DNA of 64,000 nucleotides, taken from Malacoraja senta. Lineage: Eukaryota. The notes beneath the pieces are model-generated. The model was not told the DNA's origin, searched no databases, and worked only from the letters and a program-made list of their open reading frames with translations. Numbering within the stretch: the first letter of the stretch is position 1; each line of letters starts with the position of its first letter. The stretch is taken from assembly GCA_038087875.1 (NCBI GenBank), contig CM075988.1:7876001-7940000 (forward strand). The letters are read 5' to 3'. The position numbers and the translations under genes were made by a program. Shown here piece after piece: positions 1 through 64,000 of this stretch.

Positions 1-1
1 C

Positions 2-136
2 GACTCACTGGACGGGACGGACGAGGAGGAGATAGAGGAGGATGAGGAAGAGGAGGAGGAAGAGGACGACAATGGGGAAATGCAGACGACCAATGTAAAC
101 GACCTGGGCCTGGACAATAGTGACTCGCTGGACTAA
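2..136 (+). CDS. Acidic C-terminal end of an ORF entering from upstream of the window (DSLDGTDEEEIEEDEEEEEEEDDNGEMQTTNVNDLGLDNSDSLD*); host gene or transposon unknown
   Basis: Frame open from position 2 to TAA at 134-136. CpG-rich relative to the flanks. DSLD occurs at both ends. Confidence 0.35.
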   Translation, partial: DSLDGTDEEEIEEDEEEEEEEDDNGEMQTTNVNDLGLDNSDSLD

Positions 137-1209
137 GACCGCTGTGCGCACACCGTGGACGCACCGGAAGTCGAGTGTGACCAGCGTGCGGACTGCTTTT
201 TTAAAAATTAAGTAAAAGACTTTTCTCCAGAAACAGGTCACAATGATGTGACAGTCATAAGAATGAAGGCCCCTGTGTCTAAAATCTATTTTGTGATTAA
301 CTCTGTATTAATGAATGTTATTGTGAATGTATCCTTCATTTTTTCTTTTGACATTTGTTCTACACTTGTATTTTTTACTTGGCTGCTGGGGTGACTTCCA
401 CAGCCCGCCTCCCCCCCTCCCCCCCCCACGCCTCCCCCCCACATTGCCCTGGCTTTACACTTGGACTGAAGCTTTTCTTAACACTAGGGGAGGGAGGGTG
501 GGGCAAACTGGCAAGAATATTCCTCTCAGGCTCTCTCTCGCCCCCTTCGTTTCCCACTGAAATAAACTACGTTTGAAACAAAAAAATGGGTAGGAATTGG
601 TTGTTGCACTTTCACTTCTGCCCATCCTCCTCTGCACAGTATGTGCACAGGGGGCCCCTCAGACGTTTGATCTCCGGACGTTAGTTCCTGCCCAGGGATA
701 CCAACTTGGGTTGGATGCATTCCTGGAGCTTTCATCAAATGACTCGGGTCTCCGACAACTCGCCCCCAGTCAGACAGCCTTTTGACGCCCATCTTGTATA
801 CTTTTATAAATAGTAAATAAAGGCATTCAAAGAAAAGTTTAAAAAAAACATTAGTCTTTTCAATACCCTTACAACTTTTCTCCTGGCTCTTATTCGTGAC
901 TGTGTGCCGTAGGTTAATGTTTTGTTCAGTGGAATCTCCGATGTAGACGACTCTCATCCCAAAACATGACCTCATTTCAATTTAATATTTTGCTTGAAGA
1001 AAATGTTGCTGTCGCTCTTCTATATGCCGATAACGCCAAATGTTGAGACACAAGGAACTGCAGATCTGGAGTCTTGCCTAGTGCTGGAGTAACTCAGCAA
1101 ACCAGGCAGCACCTCTGGAGGACAAGGAAAGGCTTTTGAGTTGGAGCCCATCTTCCGAGTCAAATGTGGCACAACCAAAGTTTAATAAAGTTGCGAAGTG
1201 ACTTCTTGA

Positions 1210-3860
1210 TTGTTATACCCAATGCCCTGGCCATTATACCATATGCCAGTATACCACAACGCTTCTTCACCACTAATTACTTGTGTTGCTACAAGTTCCC
1301 TCTGTGTATCAATGCTATTCAAGAATCCTGCCGTTAACTATTTATGTTCCCCGTACATTCAACTTTCCAAAGTGCGACACTCACACTTGCCTGGGTTAAA
1401 CACCATCAGCTATTTCTCAGCTCATCCAACTGATCTACATCCGGCTGTATCCTTTTGACAGCATTTTTCGCTGTCTGCAATGCCACCATTTTTTGTAATG
1501 TGCAACTTCACCAATCAACCCATCAAAAGAGCTTGAAAACCCCGAAGAGGAATAGTTACCAATTGAACACTTAGGCAACTTACTAACATTAAAGATGAAT
1601 CCTTGATGATGGTCCTCTCCATTATACCAACACAGTAGGTAGGCATATGCTGCCACAAACCTGCTTTAAGGCTACTGATTGAGAGCACTCCAGGTTGTAA
1701 GTATCAGGACACTATTCCAGTGCTGCTGTTTATCTGCAGGAGTGTGGAGCTTCTGAGCAGCTGGCTGCCTCTGCATTCTCAATTCTACTCCATTTTAGTT
1801 TAGTTTATTATAGTCACATGTACCGAGGTACAGTGAAAAGCTTTTTTTCATTGCACGCTATCCAGTCAGCGAGAAGGCAATACATGATTACAATCAAGCC
1901 GTCCACAGTGTACGGACACCACTTAGGAATTATTTCCATTAGTTACTCTCCCAACCATCATAGATGTCTGCTACATAGGTTTGGTCACAGATTCTACATA
2001 CTTGTAAACCCGTGACCAAGATAACTGAGATCAGCCATACTCCAGTCTTAATTCCGACCTCCTTCTGGAAAATATACCCTCGGGAGACCAAGGCCTTCAT
2101 AAGGTTAGTGTAAAGGCTCACACTGCAACCTCTTCCTCTTCGAGTCAGAAAATCATCCTGATTCTGGCCCTGGATCAAATACAGGCTGCTGAGACTGCTC
2201 ACTGCCAGCCCAGAAAGAGAATTGGTCAGACACACAAAACCTTGGTTGGCCATCACATCCTATCTGTAATCGGGCAATCAGAACATTACACATTACTCCA
2301 AATGCAGCATAACCAAAGTTTTATAAAGTTGCTAAGTGACTTCCTCATTCTTACTCTAAATGGCCTCACCAATGAAGGGCAGTATACCATACACTTCTTA
2401 ACCACTATCCACTTGTATTGCTACTCCCATGGAGTTAGGGACTTGGATCTCAAGATCCTTCAGCACATCAATGCTCTTCAACAATCCTGCCATTAACTAT
2501 TTACTTTCCCCGAACATTCAACTTCCCAAAGTGCAAAACTCACTCTTGCCTGGGTTAAACTCCATCTGCCGTTTCTCAGCTCATATATGTAACTGATCTA
2601 CATCCGGATGTACACTATTGACAGCCTTGTTCACTGTCAGCAATGTCACCAATGTTTGTAATGCGCAACCTCACTGGTGGGTGCAATGTATTTTCATACA
2701 AATATTTTTTTCAAGTTTCCCCTCATTTTCTACTCCCTCCAGCTGGAATTCAAGCAACACTGGTATATTAAGTTGACCTCTTGATTTTTAAACAAGCTGT
2801 GAGCACAGAGAACCAAACTCTGCAGCCATGAAATTGGAATCATTAGCGCTCGCATGTTAGAAGTGCATGAAATGGCGTCACATTATCAGCGCCATTGTTT
2901 GACCTCTTTCCTCTGATGGGAAATGGCTGCCATTTAGAAAAAATAGTGCAGTGCATTGATCTGTCTAATGAGATACGAATTAGAGACTTCATTGTGTTTT
3001 GGTCACAACATTTGATGGGTTCATATTGCAAAAGTCAATAAGTTTTTGCATTTACTTTTGCATGCATGATCGATGCTTAGATCCTTTTAATTAAATGCAC
3101 CTCAATGCATCGTGCTGCAATCCCTGTCTCACTGATCACTCCTTGTCCCGTTGTTGCACAGGTTCACTTGCAGCAAGAGTCTCCCAGGCATCTTCTCCAT
3201 CACCTTTTTATGGCAATCATTGAGGTGGGTCCTTAGAACCCTGGCAACCACCCTTGTGCACAGTTCAGGACAAAAAGTAAATCACAATGATTTCCACCAA
3301 CTCCCCCAGGGAAACCTGCAATTCAATTTTAGCATAACTTTAGAACATAGAACAGTGCAGCACAGAAATAGGCTCTGCCCCACAATGTTTGTGCAGGACA
3401 TGATGCCAAGCTAAACTGATCTCATCTGCTTGTACATTGTCCATATCCCCCTATACCCTGCACTTCCCTGTCCCTATGTAAAAGCCTCTTAAATACCACT
3501 ATCAGATCTGCCTCCACCACAAGCCCTGGCAATGCGTTCCAGGCCCGTGGTACGCGCTGTGTAAAAAACTTGCCCTGATATCTCCATGAAACTTTCTACC
3601 ATTCAACTCATATCTTGCCCTCTTGGTGTTGGACATTTCCACCCCGTGAAAAAGGTTCTGACTGTCTACCCTATCTATACCTCCCCTCATTTTATATACT
3701 TCTATCATGCTAATGTTTTAAAAATGTTTGGGATAGAAAAAGTTTAGAAGGTTTACAGGCCAAACATGGCAGGTGGGACTTGGGTAGATGGGCACCTTGA
3801 TCAGCATGGACAAATTGGCTCAAATGTGGCCCCTGTTTCGTACTGTTTGACTCCATGGCC
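1210..3860. repeat. Cluster of old degraded LINE fragments, mostly CR1 (1210-1520 and 2260-2670 minus; 3345-3710 minus 3' end; 3720-3860 plus)
   Basis: Decayed CR1 RT and 3' motifs (e.g. IEVYKMRGGIDRVDSQNLF in the minus ORF 3502-3708). Boundaries approximate. Confidence 0.6.
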
Positions 3861-4822
3861 AATTTCACAATCTTTTACAAGTGACCCAAATAGCAGCAGT
3901 GCTAATTACAACTGATCGACTGACCAAAGCAGATGAAATTCAAATTTCTAGACATGCCTTCTTTTGAAATTGCCATATTTTGACCTTTATCGAAACAGAG
4001 ACGTTTTTGAATATACATCACATCGTTTTATTATAAATTATATCACAGATATCTTTCAGCATTTCAGAAATAATTGCTACATTTGTTAACAGGATAATGG
4101 ATGCTTCTATTAAAATAATTTTGCCCAGGGGAAACCATGTCCAAAGGAGGAATGGTGTAAAAATGATCAAACACTGTCTGAATAATGAATGTTTGTGTGA
4201 ATTCGTGCCTCCTTCTGCACTGCAATATCACAGATTACAAACAAAATGTTAGCCCAATCTTCCCGTACTGCTTCAGTCACCCACCCATCTTTCAGTCAAG
4301 TTCTGTCTCCTAAACTAAGTTGCAGAATGGCTCTTAAACCTCTGTCCAAGATGGTGCCAAAGTGTGCTGGTTTCAGAAGTGGATCTGCTAGCATGCATTA
4401 CAAATCGCTCCCCTGTTTTAAATCTTTATTTCAACAGCAGCATTTCTTACACTAACTATGCTCTTCTAAAATCTACTCCACCGTATTGGACTTTATCTTG
4501 CACCAAACATTAAACCCTTGTTTCTGTACACTTTGGGCAGCTTGATTGTAATCATGTATTGTCTTTTCGCTGACGCTAACACCCAACAAAAAAGCTCTTC
4601 ACTGTACCTCGGTACATGTGACAATAACAAACTAAGGCTGCAGTCCCACCACTGAGCCAAAGTTTGCAACTGGGTAACATGATTCAGATGCCAGCATAGC
4701 CAGAGGCACCATTCATTTATTTAAAGACCATTTGTTGCTCCTTTGCTCTGCTGAGGTGAGCTCTTAACTCGGAGGCAGCGTTGGAAACACTGCCACAATG
4801 GAAGACTTGCATCAACAGTGTT

Positions 4823-4876
4823 GGTGTGGGAGATTGCAACCTTCACGTGGTCCGCCCTGTTTCGACGAATGCAATC
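4823..4876 (+). ncRNA. Minimal HDV-like (CPEB3-type) self-cleaving ribozyme
   Basis: P1 GGTGTGG/CCGCCCT with G1-U wobble and one mismatch. P2 GATTGCA/TGCAATC perfect. P3 ACC/GGT. L3 TTCACGT. J1/4 GT. P4 reduced to about TTCG. J4/2 CGAA with the catalytic C at 4866. Confidence 0.85.
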
Positions 4877-4960
4877 AACCTGACGTGCACAATCAAATAA
4901 GATCAAATAGAACAAGTTGTCCTACAACTTTAGGCTGTGCAAGCCATACGCAAGAAGAAG
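4823..4960 (+). mobile_element. About 140-bp non-autonomous retroposon headed by an HDV-like ribozyme, with a CATACGC(AAG)n tail (Ingi/Vingi-like)
   Basis: Starts at ribozyme G1 and ends in CCATACGCAAGAAGAAG. Flanks share GTGTT (4818-4822 and 4967-4971), a possibly eroded TSD. Confidence 0.75.
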
Positions 4961-5149
4961 ATGAATGTGTTTTCAAAGTAAATACACAAAGTCAGGAACG
5001 GGATCTAATCCCAGGGTGTACTTTAAAACCCACAGGTCAATATTTAATCTAAACACTGCTCTCCCACAGCACCATTCCCTGCTTCTGATATTAAAGAAAG
5101 TAAAGTAAAGGTTTTAGTGGGGTTATTTAATGCATCATTGACTGAGATT

Positions 5150-5780
5150 CATAGTTATACAGCACAAAATCAGACCCTTTGGTCTAAAGCATCCACACCT
5201 AACAAGTTGCCAATTGATGCTGTTCCCATTTGCATGCATTATAACAGCCTCTACCACTTTCTTTGGCACCTCGTTCCATATACCCACCATCCTCTATTTA
5301 AAAATACCCCTTTAAATAGGTCCGTTCTCACTTTAAACCTATGCCCTCTATTTTTCAAAGGTTTCAAGGGTCTTTTATTGTCACGTGTACCAATTAAGGT
5401 ACAGTGATATGCAAATTTTAGAATGGTCTGTCCTGGGAAAAATTCTGGAACCATTCACCATCATGATTTTATAAAAGTCTATAAAATCACCCTTCCATCT
5501 CCTGGGTTACCAGGTGAAAACCTCCAACCTAATCCAGTCTCCATATAACAAGCCCTCCAGTTCCAGCAACATCCTTGTGAATCTTCTTTTAACTCTTTCC
5601 AGAGTAGTGACATCCTTCCTATAGTACGAGACTAGACCTTCACACAACAGTCCAAATGTGGTCTCACCAATACTTTGTAACATGGCGTCCCAACTCTTCT
5701 ACTCAATGCCCTGACCGTTGAAGGTAAGCAAGCCACATGTCTTCTTCACCACCCTGTCCACCTGTGTGGTCACTTTCAAA
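5150..5780 (-). repeat. Degraded CR1 LINE 3' fragment
   Basis: Minus-strand RGHRFKVR...F..RGWWVY motif and CR1 3' UTR remnants. Confidence 0.6.
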
Positions 5781-5914
5781 GAACATCCACGACTGGATTA
5801 CAAGGCAGTGAAGTCTGGGCTTCTGATTGGGTTCTATCAGGGCCACTAGGTAGCAGAATGCAACGACATCAGAATATTCACCCCAATAAATTCAACAATG
5901 ACTGGGCTAATCTT

Positions 5915-6197
5915 TACACTTTAGCCTTCAGAGATACAGCGTGGAAACAGGCCCTTAAGCCCATCAAGTCAGCGCCGACCAGCGATCACCCCGTATACTA
6001 ACATTATCATATGCACTAGGGACAATTTACAATTTTACTGAAGCTAATGAACCTTCAAACCTGTACGTCTTTGGAGTGTAGGAGGAAACCAGAGTACCCG
6101 GAGAAAACCCGCGTGGTCACGGGGTCACAGGGAGAATGTACAAACTCTGTACAGACAGCACCCGTGGTTAGCTCTGCCGATATGCCACTGTGCCGCA
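5915..6197 (-). mobile_element. tRNA-derived V-SINE (HE1-like), partially deleted
   Basis: Reverse complement has the V-domain (GAGTTTGTACATTCTCCC...GGTTTCCTCCTACACTCCAAAGAC) and the CR1-like tail GGGCCTGTTTCCACGCTGTATCTCT. Confidence 0.8.
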
Positions 6198-7114
6198 CAC
6201 TTATCTGCCTTGAAGATCGGAGAGCTTGAGCACTATTGTCTCAGGTATCTCAGTCTACACACCACCAACACCTCACCCTTCTGTCAGTTGGCTCTGAATG
6301 CTCTCATGAGGCACCACCAAACCTGAAGGAATGGAGTGTACACACGCACCTGGGTCTGTTTGATTTTACCATTGTGTACCATGTTGAAATTCTTGAGTCA
6401 GCAAGGATTTGTCAACAGGGATGATGAAGAATTATTCTCTGCTGCCTCTCCAATTAGCTAATTGCTCATTATTCATTGCAATCCTGTTTCTGATGGGCAG
6501 ATTCTGCGCACTCATCCAAGTGCACGGGCAGCAATGGTGTGTTGTGTGGATATTTGACAGGAAATGACAGTAATTGGTTTCCCATCCTGTGCTTACTCAG
6601 AAACCACGAGCTCACCATTTCCAGCAGGAATTACAAACTCAGGTGAGATTAGCAGATGACTTTTCTTTCCACCCCCCCAACGTACTGCTAATATAGATGT
6701 ATAATAAGCAGCTGATTACCTATTCATAAACCTCTCATTTCTATATCTGGGCATTTCATGGCAAAGATTAGCTGACACTTTTCCTACAGTACTGTAATGA
6801 ATTAATTGGCTGCCGTGTATATTTGGTCTAATGACTTTGAATTAGGAAAGGGGATAGATTTAACCAAAAATAAAAGAAATTATTTCCTAAATAAATGTGC
6901 ATGCTGTCACTAATTCTAGAATGATCCCACATGCTTTTATGCCATAGTCCAATATAACAGCTGCATGGAGTCATGCAGCTCAGAAACAGGCCCTTCAGGC
7001 CACTGTGTCCATGCTGGCCATCACAAGTATCGGTTTATACTAATGCCATTTACTAGCACTTGTTCTGTAGCCTTTATTGTCTTGGCAATTCAAGTGATTG
7101 TCCAGATACTTCTT

Positions 7115-7419
7115 GTGAAATTATTTTTTATTGGAGGTAGATACATATCATATTAAAATCGATACCAGTCTTACATTTTTAAATTATTAATATCGTCCAT
7201 TATTATTACAATGTCTCCAATACTTTTTTTAAATTGTTTTTAAAAACTAAATAGAACTAAAAAGATATAGATGAAATAAAGAAAGAAAGAGAAAAAAGAG
7301 AAGAAACAAGAAAAAAAAACCAAAAAAACAAAAAACAAAACAAAAAACAAAAACAAAAAAAAAAAAAAAAAAGATAATAAAGAAGAATGGAATAATTTAC
7401 GATAAAAAACTTCATTCGA
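7115..7419 (-). mobile_element. 3' UTR-only copy of the L1/Tx1-like LINE at 15262-18712, inserted in a CR1 fragment
   Basis: Reverse complement closely matches 18351-18682. Flanked by the 15-bp direct repeat GTCCAGATACTTCTT (7100-7114 and 7420-7434). Confidence 0.9.
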
Positions 7420-8504
7420 GTCCAGATACTTCTTAAATGATGCGAGAGTCTCTATCTGCTATTCCCTCAGGCTGTGCATTTCAGATTCCAATCACTCTTT
7501 CGGTGAAAATATCCTTCATTTGATCCTCTCCAAACCAACTCACCCTGATAGGGTCATAGATACCATGCCAACCAAAAATGTGCACCTAAGCTTGTTCTTA
7601 TGTTCGACCAATTTCCCTCTAAACCTTCCTATCTATGTACCTGTTTAAAAGTTGTTGTTGTACTGCCTCAACTACGTCCTCTGGCAGCTCGTTGCATATA
7701 TGTACTACCCTCTGTGTGAAAAAGGTGGTCCTATTAATCAGTCCCCTCTCACCCTAATCCTATCCCCTCTCGTTCTTGGTTGCCAAACACTGGGAAAAGG
7801 TTTCTGTGCATTCACCTTATCTTTGCCCCTCATGGTTTTATACATCCTTTAGGGTCACTCCTCAGCTCCCCGCACTCCACGGAATAAACTCCTAGCCTGC
7901 TCAACCTCTCTAGAAAATTCAGGCCCTCAGCAATTGGCAATGTTCTCGTAAGCCATCTATAAACAGCCCTGGTGAGACCCCGTTGGGAATATTGTGCACT
8001 GGTCTGGTGGACTTACCGAAGGTGGAATATACTTGCGACAGAATGAGGTTACTGGAATGGTTCCGGGAGGGGGGACATTTTTGTATGATCAGAAACTAAG
8101 GAGACTAGGTCTATACTCATTCAGGTCTGGAAGAATAAGAGGTGTAATACAAAATTCTTATGAAGCTTCACAGGGTGGGATATAGAGACACAGTAAGTGT
8201 GAGACATATAAAATAATTGATCACAGTCTCAAAATAAGGGATCAATCTTTCAACTGAGTCGGGCTAATTTCCTCTGGCAGTCTGTTTTTTGTTCCGTATT
8301 CCAGCTTCTAGCATTGCAGACTCTTATGTAACTGATTGATCAAACCCTTGCCTTTCTCTTGGGCTCTTAGACTACTCCCCTCACTGGTCAATTGAGGTTG
8401 ATCGAAATAACAATTACAATAACTTGCTTTTATTTCATGTCTTTAAAATGGCAAAATACCCCAAGTTGTAATTGGACAAACCTGAACCAATTTAATAGAT
8501 ATGT

Positions 8505-8960
8505 AGCACGTAAGCGCAGATGCTGGTTCATACTGAAGATAGACACAAAGTGCTGGAGTAACTCAGTGGGTCAGGCAGCATCTCTGGAGAAAAAGGATGG
8601 GTGGTGTTTCAGGTTTGAAGTAGGGTCCCGACCCGAAACATCATCCATCCTTTTTCTCCAGAGATGCTGCCTGACCCGCTGAGTTACTCCAGCACTTTGT
8701 GCCTATCACCAGCTTAGATTCATGAGCCAACAGTTAACCAGGTGGGGTTCTTTATTGAAATGCTTTAATGCTGCAGTAACAGCGGCTCAGTCAGCGTCTC
8801 TGGAGAAAAGGAATAGGCGTCGTTTTGGGTCGAGATGCCTCATTCAGACTCAACCCGAAATGTCACCTATTCCCTTGCTCCAGAGATGCTGCCTGACCTG
8901 CTGAGTTACTCCAGCTTTTTGTTTCTGTGTTCGGTTTCAACTGGCATCTGCAATTCCTCC
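8505..8960. repeat. Penelope-derived inverted-repeat elements with degenerate hammerhead motifs
   Basis: GACACAAAGTGCTGGAGTAACTCAG...GGCAGCATCTCTGGAG arm followed by its reverse complement, with ...GACCCGAAAC-type motifs in the centre. Confidence 0.65.
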
Positions 8961-9429
8961 CTGCACTCTGGACATAGGCCAACATATGTTGGTCTATGTT
9001 TATATTTATATAAGTTGCCAGCCGTTCGCTTTTCTGAGTTGTGAACTGTTCTGGGTACATACTCTGCTGAGGAGGGGGACTTTATGGTAACGCAGGGGAG
9101 GACCTGCAGTCGGTCATTTTAAACTAAAAACCCTGGAGCCAAAATAAGTTACGCACAGAGGTGATGAGGTTCTGCTGTGCAAAGAGTGGCCTGTCCTAGA
9201 ACGCAGTAATGTCATTTAAAATAACTTAATTAGCTGTAAAGTTATGAGGGACTATTTCATTGTTATGTCACCGGTGGAAGTTAGGATTTTGGGACAGAGT
9301 TTTTGATGAGTTTATTTTATCTAACTTGGGAGGTCGCTCTAATGAGCTCTGGGGTAGATGAGTCTGCAAGTAAGATATCTATGTGAAGGTTACAGCAACA
9401 GATGGGTGAGACAGGATGATGAATGGGAA

Positions 9430-9750
9430 TGTAGAAACAAGGAACTGAAGATGCCGGTTTACTAAAGAAGACACAGAGTGCTGGAGTAACTTAGCCTGTC
9501 AGGCAGCATCTCTGGAGAACATGGATCAGGTGAGGTTTCGGGTCTTCAGACTGATGGAGGTGCCTGACCTGAAATGTTACCTATCCATGTTCCCCAGAGA
9601 TAGACACAAAAAGCTGGTGCAACTCGGCAGGACAGGCAGCATCTCTGGAGAGAAGGAATGGGTGACGTTTTGGGTCGAGACCCTTCTTCAGACTTGGCTT
9701 TTCGTCTTCTCCAGAGATGCAGCCTGACCCGTTGAGTTCCTCCGGCACTC
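9430..9750. repeat. Penelope-derived repeat cluster with a minus-strand hammerhead-like motif at about 9661-9694
   Basis: Same arm sequence as 8505-8960. GGTGACGTTTTGGGTCGAGACCCTTCTTCAGACT reverse-complements to a CTGAAGA-stem II core. Confidence 0.65.
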
Positions 9751-10023
9751 ATTGTATTCTCTGGTGAATGGGAATACCATGATGATTCAGGGTTGGGCAT
9801 GTGGACACCATAGAACTAATCAAATCAACATTGTAATTGTTTTTCAACTGGTAGCCCTGGTATCCCACTGTCTCACCCTGAGAACGTGCTATATAAACAA
9901 TTGGCACTCTTCAATCCAGTAAAATGAGCCTCAAGCGCTATCTAGTGATGAATATTGGTACTACAGGTCGGATAACACTTTGCAAACTGGAAGGACATCA
10001 AACATTGAACAGTACAGTGGGTA

Positions 10024-11204
10024 AGTCAAGTCAAGTCAAGTCAAGTCAAGTGAGTTTATTGTCATGTGTCCCTGGTAGGACAATGAAATTCTTGCTTTGC
10101 TTGAGCACAACAGAACATAGTAGGCATTTACTACAAGGCATTCTATAAATATATACACAATGGTCAATATACTGATAAAGTGCAAATAACAGTATTGGCT
10201 AGTAAAGTTCAGTGTTATGTCCGAGCCAGGTTTAATAGCCTGATGGCTGTGGGGAAGTAGCTATTCCTGAACCTGGTCGTTGCAGTCTTCAGGCTCCTGT
10301 ACCTTCTACCTGAAGGTAGTAGGGAGATGAGTGTGTGGCCAGGATGGTGTGGGTCCTTGATGATGCTGCCAGCCTTTTTGAGGCAGCGACTGTGGTAGAT
10401 CCCCTCGATGGAAGGGAGGTCAGAGCCGATGATGGACTGGGCAGTGTTTACTACTTTTTGTAGTCTTTTCCTCTCCAGGGCACTCAAGTTGCCGAACCAA
10501 GCCACGATGCAACCGGTCAGCATGCTCTCTACTGTGCACCTGTAGAAGTTAGAGAGAGTCCTCCTTGACAAACCGACTCTCCGTAATCTTCTCAGGAAGT
10601 AGAGGCGCTGATGTGCTTTCTTAATAATGGCATCATTGTTCTCGGACCAGGAAAGATCTTCAGAGATGTGCACGCCCAGGAATTTGAAGCTCTTGACCCT
10701 TTCAACCATCGACCCGTTGATATAAACGGGACTGTGGGTCCCCATCCTACTCCTTCCAAAGTCCACAATCAGTTCCTTGGTTTTGCTGGTGTTGAGGGCC
10801 AGGTTGTTGTGCTGGCACCATATGGACAGTTGCTCGATCTCTCTTCTATACTCTGACTCATCCCCATCAGTGATACGTCCCACAACAGTGGTGTCATCAG
10901 CGAACTTGATGATGGAGTTCGCACTATGTCCGGCTACGCAGTCATGAGTATAGAGTGAGTACAGCAGGGGGCTGAGCACGCAGCCTTGAGGTGCTCCCGT
11001 GCTAATTGTTATCGAGTCTGAAACATTTCCACCAATACGAACAGACTGTGGTCTGAGAGTGAGGAAGTCGAGGATCCAACTGCAGAGGGATGCGCAGAGA
11101 CCCAGTTCTGCGAGTTTGGTAACCAGCTTGGAGGGGATGATTGTGTTAAATGCCGAGCTGTAATCGATGAATAACAGCCTGACATATGAGTTTTTGTTGT
11201 CCAA
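10024..11204 (-). mobile_element. 5'-truncated Rex1/Babar-type LINE with open RT C-terminal half
   Basis: About 330 uninterrupted codons from LDNKNSYVRLLFIDYSSAFNTI through GAPQGCVLSPLLYSLYTHDC and KFADD to the stop at 10215. (CTTGA)n tail at 10024-10050. GGGTA on both flanks. Confidence 0.9.
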
Positions 11205-11209
11205 GGGTA

Positions 11210-11720
11210 GAAAGGAATTGTAGATGTTGGTTTGTACAAAAAATAGACACAAAGTGTTGGAGTAATTCAGTGGGTCAGGCAGCATCTCTGGAGAAAAGGG
11301 ATGGATGACATTTCGGGTGGGAACTCTACAGCCCAGAAACAGGCCATTTGGCCAATAATGTCCATGGTGAACATAATGCAAAGTTAAACTAATCTCCTCT
11401 GCCTGCACATGATCCATATCCCTCCATTCCCTAACATTCCCAAAAACCTTTAGGCAGAAGAGGCAGAAATCATTCATGGTAAAAGTTCTGTATAAACAAA
11501 GCACTGCAGATACTGGTTTACAACAAAAAGGGCTCAAAGTGCAGGAGTAACTCAGCAAGTCGAGCATCATCCCTGGAGAACATGGACAGGTGACATTCTG
11601 GGTCGGTTCCCTTCCGAGACTCCAATCTAAAGAAGGATCCCGGACCGAAATGTCACCCATCCATGTTCTCCAGGGATGCTGCCTGACCAGCTGAGTTATT
11701 CTAACACTTTGTGTCTTTTT
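11210..11720. repeat. Penelope-derived inverted repeats plus a CR1 3' fragment
   Basis: Arms as at 8505. Hammerhead-like CTAAAGAAGGATCCCGGACCGAAATGTC at about 11627-11654. Confidence 0.6.
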
Positions 11721-11845
11721 TTATGGTAAAAATCCTCTTGCCTTCTCAACCATATATTTAAAAATGCTTCATTAATAGTTGGAAAGAAGAGACTTCACCT
11801 AACCTCATTCTTTCTCATTTTGTGTGTTTCTAAATCTCAATATTT

Positions 11846-12289
11846 TGCGGACAGGAAGGCACTACAACGGGTGGTGAAAACCGTGCAGCACATCATCGGT
11901 GCCCCACTCCCTGCCATGGATGCCCTCCACCGAAAACGGTGTCTGAAACGGGCTGGGAAGATCATTAAAGACCCCTCCCACCCCAACCATGGACTGTTTG
12001 CCCTCCTCCCATCAGGGAGGCGGTACAGGAGCCTCAGGTCTCGTACCAGTAGGATGAGGAACAGCTTCTACAATTATACCGTCGCATTGCTGAACTCGGA
12101 GTCCCGCCGATAGATTCCTCCGGTCCCTCCGTCCCCATTGTTAATTATTCTGTATTTTTGATTATTCTGTATCCTCTTTTTTTTTAAATTTCTATATTGC
12201 ACTACTACTACGGACTGACGCAAAACTGCATTTCGTTGTACCCATACTCAGTATTTGTGCAATGACATTAAAGTTGAATTGAATTGAAT
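11846..12289 (+). mobile_element. Rex1-type LINE 3' fragment
   Basis: DRKALQRVVKTVQHIIG...LLPSGRRYRS...* followed by a 3' UTR and (TTGAA)n tail. Confidence 0.85.
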
Positions 12290-13440
12290 ATAGTATAAGT
12301 TTGGGGGTACATATTAATTATGACACAGCATACCTTATTATGTTGCACTCTGGCTAAAAGTAATTTTCTCTTTATAAAAATTAATTAAATTACGTGCAGA
12401 TTTAGAACATCTGAGTGTGTGCACGCATGCAGGTGTGTTGCTTCTGTGGTAAAGTTTTGTACGCAGGTGTGCTGTGGGATAGGGCGGCTCATAACATTGG
12501 AATTTAGTCAAATTCAGTAACTAACTGAACAAAGATGATTTTATTTGCTTTGAACTTTGCAACTGCCTGAACCATGGGTTTCACACAAGCCCGAACGTTA
12601 TTTTGCAAAGTTACCCACCACAGTCAGTACCTTTTTTTCCCCAGGATGGGAAAATCAAATACTCGAGGGCAAATAGCTTTTAGGTGAGAGGGGCAAGAAT
12701 GAAAGATGTACGTGACATGTTTTTGATACAGAGGGTGGCGAGTGGCTGGAACACACTGCAAGGCGATGGATGGTGGTTGAAGCAAATAGATTAGTGGCAT
12801 TTGAAAGACTTTTGGTTAGGCATTTGTATATGCAGGGATTATGTGCAGGTTGATGTGATGGTCTTGGCATTATGTTCAGCACAGCCATTGTAGGCTGAAG
12901 GACCTGTTCTAGTGCTGTGTTGCTCTATGGTATATGTTCTACCATGCATGAACCTCTACTATTAGTAGTGGAATATTAGTATCTGTAGAATATATTATTA
13001 GTATATTCACTACTGATGAATATCGTCCATTCCTTGAAAACTGGCCGTTATTCTTCTACGAATCTATGTGCACCAGTCCTTTCTTCCGAAATCCAAAAGT
13101 AAGATCTCACTGGCCAACACAGGGTACAATGGATGACACAATCAGTACAAATGTGTTACGTATTAACAATACAACTATATATAAAAGTTCATAAGTTATA
13201 GCAGCAGAATTAGGCCATTCGGCCCATCAAGTCTACTCTGCCATTCAATCATCGCTGATCTTTCCTTCCCTCTCAGTCCCAATAACAAATGCAAGTTAAG
13301 AAGTACACAAAGAAGAGACTGTTGAGCAATAAACATTTATTCCATTATCTTTACATCTAGGTCAGGCGTGATGCAGTATTGATTATTAGCTGGAAGGAAT
13401 CAATCAGGCCCGTTTTCCTTGGCCCAGCAGATCAGGACAA

Positions 13441-14071
13441 TCAGTTGGTCAGCAGCGTTGGATCGGATTCTTTTATTTTCTCTGGCACAGTGTTCAGGAA
13501 CAACTTGCTACCGACCTCCTGGCATTCCAGAGGGTCAGCCACCACATCCACCACACGGTACTGACTGGCACTGGAGAAGGGATTGAAGGAATGGCTCTTC
13601 CAATGTTTCCTGAAGAGGGTTGGTGACTTGCCAAGGTTCAATGTCTTCAGATCTTTCCTGCATTGATTTCCACTGGCACCGACACTGTGGGGATGATAAT
13701 TGGATTTACCATCACGGAGTTTGTCTTCTGCCGAGAATATTGTATAGTCAGGCACTCCTCCCTTACTCTCTTTAAAGTTCTGGTCTATTGCGGGCGTGCC
13801 TCGTGGTTCATTGTTCACTGCTGGGCAAGGCTGGCTGTGATCCAGGTGCTTGTGCCAATTGATGAAATATTCCAAAGGGCACTGTGGGTATTTCACATTT
13901 TTCTCATTTTTCCGTTTTCTCCCGATGAAACGGGTCTCCCGTGAGTTATTTCCGCATGGTAACCCGTGCTGGTTGACTTCAGCTTTCGCCAAACTCTCGC
14001 TGACGGGCACCTGGTAGAGAACTAAGTTTCTGTCCCTCAACCTGTCCACGAGGTTCATGTAATCGTCAGGG
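13441..14071 (-). CDS. Putative terminal coding exon of an unidentified host gene (PDDYMNLVDRLRDRNLVLYQV...SDPTLLTN*)
   Basis: 210 open codons in non-repetitive DNA. Polypyrimidine tract plus CAG acceptor (TTGTTTCTCACAG) just above 14071, phase 2. Minus-strand AATAAA at about 13336-13341. Confidence 0.6.
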
Positions 14072-14124
14072 CTGTGAGAAACAAGGTAACAAGCAATCAG
14101 CACAAGCTTAGATCTATCTCTGCC

Positions 14125-14335
14125 TAAGAGGCCGGTTCTCTGGATACTTTCAAGAGAGAGCTAGATAGGGCTCTTAAAGACAGCAGAGTCAGGGGATATG
14201 GAGAGAAGGCAGGAACAGGATACTGATTGTGGATGATCAGCCATGATCACATTGAATGGCGGTGCTGGCTTGAAGGGCCGAATGGCCTACTCCTGCACCT
14301 ATTGTATATTGTCTATTGTCTATTGTCTATTGTCT
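14125..14335 (+). repeat. CR1 LINE 3' end with (CTATTGT)n tail
   Basis: FKRELDRALKD...GYGEKAGTGY* plus conserved 3' UTR. Nearly the same as 14665-14947. Confidence 0.85.
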
Positions 14336-14664
14336 ACCGATTTCACGTCCTCCTTTCTTGGTTACATGTCAATGATCTAATGAAGGTGAGTAGGTACTAT
14401 GGATGTTCAGCTGGTGCAGTTTTGTACTCAGGTGGACAGAGGTACCTGGTTCAGGTAGGATAGGTCATATTGTTTGTTTTTTACTTCAGTTTTAGTTTAG
14501 AGATACAGCGCGGAACAGGCCCTTCACCTTCCTAGTTGGTATCAGACCAATTAGTGGCACTCTTCCCCAAGTGGGGGCCATGAATTGGAGCTGTTTGAAG
14601 GCTGATCTGTGTAGGAAAGAACTGCAGATGCTGGTTTATACCAGAGATTGACACAAAATGCTGA

Positions 14665-14947
14665 AGATGAGGACGGAGATGAGGAAAAACTTTTTCACCC
14701 AGAGAGTTGTGAATCTGTGGAATTCTCTGCCTCAGAAGGCAGTAGAGGCCAATTCTCTGGATGCTTTCAAGAGGGAGTTAGATAGAGCTCTGAAAGATAG
14801 CGGAGTCAGGGGATATGGTGAGAAGGCAGGAACGGGGTACTGAATGTGGATGATTAGCCATGATCACGGTGAATGGCGGTGCTGGCTCGAAGGGCCGAAT
14901 GGCCTACTCCTGCACCTATTGTCTATTATCTATTGTCTATTGTCTAT
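14665..14947 (+). repeat. CR1 LINE 3' end with (CTATTGT)n tail, inserted in a Penelope-derived arm
   Basis: RTEMRKNFFTQRVVNLWNSLPQKAVEA...GTGY*. The Penelope arm (ACACAAAATGCTG...TAACTCA) resumes after the tail. Confidence 0.85.
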
Positions 14948-15261
14948 TGATAACTCAATGGGCCAGGTAGCATCTCTGGAGAAAACAAATAGGTGATGTT
15001 TCGGGTTGGAACCCATCTTCAGACTGAAAGTTGGGAGGAGTGGGGTGGAGTGGGGACTGGAGGTAACAAAAGGCCAGACCAGCACAGGGCTGGCAATAAA
15101 TATTCAAGGAAGGGTGAAGCCCATAATGGTCCATTGTTGGCTGGGGAAGAGGTGATTACGAAGGGAAACATGGATGTGAACAGTGGAACTGGTAGGACGA
15201 CTAGGTTCTAGGTTGGGGGGGGGGGGGGGTGAAGAGGGCCTGCAGGGGCTACTTGAAATGA

Positions 15262-18200
15262 CCCACAAATATTGAATGAAAGATCATGTCAGGAATATCT
15301 TATTAAACAGATGCAAACATTCTTCGAGGCAAATGACAACCCTGACACATCTGTCTCTCTTATTTGGGAGACATTTAAAGCGTTTGTCCGAGGCGCATTA
15401 ATTTCTGCCCAAGTATTTTATAACAAAGAGAACCGGATTAAACAACAAACACTGGAAAGGGAAATAAAGCAACTAGATATAGAAAATGCGAGAATGCCAT
15501 CTAAGTTAAAACATAACAAAATTGCTGTACTGAAATATAAACTAAACAAAATGTATTCAGAACAAGTAATAAAACTTTATCAACATACTAAACAATTACA
15601 TTTTGAGTTTGGAGACAAACCACAAAAACTATTAGCACGTCAGCTACAAAAAATGGAGGGGGAGAAAATAATTCATAAAATTAGAGCAGATACAGGAGAA
15701 TTATTAAAATTACCCAAGGATATAAACGAGAGATTTCTCCAATACTATCATAATCTTTACTCAACTAAAACTGTAGTACAACCAGAAGGAATAGCAGATT
15801 TTTTACAAAAATGTAATTTAAAAGGTTTAGATTCAAAAGATAGAGGATTATTAGAAGCGGAGATTACGATAAAAGATATTGAAGAGTCTATTGGATCTTT
15901 AAAAAATGGTAAAGCAGTAGGACCAGATGGTTTAGGCTCGGAATTCTATAAAAAAAATTATGATTTGCTTTCTCCACGTTTACAAAAGCTGTATGAACAT
16001 ATTTATACTCAACAGAAACTTCCAGATACCTTAAATGAATCTATAATAACACTTATTCCTAAAGCTGATAAGGATCCGGAAGATCCAGGATCATATAGAG
16101 CAATTGCACTTTTAAATACAGATCAGAAAATACTAACAAAAATGTTAGCGCACAGATTAAGTACAGTGATGAATAAACTAATACACCCTGACCAAACAGG
16201 TTTTATTCAGAAGCGGTATTCATATTACAATCTAAGAAGATTATTTAATATAATATATTCAAAGAGAAATATTAATGAAGATTTAGCAATAATCTCACTC
16301 GATGCTGAAAAAGCTTTTGATCAGGTGGAATGGCCCTATTTATTTTCGGTGATGGAAAAATTGCAGCTGGGCGAGAAATTTTGTGCATGGATAAAACTGT
16401 TATATACAAACCCTACGGCTAGAATATTAACAAACCAACGGTTATCATCTAAATTTAACCTATCTAGAGGGTGTAGACAAGGATGCCCGTTGTCTCCATT
16501 ATTATTTGCGCATGTTATAGAGCCACTCGCAGAAAGAGTCAGGACCCATCCGGAAATATATGGGTATAACACAAAGGACACAGTGAATAAAATTTCTTTA
16601 TACGCAGATGATGTATTAATTTACATTACAAAACCAGAAATTAGTATTCCAAATTTATTAAAGCTAATAACCCAATTTGGTTCACTCTCAGGATACAGAA
16701 TAAATTGGAATAAAAGTGAAATTATGCCAATAAGGGAACATAATAAACATATAATACAACAATTTCCATTTAAAATAGTAAATGAAAAATTTAAATACCT
16801 AGGCATTTATGTTACTAAGATATATACATCATTATTTAAAGCAAACTTTCCCCCATTACTGAATAAACTACATAAGAATATTCAGTATTGGAAAACACTT
16901 CCTATTTCAATGGTTGGCAAAATTAATGCCATAAAAATGATTTTCTTACCGCAAATATTATACCTTTTTCAAACAATTCCGATATATTTGTCAAAAACAT
17001 TTTTAAAAAGTTAGATTCCATTGTCAGTGACTTTATCTGGGATTATAAGAATCATAGGATAAGCAAAAAACATCTGTGCAAATCAAAAATAAATGGAGGT
17101 TTGGTTTTACCAAACGTTTTGTTTTATTTTTGGGCAGTTAACATTAAAAATATGAATTTTTGGTTGGAAGAAATAGATCAACAACCAGATTGGTTAAAAA
17201 TGGAAAAGGAAGATTGCTCACCTTTTGAAATCGGCTCGATACTATTTGCTACTTCTAAATTAAATTAAAAAAATTATAGGGAAAATCCTATAATATATAG
17301 TACTATGCGAATTTGGAAACAATTAAAAAAGACATTAAAACTAGATAATTTATCACTTTTTCTTCCAATTGCGAATAACCCTTTGTTTAAGCCCTCATGG
17401 TTGGACAAAGGTTTCACACAATGGAAAAACTATGGAATTAAAAAGATGGGACACCTTTATAAGGAAGGCACTTTTCTTTCATTTCAGGAGTTGCAACAGA
17501 TTTATGGACTTCAAGTAAATGATTTTTTCAGATATCTCCAACTTAGAGATTACGTAAAAGCAAATACTCGAAATTTTATAATTAGAAATTCAGAAATTTT
17601 TGACGACTGTTGGAATAAACATCCTAATACAGAAAAACTAATATCTTATATATATAATATTTTATTAGACAGCGATATCCCATTGACGGACTTACACAGA
17701 CAAACTTGGGAAAAAGAACTAAATCAAATAATAACGAAAGATACTTGGGAAGAAAGTTTACAACACATACATCAATGTTCATTAAATGCCAGACATTCTC
17801 TAATACAATTCAAAGTAATACATAGGTTACATTATTCTAAAACAAAATTAAATAAAATCTTCCCACATATCTCACCAATATGTGATAAATGTCAACATTT
17901 AGAAGCTAACTTATCTCATATGTTTGCAAATTGCATAAAAATTAAAAATTTCTGGGTAAATATTTTCACAATAATATCTAAAGTGACTAGCATTCAATTG
18001 GACCCGGATCCAAAATTGATAATACTTGGAACATTAGAACTAAATCAAACATTTACAACAACTCAAAGAAACTTTATTGATTATAGTATAATAACTGGGA
18101 AAAAAATAATTCTAAAATTTTGGAAAGGCCCTATAACCCCCACAATTAAAATGTGGATTATAGAAATGACGGAGACCTTACACTTGGAAAGAATTAGACT

Positions 18201-18712
18201 TGTCCTGTTGGACAAACAGGAACTATTCGTCGGAACATGGTCTCCCTTTATTGACTATTTAAAGGGTCAGAATGGTTCAGCACAGGAACCTGACTAACAC
18301 CCGTGCCAAGGAATAGATGAAAGGTTATACTCTGAAATGTACGAATATATCTCGAATGAAGTTTTTTATCGTAGTAAATTATTCCATTCTTCTTTATTAT
18401 CTTTTTTTTTTTTTTTTTGTTTTTTTGTTTTGTTTTGTTTTTTTTGTTTTTGTTTTTTGTTTTGTTTTAGGTTGGTTTTTTTGGGGGGTTTTTTCTTGTT
18501 TCTTCTCTTTTTTCTCTTTCTTTCTTTCTTTATTTCATCTATATCTTTTTAGTTCTATTTAGTTTTAAAAAAAAGAAAAAAGTATTGGAGACATTGTAAT
18601 AATAATGGACGATATTTGTAATTTAAAAATGTAAGACTGGTATCGATTTTAATATGATATGTATCTACCTCCAATAAAAAATATCTTAAAAAAAAAATTT
18701 TTTTTTTAAAAA
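15262..18712 (+). mobile_element. 5'-truncated L1/Tx1-like LINE (ORF2 RT and C-terminal Zn region, T-rich 3' UTR)
   Basis: ORF2 motifs GKAVGPDG, SYRAIALLNTDQK, LDAEKAFD, RQGCPLSP, YADD and CDKC...H...C. AATAAA at 18673. TSD GAAATGA at 15255-15261 and 18713-18719. Confidence 0.92.
15272..18297 (+). pseudogene. L1-like ORF2 (reverse transcriptase), frameshifted near 17005 with a further stop near 17266
   Basis: The 580-aa and 330-aa ORFs are consecutive parts of one ORF2. The endonuclease domain was lost by 5' truncation. Confidence 0.88.
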
Positions 18713-18747
18713 GAAATGAGAGAAATCAACATTCATATCATTGGGTT

Positions 18748-20677
18748 TGATTGATTATACCTTTAATAATCCTTTGCAGGAAATTACAATGCCACGACAG
18801 CTTCAAGACAGACATAACACCACAAATAGCTTCCATACTTAACAAGTTAAAATACAAGTTAAAATACAAGTTAAAATACAATTAATTAAAAAAAGTGGAG
18901 TTATTTATGCGCATTATATATATAACCTTATAGCAGCTGGTAAACAGGACTTCCTACGCCTCTCAGTTTTGCACATTGGTGCAATCAGTCTCTGACTGAA
19001 GATGCTGCTCTTGATCACCTTCAGGGCATGGAGTGGGTGAGTGGGGTTGGTCATTATAGAACCCAGTTTTTTCAGAGTTCTGGCCTCTGCCACCTGCTGG
19101 ACCGTTCGTTGCTCAGCCCCGACCACTGAGCCGGCCTTCCTGATCAGTTTGTCCAGTCTGTTTTTGTCCGCTATGCGAGCGCCATCTCCCCAACAGGCCA
19201 CCGCAAAAAACAGAGCACTGGCCACCACTGAATGGTAGACACTGCACAGTAGGGGTTGGCAGATGTTAAATGCCCTCAGCCTCCTTAAAAAATACAGTCG
19301 GCTTTGTCCCTTCCTGTACACCGCCTCCATATGACACTTCCAGTCCAGCTCACTGTCAAGCTGCACACCAAGGTACCTGTGGTTAGCGACCACCTCCACC
19401 TCAGTGCCCTTAATGGTGATTGGTGTTGCTTGAGTCCTCCTCCTCCCCCTCCTGAAGTCCACAACAATCTCCTTGGTTTTTGTGGTGTTAAGATGGAGGT
19501 TATTGAGTGCACTCCACTCCACAAAGTTACTTATTATGTCTCTATACTCCTCCTCATTGCCCCCTTTAATGAGGCCGACAACAGCTGTGTCATCCGAAAA
19601 TTTCTGCAAAAAGCAGCTGTTTAGAGATTAGAGATTAGAGATTAGAGATTCCTTTATTTGTCATTCAGACCTTTCGGTCTGAACGAAATTTCGTTGCCTG
19701 CAGTCATACATATAATAATAAATGACAAAACACACAATAAACACAAATTAACATCCACCACAGTGAGTTCACCAGGCACCTCCTCACTGTGATGGAGGCA
19801 AAAGTCTTAAAGTCTCTGTCTCTTCCCGCTTTGTTCTCCCTCTGCGCTGAGGCGATCCAGGCTTCTGATGCTGTGGCCCCGCCGGGCGACGGTAAGCCAG
19901 TCCCGCGGCCGAATCCGTGCTCCGTGACGGGCCGGCTCAAACTCCGCGGCCCGGGGTGGTCGAAGCTGCCGAAGCTGCCGCCCTCCAGTCCAGCGGACGC
20001 AGCTGTAGTTGTGGGAGCCCCAGAAAAACAGGTCACCAACCTGTGACCTGCGCGCTCCCGACGATGTCGTCCACTGGGCCCGCGGCCGAGCCTCCGGACT
20101 CAGGTCGCCACCAGTGTCCTCGGTCGCCACCGCCGGAACGCCACCGCAGCCCCGAATTTGGCCAGCCCCGCGCTGGTAAGTCCTGGCTCTGCCTCCGGAG
20201 CATCGTGGTCGGTCGGTCGCTCGCAGTTGGAGTTGGAGGCCGGCAGCTCGCAGTTGGATTTGGAGGCCGGCAGCTCCGCCATTTTGGCCTCAGCGCAGAC
20301 GGAGGCAGAGAAGGGGGATACGACAAGAAAAAGTCGCATTCCCCCGAAGGAAGAGACAAAAGTCATGTTTCACCCCCCCACCCCACAACCCCACACATAC
20401 ACAACCCAATAAACTAAAATTTAACTAAAACAGGACAAAAGAAAACAACAAAAAAAGTAAAAACAGACGGACTGCAGGCAAGCCGCTGCTGTATGACAGC
20501 GCCGCCACTTCCGGAAGTTGGTGTTATATCGGAGATCCGCTGTGTAGATGGTAAACAGGAATGGAGCCAGCACAGTTCCTTGTGGAGCCCCTGTGCTGCT
20601 CAAGATGGTGCTTGAGACATTGTTGTTCTGTAGGCGCACGTACTGTGGTCTGAGGGAAAGGTAATCCAAACACCACA
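18748..20677 (-). mobile_element. Rex1/Babar-type LINE fragment interrupted by a non-autonomous element
   Basis: WCLDYLSLRPQYVRL...GAPQGTVLAPFLFTIYTADLRYNTN joins SCFLQKFSDDTAVVG...AIRLYI across the insertion. (AATC)n tail at about 18748-18757. Confidence 0.88.
19622..20516 (-). mobile_element. About 0.9-kb GC/CpG-rich non-autonomous retroposon with a Rex1-like 3' stem-loop and (AATCTCT)n tail
   Basis: Begins TTCCGGAAGTGGCGGCG and ends TTCAGACCGAAAGGTCTGAATGACAAATAAAGG(AATCTCT)4. Cleanly splits the Rex RT frame, with a GTT duplication. Confidence 0.75.
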
Positions 20678-21271
20678 GTTGTGAGCTGCCCAAACAAGAT
20701 ATGATGTTCTGTTCCTCCAATTTGCGTGCGGTCTCAAACTGACAGTGGAAGAAGACCTGGACAGAAAGGTCCGTATGGGAATGTGCAGGGGATTGTTGGC
20801 GACTAGGAGATTGCGTAGGCCAAGGTGGACTGAGCGTAAGTGTTCAGCTAAACGACCGTCCAGTCTGATACACAAGAGCCCACATCGAGAACAACGGATG
20901 CAGTAGATGAAGGTGGAGGAGGTGCAAGTGAACCTCTGCCTCATCTGAAAGGACTGTCAAAGTCCCTGGATGGTCGAGGGGGGTGGTATAGGGACAGGTG
21001 TTGTATCACCTGCGGTTGCAGGGGAAAGTACCTGGGGAGGGGGCGGGAAGGGACGAGTTGACCAGGGAGGTGTGGAGGGAATGGTCTCTGCGGAAAGCAG
21101 AAAAGGGTGGAAATGGAAAGATACGACAAGTGGTGGAATCCCGCTGGAGGTGGCAAATATTTCAGAGGATGATGTGTTGTATGCGGCAGCTGATAGGTGA
21201 AAGGTAAGGACTTGGGGACTCTGTGCTGACTGATACTCCCAGTGCAGTACAATGCAGCTCTGGCACTCCAG

Positions 21272-22312
21272 TAGGTATGTTACAAAACTTACCTTCAGTC
21301 GCGCTGTAATTCTGCCACTGGCCGTGTGCGCGATTTTGGCGCCTTTAAGGGGGGGCGGGGTTAAAACGCGGTTTCTCCTCCCTTGTCCTGGAAATATTTT
21401 GTTGGAGTACAAACCTTCGCTGACAAAATCGTTCCTACCGCCGTTTTGTGAATTTTTTATTTTTATTAAATCGTCAATGTCAGCGCTACAGTCATTTTAA
21501 AAGCAGCTCCTGAAGCGTCAACGCCGATAACGGGGACGGATTTCACACAATGGACAGGTAAACGAAAGTGCTTTCTTTAAATGTATAAAAGTGCTTCTTA
21601 AGAAGCCTTTAATTCACATTTTGTCATGCGACACGGTGATTTTATTCCCCGAATTAACGGCAGTATTTTTCATGCCAATACGGGGTTAAATTCACCGCAA
21701 ATCAACGTTCCAAATGATCGCGTTCCAGCAAATCCTCACTCGCAAGATGAATTAAATCCCCATTAATTTACAGGTATTAAACATTCAATTCCTTCCATTT
21801 GGCCTGTAAATTCATGAAAATTAGATTTAAAAATTATGTTATATTGTGAATTATTGTGTGAATGTTATTTGGACACTTAGGCTATTTAAAAATGTTAATC
21901 TATTCTTAAGAAATTGATAGATGTTTAGATCTAGTAATTGAATTTTGTAATTAGCTACAATTAGGTAACTAACTAATTATATGCTTTACTTTCATGTCTT
22001 CGAAGTAAGATTGTTTCATATTTGTTTCAGAATGCTTCAATCTATAATACCTGAAAATTTCTTTCAGTTACCATAATTTTTAAGAAAGTTATGGGCTTTT
22101 AACTGTCCTCGATCACAGCTTTTGTGTTAAGTCAATGGAAAAGCAATAGGGAACTAGATGCTAATTTCTGAGTATGATAATGGCCATAACTTTTTTAATA
22201 CTGAAGATATGAAAGTGAATTAAGTGTCAAATTAAACTTCTTTTTATGCTTTATCTGATGGGATAAATTGCAGACTTTATTTTTAAAATCTCAAAATTTT
22301 GTAACATTGCTA
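21272..22312. mobile_element. Non-autonomous DNA transposon, 1041 bp, 16-bp imperfect TIRs, 7-bp TSD
   Basis: Left end TAGGTATGTTACAAAA. Right end reverse-complements to TAGCAATGTTACAAAA. ACTCCAG duplicated at 21265-21271 and 22313-22319. No transposase ORF. Confidence 0.8.
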
Positions 22313-22665
22313 ACTCCAGCACGCTGGTGCCGGGTTTGCAGTTCTTCCTTAGAGTTGAGTGTTATTCTAACCAACATACCTTCAATTCTCTTTTATCTTA
22401 AATTACACCACAGGACAATCATTTTTTTACTACAAGCAGTGAGTATACAGGAAGTAAGAGAAATGAGGTCCTCGTAGACATGATTAAAGGGAGTGTCAGT
22501 CTGGGGGACTTCATGAGGCTTATGGGAGCACAGGAAATAGGGGGCAGCTGAGTGTGAATATGGTGAGCCAGGTGAACCATTGAAGTTTCAGAATAATAGG
22601 AATGTGGATTATTAGAACATTACTATAATCCCACTGTATCTCTAAACTAAACTCAACTAACCTAA

Positions 22666-22901
22666 AGGGCCTGTCCCACTTTCACGACCTAATCACGACC
22701 TTTTTTACTCGTGGACATTTTTCATCAGGCTAGAAAAACGCCCCAACCTACTTGATGCCATGAGTACCTACGACTAGCATCACGACCTCCTTCGACTTAC
22801 CTGCGACCTCCTACGACCTCATGACGACCATGCTGAGAGTATGAGTCAAGAGCAAACTCGGCAGAGGTCGTGAATTAGGTCGTGAAAGTGGGACAGACCC
22901 T
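22666..22901. mobile_element. PIF/Harbinger-type MITE (236 bp)
   Basis: TIRs AGGGCCTGTCCCACTTTCACGACCTAAT / ATTAGGTCGTGAAAGTGGGACAGACCCT. TAA on both flanks. Internal ACGACCT repeats. Confidence 0.75.
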
Positions 22902-23110
22902 TAATACATAGATAAAGATGCAGTCATGAATGTAGCATTAAATTGGTAACTAGACAGAAGCTAATGCTTATCTAGTTACCAAACATGAGTGAAAGCAACC
23001 AGTTTTCCCACTGTTGTCATGTTGGTGTTTGAGAGAGCTAGCTGTGTGCAAAAAGCTATAACACTGTAAAGTTCTGTGGTATCTAAAAGCTACAGAGGAT
23101 ATGGAGAGTT

Positions 23111-23269
23111 TGTTGTGTATGAGATTATGATTAGCATAACTGAATGTCTTATGCAATTGTACGCATGCGCAGAGAGACTCAAGATGGCGATAACTAAACA
23201 ACAAGCATGTTAAATCCTGTGGTGTTCCGAGTCTTATTTTATGTCCGATTCCAGCGCAAATACATAACA
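23111..23269 (+). repeat. Gypsy 5' LTR
   Basis: Aligns without gaps to 34366-34524, with 11 substitutions counted by eye. Confidence 0.95.
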
Positions 23270-23272
23270 ATT

Positions 23273-23286
23273 TGGTGACGAGGATG
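23273..23286 (+). promoter_or_regulatory. Primer-binding site, probably tRNA-Ser(GCT)
   Basis: TGGTGACGAGGATG lies 3 nt after the LTR, one transition away from TGGCGACGAGGATG. Confidence 0.7.
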
Positions 23287-24045
23287 CCCTTGGTGGACTC
23301 CTTGTCTTAACTAGTCCAGACGCCTTACAGGAACAGTATTGCTGTCGATTTGAGGCTTTCTCAAGATCGAACATAAAGTTAAAGACGAGTATGTATTCGG
23401 CGCGCAAAAAGGTGGAACAGGAACGCACGATCGCCATGCAACAAGCAGTGCTATAGCGGGGCAGCGCAGCTCACAGAATAAGCCTAGCCAGCAGAGCATC
23501 AACTGTGTTTGCTTACCTTAAACGCTTTCCAGTGCCGTGCAGCCCACGGCCAAGTCAAGCAACCGAGAGCCAGCGCCGGTGATAACGCAAGGACACATCG
23601 GTAAGCGGTGCAGCCCGGGAAGCCAGCAAAGCCAGCCCGTGACGCCAGCCCGAGAGGTCACCGATGCACCGGAGTCCAGAGACAGTCAAGTCGGTCCGGT
23701 GAATTCATCGCAGCAAGAGCTGGACTTTACGAATTGAGTGTATTGATCAGTGATGAACAATAATTTAGAGGATATATGTGTGCACTGCATGTATATGGCT
23801 TGAAATATATTAGTATATTATTATATTAGTATATTATTAATACTAGTATATTGGTATAAATCGATTATTATATTAGTATATTATTATATTGATATATTAG
23901 TATAAATTGATTAGTATAAGAGAATTATTGGTAGTGAATTTACTTGATAATTGCTCAGTTATTTTGGTAAAGGAATTAAGTCCATTGCAGAGAACATTGT
24001 GTAAGAGGACGGCACGTTGTGTAACTCAGTAGCAACAGTGTAACC

Positions 24046-25084
24046 ATGGCCAATCTAATCGTTGGGAATATGCCCCAGTTAGAAACTGGTTATACTTTTG
24101 AGGAATGGACCGAAGTCTTAGAGGTTTGGTTCACTTCAAATGATATCACTACAGAAGAGAAGCAAAGAGCATTGTTCCTTACAGGTTTAGGAAGCAAGGG
24201 TTATCACACCTTAAGGGTGTTGCTGCAGCCAGCTAAGCCCGCTAGTAAAACGTACATGGAATGTAAGGAGGCTTTAATTGCTCATTTCTCGCCAAAACCA
24301 ACAGAAATAGTGCAAAGATACTGATTCTATACATGCACACAAGCAAATGAAACAATCCCTCAGTTCCTATCAAAGCTTCGGCAATTAAGTGATGGGTGTA
24401 ATTTTAAAGAACTGGAGAATATGCTAAGAGATAGATTGGTGGTAGGATGTGCAGACGTTAACATCCAGCAAAAACAGTTGGGTACACCAAAATTAACCTT
24501 TGAGAACGCAGTCAATATTGCGACAGCGATGGAGGTTACCAAGCAAGATGTAGAGCAGATCAAGAAGATCGGAAGCCTCAAGATGATTTTACCTCCGTCC
24601 ATCAGCATCAAAGGAAGGCGTCTGGACTAAAGAAGACAAGGAGTCCACCAAGGGCATCCAAACACAAGGTCCAATACTCCAAGAAGTGCTGGAGATGTGG
24701 CGGCAGCCATGAGCCAGCAACGTGTACATTTAGAGATGATAGGTGCTTCAGGTGCTCGGGAACGGGTCACACCAAATGCCAGTGTGATGCTGTTAGAGCT
24801 TACCAGCAGAGGAGGGGACAATCCCAGAAAAAAGCAAACCACTTGGAGGAGACTGATTCGAATTCATCAGAGGGAACCATGAGCCACTTGGAAGATGAAT
24901 CGATCAACAAGTTGACGAACTCTGAACCGTATGCAGCCACTTTGATAGTGAACGGCAGGGAGGTACAACTAGAAGTTGACACTGGAAGTCCATGGACTAA
25001 CGTACCGGGAGAAGTCTTCTGAAAACTCGGTCAGGACCCCAGACTAGATCCCTGTAGCCTCAAGCTGAAATCCTACATGGGCGA
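24046..25084 (+). pseudogene. Gypsy gag (two Cys/His knuckles) and protease N-terminus
   Basis: FEEWTEVLEVWF..., MLRDRLVVGC, CWRCGGSHEPATC...CFRCSGTGH and LEVDTGS, with several stops and frameshifts. Confidence 0.85.
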
Positions 25085-25599
25085 TGTGAGAAAGGGGTTA
25101 ATAGGTATAAGTTGATTTAGACAAGAACCCTTTGTATAGTAGGGAGTATAGTAGGGAGGATAGGGGGAGTAAAGGACAAATACAAATGGTGACTTTTCAA
25201 GGATGAGAACAGAGAAGATAAGGAGACCATCCATTCTGGAATTAGGGTAAGGGTCATGAGAAACACTCTGTGCGCTTGCGTAATGAGATAAATGAATATT
25301 GCAAACACACCCATCATGACAAGATGTCTCATTTAAATGTACATGCGATGTATGATGTGGGAGGCACCAGGGGCGGTACCTGTAGAATGTGCACCTCAGT
25401 GCTCTGATTTGACAAGAGCCCGAAGGGGAGGAATAAATGTAACAAATGTAAAATGATGTGAATAAGAGAGAGATGAATTCCATCTCTCGGTGTGTCTTGA
25501 CAGGGGAGACACCCAACTCTGCAGACTTGCTAATAAATAAACTTGTTTCTCTACATTCTCTACGCATCGTGAGTGTTCTTTCACAACTTGCGCCTGACA
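25085..25599 (+). repeat. ERV 5' LTR
   Basis: Only two differences from the 3' LTR spotted by eye. AATAAA at about 25532-25541. Confidence 0.95.
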
Positions 25600-25602
25600 G
25601 CT

Positions 25603-25622
25603 TGGGGGCTCGTCCTCGGGAT
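25603..25622 (+). promoter_or_regulatory. tRNA-Pro primer-binding site with a 2-nt insertion
   Basis: TGGGGGCTCGTCC-TC-GGGAT versus the canonical PBS-Pro TGGGGGCTCGTCCGGGAT. Confidence 0.85.
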
Positions 25623-26009
25623 CCCCACTCCGGCCAGCTGGCGACAGTATACGGAAGAAGGGACGGTGCACCCCGTTGATTTCAACGGTCCCAGACCCCT
25701 AGATTGTCGTCAGCGGTTTGAGCGAGTGATATCCAGGACCAGAGATTAGAGAAACAAGTGGGAGTTCCGATCCGGAGGAAGATCGGGGGGAAATTCGCGA
25801 AGGAGCCAAATCGAGTGATTCTTGTGCACAAGACCCGGGTAAGAAAACTGACAATTAAGTACTACTCGGGCGATTAAATAAGACCTTGTGGATACCGCCC
25901 TGAAGAATTCAGGGGTCTGTACGGGCAAGGCAGAAAAGGCGGGAAAATAGATCTGGGGTAAACAGATCGGGGGTAAACAGATCGGGGGGGGGAAATTCCG
26001 ATCGGGAGG

Positions 26010-27750
26010 ATGGGCAATGAAAACGGAAAGCCCACCAGGGAGGGGAAGGGCGGTAAGCCCGACCCCAGCATTCTGCCTGATAGTCCGTTGGGGCGAATGC
26101 TGAGCCTCTGGGGGCAGAGAAATACCCAGGGAATTGGAGGACAAAAATGATTGAGCCTCTGGAGGCAGAGAAATACCCAGGGAATTGGAAGACAAAAATG
26201 ATTTGATTCTGTTATATTGAGTTTTAATACATGTAAAAGATGTTGCATTTATTGAAGTAAGAATGGAACGAATGTGATTTGTGTGCAAAAACCGGTTTGG
26301 AATGAAAGAGGAAGTTTATATATGTGATAATTATTTTGTTTATTGTATTTGTAGACCACATTGTAAGAGTAAGTAAGTAAGTTTTATTAAAATCAAAAAT
26401 GTTCACTGTAGGTAGGTGTATGTTCCTTTAAATAAATCAGGTCATGGTGAAAGGCGCCGAACAGCTGTAAGATAACGGTTAATGTTTGTATCCTCGTAAG
26501 AAGGGGAAGTTGTAAAACCAGCTTTTGGTTATTCTGATGTTCTTTTAGATTTCTAGTCAGTAAAGATAATTTGGAAAATTGTTACTAGTGCTAGGAATTG
26601 GACATTTAAAATAGTGGTGAATATGGATTGAAATAATTGGAAATAAGTTAATTGGTAAACATTCAAGTTTAGAAAGAAAGGAGAGAGAGGCAGTTAGAAG
26701 ATAACAGAAGTAGAAAAACGACAGGCGTGAAAGTAATAAAGCAGGAGGAGTCAGTGGAAGATTTTTGCAAGGAGGCTAGAATATTTGAGAAGCAAGAAAT
26801 TGAGTTTAGAATTAGAAAGAAGGCATACCAGAAAGGATTAAAGTTGGAAGCATTGGGATAAAGTGATGAGACTGCTTTAAAGAGAAAAGAGAAGGACAGA
26901 CACGGATTATCCCTTGGGGCACCCATAAACTGAAAGGGCTAAAAAATACCTCACCCTATATCCCTGATAGGGGAGGAAATTGATTAGGGCTTTGGAGGAG
27001 GAGAACGTGGGACTATTATTGATCATGGAAGATTTGAAGGCACTGTTGGTAAAAGTGATAGGAACCACTAAAGTGACAGAACTGAAGATGGATGGTATAA
27101 ACTGATACGAACAATGTAACAAGCAATGGCATACTGTTTGACACAGTCAGGCAGAGGGTATGGCAGACCCTCAGACAATGTTACCCACTTAAGAGGAACC
27201 CCAAGGAACAAGGGGAGATACAGAAGGAAAGGCAAATAGCCTATCTGGAAAACCAGCTGAAAAGGTGGAGAGTTGATTGATGAACATTATATTATGAACA
27301 GGCAGAGGGCATGGCAGGCCCTCAGACAATGTAATCCAGCAGCCTATCTGGAAAACCAGCTGAAAAGGTGGAGAGTTGATTGATGAACATTATATTATGA
27401 ACTACTGTGGTGGATGTCATTCTTCTTAAAGTCAAGCAGATTCAGCGAACAGTTGGTCTCTGTGGTCGAGAAATATCGCAAAGATAGGAAAAAGACTTGC
27501 AAACCAGCAGGAGGAGTTGTTGTCAATAAACAATGGACCTAAGTGAGTCCTATGACGGAACCAAGCAGGGCCAGAGAATTACATGCCAATAATGAATGTC
27601 TTTGGGGTACGTTTCCTCAAAAAGTCCTATCAGGAGTGAAATTAATCTGGATATAAGCCCTAACAGGACTGGGGTCCCCAAGAGAGAAAGGGATTTAAAG
27701 GAGGATTTGTTGATATTGTTCCATAAGTAACAAGCGATGTAAGAGAGAGA
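26010..27750 (+). pseudogene. ERV gag remnants
   Basis: MGNENGKP...ILPDSPLGRMLSLWG is a myristoylation-type, class I matrix-like start. A degraded IPWG...IRALEEENVGLLL..DLKALL segment follows at about 26900-27090. Many stops. Confidence 0.65.
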
Positions 27751-27859
27751 GAGAGAGATTTAAAAAAAAAATACTTCAGAATGTAGGACAGAGTATGATA
27801 ACCTCGGGAAAAGGCAGGATATAGTTCAGACTAGATTAGGTATAAGCCCTGTAGTGTCG

Positions 27860-28170
27860 TTTATGATGAATAAGGTAATTAAGAGGTTTGGTAGACCTAC
27901 AGAAATCAGCTTTGACAACGGATTGTTTTTATTTAGAGTGTAGCTAAGTTGGCGATAGAGACCCTTAGAGTAAAATACACATTTGGGTATGTAACACCTG
28001 CAGTCACAGGCATGGTGGAAAGAATAAATGGAACATTGAAGGTTAATATAAATAAGATTTGTTTAATATACAAGTCTATTTATGAACAGGAAAAGTAAAA
28101 GCTGTTGGAGGTGGACCAGGAGGAAGGACCCTTTAAACCTGAAGACAAGGTGTATGTATAAGTTTTCTAA
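27860..28170 (+). pseudogene. Degraded retroviral-type integrase remnant (first of two)
   Basis: VIKRFGRPTEISFDNG...QSQGMVERINGTLK...KSIYEQEK...GPFKPEDKVYV, read across frameshifts. Confidence 0.7.
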
Positions 28171-28329
28171 ACTACCGACCGATGTTCAGGTAGAAGGTTG
28201 ATATACCTGGTACCAATTCAATAATTACATGAGGGCTGTCCCGCATGTACGAATAGATAATAGCCCTGAGGTAAGTGAACAGGAGGACAAGAGATGTGAG
28301 AAAAGAGTAGAGTTTGAACAAGAACGTTG

Positions 28330-29272
28330 TTTGACATCAGTGGTGGGCAAAATAATGGAAAGCATACTTAAGACAATATATAAGAATAGGGTAGGATTAG
28401 GAAGAATTAGCATGGATTTGTGATTGTGATGTTTGACTAATCTTGAATTTTTTTAAAAGGTTATTAGGGAAATTGATGAGGGTAAAGTGATGGATGTTGA
28501 CTAGATGAACTTCAGTAAGGCCTTTGACAAGGTTCAATAAGGAAATAAGGTTGGTTAAGAAGGGTTAGTAAGGAATAGCAAGATGGATTAAAAAGTGGCT
28601 GTATGGGAGATGTCAGAGAGCAATGGTGGATGGATGTTTGTCAGGTTGGAGGTCAGTGACTAGAAGGGTACCTCGGGGATGTGTGTTGGGTCCACTGTTG
28701 TTTGTCATGTGAATCAATAATCTGGATGTTGGTGTGGTAAAATAGATTAATAAGTATGTAGATGATACTAAGATAGGTGGTGTTGTGAATAATGTAGATT
28801 TTAAAAAGTGTACAGAGAGATTTAGGTCATTTGGAAGAATGGGTTGAAACATGACAGATGGGTTTAATGTTGATAAGTATGAGATGATACATCTTGGCAG
28901 GACAAATCAAAATTGAATGTACATGGTAAATGATTGTGAATTGAGGAATGAAGTTGAATAGAGGGATCTAGGAATAACTGTGCATGGTTCCCTGAAGGTG
29001 GAATTTCATGAAGATAGGATGGTAAAGAAAGATTTTGGTGTGTTGGCCTTTATAAATCAGAGCATTGTGTATAGAAGTTGGGTTGTAATGTTAAATTGTA
29101 CAAGGTATTGGTGAGGTCAATTGTGGAGTATGGTGTATAATTTTGGTAGGCATAATTATAGGAAAAGGTCAACAAAATAGAGAGAGTACAGAGGAGATCA
29201 ATTAGAATGTTGACTGGGTTTCAGCAACTAAGACACAGAGAAAGGTTGAACAAGTTAGGTCTTTATTATTTA
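28330..29272 (+). repeat. CR1 LINE RT fragment captured inside the ERV, strongly C-depleted
   Basis: LTSVVGKIMESIL, FSKAFDK, VTRRVPRGCVLGPLLFV, KYVDDTKIGG, ERVQRR. No CR1 3' UTR or tail seen. Confidence 0.85.
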
Positions 29273-29289
29273 GGAACGATAGAAGGGGT

Positions 29290-29666
29290 CCCAACAAATA
29301 CAAGGGAATGATGTATTCCTAAGGAACTATTTACTGGCAGTATCTCGTTCTATTACAGAATTAAGAACCAAGGGGCTGCTGGCACAGAGTCCCCATCTCG
29401 ACTTTCCAATCCATTCTGTGAAAGCGGGGGACTGGGATCTTGTAACATCATGGAAGGAAGAAAAGCTGCAACCTAAGTGGACTGGACCCTACCTGGTGTT
29501 ACTAATCACCGAGACAGCAGTACGAACAAAAGAAAAAGGGTGGACACACGCAAGCCGATTTAAGGGTCCTGTGGAGGCCCCACCAAACAATATCAGCCCG
29601 TGGACTGTGCGCAAAGGAGAGGAACCATTGACTTTAATATTTAACAAGAACCCGCGGGAAAAATGA
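29290..29666 (+). pseudogene. Class I retroviral integrase C-terminus (GPY/F region), frame open
   Basis: FLRNYLLAVSRSITELRTKGLLAQSPHLDFPIHSVKAGDWDLVTSWKEEKLQPKWTGPYLVLLITETAVRTKEKGWTHASRFK. Confidence 0.85.
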
Positions 29667-30811
29667 AGATTTCGTGTTGGTGGGTCGTGTGTTGGGTGGT
29701 TACCCAACTATGTAAGCATACAGAGTGTTCAAATGCAGGAAAGTGGAAGGATGTGCAGATAGAACAGGGAGAATGAGCCTAAGGATTTGAAGATAATGAT
29801 AGTAGCAGGAGAAACAGAATTAAGGCAATTATATGAGATGGGAATACCTACAGGAGGGAAGGGAGCCAACACCTGGCTTGCCTGGATGATGTACACGGCC
29901 AGGAGTATGCAACACACCAATTGCTACGCCTGCGCCGGAGCTAAGCCTCAGCTGGTTCCAGAACCATTTCCCTTGAATTGGGATAGGACACCTGGGGCTA
30001 TGTCATGTATACTACAGCTATTCACGAATCCCATCCTACCAAAGGATGCGACCTGCCAGAGTTATCATTACCTATTCCCGGCTAGCAACAACAATACAAA
30101 GGGCCGAAGGACAGACACTTCAACACACACATATATATAGATGCGATAGGGGTGCCAAGAGGGGTACCCGATGAATTCAAAGCCAGAAACCAGATAGCTG
30201 CGGGCTTTGAGTCCATACTCTTCTGGTGGTCCACACTTAATACAAATGTGGACTGGATCAACTACCTATACTACAATCAACAACGCTTTATAAATTACAC
30301 TCGAGATGCGGTTGAAGGATTAGCGGAACAACTGACAGATACCAGCCTAATGGCCTGGCAAAATCGCATGGCCTTAGACATGCTACTGGCTGAGAAGGGA
30401 GGGGTGTGTGTAATGTTTGGGGAACAATGTTGCACCTTCATCCCCAACAACACTGCTCCTGATGGGTCAGTATCGAGAGCCCTAGCAGGTCTCACCTCCC
30501 TGTCTATCGAATTGGCCGAGAACTCCGGAGTAGACACCTCCTGGACCGGGTTTCTAGACTCCTGGTTTGGGAAATGGAAGCACATCTTTACCTCAGCCCT
30601 AACATCAGTGGTAGTTATGATGGGGTTGCTGTGCATATTTGGATGTTGTATCATTCCCTGCGTACGGGGGTTGTCTCAGCGATTGATAGAGACAGCCCTG
30701 ACCAAGAATGACGCCGCCATGATGGCCTTTAAAACACAGTATGACCAGCGAGAGGAAGATAAAGAGGCGAAGATTCTGCTGCTAGCATTAGAGAAGGGGC
30801 AGATAGTCTAA
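29663..30811 (+). pseudogene. env: Gamma-type env: signal peptide, partial SU (CYAC) and intact TM; internally deleted and frameshifted
   Basis: MKISCWWVVCWVV signal peptide and SU CxxC motif CYAC. TM reads YIDAIGVPRGVPDEFKARNQIAAGFES..., with ISD WQNRMALDMLLAEKGGVC, CX6CC (CVMFGEQCC), a hydrophobic anchor and tail. No furin RxKR site seen. Confidence 0.9.
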
Positions 30812-30847
30812 ATCAAAGATTGCAGTAGCAAAAGTAAAAGTGTGGAT

Positions 30848-31362
30848 TGTGAGAAAGGGGTTAATAGGTATAAGTTGATTTAGACAAGAACCCTTTGTAT
30901 AGTAGGGAGTATAGTAGGGAGGATAGGGGGAGTAAAGGACAAGTACAAATGGTGACTTTTCAAGGATGAGAACAGAGAAGATAAGGAGACCATCCATTCT
31001 GGAATTAGGGTAAGGGTCATGAGAAACACTCTGTGCGCTTGCGTAATGAGATAAATGAATATTGCAAACACACCCATCATGACAAGATGTCTCATTTAAA
31101 TGTACATGCGATGTATGATGTGGGAGGCACCAGGGGCGGTACCTGTAGAATGTGCACCTCAGTGCTCTGATTTGACAAGAGCCCGAAGGGGAGGAATAAA
31201 TGTAACAAATGTAAAATTATGTGAATAAGAGAGAGATGAATTCCATCTCTCGGTGTGTCTTGACAGGGGAGACACCCAACTCTGCAGACTTGCTAATAAA
31301 TAAACTTGTTTCTCTACATTCTCTACGCATCGTGAGTGTTCTTTCACAACTTGCGCCTGACA
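30848..31362 (+). repeat. ERV 3' LTR
   Basis: Near-identical to 25085-25599. Preceded by the purine-rich AAAAGTAAAAGTGTGGAT. Confidence 0.95.
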
Positions 31363-31367
31363 GGCGA

Positions 31368-34108
31368 GAAGGTTGACATTTACGGACAAGCAGCGGTACA
31401 GGTACAGCTCGAACCTCACAGGAAGCCAGAAACGCTGACCCTAGTGGTAGTAAAGAAAGGTGCATGCCTAATGGGAAAAGACTCGTTGAGGAAGTACCCT
31501 GGATTGCTGTCAAATCTAGCCAGCTAGAACACACTAGACCCAAGCCTAAGTACATCGAGTAGTATACAGTTTGCAAGAGGCCATGAGCTCAGTACTCAAC
31601 AAGCACGCCAAGCTGTTTGATAACAGCACCCATGAAGGGATACCAAGCCAAAGGGTATCCACAAGACGAAAACAGTGGAGCAAAGTTTTACAAAGCAGCT
31701 CCTGTTTCATATGCTGCTAGAAAGCTGATTGATGCCGCATTGGATGACGTGCTGCAGGATGGCATTATCAAGCCGGTGAAGACAGCAGATTTCACATGCC
31801 CGATCATAGCTGTTACAAAACCAAATGGGAGCATGAGTCTGTGGCAATTACAAGCTCACAGCAAATAAGGTGCTGAAAGTGGAACAGTATCCACTTCCCA
31901 CTTTGGAGGATCTCCTGCAGGAAATCTCCAGAGGAGAAAAGTTCTCTAAATTAGTCCTCTCACATGCCAATTATCAGATAGAGTTAGGCCATGAAGCTCG
32001 GAAGTTCACCACAATAAATACGCACAAGAGTCTCTTCGAGTATACCAGGTTACCCTTTGGGATATCCAGCGCAACAGCCACGTTCCAGAGAACAATGGAG
32101 AGCCTACTAGCGGATATTCCCATGTGCAAGCTGTATATCTGGATGATATCATCATCAGCGGGAAGACTGACGAAGCGGTCCTGTCAAGACTAGAAACCAG
32201 TGGGTTACGTCTGAAGAAGGAGAAGTGTGCACTGATGCAAGAGTCAGTCGACTATCTCGGATATTGACTGAACAAGATTGGTCTTCGTCCTCTTCCAGAC
32301 AAAGTTGATGCGGTGCGGGAAGCAAAGCGGCCTGTGAATCAAAGCCAACTCCAGGCATACCTCGGCTTACTTGGGTATTACAGGATGTTTATACCTAACC
32401 TGTCACAGGAGATTGCACCGTTGACTCTAATGCTGAAGGATGAGTACAGATCAGCAGATTCAAAGAGTGGGAGAAGCAGCGAGCCTGATCCCATGTTCAA
32501 ATGGGGAAAGGAGCAAGAGCAGGCATTCCAGAGATCCAAGCGTCTCCTGCAGAATGATAGTGTTCTGACGCATTACGATCCAGCGAAAACAATTCTGCTT
32601 CAAACTGATGCAAGCCCCTATGGCTTAGGTGCTGTGATAAGCCATGTTGAATCAGATGGACAAGAATACCCAATAGCGTTTGCCTCACGCACTCTCAAGC
32701 CCAGCGAAGTGAACTACGCACAATATGAAAAGGAGGGTTTATCCATAATCTTCAGACTGAAGAAGTTCCACAAGTAGTTACATGGGAGGTCTTTCACCAT
32801 TGTGACTGATCACAAGCCTCTGATGGGATTATTGGGAGACCACAAGCCTGCCAGCCCAATGGCCTTTGCTCGCATAGCAAGATGGCATATGATCCTGTCT
32901 GCCTACAGTTATAAGATTGTCCATCGAGAAGGCAAGAAACACCAGAATGCAGATGCGTTGTCGCACTTGTCGATCCACGAAGAGGACTCTTCATGGAATC
33001 ACCCTGAGCTCGCGGAGCTTGATGAAGCACCAGAGGCACGCATCAACATGCTCACCGATCTGGAAACATGCCCTGTTGATGCACAGGAAGTGAAGAGAGC
33101 TACCAAATCCATCCATGGGAGTTTCCTGAGAGACCGTGGAGTAGGATTCACTGTGATTATGCCAGCCTTGATGAGGAGAATTTGCTGATTGTGGTCGATG
33201 CTCACAGCAAATGGATTGAAGCCATTCGGGTGAAACACGCAAAAGCAGCGGCAACAGTGATTGCCCTGGGACCGTTGTTTGCATCTCATGGGTTACCGGG
33301 AATGCTGGTCACATATAATGGTACGCAGTTTGTGTCTGAAAAATTTGCCAGGTTCCTCAGGAGCAACAACATCTGCCACATTCAAACATCACCCAAACAC
33401 CCGCCCAGCAACGGACTAGCTGAAAGAGGTCTACAAATGGTGAAAGCAGGTGTGAAGAAAGGAAAAGGATCCAACCTGGAAATAAAGATCCAGAAGTTCT
33501 TGCTGACTTACCGAGTCACACCTCAAGGAACGACTGGAAAGTCACTCTGTGAACTGATGTTCAGACGAAAGATCCGCACTAAACTTAACAGTCTGCGACC
33601 CAATCTAAGCCAATCTGTCCGAAGGAAGCAAGCTTCAATGAAACAGGCAGCAGATCGAGATAGCAAGGAATGAGTCTTTGAGGTGAATGATCATGTCATG
33701 GTCAAGAACTTCACATCAGGTCCTACTTGGCTTTACGGAATGATAGCAGAAGTCATCAGTGAAGTCATGTACAACGTAAAGTTGAGTGAGGTAAGAGTCG
33801 TGCGTCGTCATGTAGATCAAATGAGAGCATACTTGCCTAAAGGTGATGAGCACACCGAGTTCCAGCAAAGAGAAGTGGTTCAACCAAGCGAGGAGCCAAT
33901 GATGGTTCTGCCTACTCCACCCGCATTGGATCCTGAAAGAACTTCAGAGAGTGAGTCCACAGTGATAACACAACATCACCACCAGAGCCTGATATCTCAG
34001 ATAACATGCAAAGTCCAACAGACTTTGTCTAATAGGATGTCTAATCGCATGTCTAATAGGACTAAAAGAACACCTAAAAGATTTGAGGATTTTGTTCTTT
34101 ATAAGTGA
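31368..34108 (+). pseudogene. Gypsy pol remainder (protease C-terminus, RT, RNase H, integrase, GPY-like end)
   Basis: YPLPTLEDL, FTTINTHK..FEYTRLPFGISSA, (Y)LDDII, LQTDASPYGLGAVISH, TDHKPL, LIVVDAHSKWIE, NGLAER. Multiple frameshifts; the integrase Zn-finger appears deleted near 33110. Confidence 0.9.
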
Positions 34109-34352
34109 AAACATAAGTGAAAAGCAATGTGTCATTTATATGGTTTGCCACACCACGTTTAAGGAAGATGGGTGGAATATTATGTAAAAATCATGTGCCA
34201 AGTTTACTTTATGCATGTTTATTACTGTTATGATGATCTAATTGTAAGATGACTTCCATAATACGACTTGGAGAACAGTGTATTATTCAATTATATTTTG
34301 TGTACAAGATCATATACAGTGAAGGTGAAATGGTGTTACCTGCCTCCAAGCT

Positions 34353-34365
34353 AAAGGGGGAAGAG
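34353..34365 (+). promoter_or_regulatory. Gypsy polypurine tract
   Basis: AAAGGGGGAAGAG abuts the 3' LTR. Confidence 0.85.
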
Positions 34366-34524
34366 TGTTATGTATGAGAATATGATTAGCATAATTGAAT
34401 GTCTTGCGCAATTGTACGCATGCCCAGAGAGACTCAAGATGGCGATAACTAAACAACAAGCACGTTAAATACTGTGGTGTGCCGAGTCTTATTTTAAGTC
34501 CGATTCCAGCGTAAATACATAACA
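34366..34524 (+). repeat. Gypsy 3' LTR
   Basis: 159-bp copy of 23111-23269, followed by TSD GAGTT. Confidence 0.95.
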
Positions 34525-34560
34525 GAGTTGGTGCATGTCACATGGCTGCTACAAATGTGA

Positions 34561-35391
34561 CAAGTACAGCTCCTGAAGGACCGTGTTGGGGAACTGGAGA
34601 AGCAAGTGGATGACCTCAGGTTTGTCCGAGAAACGGAGTCGTTCCTCGACAAGTCCTACAGTAAGATTGTTACACCTAAAGTACTGGAAGAGAGAAGGTG
34701 GGAGACAGTGAGAAAGTGAGGGAAGCATGGAATGCAAACGTCCCCGGGTGTTGTACCTCTTGTGAACAGGTTCACCCACTTAGAAGCTGTCGGGACAGAA
34801 GACGTATTGACACTGAGCGGCAGACTGGCTTGCGATGCGAATAGGGCTGTTGAGCCAAAACCAAAAAGGCCAAAGTCAGGCAACGCCATTGTAGTGGGAG
34901 ACTCCATTGTGAGAGGTACGGACAGGGGTTTCTGCGGCAACAGACGGGATTCGAGGATGGTGTGCTGCCTTCCTGGTGCCAGGATCCAGGATGTCACGGA
35001 CAGATTGCAGAAAATCCTCAAGGGCGAAGGTGAACAGCCGGAAGTGGTAGTGCATGTCGGCACAAACGATGTCGGAAAGAAGGGGATGAATATTCTGCAG
35101 CGTGACTTTAGAGAGCTCGGAAAAATGCTGAAAAGCAGGACCTCCAGGGTTGTTATCTCCAGTTTGCTTCCAGTTCCTCGTGCTGGCGAGAGCAGGAACA
35201 GGGAGATACGGGACCTGAATGTGTGGCTGAGGAACTGGTGCACGGGGCAGGGATTTAGATTCTTAGATCACCGGGATCTGTTTTGGAGTAAAAGGGAACT
35301 GTACAAAAGGGACGGATTGCATCTTAACAGGTGGGGGACCAGCATTCTGGCAGGCAGGTTTGCCACTGCTACACGGGTGGTTTTAAACTGA
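34561..35391 (+). pseudogene. CR1 ORF1: coiled coil plus SGNH/GDSL esterase
   Basis: QLLKDRVGELEKQVDDL..., VVGDSIVRG, VHVGTND, DGLHLN. One in-frame TGA at about 34717. Confidence 0.88.
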
Positions 35392-35617
35392 ATAAGGGGG
35401 GTGGGGTGTCGAATGGGATAGTTGAGGATGGAATTAAAGGGAAAGGGTTTCTTAAATGTGTGAGCGTAGAGACAGAGGGGTGTAAAATGAGGGTAGAAGC
35501 AATAGGTAGCAAGGTGAAAAGTAAAAGTGGCAGGCAGACAAATCCAGGGCAAAAATCAAAAAGGGCCACTTTTCAACATAAAAGGGTAAGAGTGTTGTAA
35601 AAACAAGCCTGAAGGCT

Positions 35618-38411
35618 TTGTGTCTCAATGCAAGGAGCATTCGTAATAAGGTGGATGAGTTGAATGTGCAGATAGCTATTAATGACTATGATATAGTTGG
35701 GATCACGGAGACATGGCTCCAGGGTAACCAAGGCTGGGAGCTGAACATCGAGGGATATTCAATATTCAGGATAGACAGAAAGGGAAAGGAGGTGGGGTTG
35801 CGTTGCTGTTTAGAGAGCAGATTAACGCAATAGAAAGGAAGGACATTAGCTTGGAGGATGTGGAATCGATATGGGTAGAGCTGCGAAACACTAAGGGGCA
35901 GAAAACACTAGTGGGAGTTGTGTACAGGCCACCTAACAGTAGTAGTGGAGTTGGGGATGGCATCAAACAGGAAATTAGAAATGCGTGCAACAAAGGTAAA
36001 ACAGTTATAATGGGTGACTTCAATCTGCATATAGATTGGGTGAATCAAATTGGCAAGGGTGCTGAGGAAGAGGATTTCTTGGAATGTATGCGGGAAAGTT
36101 TTCTAAACCAACATGTAGAGGAACCAACGAGAGAGCAGGCTATTCTGGATTGGGTATTGAGTAATGAGGAAGGGTTAGTTAGCAGTCTTGTTGTGCGTGG
36201 CCCCTTGGGCAAGTGTGACCATAATATGGTTGAGTTCTTCATTAGGATGGAGAGTGACATTGTTAATTCAGAAACAAGGGTCCTGAACTTAAAGAAACGT
36301 AACTTTGAGGGTATGAGAAGTGAATTGGCCAAGATAGACTGGCAATTGATTCATAATGGGTTGACGGTAGATATGCAATGGAAGGCATTTAAAGACTGCA
36401 TGGATGAACTACAACAATTGTTCATCCCAGTTTGGCAAAAAAATAAATCAGGGAAGGTAGTGCATCCATGGATAACAAGGGAAATCAGGGATAGTATCAA
36501 AACAAAAGATGAAGCGTACAAATTAGCGAGAAAAAGCAGCCTACCAGAGGACTGGGAGAAATTCAGAGTCCAGCAGAGGAGGACAAAGGGCTTAATTAGG
36601 AAAGGGAAAATAGATTATGAAAGAAAACTGGCAGGGAACATAAAAACTGACTGCAAAAGCTTTTATAGATATGTGAAGAGAAAAAGATTAGTTAAAACAA
36701 ATGTAAGTCCCTTGCAGTCAGAAACAGGTGAATTGATCATGGGGAACAAGGACATGGCAGACCAATTGAATAACTACTTTGGTTCTGTCTTCACTAAGGA
36801 AGACATAAATAATCTGCCGGAAATAGCAGGGGACCGGGGGTCAAATGAGATGGAGGAACTGAGTGAAATCCAGGTTAGCCGGGAAGTGGTGTTAGGTAAA
36901 TTGAATGGATTAAAGGCCGATAAATCCCCAGGGCCAGATAGGCTGCATCCCAGAGTACTTAAGGAAGTAGCCCCAGAAATAGTGGATGCATTAGTGATAA
37001 TTTTTCAAAACTCTTTAGATTCTGGAGTAGTTCCTGAGGATTGGAGGGTAGCAAACGTAACCCCACTTTTTAAAAAGGGAGGGAGAGAGAAAACGGGGAA
37101 TTACAGACCAGTTAGTCTAACGTCGGTAGTGGGGAAACTGCTAGAATCAGTTATTAAAGATGGGATAGCAGCACATTTGGAAAGTGGTGAAATCATTGGA
37201 CAAAGTCGGCATGGATTTATGAAAGGTAAATCATGTCTGACGAATCTTATAGAATTTTTCGAGGATGTAACTAGTAGAGTGGATAAGGGAAAACCAGTGG
37301 ATGTGTTATATCTGGACTTTCAGAAGGCTTTCGAAAAGGTCCCACATAAGAGTTTGTATACAAACTTAAAGCACACGGTATTGATGGTTCAGTATTGATG
37401 TGGATAGAGAACTGGCTGGCAGACAGGAAGCAAAGAGTAGGAGTATACGGGTCCTTTTCACAATGGCAGGCAGTGACTAGTGGGGTACCGCAAGACTCAG
37501 TGCTGGGACCCCAGCTATTTACGATTTATATTAATGATTTGGACGAGGGAATTGAATGCAACATCTCCAAGTTTGCGGATGACACGAAGCTGGGGGGCAG
37601 TATTAGCTGTGAGGAGGATGCTCGGAGGCGGCAAGGTGACTTGGATAGGCTGGGTGAGTGGGCAAATGCATGGCAGATGCAGTATAATGTGGATAAATGT
37701 GAGGTTATCCACTTTGGTGGCAAAAGCAGGAAAGTAGACTATTATCTGAATGGTGGCCGATTAGGAAAAGGGGAGATGCAACGAGACCTGGGTGTCATGG
37801 TACGCCAGTCATTAAAAGTAGGCATGCAGGTGCAGCAGGCAGTGAAGAAGGCGAATGGTATGTTAGCATTCATAGCAAAAGGATTTGAGTATAGGAGCAG
37901 GGAGGTTCTACTGCAGTTGTACAGGGTCTTGGTGAGACCACACCTGGAGTATTGCGTACAGTTTTGGTCTCCTAATCTGAGGAAAGACATTCTTGCCATA
38001 GAGGGAGTACAGAGAAGGTTCACCAGACTGATTCCTGGGATGTCAGGACTTTCATATGAAGAAAGACTGGATAGACTCGGTTTGTACTCGCTAGAATTTA
38101 GAAGATTGAGGGGGGATCTTATAGAAACGTACAAAATTCTTAAGGGGTTGGACAGGCTAGATGCAGGAAGATTGTTCCCGATGTTGGGGAAGTCCAGAAC
38201 AAGGGGTCACAGTTTAAGGATAAGGGGGAAATCTTTTAAGACCGAGATGAGGAAAACATTTTTCACACAGAGAGTGGTGAATCTCTGGAATTCTCTGCCA
38301 CAGAAGGTAGTTGAGGCCAGTTCATTGGCTATATTTAAGAGGGAGTTAGATGTGGCCCTTGTGGCTAAAGGGATCAGGGGGCATGGAGAGAAAGCAGGTA
38401 CAGGATACTGA
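35618..38411 (+). pseudogene. CR1 ORF2: APE endonuclease plus reverse transcriptase, two frameshifts (about 35780 and 37350)
   Basis: CLNARSI, GITETWL, VYRPP, MGDFN, CDHN, NYRPVSLTS, LDFQKAF, SGVPQ, KFADD...GEKAGTGY*. Confidence 0.92.
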
Positions 38412-39108
38412 GTTGGATGATCAGCCATGATCATATTGAATGGCGGTGCAGGCTCGAAGGGCTGAATGGCCTACTCCTGCACCTATTTTCTATGTTTCTA
38501 TGTTTCTATGTTTCTATGTCAGAAACACAGGATGAACTAATCATTTTCAATTCCCTTTGTGTTTAACCTTCATTTTAAAATATACACACACATCTTGAGA
38601 TGCCAAAGTTTTGTTAAGTAGGATGAGGACAGAAGCCCATGAGAGATATTTTGGGTGGCACAGACGTTAATAGTGCTGCTTCACGCCTCCAGAGACCCAG
38701 AATAAACTTTGACCTCAGGTGCTTTCTGTGTGGTGTTAAAGTTAGGTTTATTATTGTCATATGTACTGAGGTAAAGTGAAAAAACTTTGTTTTGCATGCA
38801 ATCCAAGTAGATATATCGTACATAGATATAATCAGTTCAAACTCAAGTACAATAGGTAGAGTAAAGGGGGAAGGTACAGAGTGCTGAATATAGTTCTCAG
38901 CATTTTAGTGAATGTATGTGGTGATTGCTCCTTCTCCCTGTGACCACATGGGTTTCCTCTGGGTGCTCTGGTTTCCAAATAGTTACTTGACCATTGCAAG
39001 TTGCCCTTAGTGGCTATAAAGGGCCCCTAGCTCCTAGAGGTCAGTGACTAATAGAGTCAAAGAGGAGTTGATGAGCCTTAGAGAGAGTAGGTAACAGAGT
39101 TACTAGAG

Positions 39109-39175
39109 GGGGCTCATGTTGTCGACCTCCCCGTGGTGAGCTCTGTCAACTGACCTCAGTCAGGTGAACGACAAC
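39109..39175 (+). ncRNA. HDV-like ribozyme with the catalytic C changed to T (predicted inactive copy)
   Basis: P1 GGGGCTC/GAGCTCT with G1-U wobble. P2 GTTGTCG/CGACAAC. P3 ACC/GGT. L3 TCCCCGT. J1/4 GT. P4 CTGAC/GTCAG. J4/2 is TGAA instead of CGAA (T39165). Confidence 0.85.
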
Positions 39176-39313
39176 AAACAGAGACAGCAGTAGCGCCGCA
39201 GCTTGGCGCCAACCCAGAGCATGCGCCCGTTTTAGGGCGGGCACCTACGGATGTCGAAATGGATGGCATCACCCTTCTGCAGACTTCTACTGCCTCAAAC
39301 GCAAGAAGAAGAA
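39109..39313 (+). mobile_element. About 205-bp non-autonomous retroposon headed by an HDV-like ribozyme, with an ACGC(AAG)n tail (Ingi/Vingi-like)
   Basis: Starts at ribozyme G1 and ends in CAAACGCAAGAAGAAGAAG. Imperfect TSD TACTAGAG (39101-39108) / TACTGGAG (39316-39323). Confidence 0.78.
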
Positions 39314-39324
39314 GCTACTGGAGA

Positions 39325-39648
39325 AGGCGGCATGGTAGAGTTGCTGCCTTACAGCGCTTGCAGCACCAGAGACCCGGGTTCGATCCCGACTATGGGTACT
39401 GTCTGTATGTAGTTTGTACATTCTCCCCGTGACCTGCGTGGGTTTTCTCCGAGATCTTCGGTTTCCTCCCACACTCCAAAGACGTACAGGTATGTTGGTT
39501 AATTGACTTGCCGTATGTGTAAAAAACAATTGTCCCTAGTGTGTGTAGGATAGTGTTAATGTTCGGGGATCGCTGGTCGGCGTGGACCCGGTGGGCCGAA
39601 GGGCCTGTTTCCACGCTGTATCTCTAAACTAAGCCTAACTAAACTAAA
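39325..39648 (+). mobile_element. HE1-like V-SINE
   Basis: tRNA-like head with B-box GGTTCGATCC, V-domain, CR1-like tail and (CTAAA)n. Confidence 0.88.
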
Positions 39649-39776
39649 AGAGAGGGAATAGGACTGATGGGATTGCCCTGGCAGAAGTTAGCATGGATTC
39701 TAAAGGGCCGAATGTCTGCATTCTGTGCCAAAGTAAGATAGTATTATGTGAATCATTTTACACAGGTGCCACTCAC

Positions 39777-39880
39777 TCGTCCTCAGTCTTGATTTCCGAC
39801 AATTTGCAGATCCTAATGATAGAGAAGAGCATCCTCCTGAACAGGCTGTTCTTCTTCAACTGGCCCTCCTTCTGAACCAT
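39777..39880 (-). CDS. Putative first coding exon of the unidentified host gene (MVQKEGQLKKNSLFRRMLFSIIRICKLSEIKTED)
   Basis: AACATGG Kozak context, 34 codons plus 2 nt, strong GTGAGT donor. Phase 2 matches the acceptor at 14071. Confidence 0.45.
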
Positions 39881-39969
39881 GTTGCCAAACTATTTAACTT
39901 AAAATGGCGTGCAAATGCCACTAACACCGACCACGTCTTATTTTCCTCTCCCCTAAACTGACCCAGCCC

Positions 39970-40015
39970 GTTACCAGGGTAACGTGCTGCTATGGCATCA
40001 TGTTGCCATGGAGAC
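39970..40015. promoter_or_regulatory. Cluster of three RFX X-box-like palindromes
   Basis: GTTACCAGGGTAAC (39970), GCTGCTATGGCATC (39986) and GTTGCCATGGAGAC (40002), starting 16 bp apart, about 90-135 bp upstream of the ATG at 39880. Confidence 0.55.
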
Positions 40016-40660
40016 ATCAGATTCAGATTGTGCGAGGTCATTTGCATGTAGTAAATGGGCTTTTGGGGGGGGGGGGGATTTATACCCTAAGACTCGGCAA
40101 CTGTTATCCTCTTAGATTGAAAAATAAATCACACAAATATATTGAAGATAGGCACGAAATGTTGGTGTAACTCAGCGGGTCAGGCAGCATCTCTGGAGAA
40201 AAAGAATAGGTGGCATTTTGGGCTGAGAACCTTTCTCAGACTTCTCACTAATATATTGGTTTTTTAATGTTTGATTGTATCTGAAGTCCCCTATTTGAGA
40301 GGATGTGAAGCCACACTAGTTTCATCTATGGTTGATTAGTGTTCAATTCTAAGCTCATCAAGTCTTCATTACATGTTAAAGAAGCAACAACAAACCAAGT
40401 CTTCTCACCAGCCAACACTATTTAAGCTTTGGATACTTGGACTATTGTGACTGTTGGTAGCCATTGCTGAACTCTCAGAATGTTTGTCAGGTTTCCCTGG
40501 AGATAAGTGTGAGTTCAGAGGATGCCACAATGCAAAGCACTGTTTCCAGGGAGACGAATGTGAGGTCAAAATGGGATTACACGGCAACAAATGGAATGAG
40601 GTCTGGCTTTTCCTCAGAACAAACATATTCAGGAAAAGAGTCGATACCTTTAAACATTAA

Positions 40661-41030
40661 ATATATAGGAAGGAACTGCAGATGCTGGCTTAATCCGAAG
40701 ATAGACACAAAACGCTGGAGTAACTCAGCAGGACAGGCAGCATCTCTGGAGAGGAGGAATGGGTGACGTTTCGGGTCGAGACCCTTCTTCTGCCTGCAGA
40801 AGGATCTCGACCCGAAACGTCAACCATTCCTTCTCTCCAGAGATGCTGCCTCTCCCGCTGAGTTACTCCAGCATTTTGTGTCTATCTTCACTGTACCTAG
40901 CTACATGGGGCAATAAATTACCATTGAACCATTGAAGAATGGTCTCCACCCAAAACGTCACCCATTCCTTCTCTCCATAGATGCTGCCTGGCCCACTGAG
41001 TTACTCCAGAATTTTGGGTCTATCTTCACC
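40661..41030. mobile_element. Penelope-derived inverted-repeat element with back-to-back hammerhead-like motifs
   Basis: Arms about 40695-40790 and 40795-40890 are reverse complements. TTAAACATTAA is duplicated at 40650-40660 and 41031-41041. Confidence 0.7.
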
Positions 41031-41057
41031 TTAAACATTAACCTGGCTCCTTCCTAG

Positions 41058-43220
41058 CTTAGTTTAATTTAGTTTAGAGATACAGCATGGAAACAGGCCC
41101 TTCAGCCCACCATGTCCACACTAACCATCGATCACCTGTTCACACAAGTTCTACGTTATTCCACATTCCCATCCACTGCCTGCACATTTTATGGAGGCCA
41201 ATTAAGCTCCGAACCCACGCATCTTTAAGAAACCAGAGTATTCCAAGGAAATCCATGCGATCACAGGGAATATGTACAACTCCACACAGTCAGCACCCGA
41301 GGTCAGGATCGAACGCGGGTCTCAGGCGCTGTGAGGAGCAGCTTTACCAGCTGCTGATCCTGAGGTGAGGCAGGAGAATTGGTGTTTGTAAATTGGGGAA
41401 TAAATAAATTTTAACCACTCAAAAAGAGGCAGATGTGATCAACTATTCACCTGCTTTATACTTCACAATCACAAGCCCTGCCCCACTCAGTTATCAGAAA
41501 TCAGTTATTTCCCCCCTCATCAATGCTACCCTTAACAACTCAGTCAGTCCATTGCCCATTTACATCCCATCCCTCAGAGTTCACATTGTTCAAATCATTA
41601 TTCCCCCATATATGAGGAATTGTCAAACATTTTGGAAAAAAGCAGGACATTTTCTGCAGAGTACTGGCCATTGTTTCAGCCTCAAATAACATCACTGATA
41701 GGGATAATCTGATTGTCACAATGGTACGTGTAAAGCTGAAGTGGGTTCTATATTTCCTGTTAAACACAGCAAAGCAGTGGTTCACCTTGACCTTGTGAAA
41801 GTTTCGACATAAATATGTGCTCTCTTCTGTTCATGCATGAAATAATTGCTTATATCTCACTATTTCAATCTGCCCTCATGATTTAACTCATTCATATCCT
41901 GTCCAGTACATTCATAGTTGTCGTACAGATTTTCCTCAAATGTCAGTGAGGCTCAGTGGTGTAGCTGGTAGAGTTGCTGCCTTACAGCGCGCCAGGGAGA
42001 CCTGGGTTCAAATACTGACTCCGGGTGCTGTCTGCGCGGAGTTTGCACATTCTACCACTGACCGCGTGGGTTTCCTCCAGATGGTCTGGTTCCTCCCGCA
42101 TCCCAAAGACATGCAGTTGGCCCCTGTAAATTTGCGATGTCCCTTTCAAATAAGCTGAAGCGGTGCAGAGTGGAAACATGTATTCTGTACCCTGTGGCAT
42201 GCTGCTATCTATAGTGATTGGTTATGTAATGATCCTGGTCATTAAGTGATCTCATGATAATTAAACAAGGATTCAGCAAATGGTTGATTATGATAATATA
42301 CTGAATTACAAACAAATTAGGGTCCAGAAATGCTTCATTCAGCCTAACAAAGTACATCGTGGATATGAACAATAGTAAAGCCCCTAGGACGAAGGGAACA
42401 GTCCAATTATGGATATTATTCTGAAATTGTGGCCATCAATTGAGTCACAGACTGGAAGCACGAGAGTTGCTGTTAAGAAGAGTACATTAACAGATATATA
42501 TTAGTGGCCTGGGCTTGGATACATTTCTAAAGTATGCACTTGACATGAAACTGAGTGAACACAATAGTGACAAACCTCAGGAGATAGAAAGATTGAAAGA
42601 GCTAAATAAGGCGAGAAGGCAGGAACGGGGTAGTGATTGTGGATGACCAGCCATGATCATATTGAATGGCGGTGCTGGCTCGAAGGGCCGAAAGGCCTAC
42701 TCCTGCACCTATTGTCTATTGTCTATAAAATAGGAAGCATCAAATTATGCAACACTATTCATACATCAGGATATCCCAGTGCACTAGAACCAAAGAAGTA
42801 TTTTGTTTATTGTGTGTTACTTTGTATGAAACAGGGAGGTCATTTGTGTACAAGTCCCACAATAATTGTCAAGTAATCTGTTTGTAGTGATGCTGGGTGA
42901 GAAATAAAACTTTGAAAGTTGGCAGCCTAAGTTGATAATTTTAGTTTAATTTAGATTAGAGGTACAGCAGGCCAGGAGTCAGGTCTTTTGGCCCACCGAG
43001 TCTGCACCGACTAGCGATCACCCATACACTAGTTCTACCCTACACCTAGGGACAATTTACAGAAGCCAATTAAACTACAAACCCATAAGTCTTTGGGATA
43101 TGGGCAAAACCCACATGGTCGCAGGTAAAACGATCAAGCTCTGCACAGGTAGTACCTGTGGTCAGGATCAAACCCATGTCTCTGGCACCGTGAGGCAGCA
43201 ACTCAACTGCTGTGCCACTG
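41058..43220. repeat. Degraded HE1-like V-SINE copies (about 41058-41350 minus, 41950-42130 plus, 42940-43220 minus) and a CR1 3' end (42610-42726 plus)
   Basis: V-domain, tRNA-like heads and CTAAA tails recognisable. Confidence 0.7.
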
Positions 43221-43944
43221 TTTAAGTTACAGACCAGTCTAAATGTCAATCTCTGCAATGACCAGTGGAATAGCCAAGCTGTTAACTGATGTAAAACACT
43301 GAGAAAGGAGATGCTCTCATTTACGCACCAGTACCATCAAACATGGCAGAGTAGACGGGTAAAGAAGGTGTATGATATGCTTGCCTTCATCAGTCTGGGC
43401 ATTGAGTATGAGAGTGAGGAAGTCATGCTGCAGCTTTATAAAATCTTAGTTAGGCGACATTTGGAGCATTGTGTGTAGTTATGGTTGGCCCATTGTGGGA
43501 GAGATATGGAGGCTTTTGAGAGGGAGAAAAGATTCACCAAGATGCTACCTGGATTGGAGTGTATTAGTTATAATGAGAGGTTAGAGAAACTTGGTTTGTT
43601 AAGATAAGGAAAATAAATATAAAAAATATGTGAGGGCAAAAGTGGTGCATCCAACAAAAAACAGAACAATTTTGAGTGGTGAAAAGCAAAAATCAATAAC
43701 AGTGCAAACAATAAATGTGAAGGCTTTTTCAATTAATCTTTACTGACAGAATGGGTCCAATGGTGGCCTTGTGAAATATGATTTAATTGTTAAAGAACTC
43801 TAACAATGCTTGAAGTTAACATTGCCAATAATTCCGGACAGTAACTATATTCCAAATTAGATTTATTTCTATGAATAAAAACTAACTGCTGGAGGTACTC
43901 AGACGGGCGGGTTGTATCTGTGGAGGGAAATAAATCCAAGGACA

Positions 43945-45460
43945 TTGATCAGATATATCCAAGGACATTGTGGTAAACCGGAAAGGAAATTACGGGAGCC
44001 CTGGTTGAAATTTACGAGTCGTCTTTAAATACAGGAGAGATGCTGGAAGACTGGAGGCTGGCAGATGTTAAACCTCTATTCAAGAGGGGCTGCAAGGAAA
44101 ATGCTGGGAACTATAGGCCAATGAGCTTAACATCTGTAGTTGGGAAGTTACTAGAGATTACTCTGAGGGATAGGATATGCAGGCATTTAGATGAACAAGG
44201 GCTGAGGGATAGTCAGCATGGGTTTGTACGTGGGAGGTTGTGTCTTACAAATCTGATTGAGTTTTTGAAGACGTGACCAAAATGTTTGATGAGGGCAGAG
44301 CTGTAAAAGTTGTATATATGGACTTCAGCAAAGAATTTGACAGGGTTCTCCATGGTAGGCTGCTGTGTAAGGTTAGGTCGCATGGGAACCAAGGAGAGAT
44401 ACCTGAATGGATAGAAAATTGGCTTCATGGAAGGAAGTAGAGGGTGATGATGGAAGGTTGCTTCTTGGACTAGTGGTGTGCCTTAGGTTTCAGTGCTGGG
44501 CCCGTTACCCTTTGTTTTGGATTTAGATGAGAACATACACAGCAAGATTAGCAAGTTTGCAGATGATACAAAAGTAGGTGGTTTTGCAGATAGTAAAGAT
44601 GGTTGTGAAAAATTACAGCAGGATCTTGATCAATTAGCCAGGTGGGCTGAGGAATGGTTGACAAATTTAATACAGAAAAATATGAGGTGATGCATTTGGG
44701 AAGTCTAACATGGGCAGGATCTACTCAGTGAATGGTAGGGCTCTGGGGAGTGTTGTAGAGCAGAGGGATCTAGGAGTGCAGGTGCATGGTTTCTTGAAGG
44801 TCAGGTCACAGGTAGATAGCGTGGTCAAAAAGACATTAGACACATTGGCCTTCATCAGTCAGAGTATTGAGTATAGAAGTTTGCAGTTGTACAAGACGTT
44901 GGTGAAGCCGCATATATAGTATTGTGTTCAAATCTCGGCACCAAGTTATTGGAAAGATGTTGTCAAGCTGGAAAGGGTGCAGAGAAGATTTATAAGGATG
45001 CTGCCAGGGCTAGAGGGTCTGAGCTACAGTATAGGGAGAGGTTAAGTAGGTTGAGTATTCCAGGAGGATGAGGGGTAATCTTATAGAGGTGTATAAGATC
45101 ATGAGAAGAATAGGTAGGGTAGATGCACAGAGTCCCTTGCCCAGAGTAGGTGAATTGAGGACCAGAGGACATAGGTTTAAGGTGAAGGGGAAAAGATTTA
45201 AAAGGATTCTGAGGGGTACATTTTTCACACAAAGGTTGGTGGGTGTATGGAACAAACTGCCAGAGGAGGTAGTTGAGGCAGGGACTATCCCAACATTTAA
45301 GAAACAGTTAGACAGGTACATGGATAGGACAGGTTTGGAGGGATATGGACCAAACGCGGGCAGGTGGGACTAGTGTAGCTGGGACATGTTGGCCGGTGTG
45401 GGCAAGTTGGGCCAAAGGGCCTGTTCCACACTGTATCACTCTATCACTCTATGATTCTAA
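43945..45460 (+). mobile_element. Decayed CR1 LINE, RT half plus 3' UTR
   Basis: EDWRLADVKPLFKRG..NYRPMSLTSVVGK, KFADDTKVGG, RGHRFKVKG, GYGPNAGRWD*, with many stops. Confidence 0.88.
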
Positions 45461-45709
45461 ATGGATAGACGATATTCGATTGGGACCTTTCTTCAGATTT
45501 GGAATCCTTGTTTTGGATTCCATCGCCAGCACACATATATTGGTGGAGCAAGTCGTATTTAGTCATGAGCACTAAACCGGTGAAAGCATATGACCCATTC
45601 CAATGCCTATCCTCACCCTAATTAGACTCATCTCCCAACATTTAATTATGCTGAAGTTCAATAGCATTGTCACATCGTGATCGCCTTATATTTCTCCTTC
45701 CACTACGTT

Positions 45710-45723
45710 CCAGCAGAGGGCGG
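45710..45723 (+). promoter_or_regulatory. CTCF-like motif
   Basis: CCAGCAGAGGGCGG fits the CCASYAGRKGGCR core and lies in non-repeat DNA. Confidence 0.35.
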
Positions 45724-45989
45724 TCTGTGCTCACAGATTGCACAAACAATGAGACACATTGTGGAGACGTGTATGAGGATGATAAGAAGAGCTGGCTATT
45801 CTTTGCTTATGGATTCATTATGTTTCTTTTGTTAAAGTTGCTTTTTTAGTTATATTTCATCTTAAAATTAGATTTTTTTTAAACACACAAAGTGCTCAGT
45901 GGGTCAGGCAACATCTCTGCAGAACATGGATAGGTGATGGGGTTCTTCTTCAGAATTTCACAGTTTCATTCAAACAGAGGAGATGCAAC

Positions 45990-46345
45990 GCCTATCCTTA
46001 ACCTCTTGTCTTCATACTATCCAGGAAACCAAACAGTCTTTCCGGGTGAAGCCATGATTCACTTCTTCCAATGTGTATTCGGTGTTCATAATGTGGTCTC
46101 CTCTCCATTTTCAGACGTCACCTGTGGACTGGGTGATAGGTTTGTGGGACACTTTTGTCGAACTGCAGGCGAGATCCGAGCAAACTCCATCCCATTTCCA
46201 CTCTGACCGATCTGTGTGTGGCTACCAGCCCAGAATTGTTATAATGAGGAACAATGTAAGTTTGAGGAACAACACCTCCTGTTCTACCTGGCCACTGTGC
46301 AGAGTGCAGGAAACTAAAATTGACTTCATCGATTTCGGGTAGCTT
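45990..46345 (+). repeat. Decayed Penelope GIY-YIG fragment
   Basis: Resembles the reverse complement of 20690-21000 (TCTTCCAATGTGTATTC...GAGGAACAACACCTC). Confidence 0.55.
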
Positions 46346-46437
46346 GCTCTTTCTCTCAGTATCAGAACACTTCTCACTGCATCCATCTGTGACTGACTCA
46401 GTCTTTCTCTCTCTGCGAGTATAGGTGGCAGTTTGAC

Positions 46438-48118
46438 CGGCACGATGGCCCTGCCTTACAGTGTCAGAGACCTAGGTTTGTTCCTGACTATGGGTGCTGT
46501 CTGTACGGAGTTTGTACATTCTCCCCATGACCACATGGGTTTTATTCGGGTGCTCTACTTACAATGATACACTTTACTTCCCTCCCACATTCCAAAGACA
46601 TACAGGTTTACAGGTTAATTGACTTCGGTAGGGATTGTAAATTGTCCCTATTGTGTAGGATAGTGCTAGTGTACAACGATCGCTGGTTGGCGTGGACTTA
46701 ATGGGCCGAAGGGCCTGTTTCCACGATGTATCTCTGAACTAAACTATAGGCTGGCCTGCTGAGCGTGTTCCACAGGCTTTCTATTGGCAATGAATGTACA
46801 GACAAAGAAGCATAATGTGCTCTGAGTTTCCACATGAACTCATTTGGTCCCCTCCATCAAAGATATTCCCTTCATTCCACCCACCCAGCTTTCACTTCCC
46901 CACCACTAACCTCTTTTCCCTCATTTCCGGTTCCAGTAAAAGGGATCCCTGGCCTGAAACGTTAACTCAGTTTCTCTCTCTACGGTGCTCTGTCACCAGC
47001 TATTTTATTTTCCATTTTTATCAGTAATTAAAGCAGTGGAGAGTGCTTAACCCGATGGAGGAAGCTGCTTGACCGACCAAACACATTCAGCATGTTCTAT
47101 TTTCTCTTGGGCTGACAGACTTTCTCCATCAATGTTCTTCTCCACCTCTTCAAATTGTGCCTTCTCATTGCGCCTCTCCACGTTCTTCCTACCAAACTGT
47201 AAAATGTTACCTTCCTGAGCATTAAATTACATAAATTCTGAACATTAAATTAAGCGGCCACTCAAGCCTTGAGAGCTTTCCTTTTTGGACGTCTCCCCAG
47301 CTACTCACATGTCTACAGAATGTTTTTTGGACTAACTTGGACATTTCCTGCAAACTTTTTCTCTTTGTCTCTCTTATTTCCATTTTTTAACTTTACTCTA
47401 AACTTTCTGTAATCAGCCTAAGTTTCATGTGTTAAGACCCTGACCTCTGCCTTTGTGTCAGGTTAATTTTAGTCTTTATTACTTTTAAAAACATGTAAAT
47501 GTTTTTTTAGGAAGGTTTCTTAACAGTATGTATCTTTTCTCTATCATCTCTATCTTTTTGGTCATAAGGGAGCTCTGGCTTCCATTTCTCCAATCTGCTC
47601 CTCATGGCAATGTACTTAAATATCTCCATATTAAGTACTTTTCAGGTCAGTTACAAATTGTTCTATCGAGCATTAGTTCCAATTTACCCAAATCTATTCT
47701 CATCCCATTGAGGTCGGCCCACCTTTATTTATAATGATCTTGGTACATTCTATATCAATTTCACATCTGAAGATATTATTTTCAGTGTTTCCTTGATGCT
47801 CCCCAATCGTTGCACCACCTAGTTTTTAGTTTTAATTTTAGAGATACAGTGTGGAAATGGGCCCTTTAGCCCAACGAGTCTGCGCTGACCAACAATCACC
47901 CATATACCAGTTCTATCCTACACATTAGGGACAATTTACAGAAGCCAATTAACCTACAAACTTGCACGTCTTTGGAAAATAGAAGGAAACCAGAGCACCA
48001 AGAAAAAACCCACATGGTCACAGGGCGAATGTGCAAACTCCGTACGCACAGCACCCGTAGTCAGGATCGAACCTGAGTCACTGGTGCTGTAAGGCAGCAA
48101 CTCTACCGTTGCACCATT
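46438..48118. repeat. HE1-like V-SINEs (about 46438-46745 plus and 47820-48118 minus)
   Basis: V-domain and CR1-like tails. Confidence 0.8.
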
Positions 48119-48356
48119 GTTCTGCTGGCTCATTTCCTCAAACTCAGTCCAGAAATGTAACCTTCATTGTCAGGCCAGAAGTCTATTAATTCAGAAAGAT
48201 TTCCTAAACTCACTCCTCCTCCTTCCTCCTTATGTTACGCACACTTCAATGTATATTTGGTTAGGAAGGAACTGCAGATGCTGGTTTAAATCGAAGATAG
48301 ACACAAAAGCTGGAGTAACTCAGCGGGACAGGCTGCATCTCTGTAGGGAAGAAATG

Positions 48357-48391
48357 GGTGACGTTTCGGGTTGAGACCCTTCTTCAGACTG
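48357..48391 (-). ncRNA. Minimal type I hammerhead ribozyme motif in a Penelope-derived repeat
   Basis: Reverse complement CAGT-CTGAAGA-A-GGGT-CTCA-ACCC-GAAAC-GTC-ACC contains CUGANGA, stem II, GAAA, palindromic ACGT and a GUC site. Confidence 0.7.
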
Positions 48392-48534
48392 GTCAGGAGA
48401 ATGGGAAACGAGAGATATAAATGATGAGAGAGAGGGATAAAGAACAATGAATCAATCTGAATGAACAATGTATATTTGTATGTTTGAAAACACCCATTAT
48501 CACTTTTTTTGCTTTTTCACATATCTAGAAATTA

Positions 48535-50370
48535 GTCATAGAGTCAGGCAGTGTGGACAGAGGCCTTTGGGCCCAACTTGCCCACACCAACCAACACACC
48601 CAATTTACACTAGTCCCTCCTGCCTGCGTTTGGCCCATATCCTTATAAATCTGTCCTATCCATGTATCTGTCTAAATGTTTCTTAAACGTTGCAATAGTA
48701 CCTGCCTCAACTACCTCCTCCAGCAGCTCGTTCCATACAGCTACCACCCTTTGTGTGAAAATGTTACCCCTTAGATTCCTATTAAATCTTTCCCCCTTCA
48801 CCTTAAACCTGTGTGCTCTGGTTTTTGATTTCCCAACTCTGGTCAAATTTCCATGCAAATTCCCTCTTCAATGTCCTACTCCCCAGTTGATGGTTGATAG
48901 AATAGCCCCGATGGTGATATCACACCTCTGCTGTTTCATAGCTATAGAAAGCTTGCATCCTTGATCATTCCAGGACATTCCCTCTCTCCAGCCCTGCTAA
49001 CATCCGAGCACTGCCTCCCTCCCTCCTTTCTTCCTTCCCAGTCTCTGGCAATATTTAAGTTGATGTGTTGAATGTTTCTGGTCTAATAGGCAGCCGAATT
49101 CGGCATGAGTCTCCTCGGCTATTCCAACGCACTTCACAATGAACTGCTTGTCGTTGTACTTCTCATTCTTCTCAGCAACATACTTGAGATTAGTACTCAG
49201 TGGGTGAAAGAGGAAGAGTTTAATGTGGGGAAGTGTGAGGTCATGCACTTCAGTAAAAGGAATCAATAGGAGGATTATAATCTAAATAGAGAGAGCTACC
49301 GCAAGTAAGTAAAATAAAGAGGGATCTAGGTATTCCAGTGTATGTCATAAAATGTTAAGAGTCAGGTCTAACAAGTAGTTCCAAAAGTAAATACCATTTT
49401 GGCCATTATTGGAAAGGGGTTAGAGTTTTAAAATTGGGAGGTTTTATATTGTAGCATAGAGTGCTGGTGAGGCCACACTTGGAATATTGTATTTAGTTTA
49501 GCTACCCTTACTTAAATATAGGATAAAGTATTGGAGACAGTTGAGAGGAGGTTCACTAGGGTGTAACTCCTGGGATGTGAGGGCTTTCCTATTCAAAGAA
49601 GAGATAGTTTGTGGCAGGAAAGATGTCCATACACCATCTTTACCAATCTACTTGTGTTGTTACTATCAGGGAGTTATGGACTTGCACTGCAAACTATCTC
49701 TGTACATCAATGATATTAAGGGTTCTGCCACTAACTGTATACTTTCTCCCAAAATTTGATCTCCCAAAGAGCAACACCTCACACTTTCCCAAATTAAACT
49801 CCATCTGCCATTTCTCTGTCCATGTCTGTAACAGATTTATCTCCTGCCTATCCTTTGACAGCCTTCTTCACTGTCCATACCTCCCCAAGGAAGCTGGATA
49901 AGGCAGATGGGGAGATGGTGAGATGTTTTCCCTCACCGGAGTCACGAATAAGGGGACATAATTGCAAGATAAGAAGCTGGTTATTTAAACGTGAGATGTG
50001 AAGAAATGTCCTCCCTCAGGGGACAGTGAATCTCTGGAATTCTCTGTCCCAGAAGATGATCCTGGCATCATCTTGAAACGTTCGATTTATCAGGTTTCAA
50101 GCTCTTAAGAATATTGCGTGTTATCTTTGCTTTATAGTGGGTTATTCACCTCTGGTAGATGAAAGGGTCCCTAGTTATGATGGGGTGTGGACCTACAATG
50201 TACTTCTTCCATTAAGGACTCATTGACTCGATTAGAGTCATATAGTCATTCTGCGTGGAAACAGGCCCATCGGCCTAACTTGCCCACACCAACCAACACG
50301 CCCCATCTACACTAGCCCACCTGCCTGCCTTTGGCCCATACCCCTCAATCTATCCTATCCATGCACCAAT
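48535..50370. repeat. Several degraded CR1 fragments in both orientations
   Basis: RAHRFKVKGERF...FTQRVVAVWNEL (minus, 48643-48858), FNVGKCEVMHF (plus, about 49220) and 3' UTR remnants. Confidence 0.65.
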
Positions 50371-50451
50371 TAGTAGGTGTAGGTCAATTATGGAAGAAAT
50401 GTTGATACTGAGATCTGACAGACCATAAGTTCATGTTGGATTCACACTGCT

Positions 50452-50464
50452 GTTGCTAGGCAAC
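50452..50464. promoter_or_regulatory. RFX X-box
   Basis: GTTGCTAGGCAAC, with a second weaker site GTTGCCATTGACAG at about 50483. Confidence 0.4.
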
Positions 50465-51384
50465 TTGACAACAGCAAACATTGTTGCCATTGACAGATTG
50501 TTAATCACCCTGAGAGAACTCCTGTTACTTCAACAAACTGAGGATACAACTATGATCACTGAGCAGAACAGCGTTGTTCTAGAGATTAAGCTTGAGTCTC
50601 TCTGCTTTTAGTGAAGGCATGCAATTTGCTGGGGTTAAGAGTGAATGAATGAGCGGGTTCAAGACAGCAAGAAGTAGGGTTCCTCGGCAGAGGCGGTGTC
50701 GGGATCAGAGACACCATTCTGAATTATTTGTGAAAATGTGTCTCACGGCCCTCTCTCCACCCCCCGCCCTCTGCCCACCTATCCAAAACCCCTTCCTGCC
50801 TGAGAGGCTTCTGCAGAAACATTAGCTCATTGCATTCTTTAATCCGTGATAAATGTTGGGAAAAGTGCCTGTACGTGTGGTGAAAGGACAACCAGTTTGG
50901 GTAAAAAGGACTTAATGAGTCAGAGCCAATCCTATTAGTTCCGGGCTGTGTGCCTGGTGTGGAAAGCAACCAGGTTTTAAAAGAGCAATTTGAACGACAG
51001 GCCTTGGAAACAGGCAGAGAGCTCAGCTCACAGCTCACAGCTCTCACAGCTGGACCATGTAATTCCACCGCCTTCACTTGTTTCCTCCTGCACATTTTGA
51101 TGAAAGAACGATGCTCCTTTACATTGAGTCCCTCTTGCCCACCTCACCAACCATTCTTTAGCCCCTCACCATACCTTTACAGATGCACCATAGAAAGCAC
51201 CCGAAATGGATGCAACGCAGCTGGATGTGGCATCCGGTCTGCCCAATGTCACAAAACAATTGTGGGTAATTGTGAAACATGGTTCAGTCCATCCCTCAAA
51301 CCAGCCTCTTCACCCCCCCCCCGCCACCACCACTCTACATATAGACCCAGTCTACACTTCACCCTTTGGAAAGCAGTCAACAGT

Positions 51385-51412
51385 CTGAAGAAGGGTTTCG
51401 GCCCGAAACGTT
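51385..51412 (+). ncRNA. Minimal hammerhead motif in a Penelope-derived repeat
   Basis: CTGAAGA-A-GGGTTTCGGCCC-GAAAC-GTT. Confidence 0.6.
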
Positions 51413-52106
51413 GCCTATTTCCTTCGCTCCATAGATGCTGCCTCACCCGCTGAGTTTCTCCAGCATTTTTTTCTACCTTCGATTTTCCAGCATCTCCAGT
51501 TCCTTCTTAAACAACATAATCAAGGACTGCTCACTCTCACACCCATGTCGTTCTCTCTCTTCTCCCCTCTCCCCTCTCCCCTCTCCCATAAAGCCTGAAA
51601 GCATGCACCAACAGATTCAAGAACAGCTTCTTCCCACTGATATTAAACTCTTAAACAGACCTCTCATAAGCTAACAATGAATTCCTGATCTCCCAATCTA
51701 CCTTGTGCGGTCCCTGCACTTTTTCTATGTGCACGTCACCTGTGACTGTAAGACTACTTTCTGCATACTGTTTACTTTTCTCTCTGGCATTACCTTGATG
51801 TACTCATGAATGGCATGATATATCTGGAACTTTTCACCATATCTCAGTACCTGTGACAAAAATAAATCAATAATAATAACAATAATAGTAAGATTAAACG
51901 AGAACTTACCAGTTTGAAGTTTGATCTTGATTTTATGAGGAGTTACGATGAGCGATTACGTGAAGAAGGCCGTCCAGGCGCATGCGCGTCATTCTTTGAA
52001 GCAGCGGTCTGAAATCACAGATAAGAGAATTGACCTGAGGATAGTAAGATTTTGAAGAACTGGAACTACCAGATGACCTTGATAATATGAGGGTGGGACC
52101 GGTGGG

Positions 52107-52219
52107 CACGTAATCGCTCATCGTAACTCCTCATAAAATCAAGATCAAACTTCAAACTGGTAAGTTCTCGTTTAATCTTACTATTTTACTTCTGAGTCAC
52201 GTGAGTGACTACGTGAAGA
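52107..52219. repeat. DIRS internal complementary region (ICR)
   Basis: 52107-52185 is the exact reverse complement of 51884-51962 (79 bp). 52183-52219 is the reverse complement of 56558-56594 with one mismatch. Confidence 0.93.
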
Positions 52220-54741
52220 TTTTAAAGCTCTGTGATTTCACGCCGTGGAAAAAACGAGTCCACACAATCACGACTGCCTCAGTTTACCACAGGTAAGGGT
52301 AAACATTAATAATGCATTCAGACATGACATAGTTTTAAAACATGCTGATGCTGATAAATGAACTAATAATAATAATAGTAACCCCTCTCATCCGGGGGGA
52401 AACTATAAAATAGAACCTAAAATAGAGTTGGCAAATACCCCTGGTCTGGCAATGGGTTAAAATAAAATGTTTGGAAAACTCGTTCCCTACACCATCCTGC
52501 AGTCGGCAGGATGTGGCCCAGAGGACCGTACATAACCCTTGCTGCTGAAGTAGCAGCCCTGGTGGAGTGAGATTAGAAAATTAGAATTTGTATCTACTCC
52601 TGTATGAGCCAGAACCCCTTATAACCACCTGGAAGTGGTCTGAACTGATACCTTCTAATGAGGTTTTTAGTAACTAACTACATAGGTAGTTTGAGAGCCT
52701 CTAAGGCTCTAGGTGATCTAGACGTAATGTTGTAAACGTGTGACCACACATAACCGAAGGTGCATGGGGTATGCCATGAGAACTAGTTTGAGACCTGACA
52801 CACTGGCTGCCCTGCTTAACTGATCGTAAACACGGAATATTAAATTATGAGCAGGTATAACCATCCTGTCCAGTCGCAATTTATGTAATGACTGGACCCG
52901 TTGCGCTGAGGACAGTGCCAAAGGGATACTACCTTGTGAGAGCCGAGCCAATGATAGGAATAGCTGGAGCCCCCTGGTAAAGTAGTGTTAACACAATGTC
53001 AATATCCCATACTTCTGTGTACTTGGGTCTGGGAGAACTTGTGTAAAGATATCCTAATAAACTGGAATCAGAGGGTGAGACCCGACAGAGCTGGGTCCCG
53101 CTCGCTGCAGCAAATATGACGAGAAGCACGTTGGCACAGTTGATGGGACTATAACTTAATTATTGTCAAGGGCCCATTGAAAAATGAACTTTAAGACGTC
53201 AGTGTCCATGCCGTATTTATATGTAACATAGTGTTTAAACAGAAACGCTTCCCATCTCCTGAAGAGGAAATGTACTGCATTGCTGGTGCTACCCTGCACA
53301 CTGCAGTGAGCACATACATACATGGATCGGTCTGACATCCCGAGCTGCAGGGGTTGTCTTCTCAGATTCTGTAAGGCAATGAATTGATTAATCATGCAGA
53401 GGCTGGTTCCCCGAGTCCCAGGCTGAACCAGCAAAGTTTATGTTTAGAAACCCCATATAGGGTTCTGCTATAATTCCCAACATTGTGGGAAACCATGGCT
53501 ACATAGGCCAGTCAGACAGTACGAAAACCCCTGAAGCGGGATCTTGCTGAATTTGTTGCAAGACCCGACTGATGAGGCAAAATGGAGCAACGACATAAAA
53601 GAACATTCCTCCGTGTAGCGAGAATGTATCTCTCGCCATTGTTATGCCAGATGTCTTGCAACCGGTGAAAGAGCCTGGATGCAAACATATCGATATTCGG
53701 TGTTCCATTGAGCCATGATGTTATAAAATACTTAGTGATCCAACATCCATTCTGTGTTGTCATTGATTTACGTGATGATACACCAACGCCAAATAAGGTT
53801 GGGTAAATATGACAGGATACTTTGGCTTGATTGCACCCATGTGACAAACAAATGCCACCACCACAGTGTATCAACGTGGAACTGAGCATGCATATCCGCA
53901 CAATAACCCTTTAACCCATAGTATGCACCTAGTGTCTATAGGTAGTTGATACCAATAACTGAAGAATTGGTAATTCATGCAAATCTCATTTGTCTCCATA
54001 ACTAGAGATGGCATTTGTAATTTTGCATCTTAGAGCACTTGCATCAGTTTGTAATAACTGAAGATTTGTTGAACAACTACTGGAGCAATGCTGAATATTG
54101 TTCGTCCACCATTGTAGCTTTGGTGGCTTCAGCTGGTAAAAGCATAGATCCGTTACCAAATTGCACAGCCGAAACACAGCTGCTATATTACCAATTTACA
54201 CTTGATAAATAGAAGACTGCTTGATAACAAGATTGTTACAGGCTTCTATTGATTCCAATCTCTTGCCCCAGGGCGGAGTCACAGATAATGAATAGTTAAT
54301 GGTAATACCGAATAACCAATAACTGTAGTTGGTATAAACTTTAATTAACTGTTGATCTTAGCAAAGACAGCGTTTAGAATATCATCCAGTTAAGCCATAA
54401 CAAGTGATTTTTGAGCTCTGAGCAGTCCCAGCATCGGTTTAGTAATTTGGTAGATAACCTGGGAGCTGAAATAGCCCATAGCAATGCATAACCATTAACA
54501 TAGCCCCATCCAGAAACCCAAATGTCTCCTGGGATCCCTGTAAATGGGACCTGAATAGTGTTCAACTTTGAAATAGATGCATGCCATAAAGATCCTAAAG
54601 AAACGGTTTGTTGGACAGTAACGAAGTTCCATATACTGAAGAATCTATGTTGCACATGCTAGTTAAATCAATTTTAATCTGACATCCTCCATCATTCATA
54701 ATGAGCAGGCCACGCCTGCCATAATACGTTTCTCTTGAGTT

Positions 54742-54968
54742 GACAACTCTGGCCAACTTCCCGGGTCTGTCTCGGAAGGTGACCCTGGCCATTATACTGA
54801 GCCTGCCTCGAAAGACAACTCTGGCCATAACACTGGGCCTGCCTAGGAAGGCACTGCGGCCATAATTCTGAGCCTGCCTCGAAAGACAACTCTGGCCATA
54901 TGTCCGAGTTTGTTCCAGAAGTAATCCTGGGCATAAAACTGAGCCTGCCTCGAAAGACAACTCTGGCC
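54742..54968. repeat. About 36-bp minisatellite (about 6.4 units, alternating A/B variants) inside the DIRS RT region
   Basis: Recurrent CTGAGCCTGCCTCGAAAGACAACTCTGGCC. Translates on the minus strand as ARVVFRGRLS-like repeats. Confidence 0.85.
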
Positions 54969-55744
54969 CCAATTCCAAGCCAAGCTTGGTATCCTAGCAT
55001 ACTGTGCAATAATGACCCAATCTCATGTTATCTTTCATTTGTACAAAAAATTGTAAATACCAATTTGTAAATGGTCCACTACCTCATGTTTAGGAGGAAC
55101 CAAACCCACCTACCTCCGTGTTTACCTGTGGTCTGTGGTAAGTCCAACAGCCCTATGTGGGTTTTATTCCCGTCCTTGATTGGAGAGTGTATGAGGATTC
55201 CATATGTCCTGACTGGTTTGGACCTTGGCCTGAAAAGCCTTGCCCAGCTATCAAGCTGCCACCTGTTTCAGTGAACTGCTACTGCTGTTAAGGCGTGGGG
55301 TGTGTTGTCGCCGATACGATGAAGCTTTGTTCATCGTTGGTACCTTGATCAGTCCGCCAACTTTTGCTTCCTCATCCAGGTATATCTGTTGGATAAGTCT
55401 TACCTGAAGATATTCGGCGGCTGGTTTCATTTCCTCCAATGTCACCCCTGATAGCGCTGTTCACTGCCGGCACTTGTAGCGTGAGGGGAAACTCTGGCCC
55501 CTCCGGGTTTTTCTGCCCACTGCAGTAACCCATTCGTTTGCGAGTATTTCCTTAGAGCCATATGCATGTGCTCCTGTATGTTCCACGGACATACTTTGAA
55601 TTTGAAATCAGTTACACACTGACCACTCGCACTCCCCTCCACAGAGAGGGAGATTCGTAGGCAGCCCTGAAAACAGGTGCTGCGCAGGTCCCTGAGGATA
55701 CCTGCGCTGACCATGGACCTAAATCTTTTTTTTTTTTTTAATTC

Positions 55745-55753
55745 TTATTTATT

Positions 55754-55835
<82 letters not shown>
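55745..55835. repeat. (TTTA)n/(TTA)n microsatellite within DIRS
   Basis: Directly visible simple repeat. Confidence 0.95.
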
Positions 55836-55837
<2 letters not shown>

Positions 55838-56919
55838 TTTTTTTCCCTCTGAGTCAGACAGGAGCTGACTCCAAATTCTCCCCTCCTCAGAGAGGGAGAC
55901 ATAGTGCAGCTGCCGTTGCCGTGAGCCCTCCCCCCCCCCCCCCCATGGGGACCCGTGGTGATAACTCCCTCCTTTGAAGTACATCATTGTGGAGCACCTC
56001 TCCATCAGGTGCTCCATGTGGGTTTGAATGCTCAAAGGCGTTACCCATGAAGGAGGGGATCCTCTCCATCAGGAATCCTCCTGGCCCGACTTGTTTGAGT
56101 CAACGTGGCGTCTTCCAATGCTCTGGGAGATATATCGTGGCTACCCTCCAAGCGGGTGCCTAGGTGCTACCGGCACCAGTCTGAAGCCGCTGGCTCCATC
56201 CAGCGACTCAAAAGGCGAATTTTGACCGGCCCCGCTACCGCATACCCGCGGTCTCCGTAGCGGGTTCCCGCGGTCCGTTTCCGGGATTCCCCGAGGTCAT
56301 GACCGGGATTCCCTCTGGTCAGTGACTGGGGTTGCCCGCGGCCCATGAAGGTTCCCCCGCGGCTGCCCGGACTTCGCCCCGAACTTCCGCAGGAAAAACC
56401 CTGAAAACAGGGAATCCTGCAAAAGAAAAACATAACCTTAAACTAAGTTTAAAACTTACCTTGGGGTTTAAACTTACCGCTGGCAGGAGCGGCGCCCTGC
56501 CAGACCGACGTAGCGCAATACGGTAGATGTAATGACGCGCTTGCGCCTGGACGGCCTTCTTCACGTAGTCACTCACGTGACTCCGAAGTAAAATTTCTGC
56601 AGGAGGGCTCTTGCCCATTAACTTTCTTTTTCTTTATAACCCAAAGTTCTGGAGCTTTAGTTCAGGATCTATTCACTGTTTCACTACCGTAACCTAGGAG
56701 AACAGGCGAGGTTGTGATAGTGACCCAGGATTGTATTATGGACAAGGGGGAAGGTATTAGGATGGCACTGGGCTTGAGTTCTCTTAACTATGCACCGATG
56801 CAATGGCACTGAGGCAGGAGGAGTAGCTCGGTGGTGTGATATCCCGAGAGCCATGGACCCTGGGCCGGAGAGGCTACTTGATATCACTGTGGCAGATTAT
56901 GGAGAGTAGGACGTTCTTT

Positions 56920-57155
56920 TAGGAAAGAGATGAGGAGGAATTTCTTTAGTCGGAGGGTGGTGAATCTGTGGAATTCTTTGCCACAGAAGGCTGTGGAGGC
57001 CAAGTCGGTGGATATTTTTAAGGCAGAGATAGATAGGTACATGTGTCAGAGGTTATCGAGAGAAGGCAGGAGGGAGAGATCAGCCATGATTGAATGGCGG
57101 AGTAGACTTGATGGACCGAATGGCTCCATTCTACACCTATCACTTATGACCTCAT
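56920..57155 (+). repeat. CR1 3' fragment
   Basis: MRRNFFSRRVVNLWNSLPQKAVEA plus 3' UTR. Confidence 0.8.
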
Positions 57156-58223
57156 GACCCAATGAACCAGAAGAATACTTACCAATGCAACATTCTAATT
57201 GGCTAGATCAGGCACGTCAGGTTGAGATGCATTCTGATTGGCAGGTCAAGTATAGGTCAAGGATAGACACAAAGTGCTGGAGTAACTCAGTGGGTCAAGC
57301 AGCATCTCTGGAGATAAAGGATGGGTAACATTTTGGGTTGGGACCCTTTTTCAGGCTCGTCTGTAGGTCAATGTTGGTGAACCTCCCCACTGACCCTCTC
57401 TTGAGAAATATTGTTCTCATATCCCATTCATCGCCTATACATTGCTAAACTCAACCACGTTGACATAATTTTATATTTTCCCACATTCGCATCTGTTTTC
57501 TGATCTTTCTAAATCTCGCGTAATTTTTCTTTCCTCTGACATTTTGTTGAAACCAACCATGACAAGTTTATTGTCAGTTATGTCTGCAGCAGTCAGAGGA
57601 GGGAGCTGAGGGAATATTGTTCTGACCCCAGAGACCCCATGTTCCCGCTGATCCACACAATCATATCCTTACAGTGGTTTACAGCAGGCTTTTGCTCGCT
57701 GTGATAAATTGAGCTTCGGAGAGGAGTAGGGTACTTTGCGCCCACAAATCAGTTGAGACTTTCACAGAAGATCAGAAAGTAATCATTCTGACACTAACTA
57801 AAGGCAGAAACTCGCCAGAACAAAACCCTAGCACGGCACGGCACCACAGCTAAAGCCCCACTCCATAAAGAGAGCTTTCACAGGAGGACAATGGTGCTAA
57901 CCATCGACTCAATTTCGTTTTGCATGGGTCTTAATTATCTTGACGAGTGAAAGGGACAATGTCTCATTAATCGGAGCGGATCGAGTTTGCAGAATGAAAG
58001 GCCTGTTCGCGTTACAGGACTTTTTAACTGACACCCTGGGGTGCAACAGAAGACTTTGACTCTTGATGCAGCAAGACGAACAAGAATACCCAGCAGGGGA
58101 ATCCCAGCAAGCCTCACTGGGAGGTAGGCCGCTCAGATTTCCATTCTGCCCCAGCCTGATGAAAGTCCTCACAGTGTAACATATCGAATGGAAAAGTGGG
58201 AAATTGTCAAAGGAAAAAACTAA

Positions 58224-58261
58224 TCACGTGAGCATCATTAGTTATCTGTTGTCATGGCAAC
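58224..58261. promoter_or_regulatory. E-box (TCACGTGA) next to an RFX X-box (GTTGTCATGGCAAC)
   Basis: Motif matches in non-repetitive DNA; function untested. Confidence 0.35.
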
Positions 58262-59204
58262 ACCATTGCCCACACTCTCCGTGCTTCCCCTGATGTCTAC
58301 ACCATTATGTTGACCACGAGGAGATCCCAAGATCTTGATGTTTCTCCCATGACGGGATGCACTGGAATGTGGACCCCATTCCCTGGGATTTAGGGAGACA
58401 GCTTGTGTTTGGAGGCATAAATTATAGTTTAGTCTAATTTAGTTTAGTGTCACGTGTACTGAGGTACAGTGAAAAGCTTTTTGTTGCATGCTATCCGGTC
58501 AGCGGAAGTCTATACATGGTTACAATCAAGCTGTCCACAGTGTACAGATACAGGATATAGGGAATAACATATCGTGCAAGATAAAGTCCGATTAAAGATA
58601 GTCCGAGGGTCTCTAGTGAGGTAGATAGTAGCTCAGGACCACTCCCTATTTGTTGATAGAATGGTTCAGTTGCCTGGGAAGAAACTGTCCCCGAATCTAG
58701 AGGTATGCACTTCCACACTTTCCACTACCGCTTGCCTGATGGGAGAGGGTATATGAGGGAGGGCCACTCAGTCCCAGTGCTTCACGAACGTCTCTGTGCT
58801 TAGGTCATGTAAATTAACCAGAAGAGAGACCAGACCTAGTATGAAGAAGGATTATGACCTGAAACCTCGTCTGTCCATGCTGCCTGACCCGCTGAGTTCC
58901 TCTAGCATTCCGGGTTTTGCTAAATCAACCAGAATGTGGGTTTTCAGATCCCAATTTCCTCATGACACTATTGAACACAAAAATACAAAAGCACAAGAAC
59001 ATAAAAACACATAAAAACACAAGACAATAGGAGCAAGAATAGGCCACTCGGCCCTTCAAGCCTGCAAACCCCCCCCCCATTCAATATGATTATGGCTGAC
59101 CTAATCTAGGCCTCAATTCCGTCTCTTCAGGTCCACATAGGCCTCCATTTTCCAGTCTTTCAGTAAGAATTAGAGGCTGAATGGACTGTCCCTATTTCTA
59201 GACT

Positions 59205-60030
59205 TTAGGTCAAGAGTCAAGCGTGTTGAATTGTCATATGTACCAAAACGGAACAATAAAATTATTTCTTGCAGCAGCACAACACGTTTGAAAACACAAT
59301 CTTTATCTAAACAACCAAAAAATTAAAAATATATATAGTGCACAAGCAACACAAAGGCCGAATGCAACCAAGACAGTTCATAGTACGGAGTTTAGTTGGA
59401 TTATGTAGTGTTCAATAGCCTGATGGTTATTGGGAAGAAACTGTTCCTGAACCTCGATGTCATAATATTCCTTCTTCAGGGGTGAAATGAGAGTGTGGCC
59501 AGGATGGTGTAGGTCCTTGATGATATCTGCTGCCTTGTTAAAGCAGCGCCCCCTATAGATTACATCGATGGATTGAATACTTCTAATTAAATAGAGATAT
59601 TGCTGGGCTATCTTCATTATTGTATCAACGTGCTGGGTCCAGGACAGATCTTCAGAGATATGCACGCCTGGGAACTTGAAGTTGTTGTCTCTCTCTACTG
59701 CCGACCTCTTGATGAAAACAGGTTTGTGGATCCTTGGACTTCCTCTTCTAAAGTCAACAATCAGCTCCTTGGTTTTGCTGACATTGAGAGCAAGGTTGTT
59801 ATTCTGGCACCATTCCATCAGATGATCGATCTCCCTCCAATACCATGACTCATCATCATCCGTCATCTGTTCAAAAGCAAATTTAAAGACGGAGTTCCAA
59901 CCATGTTCGGCCACACAGTCATGGGCGTAGAGCAGAGCAGGGGGCTGAGCACACAACCTTGAGGTTATTAACCCTGTCCTGTAGTTATTGAGGAGGAAGT
60001 GTTGTTGCCAATTTGTGTTGATTGTGTATG
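59205..60030 (-). mobile_element. Decayed Rex1-type LINE fragment
   Basis: LYAHDCVA...WCQNNNLALNVSKTKELIVDFR...GVHISEDLSW, homologous to 10024-11204 with internal deletions. Confidence 0.85.
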
Positions 60031-60449
60031 TGGTATTATCTTATGTTCATTAGAGGGTTGGTTTATCATGAGATGAATCCCCTTACTGGTCCCCCGTATC
60101 AGAGGTAAATTAATGTGTGATGCGTGGAGTATTGGATACATCCCACTAATAGTTTGTGTTAAGATACCGGATGGAAATGGCACTGGGAATGGGAGTGGGA
60201 TCAGTTGTGATGCTTTCTGTTTCCAAATGTCTTGTTGACACCAACAGGCTTGAAAATTGAGGTGCAAGTCACGCTGGTTAGAGAATTCTGGCCACTATTC
60301 ATGTTCATCTGGCATGCCTCGGTGTCAGTACTCCAGTCTGAGTCTAACGTTTAACAGCGTAGACAGATGACTCAGTGTAGTGTTGAGTGTGTGTTGTACT
60401 GTTGGCACAGATCAGGTGGGCAGGACATGCCAAAAGAATAGAGCCATAG

Positions 60450-60975
60450 CGTCATAGGTTATACAGCGCGGAAACAGGCTCTTTGGCCCAACATACGCAC
60501 ATTGGCCGACATGTCCCATCTACACTAGTCCCACCTGTCTCTATTTGTCCCATTTCCCTCTTAACCTGTCCCATCCTAATTTTTTCTTAAACGTTGCCAT
60601 AGTCCCAGCCTCAACTACTTCCTCCGGTAGCTTGTTCCATGCACCCACCACCCTTTGTGTGAAAAGGTTAACCCTCTGGTTCCTATTAAATCTTTTCCCT
60701 CTCACCTTAAACCTATGTGCTCTGGTTCTCAATTCCCCTACTCTGGGCAAGAGACTCTGCATCTTTCCAATCTATTCCTCTCATGATTTTGTGCACCTCT
60801 CTAAGATCGCCCCTCATCCTCCTGCGCTCCAAGGAATAGAGTCCCAGCCAGCTCAACCTCTCCCATTGAGTCTTCTCTGCACCCTTTCATATCTTGGCAA
60901 CATCTTTCCTATAACATGGTGCCCAGAACTGAACACAATACTCTAAATGTGGCTACACCAGCATCTTATATAACT
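60450..60975 (-). repeat. CR1 3' fragment
   Basis: RAHRFKVRGKRF...FTQRVVGAWNKLPEEVVEAG plus 3' UTR. Confidence 0.8.
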
Positions 60976-61191
60976 GCAGGAGTGTCTAATAGCAGAAGAT
61001 TATAGTAGCTACGCAGCTGACTGAGTGAAAAAAAAACATGTGTTGAACAGAAAAAGAGAAACAAAGATTGACTTAGAGCATTCCTGAAGAATTTCAATGT
61101 GGCACATAGCACTGGGAACAACATGCATTGGCATACCTGCATTAAATACAGGTGCGCATTCATATGAGGAAGCTAGAATGGAGAAAGCAAA

Positions 61192-61866
61192 TAGTTTAGT
61201 TTAGTTTAGTTTAGAGAAACAGCGCGGAAACAGTCTCTTCGGACCACCGGGTCCGCGCCGACCAGTGATTCCTGCACATCAACATGATCCTACACCAACT
61301 AGGGACAATGTTTACATTCACCAGGCCAATTAACCTACAAACCTGTACGTCTTTGGAGTGTGGGAGGAAACCGAAATTCTCAGAGGAAACCCACGCAGGT
61401 CACGGGGAGAACATTAAAACTCCGTACAGACAGCACCCGTAGTCGGGATCGAACCCAGATCTCCGGCGCTGCATTCGCTGTAACTCTACTGCTGCACCAC
61501 CGTGACCACCAAGAGCAAGGAGATTCTTGAAAATCAACGATCACTGATGCACTGATGTTGGGCTGCACAGTGACACAGCGGTAGAGTTGCTGCCTTACAG
61601 CGTCAGAGGGCCAGGTTAGATCCTGACCACGGCTGCTGTCTGTACAGAGTTTATACGTTCTCCCTGTGACTGCATGGGTTTCCTCCTGGTGCTCTGGTTT
61701 CTTCCCACATTGCAAAGACGTGCAGGTTTCTAGGTTAATTGGCTTCTGTAAATTGTCCCTAGTGTGCGGGATAGAACTATAATTAGTGTGCGGGGATCGC
61801 TGGTCGGCGCGGACTCGGTGGGACGAAGGGCCTGTTTCCACGCTGTATCTCTAAATTAAAACTAAA
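61192..61866. mobile_element. Head-to-head pair of HE1-like V-SINEs (61192-61507 minus; 61565-61866 plus)
   Basis: Both are full-length with a tRNA-like head, V-domain and (CTAAA)n tail, separated by about 57 bp. Confidence 0.88.
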
Positions 61867-64000
61867 TACTACATCCCTACACTACTGTCACCTGTGTGGA
61901 AGCAACTTTCGAGGTCTCCGTACACATTAAAACACTGTAATCTGGTGAGGACCTGTACTGTTTGCCAAGATCTGAAGAGATATATCTCAGCACGAAAAGA
62001 TAAATCTTCAGTGGATGAGGGAGAGAAGGAAATAACTATCACTGTAAATGCCTCACTGGCGTATAGGAGCAAACACAGCAAATCTTGTTATAGTGGTTGT
62101 AATATAATGAACGTGGCATTTACTGCTTCTTGTTCTGCACCAATCGTTAAAATTGAACAGGAGCACAGCCCGTGTCTGTGCTCCTGTGGTAACACCTTGC
62201 TCTGAGTCAGTAAACTCAGGAGATTGCCACAGGAGTCACAGAGTCTATGTGAGGTTTAGGTGGGATGGTGGAAGAGCAGGTTTCAATGGGGCTAATAAAA
62301 CAGTGGAGAAATGAAGCAAGAAGTGGGGAGTGAGTGTCGGAGAATGGAGGATGAAGGCTCCACTGTTATGGAGGGGGGGGGGGGGGTTGCAGGAAGTGTA
62401 ACAAAGGCAATCATTGAAGCTGTTGAATGGGGATGGAGAACGGTGTGGGACAAGAGGAGGTAAGCTGCTGAGGGATTTATAACCCAGGCCGAGGATTTTG
62501 AATTTAATTCCTTGTGGGAATATGCGACCATTATTTATACCTTTCACATTTTAATGAATGGGCTCATGTCTCTTTTCAATCTTTTCTCTCCATTGAAAAC
62601 ACATTTGGTTCTAAGAGTGTTGATAATTTGAGTGTTAAGTCTCAGAATTTCCTTGTCATTTAGCTGAACCTCCTCTGGTACAATGACATTCCTTTTCAAT
62701 ATATAATGCACATTATCGGGCCTTCCTACCGCCCCCGGAAGTTTACTGTGTGTAGAGACAAGGAACTGCAGATGATGGTTTACAAGAAAAAAAGACACAG
62801 AGTGCTGGAGTAACTCTGCGGGTCAGGCGGCAACGCTGGAGAACATGGATATGGGACATTTCAGTGACATTGCTGTGTGTACCCGAGTCTTCTAGACAAG
62901 GCCTGGTTCATTGTTAGGTTAACTGACTCTGGTTGAGTTTGCAATTGGATCTAGTCAGTGTCACTGGACAGGTAACCTACTAGAAAAACAATCTGGAGCA
63001 GATGAGTTGAGATCCCACTATGTTTTGTATTACAAATAGTCACTGGAAACTCAGAATACTCTCAGACCTGCTTCACAACAGCTGACTTCAGTACAACGTG
63101 GCAACATCTTGTCCTGTGTACTCTGATCCTGAGCAGCCTCTCGATCCCCAAAAACCCACTTAATGTTACAATCTCCCCAATGAACACAGAATGAAATCAG
63201 GTAGTTAGTTAGTTAATTTAGTTTGGTTTATTGTCTCATGTACCGAGGTATAGTGAAAAACCTTTTGTTTTTGCTATCCAGTCAGCGAAAGATTATACAT
63301 GATTGCAACCAAGCTGTCCACACAGTACAGATATAAGATAAAGGGAATCATGTTAAATGCAAATTGAAGATAGTTTGAAGGTCTCCAATGAAGTAGATGC
63401 TCTCTAGTTGGTGATAGGACAGTTCAGTTGCCTGATAACAGCTGGGAAGAAACTGTCCCTGAATCTGGAGGTGTGCCTTTCCAAACATCTGTACCTCTTG
63501 CCTGATGGGAGAGGGGAGAAGAGGGAGTGACTGGTGTGCGACTGGTCCTTGATTATGCTGGTGGCCTTACCAAGGCACTGTTAAATGTAGACAGAGTCAC
63601 TGGTCAGTAGCCAGTGAACAAATGTAACCTAATTACTCCTTGTTTCCCCAGGAGGATTGTGCAGACTGAATATATTCAAGGCAGAATCAATAGATTTTTT
63701 TTACAGTGTACATATATGGGGTTAATGCAGGAAAGTGCTGCAGAGCTTAAAAATCAGCCGTGATCTTATTAACAAGGGGCCCAAAGGCCCACTCTTTTAT
63801 TTTATTACGTTTTCATGTTCTTCTTTGGCATTGAGTCTGATTTAATTCACCTCCATCATTTTATACAGTGGAAATTACTGTGTGTGTGATGTCCTTTAAC
63901 CCGAGGTGGTCATGTTGCACACTGACGACAGCAGGGGTTTATAGAGCAAGGTCATGGCCAATGGCAAGGATAGCCATGATGATCAGAGACTCTGCTGCAG

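What the first reader, a model, noticed from the sequence alone, without database searches (positions are those of the whole stretch)
4823..4960. About 140-nt retroposon that is essentially a minimal HDV-like ribozyme plus a LINE-type tail
Seen: 4823-4876 folds by hand into a nested double pseudoknot (P1 with G1-U wobble, perfect 7-bp P2, 3-bp P3, CPEB3-like L3 UUCACGU, J4/2 CGAA). P4 is reduced to about a UUCG loop, giving 54 nt in total. The element starts exactly at the predicted cleavage site, ends in CATACGC(AAG)3 and has no tRNA-like A/B boxes. Known: HDV-like ribozymes process the 5' ends of R2, RTE and Ingi/L1Tc-type LINEs. Inference: a SINE-sized element that cuts itself out of host read-through transcripts instead of using a Pol III promoter, mobilised by an Ingi/Vingi-like LINE. 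A nearly P4-less HDV fold in a vertebrate repeat is unusual.
Basis: partly seen in the sequence, partly recalled or inferred. Interest (0 to 1): 0.85.

Follow-up and report, generated by a model that had tools for sequence, protein, structure and literature searches.

The report
Self-cleaving-ribozyme-headed mini retroposon family
This 138-base repeat is one of thousands of copies of a tiny mobile element that begins exactly at the predicted cut site of a stripped-down HDV/CPEB3-type ribozyme fold, and the same genome holds the full-size jumping genes that carry the complete version of that fold.

Summary
Window 4823-4960 is a multicopy retroposon, which I call family A. The first 35 nt of its commonest form match the genome exactly 1,024 times, and 1,721 further looser core matches are mostly an older subfamily. 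Of 44 copies examined, 36 have 10-13 bp target-site duplications, and 28 of those abut G1. The window copy is a rare G3U variant with one P1 mismatch.

The same genome holds six more families built to the same plan (B-G). P1, P2 and P3 covary across them. Three families head compact, roughly 3.2 kb single-ORF APE+RT LINEs that end in (AAG)n. LINE-G 5' ends score 60-61 bits on Rfam's mammalian CPEB3 ribozyme model (cut-off 35) and closely match published Vingi 5' ends. A second P4-less family (F, 53 nt) exists.

Family A is therefore best read as a non-autonomous element. It is probably cut out of read-through transcripts by a 54-nt P4-less ribozyme and copied in trans by Vingi-like LINEs. Cleavage itself is not shown: one poly(A) RNA run gave no pile of 5' ends at G1. 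I rate it a new variant of a known kind.

The parts
4823..4829 (+). P1 5' strand (GGTGTGG; family mode GGGGTGG). G4823 is the first base of the element and the predicted cleavage site lies 5' of it.
   Evidence: The P1 pairs covary across families.
4832..4838 (+). P2 5' strand (GATTGCA). 4830-4831 (GA) is J1/2.
   Evidence: P2 covaries in 6 of 8 pairs. The table shows all seven families.
4839..4851 (+). P3 (ACC/GGT) enclosing L3 (TTCACGT). C4844 is the predicted P1.1 partner of G4859.
   Evidence: P3 covaries as ACC/GGT versus GCG/CGC. The C22-G37 pair is kept in 13 of 15 sequences.
4852..4858 (+). P1 3' strand (CCGCCCT). T4858 forms a wobble with G4823.
   Evidence: An older subfamily has CCACCCT, giving U5-A instead of U5.G.
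4859..4865 (+). GT (the P1.1 side) plus the 5-nt linker TTCGA that replaces P4.
   Evidence: Family F has the same 5-nt linker (TTCCA).
4866..4869 (+). J4/2 (CGAA). C4866 is the predicted catalytic cytosine.
   Evidence: J4/2 reads C-N-R-A in the representative copy of six of the seven families; in family D it reads CCAA in copy L096 by eye on the alignment, while the other copy reads ACAA. The RF00622 alignments place CGAA, CTAA or CCAA on the model's CGAA.
4870..4876 (+). P2 3' strand (TGCAATC); the end of the 54-nt fold.
4877..4944 (+). Family-A body of unknown origin. It has no ORF and no Pol III boxes.
   Evidence: One search found no LINE continuing from the family-A ribozyme: of the 100 listed out of 166 matches, by eye about 96 run on into the family-A body and 4 run into unrelated sequence.
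4945..4960 (+). 3' tail CATACGC followed by (AAG)3, the presumed recognition and priming site for the LINE reverse transcriptase.
   Evidence: The LINE tails are TTCAAACGC(AAG)n (L086) and TTCATTCGC(AAG)n (L098-L100).
39109..39314 (+). A family-B copy in the same window. It is an internally deleted derivative of LINE-B, made of a ribozyme with P4, the 5' UTR, the ORF start and the last ~20 nt of the LINE. In this copy the J4/2 C is mutated to T (39165) and P1' reads GAGCTCT.
   Evidence: The modal family-B ribozyme hits RF02682 at 32.8 bits, E=0.0029.

Best explanation
Window 4823-4960 is one copy of a young, abundant non-autonomous retroposon (family A, 138 nt).

Shown:
- The first 54 nt form a P4-less HDV/CPEB3-type double-pseudoknot fold.
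- The element ends in CATACGC(AAG)n.

Inferred mechanism:
1. Copies lying in host transcription units are transcribed passively.
2. The 5' fold cleaves the transcript just 5' of G1, so the template RNA starts at G1 without needing a promoter of its own.
3. A compact (~3.2 kb) single-ORF APE+RT LINE of the same genome recognises the short ...CGC(AAG)n 3' end. LINE-B, LINE-C and LINE-G are candidates; they are Vingi-like and carry the full-size version of the same ribozyme.
4. The LINE nicks the target and reverse-transcribes up to G1, leaving target-site duplications of about 11 bp.
For: 1. Retroposon status. There are 715 first-look candidates, and all 40 that were scored are 96-100% identical. 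The modal 35-nt head has 1,024 exact genome matches against 0 in the control. A looser core pattern gives 1,721 matches against 3 in the control, mostly the CCACCC subfamily. Of 60 loci examined, 44 had both head and tail. Of those, 36 have target-site duplications of at least 9 bp (10-13 bp, mode 11). In 28 of the 36 the duplication abuts position 1.

2. The same integration machinery as a LINE derivative. Family B shows target-site duplications in 22 of 27 copies, 18 abutting G1, also with an 11 bp mode. Family B is LINE-B's 5' 185 nt fused to its last ~20 nt.

3. The fold is under selection.
- Seven families share the plan but differ in helix sequence (table).
- On 11 sequences, 93.2% of cells pair, against 29-47% when partners are slid. 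Eleven of 20 pairs change on both sides. The covariation score is 0.538 against at most 0.127, and 0 of 500 shuffles reach it.
- On 15 sequences, P1, P3 and P1.1 are 96.4% paired against 35-55% for slid partners. P3 switches between ACC/GGT and GCG/CGC.

4. Independent models.
- LINE-G heads score 59.7 and 61.3 bits on RF00622 (cut-off 35).
- P4-less family F scores 33.2 and 33.8 bits, and family E 19.8-23.1.
- Family D scores 26.3 bits, E=3.4e-4.
- Family B scores 32.8 bits on RF02682.
- A genome-wide RF00622 search scored 59 candidates, of which 51 reach E<=0.001 and 39 pass the cut-off. The passing matches include ones only 61-65 nt long, the length expected of P4-less copies (these loci were not read).

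5. The P4-less form recurs. Families A (54 nt) and F (53 nt) have different P1, P2 and P3 but the same 5-nt linker.

6. No Pol III head was found.

7. RNA. In one poly(A) RNA run, 637 of 641 laid reads run on into unlike flanks, in both orientations. The element is therefore transcribed as a passenger.

8. Established knowledge.
- HDV-like ribozymes cleave 5' of the first P1 nucleotide, and L3 and J4/2 form the core (passage in PMC4908430).
- They process LINE 5' ends (passages in PMC5786205).
- P4-less 'minimal' forms exist (preprint 10.1101/2023.06.13.544163), and that preprint's abstract reports in vitro self-scission for its own minimal subfamily, the theta ribozymes.
Against: - No cleavage is shown. 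In the one raw-read RNA run (X24, poly(A), coded organism H, possibly not the window's species) no position shows many molecules beginning or ending. Reads with loose ends crossing the 5' boundary (99+110+32 in the listed rows) are no fewer than those crossing the 3' boundary (45+75+52).
- Family A gets no Rfam hit at E<=10 and none at gathering thresholds.
- The window copy's lineage (GGTGTGG, 8 of 44 copies in my biased sample, about 1 in 100 genome-wide) has a U3xC34 mismatch in P1 yet still produced several copies with target-site duplications at G1.
- Family F lacks the U partner of G1.
- No LINE with exactly the family-A tail or the family-A ribozyme was found.
- All LINE copies read are broken by frameshifts or insertions, so an active driver is not shown.
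Confidence: 0.75

Rival explanations
1. The fold is conserved but family A's P4-less version is not (or is only barely) catalytic. On this reading it serves as a structured 5' module, for example for exonuclease protection, RT or 5'-junction handling, or as a relic. The G1 end would be inherited from a few source loci where something else sets the start.
For: One search shows no 5'-end pile at G1 and many reads crossing the 5' boundary. Family A has no Rfam hit. The G3U sublineage with a P1 mismatch still spread. A review notes that the double-pseudoknot fold can give cap-like protection to R2-derived templates (PMC13708176, passage).
Against: The J4/2 C-N-R-A, the L3 C and the G1 position are kept in families that share no helix sequence, which a purely structural role does not require. 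Two independent P4-less families exist (A and F). Matches of 61-65 nt, the length expected of P4-less F-type copies, pass RF00622's cut-off. The perfect-P1 form outnumbers the mismatch form about 99 to 1. The theta ribozyme preprint reports in vitro self-scission for its subfamily of minimal (P4-less) ribozymes (abstract).
Confidence: 0.15
2. An internal promoter in the first ~50 nt (as Pr77 in L1Tc/NARTc, or a cryptic Pol III or Pol II initiator) starts transcription at G1. The ribozyme likeness is then secondary.
For: In trypanosomatid L1Tc/NARTc the same 77 nt act as both promoter and ribozyme (abstract of PMC3383444). Precise 5' ends alone do not distinguish a transcription start from cleavage.
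Against: The seven families conserve base pairing, not primary sequence, in P1, P2 and P3. That fits an RNA structure rather than a DNA promoter. No tRNA-like structure or A/B boxes were found. No read-start pile at G1 was seen, and 95% of laid RNA reads continue into the flanks.
Confidence: 0.07
3. It is a chance fold in a fragment of a larger repeat, not a unit of its own.
For: None, beyond the fact that simple descriptor scans give occasional weak AT-rich false positives (3 in window+L091+L086).
Against: Target-site duplications bracket exactly the 138-nt unit. Upstream flanks are unrelated. Covariation is seen across seven families.
Confidence: 0.01

Closest known systems
Mammalian CPEB3 ribozyme (Rfam RF00622)
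   Same: It has the same double-pseudoknot plan. Family A has the same L3 (UUCACGU) and J4/2 (CGAA), judged against the model consensus printed. LINE-G heads pass the model at 60-61 bits. Families F, D and E are significant but below the cut-off.
   Different: CPEB3 is described in the papers read as mapping to one intron of the mammalian Cpeb3 gene, and it has a P4. Here the fold is multicopy and sits at retroposon 5' ends, and in families A and F it lacks P4. Family A itself does not hit RF00622. [quoted passage not shown] The taxon of this genome was not established.
Vingi-clade LINEs and their bipartite non-autonomous derivatives (Repbase Vingi-2_Gav, Vingi-1_EE derivatives, SINE2-1_ACar/AMi)
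   Same: They are compact single-ORF APE LINEs without RNase H (review PMC13708176). They give rise to derivatives made of only their 5' and 3' parts (PMC5786205). The Vingi 5' ends printed in that paper's supplement closely match the LINE-G head by eye and share family A's L3 and J4/2 motifs.
   Different: Clade membership of LINE-B, LINE-C and LINE-G was not tested by an RT tree. Families A-D use P3 ACC/GGT instead of GCG/CGC. [quoted passage not shown] A search for 'Vingi' plus 'ribozyme' gave 6 papers, none linking the two by its listing. Kojima 2011 (PMC3002237) was not held.
NARTc / RIME / SIDER (trypanosomatid L1Tc/ingi derivatives with the Pr77 HDV-like ribozyme)
   Same: They are short non-autonomous elements that keep the LINE's 5' HDV-like ribozyme and are mobilised in trans (abstracts of PMC3383444 and PMC4035085).
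   Different: They come from protists, have A-rich or poly(A) tails (recalled from memory), and their 77-nt head doubles as a promoter. Family A's body is not an evident LINE deletion product, and its ribozyme lacks P4.
R2 SIDEs (short internally deleted R2 elements, Drosophila)
   Same: Their architecture is a 5' self-cleaving ribozyme plus a LINE 3' end (abstract of PMC3414825). Family B is the direct analogue.
   Different: R2 and its SIDEs insert site-specifically into 28S rDNA using a restriction-like endonuclease. The families here are dispersed, with ~11 bp target-site duplications, and are driven by an APE-type LINE.
Minimal (P4-less) HDV-like ribozymes: metagenomic drz-Mtgn and phage theta ribozymes
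   Same: P4 is absent and about 50-55 nt are enough to build the fold (preprint 10.1101/2023.06.13.544163, passages).
   Different: Those come from metagenomes and gut phages. The origin and function of the first ones are stated to be unknown, and theta ribozymes flank tRNAs. Here the host is a large eukaryotic genome and the context (a retroposon 5' end) suggests the function. Riccitelli 2014 itself was not available to read.

Membership tests
HDV-like self-cleaving ribozymes | Nested double pseudoknot: P1 and P1.1 (and P4) stacked, with P2 stacked on P3 | tested here: met
   All helices except P4 can be drawn at 4823-4876. P1, P2 and P3 covary across 7 families: 93.2% and 96.4% of cells pair, against 29-55% for slid controls, and 0 of 500 shuffles reach the covariation score. 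P1.1 (C22-G37) is conserved but never varies, so it is neither supported nor contradicted.
HDV-like self-cleaving ribozymes | Cleavage 5' of the first nucleotide of P1 | tested here: inconclusive
   Genomic copies start at G1: target-site duplications abut it in 28 of 36 family-A copies and 18 of 22 family-B copies. This fits cleavage there. However, the one RNA run shows no pile of 5' ends.
HDV-like self-cleaving ribozymes | Catalytic cytosine in J4/2 and a conserved L3 core | tested here: met
   J4/2 is CGAA at 4866-4869. It reads C-N-R-A in the representative copy of six of the seven families, and L3 is T-Y-C-N-C-G-T in all. In family D, J4/2 reads CCAA in copy L096 by eye and ACAA in the other copy.
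HDV-like self-cleaving ribozymes | Mg2+-dependent self-scission | not testable with these tools
   This needs in vitro transcription with a C44U control.
HDV-like self-cleaving ribozymes | Match to a curated covariance model | tested here: not met
   Family A has no hit at gathering thresholds or at E<=10. Its relatives do match. G scores 59.7-61.3 bits on RF00622, above the cut-off of 35. Below the cut-off, F scores 33.2-33.8, D 26.3 and E 19.8-23.1. B scores 32.8 on RF02682, whose cut-off is 44.
Minimal (P4-less) HDV-like ribozymes | The P4 domain is absent and a short linker joins P1.1 to J4/2 | tested here: met
   A has the 5-nt linker TTCGA (A3 subfamily TTCAA) and F has TTCCA. The other families have 13-40 nt there.
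Canonical SINE (Pol III head from tRNA, 7SL or 5S) | An internal Pol III promoter head | tested here: not met
   ARAGORN finds 0 tRNA genes in 4600-5200. No A or B box occurs within 2 mismatches (motifs recalled). It is SINE-sized but is better filed as a non-autonomous LINE-dependent element.
Bipartite non-autonomous LINE derivative (SIDE-like) | A 5' part and a 3' part both traceable to one autonomous LINE | tested here: inconclusive
   This is met for family B. For family A, only the architecture of the head and the last ~10 nt (..A-CGC(AAG)n) resemble LINE-B and LINE-C. No LINE headed by the family-A ribozyme was found.
Vingi clade (for the LINE partners) | A compact single ORF with APE and RT and no RNase H | tested here: met
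   LINE-C copy L101 is about 3.18 kb from G1 to its tail. Pfam finds APE (PF14529, PF03372) and RVT_1, and no RNase H in 5 ORF pieces. LINE-B has APE and RVT_1. All copies read are broken.
Vingi clade (for the LINE partners) | RT phylogeny places the element with Vingi, sister to Ingi | not tested
   No reference RT sequences were available. There is indirect support. The LINE-G head closely matches the Repbase Vingi 5' ends printed in the supplement of PMC5786205. In the APE region, G is 37% identical to B, G is 39% identical to C, and B is 48% identical to C.

The most novel reading that the evidence does not exclude
The mammalian CPEB3 ribozyme is not a mammal-only invention. On this reading it is the domesticated 5' end of a Vingi-type LINE. 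This genome preserves the living source population: LINEs headed by bona fide CPEB3-model ribozymes, together with their non-autonomous offspring. Among that offspring, natural selection has twice pared the ribozyme down to a ~54-nt P4-less core (families A and F) that still defines the 5' end of thousands of new insertions. This would give the CPEB3 ribozyme its missing outgroups. It would also give minimal HDV-like ribozymes their first defined role in a eukaryote.
Probability: 0.5. Interest if true: 0.85.

Novelty: new variant of a known kind. Interest (0 to 1): 0.72.

Why it matters
HDV-like ribozymes at LINE 5' ends are established for R2, RTE, L1Tc/Ingi and a few other clades. Three things here go beyond what I could find in print.

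1. A retroposon of SINE size consists of little more than a P4-less ribozyme plus a LINE tail, and it has amplified to thousands of copies. That would be a natural experiment showing the minimal catalytic core is enough for 5'-end definition in vivo.

2. The drivers look like Vingi LINEs. The one paper I read that lists the ribozyme-bearing clades (PMC5786205, 2018) does not include Vingi. Vingi is, however, now being engineered as a gene-insertion tool that retains its native 5' UTR (review PMC13708176).

3. LINE heads in this genome pass the curated 'mammalian CPEB3 ribozyme' model. A 2021 study states that this ribozyme is unknown outside mammals and lacks outgroups. If the genome is non-mammalian, as its repeat content suggests, the origin of the CPEB3 ribozyme becomes directly testable.

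Four key papers were not available to me: Kojima 2011, Ruminski 2011, Webb 2009 and Riccitelli 2014. Parts of this may already be known to specialists.

Tried and rejected
- Rfam. Gathering thresholds on the whole window gave 0 hits. E<=10 around the element gave only three chance-level hits: mir-51, DdR1 and MIR319.
- A strict home-made descriptor scan missed both window copies because they are mutated. It returned 3 weak AT-rich hits, which I rejected as noise.
- Search for a LINE headed by the family-A ribozyme: 166 matches, 100 listed. By eye about 96 run on into the family-A body and 4 run into unrelated, mutually different sequence. I found none. The test would miss a LINE that continues with AACC.
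- Tail pattern search: 248 matches, mostly family-A copies with a CpG change. It produced LINE-B's 3' end (L086) but no LINE with the exact family-A tail.
- No RNA holder was listed for the stretch among indexed runs.
- Attempts to learn the clade or the host taxon failed. The ESM Atlas gave generic APE clusters from fungi and arthropods. The search for homologous proteins gave 295 hits at E<=1e-10, of which only one of the 120 listed is named, an icefish protein at 45% identity. The window's ORFs are all transposon-like, with no host gene to place. The taxon is left open.
- The search of earlier findings returned nothing in three look-ups.
- Two literature searches were badly framed and uninformative.
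- PMC3002237, PMC3308841 and PMC3159031 are not held.
- Nested MFE folding of the 54-mer predicts only the P2 hairpin at -9.1 kcal/mol. It cannot assess a pseudoknot, so I did not use it as evidence.
- MAFFT misaligned the 3' strands of families E and F in alignment A2. I therefore counted P2 on A1 and in a structure-aware table, and used A2 only for P1, P3 and P1.1.
Full report
**1. What is at the coordinates.**
- The fold is G4823 GTGTGG, GA, GATTGCA, ACC, TTCACGT, GGT, CCGCCCT, GT, TTCGA, CGAA, TGCAATC (4823-4876).
- A 68-nt body follows, then CATACGC (4945-4951) and (AAG)3 (4952-4960).
- In the HDV-type plan this gives the following elements:

| Element | Content in the window copy |
|---|---|
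| P1 | 7 positions: G1.U wobble, one U.G and one U x C mismatch (T4825/C4856) |
| P2 | perfect 7 bp |
| P3 | 3 bp |
| L3 | 7 nt |
| P1.1 | a G (4859) free to pair with the L3 C (4844) |
| P4 position | 5-nt linker |
| J4/2 | CGAA, with C4866 at the catalytic position |

- Rfam finds nothing at gathering thresholds in the window and nothing HDV-like at E<=10 around the element.
- ARAGORN finds no tRNA-like structure. No A or B box occurs within two mismatches (the box motifs are recalled).

**2. It is a real, abundant retroposon whose 5' end is G1.**
- The 138 nt have 715 first-look candidates in the window's own 1.94 Gb genome. All 40 that were scored are 96-100% identical and almost all are full length.
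- Upstream flanks of the 30 loci fetched are unrelated to one another.
- The 35-nt head with G or T at position 3 has 1,024 exact matches (reversed control 0). Of the 100 listed, 99 read GGGGTGG and 1 reads GGTGTGG.
- A looser core pattern that excludes the modal P1' gives 1,721 matches (control 3). Most are an older subfamily with CCACCCT, where U5-A replaces U5.G, a pair-preserving change.
- I examined 60 loci: 30 and 30 from an unbiased tail-pattern search.
  - 44 had a recognisable head and tail.
  - The 16 dropped were 15 without the head anchor (5'-truncated, mutated, or not family A) and 1 without a tail.
  - 36 of the 44 have a target-site duplication of at least 9 bp with at most 1 mismatch (10-13 bp, mode 11).
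  - In 28 of those 36 it ends exactly at position 1. In 8 it ends 1-5 nt before, with extra bases, often G.
  - Three pairs of loci (L027/28, L029/30, L087/88) are segmental duplicates and are not independent.
- In the tail-anchored sample, by eye, 21 of 28 family-A copies are full length and 7 are 5'-truncated.

**3. A second family in the window leads to the LINE.**
- A relaxed tail search in the window found a second element at 39109-39314. I call it family B.
  - It has at least 848 candidates, and the 40 that were scored are 92-100% identical.
  - All copies begin at GGGGCTC (22 of 27). Target-site duplications are seen in 22 of 27 copies, and 18 abut G1.
  - Its head is a full HDV-type fold: P1 GGGGCTC/GAGCCCT, P2 TGTTGTCG/CGACAACA, P3 ACC/GGT, L3 TCCCCGT, a P4 hairpin and J4/2 CGAA.
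  - The modal copy hits Rfam RF02682 over the whole model, starting at G1, at 32.8 bits and E=0.0029, below the cut-off of 44.
  - The window's own family-B copy has the J4/2 C mutated to T.
- A genome-wide tail pattern gave 248 matches against 0 in the control. It produced a LINE 3' end (L086) with an RT-thumb ORF, a C-terminal Cys/His motif and the tail TTCAAACGC(AAG)n.
- That ORF has 4,026 first-look candidates in the genome.
- One copy (L091) shows the LINE's 5' end. It is the family-B ribozyme, about 110 nt of UTR, then an ORF starting MDGITLLQ... that carries APE (PF14529/PF03372) and, downstream, RVT_1.
- Family B is thus the LINE's first ~185 nt fused to its last ~20 nt.

**4. More families, and covariation.**
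Core patterns that exclude families A and B revealed further families:

| Family | What it is | P1 | P2 | Source |
|---|---|---|---|---|
| C | head of a second LINE | GGGAGAG/CTCTCCT | TGTCGGCA/TGCCGATA | (78 matches, control 0); |
| D | short, SINE-like | GGGGATC/GATCCCT | TGACAGAA/TTCTGTCA | |
| E | internally deleted LINE derivatives | | | (59 matches, control 0); |
| F | ~165-nt SINE-like element with target-site duplications; 53-nt head is again P4-less (linker TTCCA, J4/2 CTAA) | | | |
| G | head of a third LINE | | | |

- Families E, F and G were found with a core pattern that uses GCG/CGC for P3.
- On 11 sequences of families A-D, 93.2% of cells form standard pairs, against 29-47% when the 3' partners are slid by 1-3 columns. 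Eleven of 20 pairs change on both sides (4 of 7 in P1, 6 of 8 in P2). The covariation score is 0.538 against at most 0.127, and 0 of 500 shuffles reach it.
- On 15 sequences of families A-G, P1, P3 and P1.1 are 96.4% paired against 35-55% for slid partners, and 2 of 3 P3 pairs change on both sides.
- The sequences are related and few, so these are not probabilities. The slid controls are the fairer comparison, and they are far lower.
- A structure-aware table shows 6-8 contiguous P2 pairs in 14 of the 15 sequences. The exception, D_L096, has one mismatch in P2'.
- The same table shows J4/2 as C-N-R-A in the representative copy of six of the seven families. In family D it reads CCAA in copy L096 by eye and ACAA in the other copy.

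**5. Link to CPEB3 and Vingi.**
- Rfam scores against the mammalian CPEB3 ribozyme model RF00622 (cut-off 35 bits):

| Family | Bits | E-value |
|---|---|---|
| LINE-G heads | 59.7 and 61.3 | about 1e-15 |
| F (P4-less) | 33.2 and 33.8 | about 1e-6 |
| E | 19.8-23.1 | 0.0034-0.041 |
| D | 26.3 | 3.4e-4 |

- Searching the whole genome with RF00622 scored only 59 of about 100,000 rough candidates. Of these, 51 reach E<=0.001 and 39 pass the cut-off. The passing matches include ones 61-65 nt long, the length expected of P4-less copies (I did not read those loci).
- The supplement of Kojima 2018 (PMC5786205) prints alignments in which the extreme 5' ends of Repbase Vingi-2_Gav, Vingi-4_Crp and Vingi-1_BF have the same core: L3 TTCACGT..CCCTGT.., CGAA. 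By eye they are close to LINE-G.
[quoted passage not shown] It names RTE, Ingi, Vingi and R2 as the only clades known to give bipartite non-autonomous derivatives.
- A search for 'Vingi' plus 'ribozyme' gave 6 papers, none linking the two by title or abstract.
- Bendixsen et al. [quoted passage not shown]

**6. The LINEs.**
- LINE-C was followed from G1 to its tail in three copies and is about 3.18 kb. It has APE, RVT_1, no RNase H hit in five ORF pieces, a C-terminal Cys/His motif and the tail TTCATTCGC(AAG)n. Its target-site duplications carry 2-5 extra bases at the 5' junction.
- APE-region identities are 48% between B and C, 37% between G and B, and 39% between G and C.
- These features fit the description of Vingi-1 as a compact single-ORF APE element lacking RNase H (review PMC13708176).
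- I could not run an RT phylogeny. All copies I read are broken, so an active driver is inferred, not shown.
- No LINE with family A's exact tail or ribozyme was found.

**7. RNA.**
- Indexed runs from eight coded organisms hold part of the stretch.
- One raw-read poly(A) RNA run (X24) gave 641 reads on the element. Of these, 637 lie only partly on it and 95% continue into unlike sequence. Depth is about 200 with the first mate on + and about 100-160 with the first mate on -.
- The element is therefore mostly transcribed as a passenger, in both orientations.
- No position shows many molecules beginning or ending, and reads crossing the 5' boundary are not fewer than those crossing the 3' boundary.
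- This is no support for efficient cleavage. It is weak evidence against, for three reasons: the library is poly(A)-selected and fragmented, only about 6% of the run was read, strands are not separated in the loose-end table, and the run may come from a related species.

**8. Reading.**
- Shown:
  - It is a multicopy non-autonomous retroposon.
  - It starts at G1.
  - It carries no Pol III head.
  - The fold is conserved by covariation across seven families.
  - LINEs with the full fold and (AAG)n tails are present.
  - The fold belongs to the CPEB3 type.
- Inferred:
  - The fold self-cleaves at G1.
  - The LINE enzyme recognises the ..CGC(AAG)n end in trans.
  - The LINEs belong to the Vingi clade.
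- Points against the explanation:
  - The G3U sublineage, which includes the window copy, has an unrepaired P1 mismatch.
  - Family F has no partner for G1.
  - Family A has no Rfam hit.
  - The RNA run shows no pile of 5' ends at G1.

**9. Novelty and limits.**
- The kind is known: an HDV-like ribozyme processing a LINE or its short derivative.
- The variant is new as far as my searches reach. A P4-less, 54-nt ribozyme forms the head of a SINE-sized element with thousands of copies, beside CPEB3-model ribozymes on Vingi-like LINEs.
- The host taxon was not established. The window is filled with long CR1/L2-like, L1/Tx1-like and Gypsy/ERV-like ORFs. This suggests a non-mammalian vertebrate, but that is inference.
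- Kojima 2011, Ruminski 2011, Webb 2009 and Riccitelli 2014 could not be read and may already cover part of this. Repbase and Dfam could not be consulted.

Noticed in passing
window:39109-39314 (+): A second ribozyme-headed element (family B, an internally deleted LINE-B). In this copy the J4/2 cytosine is mutated to T (39165) and P1' has a C>T change, so it is a dead copy of a family whose modal head hits RF02682.
   Followed up: yes
window:39315-39400 (+): Directly after the family-B tail lies a different repeat with a tRNA-like B-box-type motif (..GGTTCGATCCCG..). It looks like a tRNA-derived SINE, or the target into which family B inserted.
   Followed up: no
window:35728-38411 (+), 15257-18297 (+), 10215-11720 (-): Long, nearly open APE+RT ORFs of a CR1/L2-like LINE, a second L1/Tx1-like LINE and further RT fragments. 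The window is almost wholly transposon-derived and no host gene was recognised.
   Followed up: partly
window:29283-34108 (+): A Gypsy/ERV-like stretch with pol (RT/RNase H/integrase-like) ORFs and an env-like ORF. It was observed only and not analysed.
   Followed up: no
L094:1-45 (C1119): A full-length LINE-C copy whose first 16 nt (GGGAGAGATGTCGGCA) are duplicated in tandem at the 5' junction. This suggests template slippage or jumping at the end of reverse transcription.
   Followed up: no
L089 (C1:217266587-217269607, minus), 5' junction: A family-A copy preceded by a run of about 20 G. Several other copies have 1-5 extra bases, often G, between the target-site duplication and G1. These may be untemplated additions at the 5' end.
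   Followed up: partly
L086:700-1250: A LINE-B copy carrying an internal expansion of a ~100-nt tandem repeat between the RT thumb and the C-terminal Cys/His motif.
   Followed up: no
Supplement SFigS1 of PMC5786205 versus the Rfam RF00622 consensus: The printed 5' ends of Repbase Vingi LINEs from gharial, crocodile, amphioxus and sea urchin are, by eye, nearly the same sequence as the Rfam consensus of the 'mammalian' CPEB3 ribozyme. I found no paper stating this. PMC5753468 lists a Vingi trace (X12_LINE) in the human genome.
   Followed up: partly
family A, J4/2 and linker (L066, L068, L070, L073): A subfamily reads TTCAA-CTAA instead of TTCGA-CGAA. The same J4/2 (CTAA) occurs in P4-less family F, so the second J4/2 base is free while the C and the AA are kept.
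   Followed up: partly

Follow-up and report, generated by a model that had tools for sequence, protein, structure and literature searches.

Endogenous retroviruses (ERVs) of mixed parentage are a kind of element that is already known, with recKoRV and Harlequin as the closest described cases. According to the available part of its description, recKoRV1, a recombinant of KoRV and PhER, carries the ends and a 3' env part of a young virus around an older degraded middle, and occurs in many copies with disrupted open reading frames, target duplications and microhomology at some breakpoints (PMC6112702). Harlequin is among the mosaic class I HERVs moved by 'midwife' elements, which have multiple parents, mostly related viruses, and occupy many loci with matching LTRs, as far as the accessible text of the two reports extends (PMC4724089, PMC5753468). 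In the portion of the bovine study at hand, defective D-type copies of ERVK[2-1-LTR] are mobilized in trans by autonomous elements, which they outnumber (PMC10924933). LTR-mediated capture of cellular RNA, as outlined in the available sections, leaves a foreign fragment between LTRs with microsimilarity at the junctions, followed by re-amplification (PMC5131818; ERV-Hako, PMC11905727).

Here we analyze an ERV of the cartilaginous fish Malacoraja senta within a 64-kb window (the whole stretch of DNA that was analyzed; all features below lie on its plus strand). We conclude with good confidence that it inserted recently and belongs to a multicopy class I ERV family without coding capacity. In this family, gag and integrase remnants of one lineage (A) are joined to a CR1 LINE fragment and to env and an integrase end from another (B); helper proviruses of lineage B likely copy it in trans.

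Results

The element is bounded by two 515-nt LTRs with TG...CA ends (5' LTR, 25085..25599; 3' LTR, 30848..31362), which are 99.6% alike with mismatches at two sites (25180/30943 and 25455/31218). A 5-nt target-site duplication, GGCGA, flanks it in perfectly matching left (25080..25084) and right (31363..31367) copies. Paired TG...CA LTRs and the target duplication identify an LTR provirus, and these measurements bear out the near-identical LTRs and perfect duplication noted in an earlier sequence-only reading. Duplications of 5 bp are made by some class I ERVs. A literature search for class I target-duplication lengths returned nothing; in the available parts of two reports, retroviral target duplications range from 4-6 bp (PMC11905727) and those at KoRV and recKoRV1 sites from 4-10 bp (PMC6112702). 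Given this span and a single site, the earlier reading of the 5-nt length as an anomaly was overstated. The insertion had also been called very young. The LTR likeness supports youth, but the wording was overstated, since an age of 1-32 Myr is possible on the slow shark clock (rate assumed in PMC4422223).

The insertion interrupts an older Gypsy element, whose 5' LTR (23111..23277) and 3' LTR (34366..34533) are 92.3% alike over 168 nt, compared to 99.6% for the inserted ERV. The gag/protease region of the Gypsy (24049..25084; gag start read by eye) is cut such that its frame enters the target duplication and continues again from the right copy, leading into a decayed protease end, RT, RNase H and integrase (31363..33673; RVT_1, RT_RNaseH_2 and rve). 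A candidate empty allele, the joint 25076-31360 present in contigs of the public runs X1, X2 and X4, was rejected and read as another Gypsy copy, based on 22 differences in 297 nt in one listed piece from the joint.

Just after the 5' LTR lies a primer-binding-site-like sequence (25603..25622), which we take to be of the tRNA-Pro type; the 64-kb window held no tRNA genes. The leader and candidate matrix start (25600..26200; ATG at 26010, 46 aa) have a normal C content of 20-21%, like the lineage B part, with a CpG observed/expected ratio of 0.95 in the leader. A 51-nt tandem duplication spans 26101-26203. Homology searches gave no homologue for the candidate matrix start, and linked neither it nor the leader or LTR to a parent. 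Read by eye, the polypurine tract of the element appears interrupted.

A C-poor stretch follows (26201..26850; C 7.8%), which gave no match in protein comparison and is probably decayed lineage A gag. Next to it, a gag capsid remnant (26857..27515) matches P0132/P0136 at 36-49%. Its frame is broken by frameshifts and stops, and part of it is duplicated internally (27238-27299 = 27341-27402); P0136 itself resembles retroviral Gag clusters (weak match). The lineage A integrase remnant (27797..28326) consists of a core and C-terminal part, with the match ending at ~28240, and a tail running to 28326. Identity is 59-61% to P0134/P0138 and, for the C-terminal part, 44% to P0131. A deletion in it at 28066/28067 is absent from other copies (loose contig ends). 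Pfam searches with gag and integrase A, translated through their stops as X, found nothing relevant in any of the six frames, and P0135, without a plus-strand match to the element, was set aside. Lineage A, in gag and first integrase, resembles ray and teleost ERV proteins, the relatives coming from a stingray and a mormyrid fish, and presumably belongs to the epsilon-like fish ERVs.

Downstream of the CR1 cargo, the lineage B integrase C-terminus (29258..29666) is 85% identical to Leucoraja erinacea pol P0121 and matches MLVIN_C (E 1e-8). The second integrase C-terminus is present as previously described, but it is not intact, having a frame change near 29297. The lineage B env (29664..30811) matches TLV_coat (E 8e-11), and its TM, in a stop-free frame (30086-30811), is 89% identical to Leucoraja env P0153. 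The signal/SU part carries a stop, frame changes and a large SU deletion near 30117, with ~118 residues lost before TM. Identity of the lineage B pieces to little-skate ERV proteins is thus 85-89%, and six named little-skate pol records, stop-free predictions of 882 aa, fall in the same cluster as P0121. The RT of the lineage B relative has MLV RT as best match (E 7e-112). Env relatives occur in sharks, teleosts, amphibians, birds and human, with 62% identity of TM to the human ERV env P0014. A gamma-type env TM together with an MLV-like integrase C-terminus marks the element as class I, and we assume that lineage B belongs with HERV-I/HERVIP-related viruses.

The interior order agrees with the one proposed from sequence: primer-binding-site-like sequence, candidate matrix start, gag, integrase remnant, CR1 RT, second integrase C-terminus and env. 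Related pol proteins, one of them with protease, RT and RNase H, gave above-noise matches in the integrase pieces alone. Thus, the element lacks a retroviral protease, RT and RNase H, in agreement with the earlier claim. It cannot encode gag, pro or pol, nor a full env, and is non-autonomous.

The two integrase pieces had been attributed to two parental retroelements, and they do fall in two lineages, whose pol proteins are 31-33% identical. Integrase A grouped with ray proteins (93/92), in a tree where the fork is below the star threshold and the remnant sits on a long branch. Its path distance was 0.65-0.86 to A proteins vs 1.72-1.78 to skate pol B. All rows were kept in this tree, in which P0124 was shortened (67 aa); we read nothing into the long branch of P0124/P0126. 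Simple duplication of one integrase was rejected: the two pieces did not align, and blastn found only 12-nt chance matches (E 0.52). The pieces are not one clade arisen by duplication. Judged by these sequence comparisons, the segments derive from two distinct retroviral lineages.

The CR1 LINE ORF2 (RT) fragment lies in sense orientation (28327..29271; C 7.3%, 1 CpG) and lacks the CR1 3' end: of the 353 residues in the C-terminal ORF2 piece, the match extends to residue 248, so that ~105 residues up to the ORF2 end are missing. The tailed 3' end with 5' truncation that is standard for CR1 insertions was not found in the cargo. Where CR1 ends, it overlaps the lineage B integrase by ~14 nt of shared similarity. 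CR1 is highly abundant in these genomes. We give even chances to RNA capture and to an ordinary genomic CR1 insertion into a lineage A provirus, with the 3' end later removed by an A/B crossover. For the latter, the very high abundance of CR1 makes a ready source, and a single crossover accounts for both the absent CR1 3' end and the start of lineage B. However, such an insertion has left no tail or duplication to test it by, and sense orientation with both CR1 ends absent also fits RNA capture, as described for mRNAs in the available part of the source (PMC5131818).

The dead middle of the element is depleted of sense-strand C (p ~1e-4). In the CR1 cargo, C amounts to 7.3%, compared to 10.8-15.6% in five other CR1 stretches of the window. 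C was retained less often in the cargo (26/56) than in controls (52/71; p=0.003), whereas G was retained to a similar extent (113/154 vs 226/323; p=0.52); the two comparators are only 63-65% alike, and the alignments are therefore noisy. The losses comprised C>T (16), C>A (10) and C>G (4). None of 559 windows of 945 nt outside the element was equally poor in C or G. The strand of C loss is opposite to that of APOBEC3-type G-to-A editing.

The C poverty may have arisen without a special process, from donors (CR1 subfamily and lineage A) that were already C-poor, plus ordinary CpG decay. The skew of the window's own CR1 stretches, the noise of alignments at 63-65% likeness and known LINE strand biases (PMC9099904, in the part available) are in line with such donors. 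The cargo nevertheless falls below those stretches, its selective loss of C over G includes C>A and C>G changes, and the surrounding DNA offers no comparably poor window; we regard this explanation as a possible but somewhat doubtful one. More speculative still, and in our view unlikely, is a C-targeting sense-strand process acting on a cartilaginous-fish retroelement, either C-to-U editing of packaged RNA or AID/APOBEC1-like deamination of the non-template strand, combined with a LINE-carrying vector that would have changed from one helper lineage to another and so outlasted the first. If true, the CR1 cargo would be an inbuilt neutral reporter with many genomic controls.

Contigs from public runs (X1, X2, X6 and others) were compared to the element over 25900-29700 in 30 bins at a likeness of at least 96%. 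Coverage was 30/30 bins in X1 and X2 and 29/30 in X6; in X3, near-identical pieces covered 13/30 bins at a depth of ~3. Over 3,801 positions, the places differing in at least 30% of depth numbered 12 (X1), 10 (X2) and 9 (X6), where half the LTR divergence would predict 7.4. With only 9-12 majority differences, most stops are common to the family, and the decay is older than this insertion, as had been proposed. The interior is multicopy in the public contigs and not unique to this locus, the outcome on which that proposal depended. The copies had been expected to share stops and junctions; the same defects are mostly common, but junctions are not identical in all copies, and variants exist with an integrase deletion or a 182-nt leader deletion. 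Collection scans for full proviruses found 0 loci in viral contigs and 0 in metagenomes.

Summed depth in X1 was 8953, 8499 and 6491 at CR1-cargo-specific places, compared to 6645 in gag and 6285 in integrase A. Individual cargo contigs reached depths of 795 (X2) and 918 (X6) vs ~25-30 for the shallowest contigs listed; summed contig depth does not equal copy number, which is therefore rough. These data support amplification of the CR1 cargo variant together with the retroviral parts. Alternatively, the mosaic might exist at this locus alone, as an old provirus patched by gene conversion with its LTRs homogenized or assembly-collapsed. Among 32 listed pieces (of ~10,045), none spanned either CR1 junction with 31 nt at each side, as would be expected in that case; one crossed the 5' CR1 junction by ~19 nt, and joints of A or CR1 with B in other copies have sides of just 24 nt. 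Very low LTR divergence can also mislead, according to the accessible part of one report (PMC4724089). Plain assembly collapse is excluded, however, because the LTRs differ at two sites. Moreover, the cargo variant itself is at high depth, X1 bin depth is flat across the A/CR1 junction (7648 then 7510), and the interior lies ~0.3% from the family majority, in line with the LTR age. A locus-specific mosaic is thus improbable.

Even less credible is spread of the dead provirus as DNA, by segmental or tandem duplication without reverse transcription, which the missing enzymes and the seemingly interrupted polypurine tract might suggest. The clean TG...CA ends and perfect 5-nt duplication within the Gypsy frame argue against it, and in X1 the flanking Gypsy bins (116-337) are far below the retroviral bins (1,457-9,412) in depth, indicating that the flanks were not co-amplified. 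In conclusion, the element is one recent insertion of a repeated, non-coding class I ERV.

Discussion

Mobilization in trans by a helper virus is likely, given an element without enzymes and a coding-competent relative in the little skate. In the model that we favor, a lineage A element would have lost its coding role, acquired CR1 sequence, and stayed copied or expressed long enough to shed sense-strand cytosines. Its RNA may have been co-packaged with a lineage B virus, allowing reverse transcriptase to switch template within the short stretch of similarity at the joint of CR1 and B integrase. A putative second switch near 26200 would place B ends around the A middle. Having retained LTRs, primer site and leader, the hybrid could have multiplied into tens or hundreds of copies, among which further deletions would have arisen, before one copy integrated into the older Gypsy.

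The element extends to cartilaginous fish the recKoRV/Harlequin pattern, in which a young virus recombines with an old dead element and the hybrid spreads. It illustrates that a disagreement between LTR dating and interior decay can have a real cause. The sense-strand C loss opens a way to test how retroelements are mutated or restricted in cartilaginous fish. New relative to the known cases are the LINE cargo, the very distant parents and the sense-strand C loss.

The little-skate lineage B class I ERV (P0121 pol, P0153 env) is closely similar in integrase C-terminus (85%) and TM (89%), but the element has its 3' part only. Bovine D-type ERVK[2-1-LTR] copies are likewise defective and dependent on autonomous elements; in the available part of that report they are class II, form one clade and had their mobilization measured, whereas here we infer it (PMC10924933). 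The foreign fragment between LTRs recalls captured cellular RNAs, but unlike in the cases covered by the available sections (PMC5131818, PMC11905727), the cargo is LINE ORF2 and sits where two viral lineages join. The parents of Harlequin-type HERVs are mostly related viruses, in contrast to ~31% identity in pol here, and the accessible portions of these reports describe no CR1 cargo (PMC4724089, PMC5753468). A further close parallel is recKoRV1, with its degraded middle, disrupted frames and many copies. Compared to recKoRV1 as described in the available part of the source (PMC6112702), the present element resides in a cartilaginous fish, its 5' end is of only putative lineage B origin, and it carries a LINE fragment in the middle and still contains most of env together with a second integrase.

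Structure of the element and its insertion site

The element (25085-31362) is bounded by LTRs of 515 nt each (25085-25599 and 30848-31362) that start with TG, end with CA and mismatch at 2 sites. A 5-nt target duplication lies on both sides. A polypurine tract, broken up by T residues, precedes the 3' LTR (30812-30847). The insertion split a decayed Gypsy retrotransposon with short LTRs of 168 nt (23111-34533), the frame of which enters the duplication and picks up again from it; the Gypsy RT, RNase H and integrase lie downstream of the element. The LTRs of this host Gypsy (23111-23277 and 34366-34533) are 92.3% alike, and thus the nesting order agrees with the LTR ages. The host Gypsy belongs to a multicopy family in the runs compared. 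An empty-site joint, considered as evidence of an empty allele, was attributed to other Gypsy copies.

At the rate of 2.2e-10 assumed for sharks, the 2 mismatches in 515 nt correspond to an age of 8.8 Myr (95% range 1.1-31.9), and at the mammalian rate quoted in the same source (PMC4422223), to 0.9 Myr (0.1-3.2). The sequence-only reading was correct about the near-identical LTRs and the duplication, but given the range at the shark rate its "very young" insertion is safely described only as recent.

In the interior, protein searches gave no match for the leader, the matrix start or 26201-26850. A gag capsid remnant follows (26857-27515; 36-49% to the unnamed proteins P0132/P0136), and then a first integrase, with a core 59-61% alike to stingray proteins P0134/P0138 and a C-terminal part at 44% to the mormyrid protein P0131. 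A CR1 ORF2 fragment in sense orientation (28327-29271; the cargo) ends ~105 residues short of the ORF2 end. The second integrase piece has 85% identity to skate pol P0121, with a frame change near 29297. It starts with a 13-residue pol match (29258-29296). The CR1 match ends within this stretch, a likely crossover point. The env gene is broken in its signal/SU part and lacks ~118 residues ahead of TM, while TM itself is stop-free (89% identity to skate env P0153). Among named proteins, those of Leucoraja erinacea are the nearest, which makes a skate the likely host. Queries with related pol proteins found no retroviral protease, RT or RNase H in the element, in agreement with the earlier reading.

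Two retroviral parents

The pol proteins of lineage A, the parent of gag and the first integrase, and of lineage B, the parent of the second integrase and env, share 31-33% identity. In an integrase-core tree of 14 rows, the first remnant clustered with three lineage A proteins (support 93/92, below the star threshold and on a long branch), at path distances of 0.65-0.86 to A proteins versus 1.72-1.78 to skate pol B. The element's two integrase pieces did not align to each other. Together these results bear out the earlier proposal of two parental retroelements. Lineage A may be epsilon-like and lineage B HERV-I-related. Relatives of lineage B TM (62-74%) occur in sharks, teleosts, amphibians, birds and human. 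Little skate, probably a relative of the host, has lineage B pol records as well: six named entries of 882 aa, all stop-free predictions.

Other copies share the decay and the cargo

Contigs from 5 of 24 listed public runs were compared with the window. Over 25900-29700, divided into 30 bins, contigs at least 96% alike covered 30 bins in runs X1 and X2, 29 in X6 and 15 in X3, so the interior is not unique to this locus. Places differing from the window in at least 30% of the depth numbered 12 (X1), 10 (X2) and 9 (X6), not far from the 7.4 that half of the divergence between the LTRs would predict. It follows that most of the stops and frameshifts are common to the family and predate the present insertion, as the first reading had held. 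The CR1 cargo was amplified along with the rest: at places to which no CR1 variant other than the cargo aligns, depth in X1 was 8953, 8499 and 6491, compared to 6645 in gag and 6285 in integrase A. Individual contigs were as deep as 2512 for gag and 795 for cargo in X2, and 918 for cargo in X6, the shallowest among those listed having ~25-30. This suggests tens to hundreds of copies, a rough figure as depth is not copy number.

X3, a run under another organism label, contained near-identical element pieces (26930-30960) at depth ~3 and without Gypsy flank. The family is present under four coded organism labels. Family copies are not uniform in structure: the integrase has a deletion here at 28066/28067, a point at which other copies run on, and a variant copy lacks 26133-26314. 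What counts against shared junctions is that, of the 32 contig pieces listed, none bridged either CR1 junction with 31 nt to each side. In other copies, the joints by which A or CR1 is connected to B have sides of only 24 nt.

Strand-specific cytosine loss

A feature absent from the sequence-only reading is a strand-specific cytosine depletion limited to the decayed middle (26201-29271). Sense-strand C made up 7.3% of the cargo and 7.8% of 26201-26850. The remnants of gag and integrase A had 13-16%, and the leader, matrix start, integrase B and env had 20-23%. None of 559 windows of 945 nt outside the element was equally poor in C or G. The region corresponding to the cargo in two other CR1 copies had 12.5% and 14.9% C. 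Counting columns where exactly two of the three copies agree, the cargo was the odd one without C in 30 of 49 cases versus without G in 41 of 138 (p=1.4e-4). The C changes were C>T (16), C>A (10) and C>G (4), and G>A was not elevated (30 versus 37 and 31). A donor sequence already poor in C is a possible alternative source of the low values, considering that the comparators reach a likeness of no more than 63-65% and that the three-way counts are not independent. No majority difference between the element and other copies involved a C, indicating that the loss is family-wide. As a reading of base composition, cytosine loss would mark the middle of the element as older than its ends. We consider it the aspect of the element most deserving further study.

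One cargo comparator, a near full-length CR1-like LINE (34720-38411), has a 223-aa upstream ORF and an ORF2 in frames of 556 and 353 aa. Elsewhere in the window are an ORF2 labeled L1/Tx1-like by eye (15257-18297; in long frames of 585 and 342 aa) and other LINE RT fragments, Rex1/RTE-like by eye (10215-11720, 18914-19627 and 59378-60040, minus strand). Short interspersed repeats (8496-9749, 11200-11724 and 40105-41029) frequently form head-to-head inverted pairs spaced by a few to a few hundred nt. A MITE-like structure (51884-52185) consists of perfect inverted repeat arms of 79 nt flanking a spacer of 144 nt, and a tandem array (54784-54968) has ~5 copies of a 36-nt unit, its period being a multiple of three.

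Possible origin and known systems

The sequence-only picture is correct in its main lines. The hybrid may go back to the co-packaging of a lineage B virus and an old lineage A element that contained CR1 sequence. Template switching by reverse transcriptase at the CR1/integrase similarity would then have produced the hybrid, and lineage B proteins would have amplified it. CR1 may have entered by prior DNA insertion or by RNA capture.

Within the mostly open-access literature searched, no publication on a hybrid skate ERV carrying CR1 was listed; the family may already be described in repeat libraries or tables in published supplements. Among the literature compared (including PMC8672886, PMC6001957 and PMC9099904), the closest systems include Harlequin and other mosaics moved by a "midwife" (PMC4724089, PMC5753468), bovine D-type ERVK (PMC10924933), LTR-mediated RNA capture (PMC5131818, PMC11905727) and recKoRV1, which has young ends, an old degraded middle and many copies (PMC6112702).

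Follow-up and report, generated by a model that had tools for sequence, protein, structure and literature searches.

Strand-specific cytosine loss in a captured LINE fragment carried by a non-autonomous class I endogenous retrovirus of Malacoraja senta

Introduction

Sense-strand cytosine loss is best described for the lentiviruses. In HIV-1 and its relatives, C in the sense strand is the most mutable base, C-to-U changes outnumber C-to-A and C-to-A outnumber C-to-G, and C-to-A is far more frequent than G-to-U (PMC3594280; review PMC3511177). The rates tabulated for unpaired regions of HIV-1 are 1.007 for C-to-U, 0.575 for C-to-A, 0.195 for C-to-G and 0.084 for G-to-U, with C-to-A about seven times G-to-U (PMC3594280, Table 3). 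Low dCTP leads to G-to-A changes with HIV reverse transcriptase (PMC3511177), and a single-cycle HIV study was unable to resolve transversions (PMC4496919). Coding genomes confound mutation with selection in retroviral base composition; a passenger LINE fragment is a natural neutral reporter.

Several other systems show base- or strand-specific mutation. Endogenous retroviruses (ERVs) edited by APOBEC proteins are LTR elements with a strand-biased mutation load, in the form of sense-strand G-to-A clusters, with C-to-T tenfold rarer and used as the negative control (PMC4866542). In MMTV, AID-dependent C-to-T changes occur on both strands (PMC7760323). APOBEC1 is reported from tetrapods and lungfish, APOBEC3 from eutherians and APOBEC2 from sharks (PMC5889660). 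LINEs are dominated by C-to-T and G-to-A, with a strand bias that is left unexplained (PMC9099904), and in yeast, damage to single-stranded DNA causes base- and strand-specific hypermutation with no editing enzyme, spontaneous mutations falling mostly at G and being mainly G-to-T (PMC3799438).

Here we analyse an ERV in a window of 64,000 nucleotides of repeat-rich DNA of Malacoraja senta (GCA_038087875.1 CM075988.1:7876001-7940000; coordinates count from its first nucleotide). We take the element to resemble VL30, ETn and MaLR, in having intact LTRs, a primer site, a target duplication and a decayed or replaced interior, and in being mobilised in trans; the literature searched for this comparison yielded no captured LINE piece with a strand-specific loss of C. 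Searches of titles and abstract openings, with subscription journals largely outside their scope, likewise returned no non-autonomous ERV of a cartilaginous fish described as having lost C from the sense strand.

A young ERV with a decayed core and a captured CR1 piece

The ERV is bounded by LTRs of 515 nt (25085-25599 and 30848-31362) that differ at 2 of 515 sites, have TG...CA ends and are flanked by a 5-nt target-site duplication (25080-25084 and 31363-31367), as in other class I ERVs; all internal features lie on the plus strand. It interrupts the pol region of another decayed LTR retrotransposon, presumably of Gypsy type (24040-25084 and 31363-33900, integrase at 33080-33670), which is C-normal at 21-22%. 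Downstream of the 5′ LTR are a primer-binding-site-like stretch (25603-25622), which we take to be of tRNA-Pro type, and a leader with the start of what we presume from familiar motifs to be gag (25600-26127, ATG at 26010; 22% C), a region with no Pfam match. The leader proper (25600-26010) carries 27 CpG, an observed/expected ratio of 0.95, beside a core with strong CpG loss, which suggests a young or protected segment.

The core opens with a tandem duplication of about 51 nt (26100-26203) at its 5′ edge, which may mark another template switch; in one run a joint skips 26133-26314. A first C-poor tract of decayed gag-like sequence follows (26128-26896), and since homology searches found neither its parent nor gag homologs, its substitutions are unpolarised. 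The middle of the core (26897-28266) holds a further decayed gag-like relic, a second internal duplication (27148-27402) and a relic of an integrase core (about 27830-28200). Next comes a captured piece of CR1 LINE ORF2, from the reverse transcriptase (RT) region, in sense orientation and with loose ends at 28329 and 29271; its 943 nt contain a single CpG and are 18 indel steps away from the nearest CR1 protein, with 73% amino acid identity. Beyond the CR1-integrase recombination junction (29262-29290) lie an MLV-type integrase C-terminus (29272-29666; PF18697, E 1e-8) and a gamma-type env (29663-30811; TM match to PF00429, E 8e-11), which matches syncytin and MLV p15 and is broken into three ORF pieces, with a stop near 29776 and a frame change near 30100-30140.

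Neither a retroviral RT nor a long ORF nor a functional gag-pol was found within the ERV, yet contigs of its family number in the thousands and cover all 30 bins in three of four runs, which identifies a non-autonomous, multi-copy family; siblings with the same CR1-integrase junction are among these related copies. The element is thus a young, non-autonomous, multi-copy class I (gamma/epsilon-like) ERV. Relatives of two of its parts are named from Leucoraja erinacea. Neither ten ORFs of the window nor the env piece matched any entry of the protein collection exactly, and the viral contigs searched contained nothing related to env or to the helper pol described below. A search with the integrase relic gave two matches that were set aside, one a 37-aa ORF of a sibling and the other an unrelated repeat protein.

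Cytosine is scarce in parts of the core and at the start of the LTR

A sequence-only reading of this DNA had proposed that the interior is depleted of C on the sense strand, and its counts per 60 nt are exact: 1 at 28441-28500, 1 at 28741-28800 and 3 at 26581-26640, against 10 at 37561-37620 in a free CR1. The depletion is real, with 11.0% C and 26.5% G over 26200-29275, and 7.3% C and 28.7% G in the CR1 piece (28329-29271); outside the element the minimum on either strand is 13.8% in windows of 3076 nt and 12.0% in windows of 943 nt. It is not uniform, as change-point analysis divides the sequence into segments of 22.0% (25600-26127), 8.2% (26128-26896), 15.5% (26897-28266), 7.2% (28267-29289) and 21.7% C (29290-30847). 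Nor is it confined to the interior, as had been claimed, since the U3 start of the LTR (25085-25204, and again 30848-30967) is C-poor like the core, with 8 C in 120 nt. The boundary placed near 29275 is sharp, with the change point at 29290 where C rises from 7.2% to 21.7%, and the integrase end and env are C-normal as described (21.9% and 21.8%).

An assembly or base-calling artefact is ruled out, because low-depth sibling contigs from run X3 hold the same C-poor piece with 2 differences in 270 nt.

The parent was itself poor in cytosine

The free CR1 at 37561, although its 10 C were counted correctly, is a distant comparator with 56% nucleotide identity to the captured piece. A closer CR1 subfamily is represented by the proteins P0052 (73% amino acid identity) and P0001 (70%). 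For the C content of the parent, amino acids combined with local codon usage give an estimate of 14.1%, and run X3 gives 10.3%; the latter value assigns all 84 differences to a 621-nt span, only 65 of them coming from the two free-CR1-like contigs. Four-fold sites of the free CR1 are 9-13% C. With a parent at 10-14% C, part of the C-poverty is inherited. The sequence-only reading had named an equally C-poor parental subfamily as a threat to its case; the parent proves to be C-poor, but not equally so.

Further CR1 loci were too distant and were left unused: 31 in metagenome contigs, 30 of them at 28-57% amino acid identity in the best segment and one a short match at 76%, and one locus in genome contigs at 42%. 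Among near-intact non-LTR elements of the window, four-fold sites are 9-13% C in those at 35728-38411 and 15257-18297, and 33% C in that at 10215-11720; avoidance of sense-strand C may be common to several retroelement lineages of this host. ORF1 of the free CR1 (34720-35391) encodes a GDSL-like esterase/OSK domain. P0003, a CR1 RT protein near the fish-type CR1 copies of the window, is deposited under Proteus mirabilis, probably through contamination with host DNA.

Cytosine loss is strand-specific and mixed in outcome

Substitutions in the CR1 piece were counted at codon positions determined by residues on which P0052 and P0001 agree; the spectrum comes from one 943-nt piece with 18 C-loss events, its parents being reconstructed from proteins. 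C was lost at 18 of 47 sites, G at 14 of 152, A at 7 of 142 and T at 7 of 115 (C versus G, p 1.2e-5), which agrees with the earlier claim of a strand-specific loss opposite in polarity to APOBEC3 G-to-A editing. The excess is robust to wider indel masks and to conservation across four proteins (12 of 29 C versus 11 of 102 G), and a DNA-level estimate from run X3 agrees (25 of 64 versus 29 of 206, p 5e-5). It extends beyond CpG, as had also been stated: where CpG is impossible, 14 of 38 C were lost versus 11 of 99 G (p 0.001), which rules out CpG decay alone. Clustered sense-strand G-to-A dominance of the APOBEC3 type is not seen in the CR1 piece, where G loss is no higher than in the controls below; 12 of the 14 lost G became A.

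The 18 lost C became T in 11 cases, A in 5 and G in 2. Taken over all sites, C-to-T exceeds G-to-A (11/47 versus 12/153, p 0.007); outside CpG the two do not differ significantly (7/38 versus 11/99, p 0.27), and there the asymmetry lies in the transversions, with C-to-A or C-to-G at 7 of 38 sites and G-to-T or G-to-C at none of 99 (p 8e-5). A table of substitution types by strand, suggested by the sequence-only reading, is asymmetric for C changes as a class but not significantly so for non-CpG transitions. As in lentiviruses, C is the most mutable base and sense C-to-A far exceeds G-to-T.

Four free decayed CR1 pieces, scored against a different proxy parent (P0003), served as controls. Their losses of C versus G were 7/43 versus 18/162, 0/15 versus 4/55, 2/11 versus 4/41 and 4/10 versus 5/31; the last leans the same way as the ERV (p 0.18), and pooled they give 13/79 versus 31/289 (p 0.17). 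C loss in the ERV exceeds that in the controls (p 0.0096), G loss does not (p 0.74), and C transversions, at 7/47 versus 5/79, are not significantly more frequent (p 0.13).

Assembled contigs of 4 of 24 runs were also compared, with 40 of 402 difference rows covered individually. The run-level counts carry no polarity and pool siblings with free CR1. A/C differences outnumber G/T differences in each of the runs X1, X4 and X5 (35:16, 43:27 and 52:27), with p 0.002-0.03 if forward and back rates are equal and 0.07-0.3 in the most lenient symmetric case. The C/T versus G/A ratios of the same runs (0.64-0.75) fall inside the range allowed by strand symmetry or at its limit. These ratios, the 10-14% C of the parent and the 9-13% at four-fold sites of the free CR1 are compatible with a mostly inherited composition that then decayed symmetrically in the usual way, the apparent effect being enlarged by low counts and by parents that are not exact. 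We regard that account as highly improbable, because the per-base test is independent of parental composition (p 1e-5, and 0.001 without CpG), the DNA-level estimate from run X3 agrees, and a symmetric model has the worst AIC of all those fitted (378).

Adding extra C-to-T to the symmetric model lowers the AIC to 371, extra C-to-A lowers it to 369, a scaled HIV-1 matrix also gives 369, and a symmetric model in which all changes of C are raised 5.1-fold gives 360. The best fit (353) is an HIV-1 matrix with its C row freed, at a factor of 3.8; the C excess of the ERV is thus 3.8 times stronger than that matrix gives. All three classes of C change are raised about 4-5-fold, and their split (11:5:2) matches the HIV-1 unpaired-region rates (1.007:0.575:0.195).

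The sequence-only reading had offered C-to-U deamination by an AID/APOBEC-family enzyme as one cause; here the sense strand would have been hit in a single episode or a small number of them, and uracil excision and abasic bypass would have yielded the transversions. C-to-T is the largest class (11 of 18), an episode would account for a 3′ module free of the bias (see below), AID-dependent proviral C-to-T is described in MMTV (PMC7760323), and the C that remain are somewhat under-represented after WR (0.78-0.84 of the expected number). However, there is no significant hotspot, WRC sites being lost at 10 of 20 versus 8 of 27 for other C (p 0.23; contexts were scored by eye and power is low), non-CpG C-to-T does not significantly exceed G-to-A, and C-to-A is more numerous than C-to-G. 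Editing in MMTV is on both strands, and APOBEC1 and APOBEC3 are given for tetrapods and lungfish and for eutherians respectively, neither for chondrichthyans, in the part of PMC5889660 considered. With 7 of 18 losses being transversions, and extra C-to-T fitting less well than a rise in all C changes (371 versus 360), deamination as the main cause is quite unlikely; RT bias, which the same reading had offered as an option, fits best among the causes it named. The strand-specific loss of C is genuine, smaller than first thought, and includes more transversions than would be expected from a deaminase.

Selection for loss of C from the non-autonomous RNA, whether through reduced pairing, a lower number of CpG, improved packaging or avoidance of silencing, and with C retained at signals, fits the spectrum well, in that a filter accepting any loss of C predicts one factor for the three classes. 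Selection has also been argued for HIV (PMC3594280) and for transposable element composition (PMC9099904). It requires many separate small advantages, and folding z-scores in 17 windows show no pattern and do not part the C-poor core from the C-normal integrase end (+1.1 at 29200, +1.3 at 29500); we consider it very unlikely.

The added 3′ module is free of the bias

Beyond its 3′ end the CR1 piece gives way to integrase-end sequence with 85-88% amino acid identity to that of an autonomous skate ERV. This is the class I ERV of Leucoraja erinacea represented by the P0009 cluster of several 882-aa pol proteins, which was probably both donor of the 3′ module and helper. The present element differs from it in having no RT or RNase H of that ERV, and in carrying the captured CR1 piece and a far more divergent integrase-core relic. 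At just 25% identity to the helper pol, that relic may come from a different donor or a far older one; an alignment of the two, in which C changed at 36 of 47 sites and G at 33 of 60 (p 0.026), was discarded as too distant. The same junction is present in seven sibling proteins from the assembled runs (P0010 and P0061-P0066), in five of which the greater part of env is deleted. The junction coincides with the composition boundary and is shared by siblings, in keeping with the earlier suggestion that the 3′ module was acquired later; the alternative offered with it, that the module is constrained, is weak as a coding argument, as env is broken and the integrase end has radical shared changes.

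The added integrase end lost C at only 2 of 46 sites, significantly fewer (p 8e-5) than the 18 of 47 lost from the CR1 piece, while non-C divergence is the same in both (11/178 versus 29/412, p 0.86). In the integrase end of a sibling, C changed at 1 of 39 sites and G at 8 of 56. The two internal duplications show no C bias either, their copies differing by two G/A changes (26100-26203) and by four mixed changes in 40 nt (27148-27402). The bias is therefore not evident in the recent history of the family as recorded in the added module and the duplications, which is the main unexplained result. With equal non-C divergence but almost no C loss in the integrase end, it is not a steady feature of the family's present cycle, and a replication bias acting on all unconstrained parts in proportion to the number of rounds is not what the integrase end of this copy (2/46) and of a sibling (1/39) record. 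The P0010 cluster (siblings of 29130-29640), to which that 1 of 39 belongs, shows mainly G-to-A changes in the integrase end, at 7 of 56 G; a different branch of the family thus has the polarity of classical editing.

A module without the bias would be accounted for if the core had sat in a heavily transcribed master locus during its decay, with C damaged on the non-template sense strand, and had later been remobilised by recombination with a young helper that supplied the ends. Genomic decay is also suited to the CpG observed/expected ratio of the CR1 piece (0.05) and its 18 indel steps; the leader, integrase end and env are all C-normal, and a duplication lies at the 5′ edge of the core. Oxidative stress does mutate single-stranded DNA mainly at C, but in the yeast data cited mainly to T (PMC3799438), while the significant asymmetry here is in C-to-A and C-to-G, and the resident CR1 copies of the window, which may not be transcribed, are near symmetric. 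We consider this history unlikely, if less so than deamination.

A proposed bias in serial reverse transcription

The LTRs differ at only two sites, so the core did not decay at this locus. We infer that the bias arose in the retroviral cycle and mostly predates the junction, and the explanation we favour, with middling confidence, is strand-biased error that built up as an unconstrained passenger core was reverse transcribed many times over, for the most part prior to the gain of the 3′ module. The core (gag and integrase relics with the captured CR1 piece) would have been carried as a passenger through many rounds of helper-driven transcription and reverse transcription. The retroviral cycle treats the two strands unequally, and sense C would have been about 4-5 times more mutable than the other bases, changing to T more than to A and to A more than to G; acting on a CR1 piece already at 10-14% C, this could have brought it to 7%. 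Template switching may then have joined the core to a new integrase-end/env module from the autonomous skate ERV, leaving the sharp boundary. An earlier helper was perhaps active while the bias operated, with the divergent integrase relic as its remnant. The low CpG ratio and many indels also fit long genomic residence, which weighs against this replication-based explanation.

Candidate chemistries include deamination of C in RNA for C-to-T, damage to minus-strand G or misinsertion by RT for C-to-A and C-to-G, and misinsertion under skewed dNTP pools. The G-to-T changes of yeast single-stranded DNA would, on a minus-strand intermediate, read as sense C-to-A (PMC3799438), although that system is a chromosomal reporter rather than a retroelement and its response to oxidative stress is mainly C-to-T.

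Relative to the HIV-1 values cited from PMC3594280 and PMC3511177, the loss here has gone further, to 7-8% C versus 11.9% in HIV unpaired regions and 13.7% in the lowest lentivirus genome listed. G-to-A per base is about a third of C-to-T, where in HIV the two are equal; both A and T increase; and what is affected is non-coding sequence that a class I ERV carries as a passenger. From APOBEC-edited ERVs (PMC4866542) the element differs in that the loss is of C, mixed in outcome and without a significant motif. We regard the element as a variant of the known retroviral composition bias.

A more far-reaching possibility, rather doubtful at present, is a sense-strand C-specific mutator that raised C-to-T, C-to-A and C-to-G about fivefold, stronger than in HIV and with no APOBEC motif. 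It would have come from an earlier helper or a skate-specific lesion pathway, and ended when a second helper supplied new ends; the CR1 piece would then be a neutral, time-stamped reporter of an undescribed retroviral process in cartilaginous fish. If the cause is ordinary bias of the reverse transcription cycle, the element is a clear example of it and no new mechanism. In either case, C- and strand-specific loss with many transversions is recorded in a multi-copy ERV whose LINE fragment has its free parent family in the same genome, in a lineage with no reported APOBEC1 or APOBEC3. Set against the later-added module, the core allows timing and cause to be tested in skate genomes that are already available, and sense-strand C loss, a negative control in screens for ERV editing, can be a genuine signal.

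Other repeats of the window

Two further structures were noted outside the ERV. A perfect 79-nt inverted repeat with 144 nt between its arms (51884-52185) is probably a small non-autonomous DNA transposon. An AT-rich inverted pair of 275 nt at 81% identity (7110-7384 and 18421-18695) adjoins the 3′ end of the A-rich non-LTR element at 15257-18297.

Follow-up and report, generated by a model that had tools for sequence, protein, structure and literature searches.

The element that begins at position 39109 of the DNA analysed here, a stretch of 64 kb which is called the window throughout, raises three questions: what kind of mobile sequence it represents, how its sharply defined ends came about, and whether the T in the catalytic place of its ribozyme-like head has any particular meaning. 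The preliminary description had regarded it as a small retroposon headed by an HDV-like ribozyme, built like a second, sequence-unrelated element at 4823, and had attributed the loss of the catalytic C to decay of a methylated CpG. The evidence presented below makes it very probable that 39109-39314 is a dead, neutrally decayed copy of a non-LTR retroposon with an HDV-like ribozyme at its head, mobilised by an RTE-like LINE with an (AAG)n tail. In the following, the 205-bp family of this element is referred to as family B and the 138-bp family of the element at 4823 as family A.

The fold can be traced just as it had been described, with a small correction at the 3' end, where the AAG run reaches 39314 and not 39313 (Table 1). 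The double pseudoknot is present in its nested order P1-P2-P3-P3'-P1'-P4-P4'-P2' with stems of 7, 7, 3 and 5 bp; two linker bases stand between the 5' strands of P1 and P2, and P4 is followed by a G and then by TGAA (J4/2) immediately 5' of the P2 3' strand. A target-site duplication of about 8 bp had also been described, and 8 nt were indeed found, but with one mismatch between the two copies. The ACGC(AAG)n end occurs twice in the window, compared with 0.26 matches expected by chance. The description as a retroposon headed by an HDV-like motif is supported.

Table 1. Features of the family B copy, its family A companion and the host-gene hint in the window.
Feature	Position	Strand	Remarks
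Retroposed copy, family B	39109..39314	+	starts at G1 39109, ends after (AAG)4
Target-site duplication, 5' copy	39101..39108	+	TACTAGAG; 7/8 match to 3' copy
Target-site duplication, 3' copy	39316..39323	+	TACTGGAG
Putative HDV-like ribozyme head	39109..39175	+	first 67 nt of element
P1	39109-15 / 39138-44	+	GGGGCTC / GAGCTCT; 7 bp incl. G1·U
P2	39118-24 / 39169-75	+	GTTGTCG / CGACAAC; 7 bp
P3	39125-27 / 39135-37	+	ACC / GGT; 3 bp
L3	39128-34	+	TCCCCGT; 7-nt loop
C>T in P1 3' strand	39142	+	G3-C to G3·U; also in copy L002
J1/4	39145-46	+	GT
P4	39150-54 / 39159-63	+	CTGAC / GTCAG; 5-bp stem
Catalytic place of J4/2	39165	+	T here, C in family majority
Non-coding body of family B	39176..39298	+	123 nt; two GC-rich hairpins
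3' end motif	39299..39314	+	ACGC + (AAG)4
Companion copy of 138-bp family A	4823..4960	+	CGAA intact; tail ACGC(AAG)3
Putative ribozyme head, family A	4823-4876	+	minimal P4
WDR11 first propeller (PF23751)	55760-56068	-	21 bits, cut-off 26.7; E = 1.5e-4

The support that covariance models lend to the fold is graded. At the gathering threshold, the Rfam scan of the whole window returned nothing, while in an E-value scan of 401 nt the family RF02682 (HDV-F-prausnitzii) matched 39109-39175 over its full model with 26.9 bits (E = 0.0043), which is below the gathering score of 44. The best family B copy, with 36.7 bits, also stays below it; no copy scanned reached the gathering score of any HDV family in Rfam, RF02682 was the only HDV family matched, and the CPEB3 and genomic HDV ribozyme families gave no match at E up to 10. 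Across the genome RF02682 matched family B copies only. Our own fold descriptor demanded G1·U, at least 6 of 7 pairs in P1, 3 of 3 in P3, fixed spacing, C-N-R-A before P2 and at least 6 of 7 pairs in P2. In the 64 kb it was passed by the 4823 copy alone when C was required at the catalytic place, and by exactly the copies at 4823 and 39109 when C or T was accepted; first-order Markov resamples of the window yielded 0.36 descriptor matches on average, and two or more in 4 of 100. A model of our own (R1) scored 91.7 bits at 39109-39175 and 68.5 bits at 4823, both copies being part of its training set, and a further match at 27408-27482 (14.4 bits, E = 0.073) was weak and was taken as chance. Minimum-free-energy folding, a method blind to pseudoknots, placed the element no better than its shuffles (z = -0.17).

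Family B proved to be abundant in its own genome, of which 1.94 Gb were searched. The 205-nt query led to 846 first-look candidates; 40 were scored, and every one of these was full length with 92-96% identity, 38 aligning from base 1. At least 357 near-exact copies are present. Thirty copies aligned with their flanks have the GGGGCTC start in common and end in CGC(AAG)n with variable n, and the flanking DNA is unrelated. By an automatic rule, a direct repeat abuts both G1 and the tail in 22 of these 30 copies; the window copy fails this rule solely through the internal mismatch in its 8-nt repeat. Mean non-CpG divergence from the family majority was 2.05% in this 30-copy sample, which is biased towards the query. 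The nearest relative of the window copy, L002, lies 363 kb away in different flanks and shares four subfamily marks with it, including the C>T at 39142, but has kept the catalytic C. With 205 bp, no ORF, duplications and an (AAG)n tail of the same kind as that of the candidate LINE described below, family B reads as a short, non-autonomous family without a Pol III-type head. One of its copies, L021, sits inside the same kind of repeat as the one found at 39324-39640 of the window.

The family A element at 4823 shares the architecture in its start, HDV-like head, tail and duplications, as had been stated. Its 138-nt query returned 715 candidates, 40 of which were scored at 96-99% identity, and the copies display the same exact start, tail and duplications, the duplication abutting G1 in 20 of 30. 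To call the two families sequence-unrelated is fair: the only stretches that BLAST matches between them are the 13-nt tail and a core word of 7 nt. P4 of family A comprises a few bases only, and the details of P4 are called non-essential in the relevant section of one account of the HDV ribozyme (PMC4227795). In one A subfamily, to which the 4823 copy belongs, position 3 of P1 is a U-C mismatch. An older subfamily (L068, L071, L081, L088, L095 and L054:2678-2886) differs in its mid-body and reads CTAA instead of CGAA in J4/2, so that the base which follows the catalytic C varies naturally. Among further copies, L079:497-1523 has a single outer duplication (GGTGTCCTTG) and is interrupted immediately upstream of its ACGC tail by a nested insert, about 870 bp in length, which contains long inverted repeats, and the pairs L057/L058 and L059/L060, 24 kb and 120 kb apart, have identical flanks and are segmental duplications rather than separate insertions.

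Covariation between the two families had been put forward in favour of the fold, and it withstands a formal count. Heads of 30 A and 30 B copies were aligned in register with MAFFT and the structure was written by hand, leaving 37 distinct rows. Of all cells, 96.6% pair, a share that drops to 32-45% once the 3' partners are shifted by 1-3 columns, and six pairs (two in P1, four in P2) are changed on both sides between A and B with pairing retained. The G1·U pair (columns 1/37) is present in 33 of the 37 distinct rows and also in the head of the LINE. These counts represent two lineages, or three with the LINE, and not 60 independent sequences.

A candidate for the autonomous partner was found elsewhere in the genome, an RTE-like LINE, about 3.17 kb long, whose one ORF encodes APE and RT. 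A tail pattern that excluded the letters of A and B gave 77 matches, five of which have a common new upstream sequence; one of the five, L096, is a LINE piece truncated at its 5' end and flanked by a duplication of its own; its ORF closes with ...STELQV and a stop codon, and 12 nt separate the latter from (AAG)4. The same pattern with one excluded letter had given 57 matches, and nearly all of the 30 inspected were mutated A or B copies, L079 included; among other (AAG)n ends in about 350 kb of genome sequence scanned none was convincing. The closest full-length relatives in the protein collection measure 976-1034 aa, comprise APE and RT (PF03372/PF14529, PF00078) and lie on contigs of 3.1-5.3 kb, and two named partial relatives of the ORF are teleost fish records. 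Searched with the protein query P0003, the genome gave 53 matches with 48-80% amino-acid identity, and a LINE copy of 3171 bp at C1:197208048-197211218 holds an open frame of 1033 aa without stops. A duplication of some 10-12 nt flanks this copy (ends L097 and L098); it reads ACCAGGCATCAT, or CAGGCATCAT when the last two bases of the LINE are included, and borders directly on GGAGGAG to the left and on ...GACACACGAC to the right. An AAG run is absent from this copy. The 5' UTR amounts to 77 nt and the 3' UTR to 12-17 nt. RTE elements are about 3.2 kb long, with a single ORF (N-terminal APE followed by RT), very short UTRs and a short-repeat tail; the candidate agrees with them in length, ORF, UTRs and tail, and is RTE-like by this build. 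The LINE adjoining the element in the window at 34.5-38.5 kb was considered as a partner as well and rejected, its tail being (TTCTATGT)n.

The 3' ends tie the three lineages together in kind, if not letter by letter. Genome-wide, there are 335 LINE 3' ends with an exact match to the last 17 nt, and in 88 of the first 100 the continuation is ACAG(AAG)n, giving a usual end of CACACG-ACAG-(AAG)n. CA-N-ACG precedes the (AAG)n tail in A, B and the LINE alike; the usual LINE end ACG-ACAG-AAG is, however, not identical to the ACG-C-AAG of A and B, and ACACGC(AAG)n, the form identical to theirs, is a minor one with only 6 exact LINE copies. As the preliminary description had proposed, A and B may share one LINE partner.

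The head of the LINE offers a third version of the fold. From base 1 it reads GGAGGAG-AC-AAAGACA-GCC-TCTACGC-GGC-CTCCTCT, with the same spacing (7+2+7+3+7+3+7) as in A and B but with different letters in P1, P2 and P3. P1 is complete (7/7, with G1·U), P3 is GCC/GGC, and a perfect P2 partner, TGTCTTT, overlaps the start codon. L3 position 3 and J1/4 position 1, C-G in A and B, are read as U-A in the LINE, a joint change that would fit a P1.1 pair. In an Rfam scan of 361 nt of the LINE 5' region, RF02682 was again the sole match, starting from that G, with 19.3 bits (E = 0.23). A covariance model of A and B, which missed the LINE head at default filters, scored it at 21.2 bits (E about 7e-6) with filters off, the next best match having 1.7 bits. 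J4/2 of the LINE is ambiguous and can be taken as CCAA, which our descriptor accepts, or as CGAA with 5 extra nt. The start codon lies within the P2 3' strand (L097:100-102 and 95-101, respectively, minus strand), so that the ORF begins where the ribozyme ends.

With a 141-nt query across the 5' junction of the LINE (G1 = position 22), 202 candidates were obtained and 39 other copies were scored. Homology starts at query positions 19-25 in 26 of the 39, at 30 in 11 and at 13 in 2. In the 11 shortened copies the alignment begins no earlier than 8 nt into the ribozyme, with 98-99% identity; ten of them are situated on small, unplaced contigs (C6114, C5619 and C5104 among them) and one on C1729, and they may form a subfamily whose P1 5' strand is different, or be arranged in tandem.

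The alternative that survives best concerns the origin of the families and leaves their present nature untouched. According to it, A and B are internally deleted derivatives, of the SIDE or bipartite kind, that go back to other subfamilies of this RTE-like LINE or to extinct ones, as opposed to independently assembled 'head plus tail' modules. RTE, Ingi and R2 are listed among the sources of bipartite non-autonomous LINEs with a retained LINE 5' end in the relevant part of Kojima (2018; PMC5786205), and a second LINE copy, 48% identical, is present in the genome. Against this, A and B resemble the one LINE subfamily sampled in nothing beyond 13-15 nt of tail, where BLAST matches between them and the LINE ends stop; their ends are not recognisable copies of its ends, nor were their heads copied from its head. 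We consider the two origins evenly balanced.

The next alternative questions the function of the head. The 5' motif could be mainly an internal promoter or a protein-binding structure, with the 5' end marking a transcription start and the fold inactive or secondary. Self-cleavage is a prediction from anatomy, the Rfam scores are under the gathering score, and the first 77 nt of L1Tc (Pr77) act as promoter and ribozyme according to the pertinent part of PMC3383444. RNA data do not bear on cleavage in either direction: none of the RNA runs on record contains the stretch of the element, and in the one polyA run, whose reads were placed at 88% likeness, the unique flanks had depth 0 and the element a depth of about 15 falling to 6, which derives from other copies. 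These reads have C at 39165 in 9 of 11 cases and C in place of the T at 39142, and no pile-up of read starts or ends at 39109 was reported from this shallow run (depth about 15). However, pairing survives the six two-sided changes that separate A from B, and further ones in the LINE, and G1·U together with C-N-R-A before P2 is kept in three lineages, constraints that are specific to a ribozyme fold. A head that is chiefly a promoter or binding site is therefore judged improbable, and the reading as an HDV-like ribozyme is retained in what follows.

As to the catalytic place, the preliminary description had asked for a family consensus of CGAA, and this is what the family majority reads: GGCGAAC in 30 aligned copies, and 176 CGAA against 44 TGAA among exact 19-mers around the site in the whole genome. 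The T at 39165 is hence a C>T change at a CpG. The same description had gone further and suggested that decay of the methylated CpG acts as a switch which turns copies off, and here only the transition itself stands. A pattern allowing transitions at the catalytic CpG and at the CpG 4 nt downstream gave 357 matches, the first 100 of which were tallied in genome order. In these unselected copies the catalytic dinucleotide is CG in 65, TG in 20 and CA in 15, so that the C is kept in 80, and the neighbour is CG in 74, TG in 14 and CA in 12; TG is in excess neither over CA at the catalytic CpG nor over the neighbouring site. Because the two tallies are alike, the loss of the catalytic C in the window copy is ordinary neutral CpG decay, and it carries no special meaning. 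Since the closest relative L002 keeps the C, the T is private or recurrent and was not inherited. C75U inhibits cleavage of the HDV ribozyme, as stated in the pertinent part of PMC4227795, and by analogy self-cleavage of the window copy should be abolished; a 39165C revertant would presumably be active unless the G3·U pair also does harm.

Selection would be another way to account for this T, either by the host against active ribozymes in transcribed DNA or through the spread of a T-bearing subfamily. An active ribozyme on the sense strand of an intron would be expected to cut host pre-mRNA, and T occurs in 44 of the 220 copies in which the other 18 letters are exact. Yet the decay of the catalytic CpG resembles that of its neighbour, the aligned T-bearing copies have no other marks in common, and L002, the closest relative, has C. 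Selection for the T is accordingly regarded as distinctly improbable, and neutral decay is preferred. Finally, an ordinary Pol III SINE with a tRNA, 7SL or 5S head and coincidental ribozyme-like pairing, to which the short, abundant, duplication-flanked build with a LINE-type tail might point, is practically negligible as an explanation, as ARAGORN found 0 tRNA genes and no tRNA-like head, the Rfam scans matched no tRNA, 7SL or 5S family, and the head is an HDV-like motif from base 1.

The element had been placed antisense in the intron of a predicted host gene. A Pfam scan covering 399 translated ORFs of the window brought up a single host-gene hint, the WDR11-like piece of Table 1, which is below threshold, and an exon on the other side of the element was not found among these translations. 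Directly 3' of the element lies a very abundant SINE-like repeat (39324-39640), with RNA depth of up to about 1500 per mate direction. Upstream, 34500-38530 (+) is occupied by a near-complete LINE with an ORF1 for a GDSL/SGNH esterase, an ORF2 for APE endonuclease and RT, and the (TTCTATGT)n tail; its ORF2 frame is broken near 37350-37395, and it is of CR1/L2-like build and unrelated to the (AAG)n elements. Retrovirus-like and LTR-element-like pieces, all broken into short frames, extend over 29283-34105 (+), with the C-terminal domain of an integrase and an ORF resembling env TM at 29.3-30.8 kb and RT, RNase H and integrase core at 31.8-33.7 kb. Further LINE RT fragments are situated at 10218-11720 (-), 15257-18294 (+) and 18917-19627 (-), two of which carry a short motif named ALKBH8_N by Pfam.

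Under the preferred reading, the history of the window copy would run as follows. A source copy would have been transcribed within a longer RNA, and the HDV-like ribozyme in the first 67 nt would have cut just 5' of G1 and in this way fixed the exact 5' end, as the anatomy suggests. The RT of an (AAG)n-tailed RTE-like LINE, the candidate described above being the probable enzyme, would have started on ...ACG-C-(AAG)n and copied the RNA up to G1 by target-primed reverse transcription. Insertion would have left a target-site duplication some 8-12 bp long; both the duplications and the exact ends can be observed in the copies themselves. Thereafter the inserted copy would have decayed neutrally, and the C>T transition at its catalytic CpG would be part of this decay.

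It is tempting to see more in these families, namely a distinct vertebrate 'ribozyme-SINE' class, comprising A and B, with own heads not derived from the partner LINE, no Pol III head, a minimal CA-N-ACG-(AAG)n end and hundreds to thousands of young copies, whose orientation and catalytic state in genes would be selected because sense intronic copies with the C would cut host pre-mRNA. We consider such a class unlikely. What the genome does provide are three natural variants of an HDV-like fold, two in short elements and one in a LINE, with pair changes fully compensated and hundreds of copies each, a convenient set on which the part played by ribozyme-defined 5' ends in the mobility of LINEs and SINE-like elements can be tested. 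The link between RTE elements and ribozymes would extend to a large animal genome, and in annotation such repeats would best be filed as LINE-dependent, ribozyme-headed elements and not as unknown SINEs.

Several known systems resemble the one described here. CPEB3 and the genomic HDV ribozymes have the double pseudoknot, G1·U and a CGAA J4/2 in common with it, and the 7-nt L3 of family A is presumably equal to that of CPEB3; CPEB3 is, however, a single-copy intronic ribozyme and not a mobile element. A literature search, whose reach ended short of Ruminski et al. (2011) and Repbase, returned no description of this kind of element from a vertebrate. Both RTE LINEs with an HDV-like ribozyme and non-autonomous derivatives that bear one have already been published. 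In the relevant parts of the literature, HDV-like ribozymes are listed at the 5' ends of RTE, LOA (baggins), R2, R4, R1 and Ingi (L1Tc) LINEs (PMC6765202; PMC5786205), baggins and RTE elements being named as carriers in a review (PMC6765202). As here, they form the first nucleotides of the element, and cleavage 5' of G1 frees it from the co-transcript; as far as these sources go, the published cases come mainly from insects, trypanosomes and other invertebrates, whereas the present one is found in a large animal-type genome.

Among non-autonomous elements, the R2 SIDEs and R2/R1 hybrid SIDEs of Drosophila are, like A and B, short and without ORF, with a 5' HDV-like ribozyme and a LINE-type 3' end, and R2 SIDEs are moved in trans by target-primed reverse transcription (Eickbush & Eickbush, 2012; PMC3414825). 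In the portion of that study relevant here, SIDEs are rare, inserted in rDNA target sites and plain deletion products of R2/R1, whereas A and B are dispersed, number hundreds of copies and have about 13 nt in common with the LINE subfamily sampled. NARTc/SIDER and L1Tc of trypanosomatids likewise combine a LINE with a dispersed non-autonomous partner that carries its kind of 5' HDV-like ribozyme; there, according to the corresponding passages, NARTc shares its first 77 nt, also a promoter, with L1Tc (PMC3383444; PMC4035085), while the heads described here differ from that of the LINE and are not known to act as promoters. The RTE clade has bipartite non-autonomous LINEs (Kojima, 2018; PMC5786205), which are short like A and B and keep the 5' and 3' ends of the LINE, the 5' ribozyme being suggested in the same source as the reason for 5' end retention. 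The heads of A and B, in contrast, gave no BLAST match to the 5' end of the sampled LINE.
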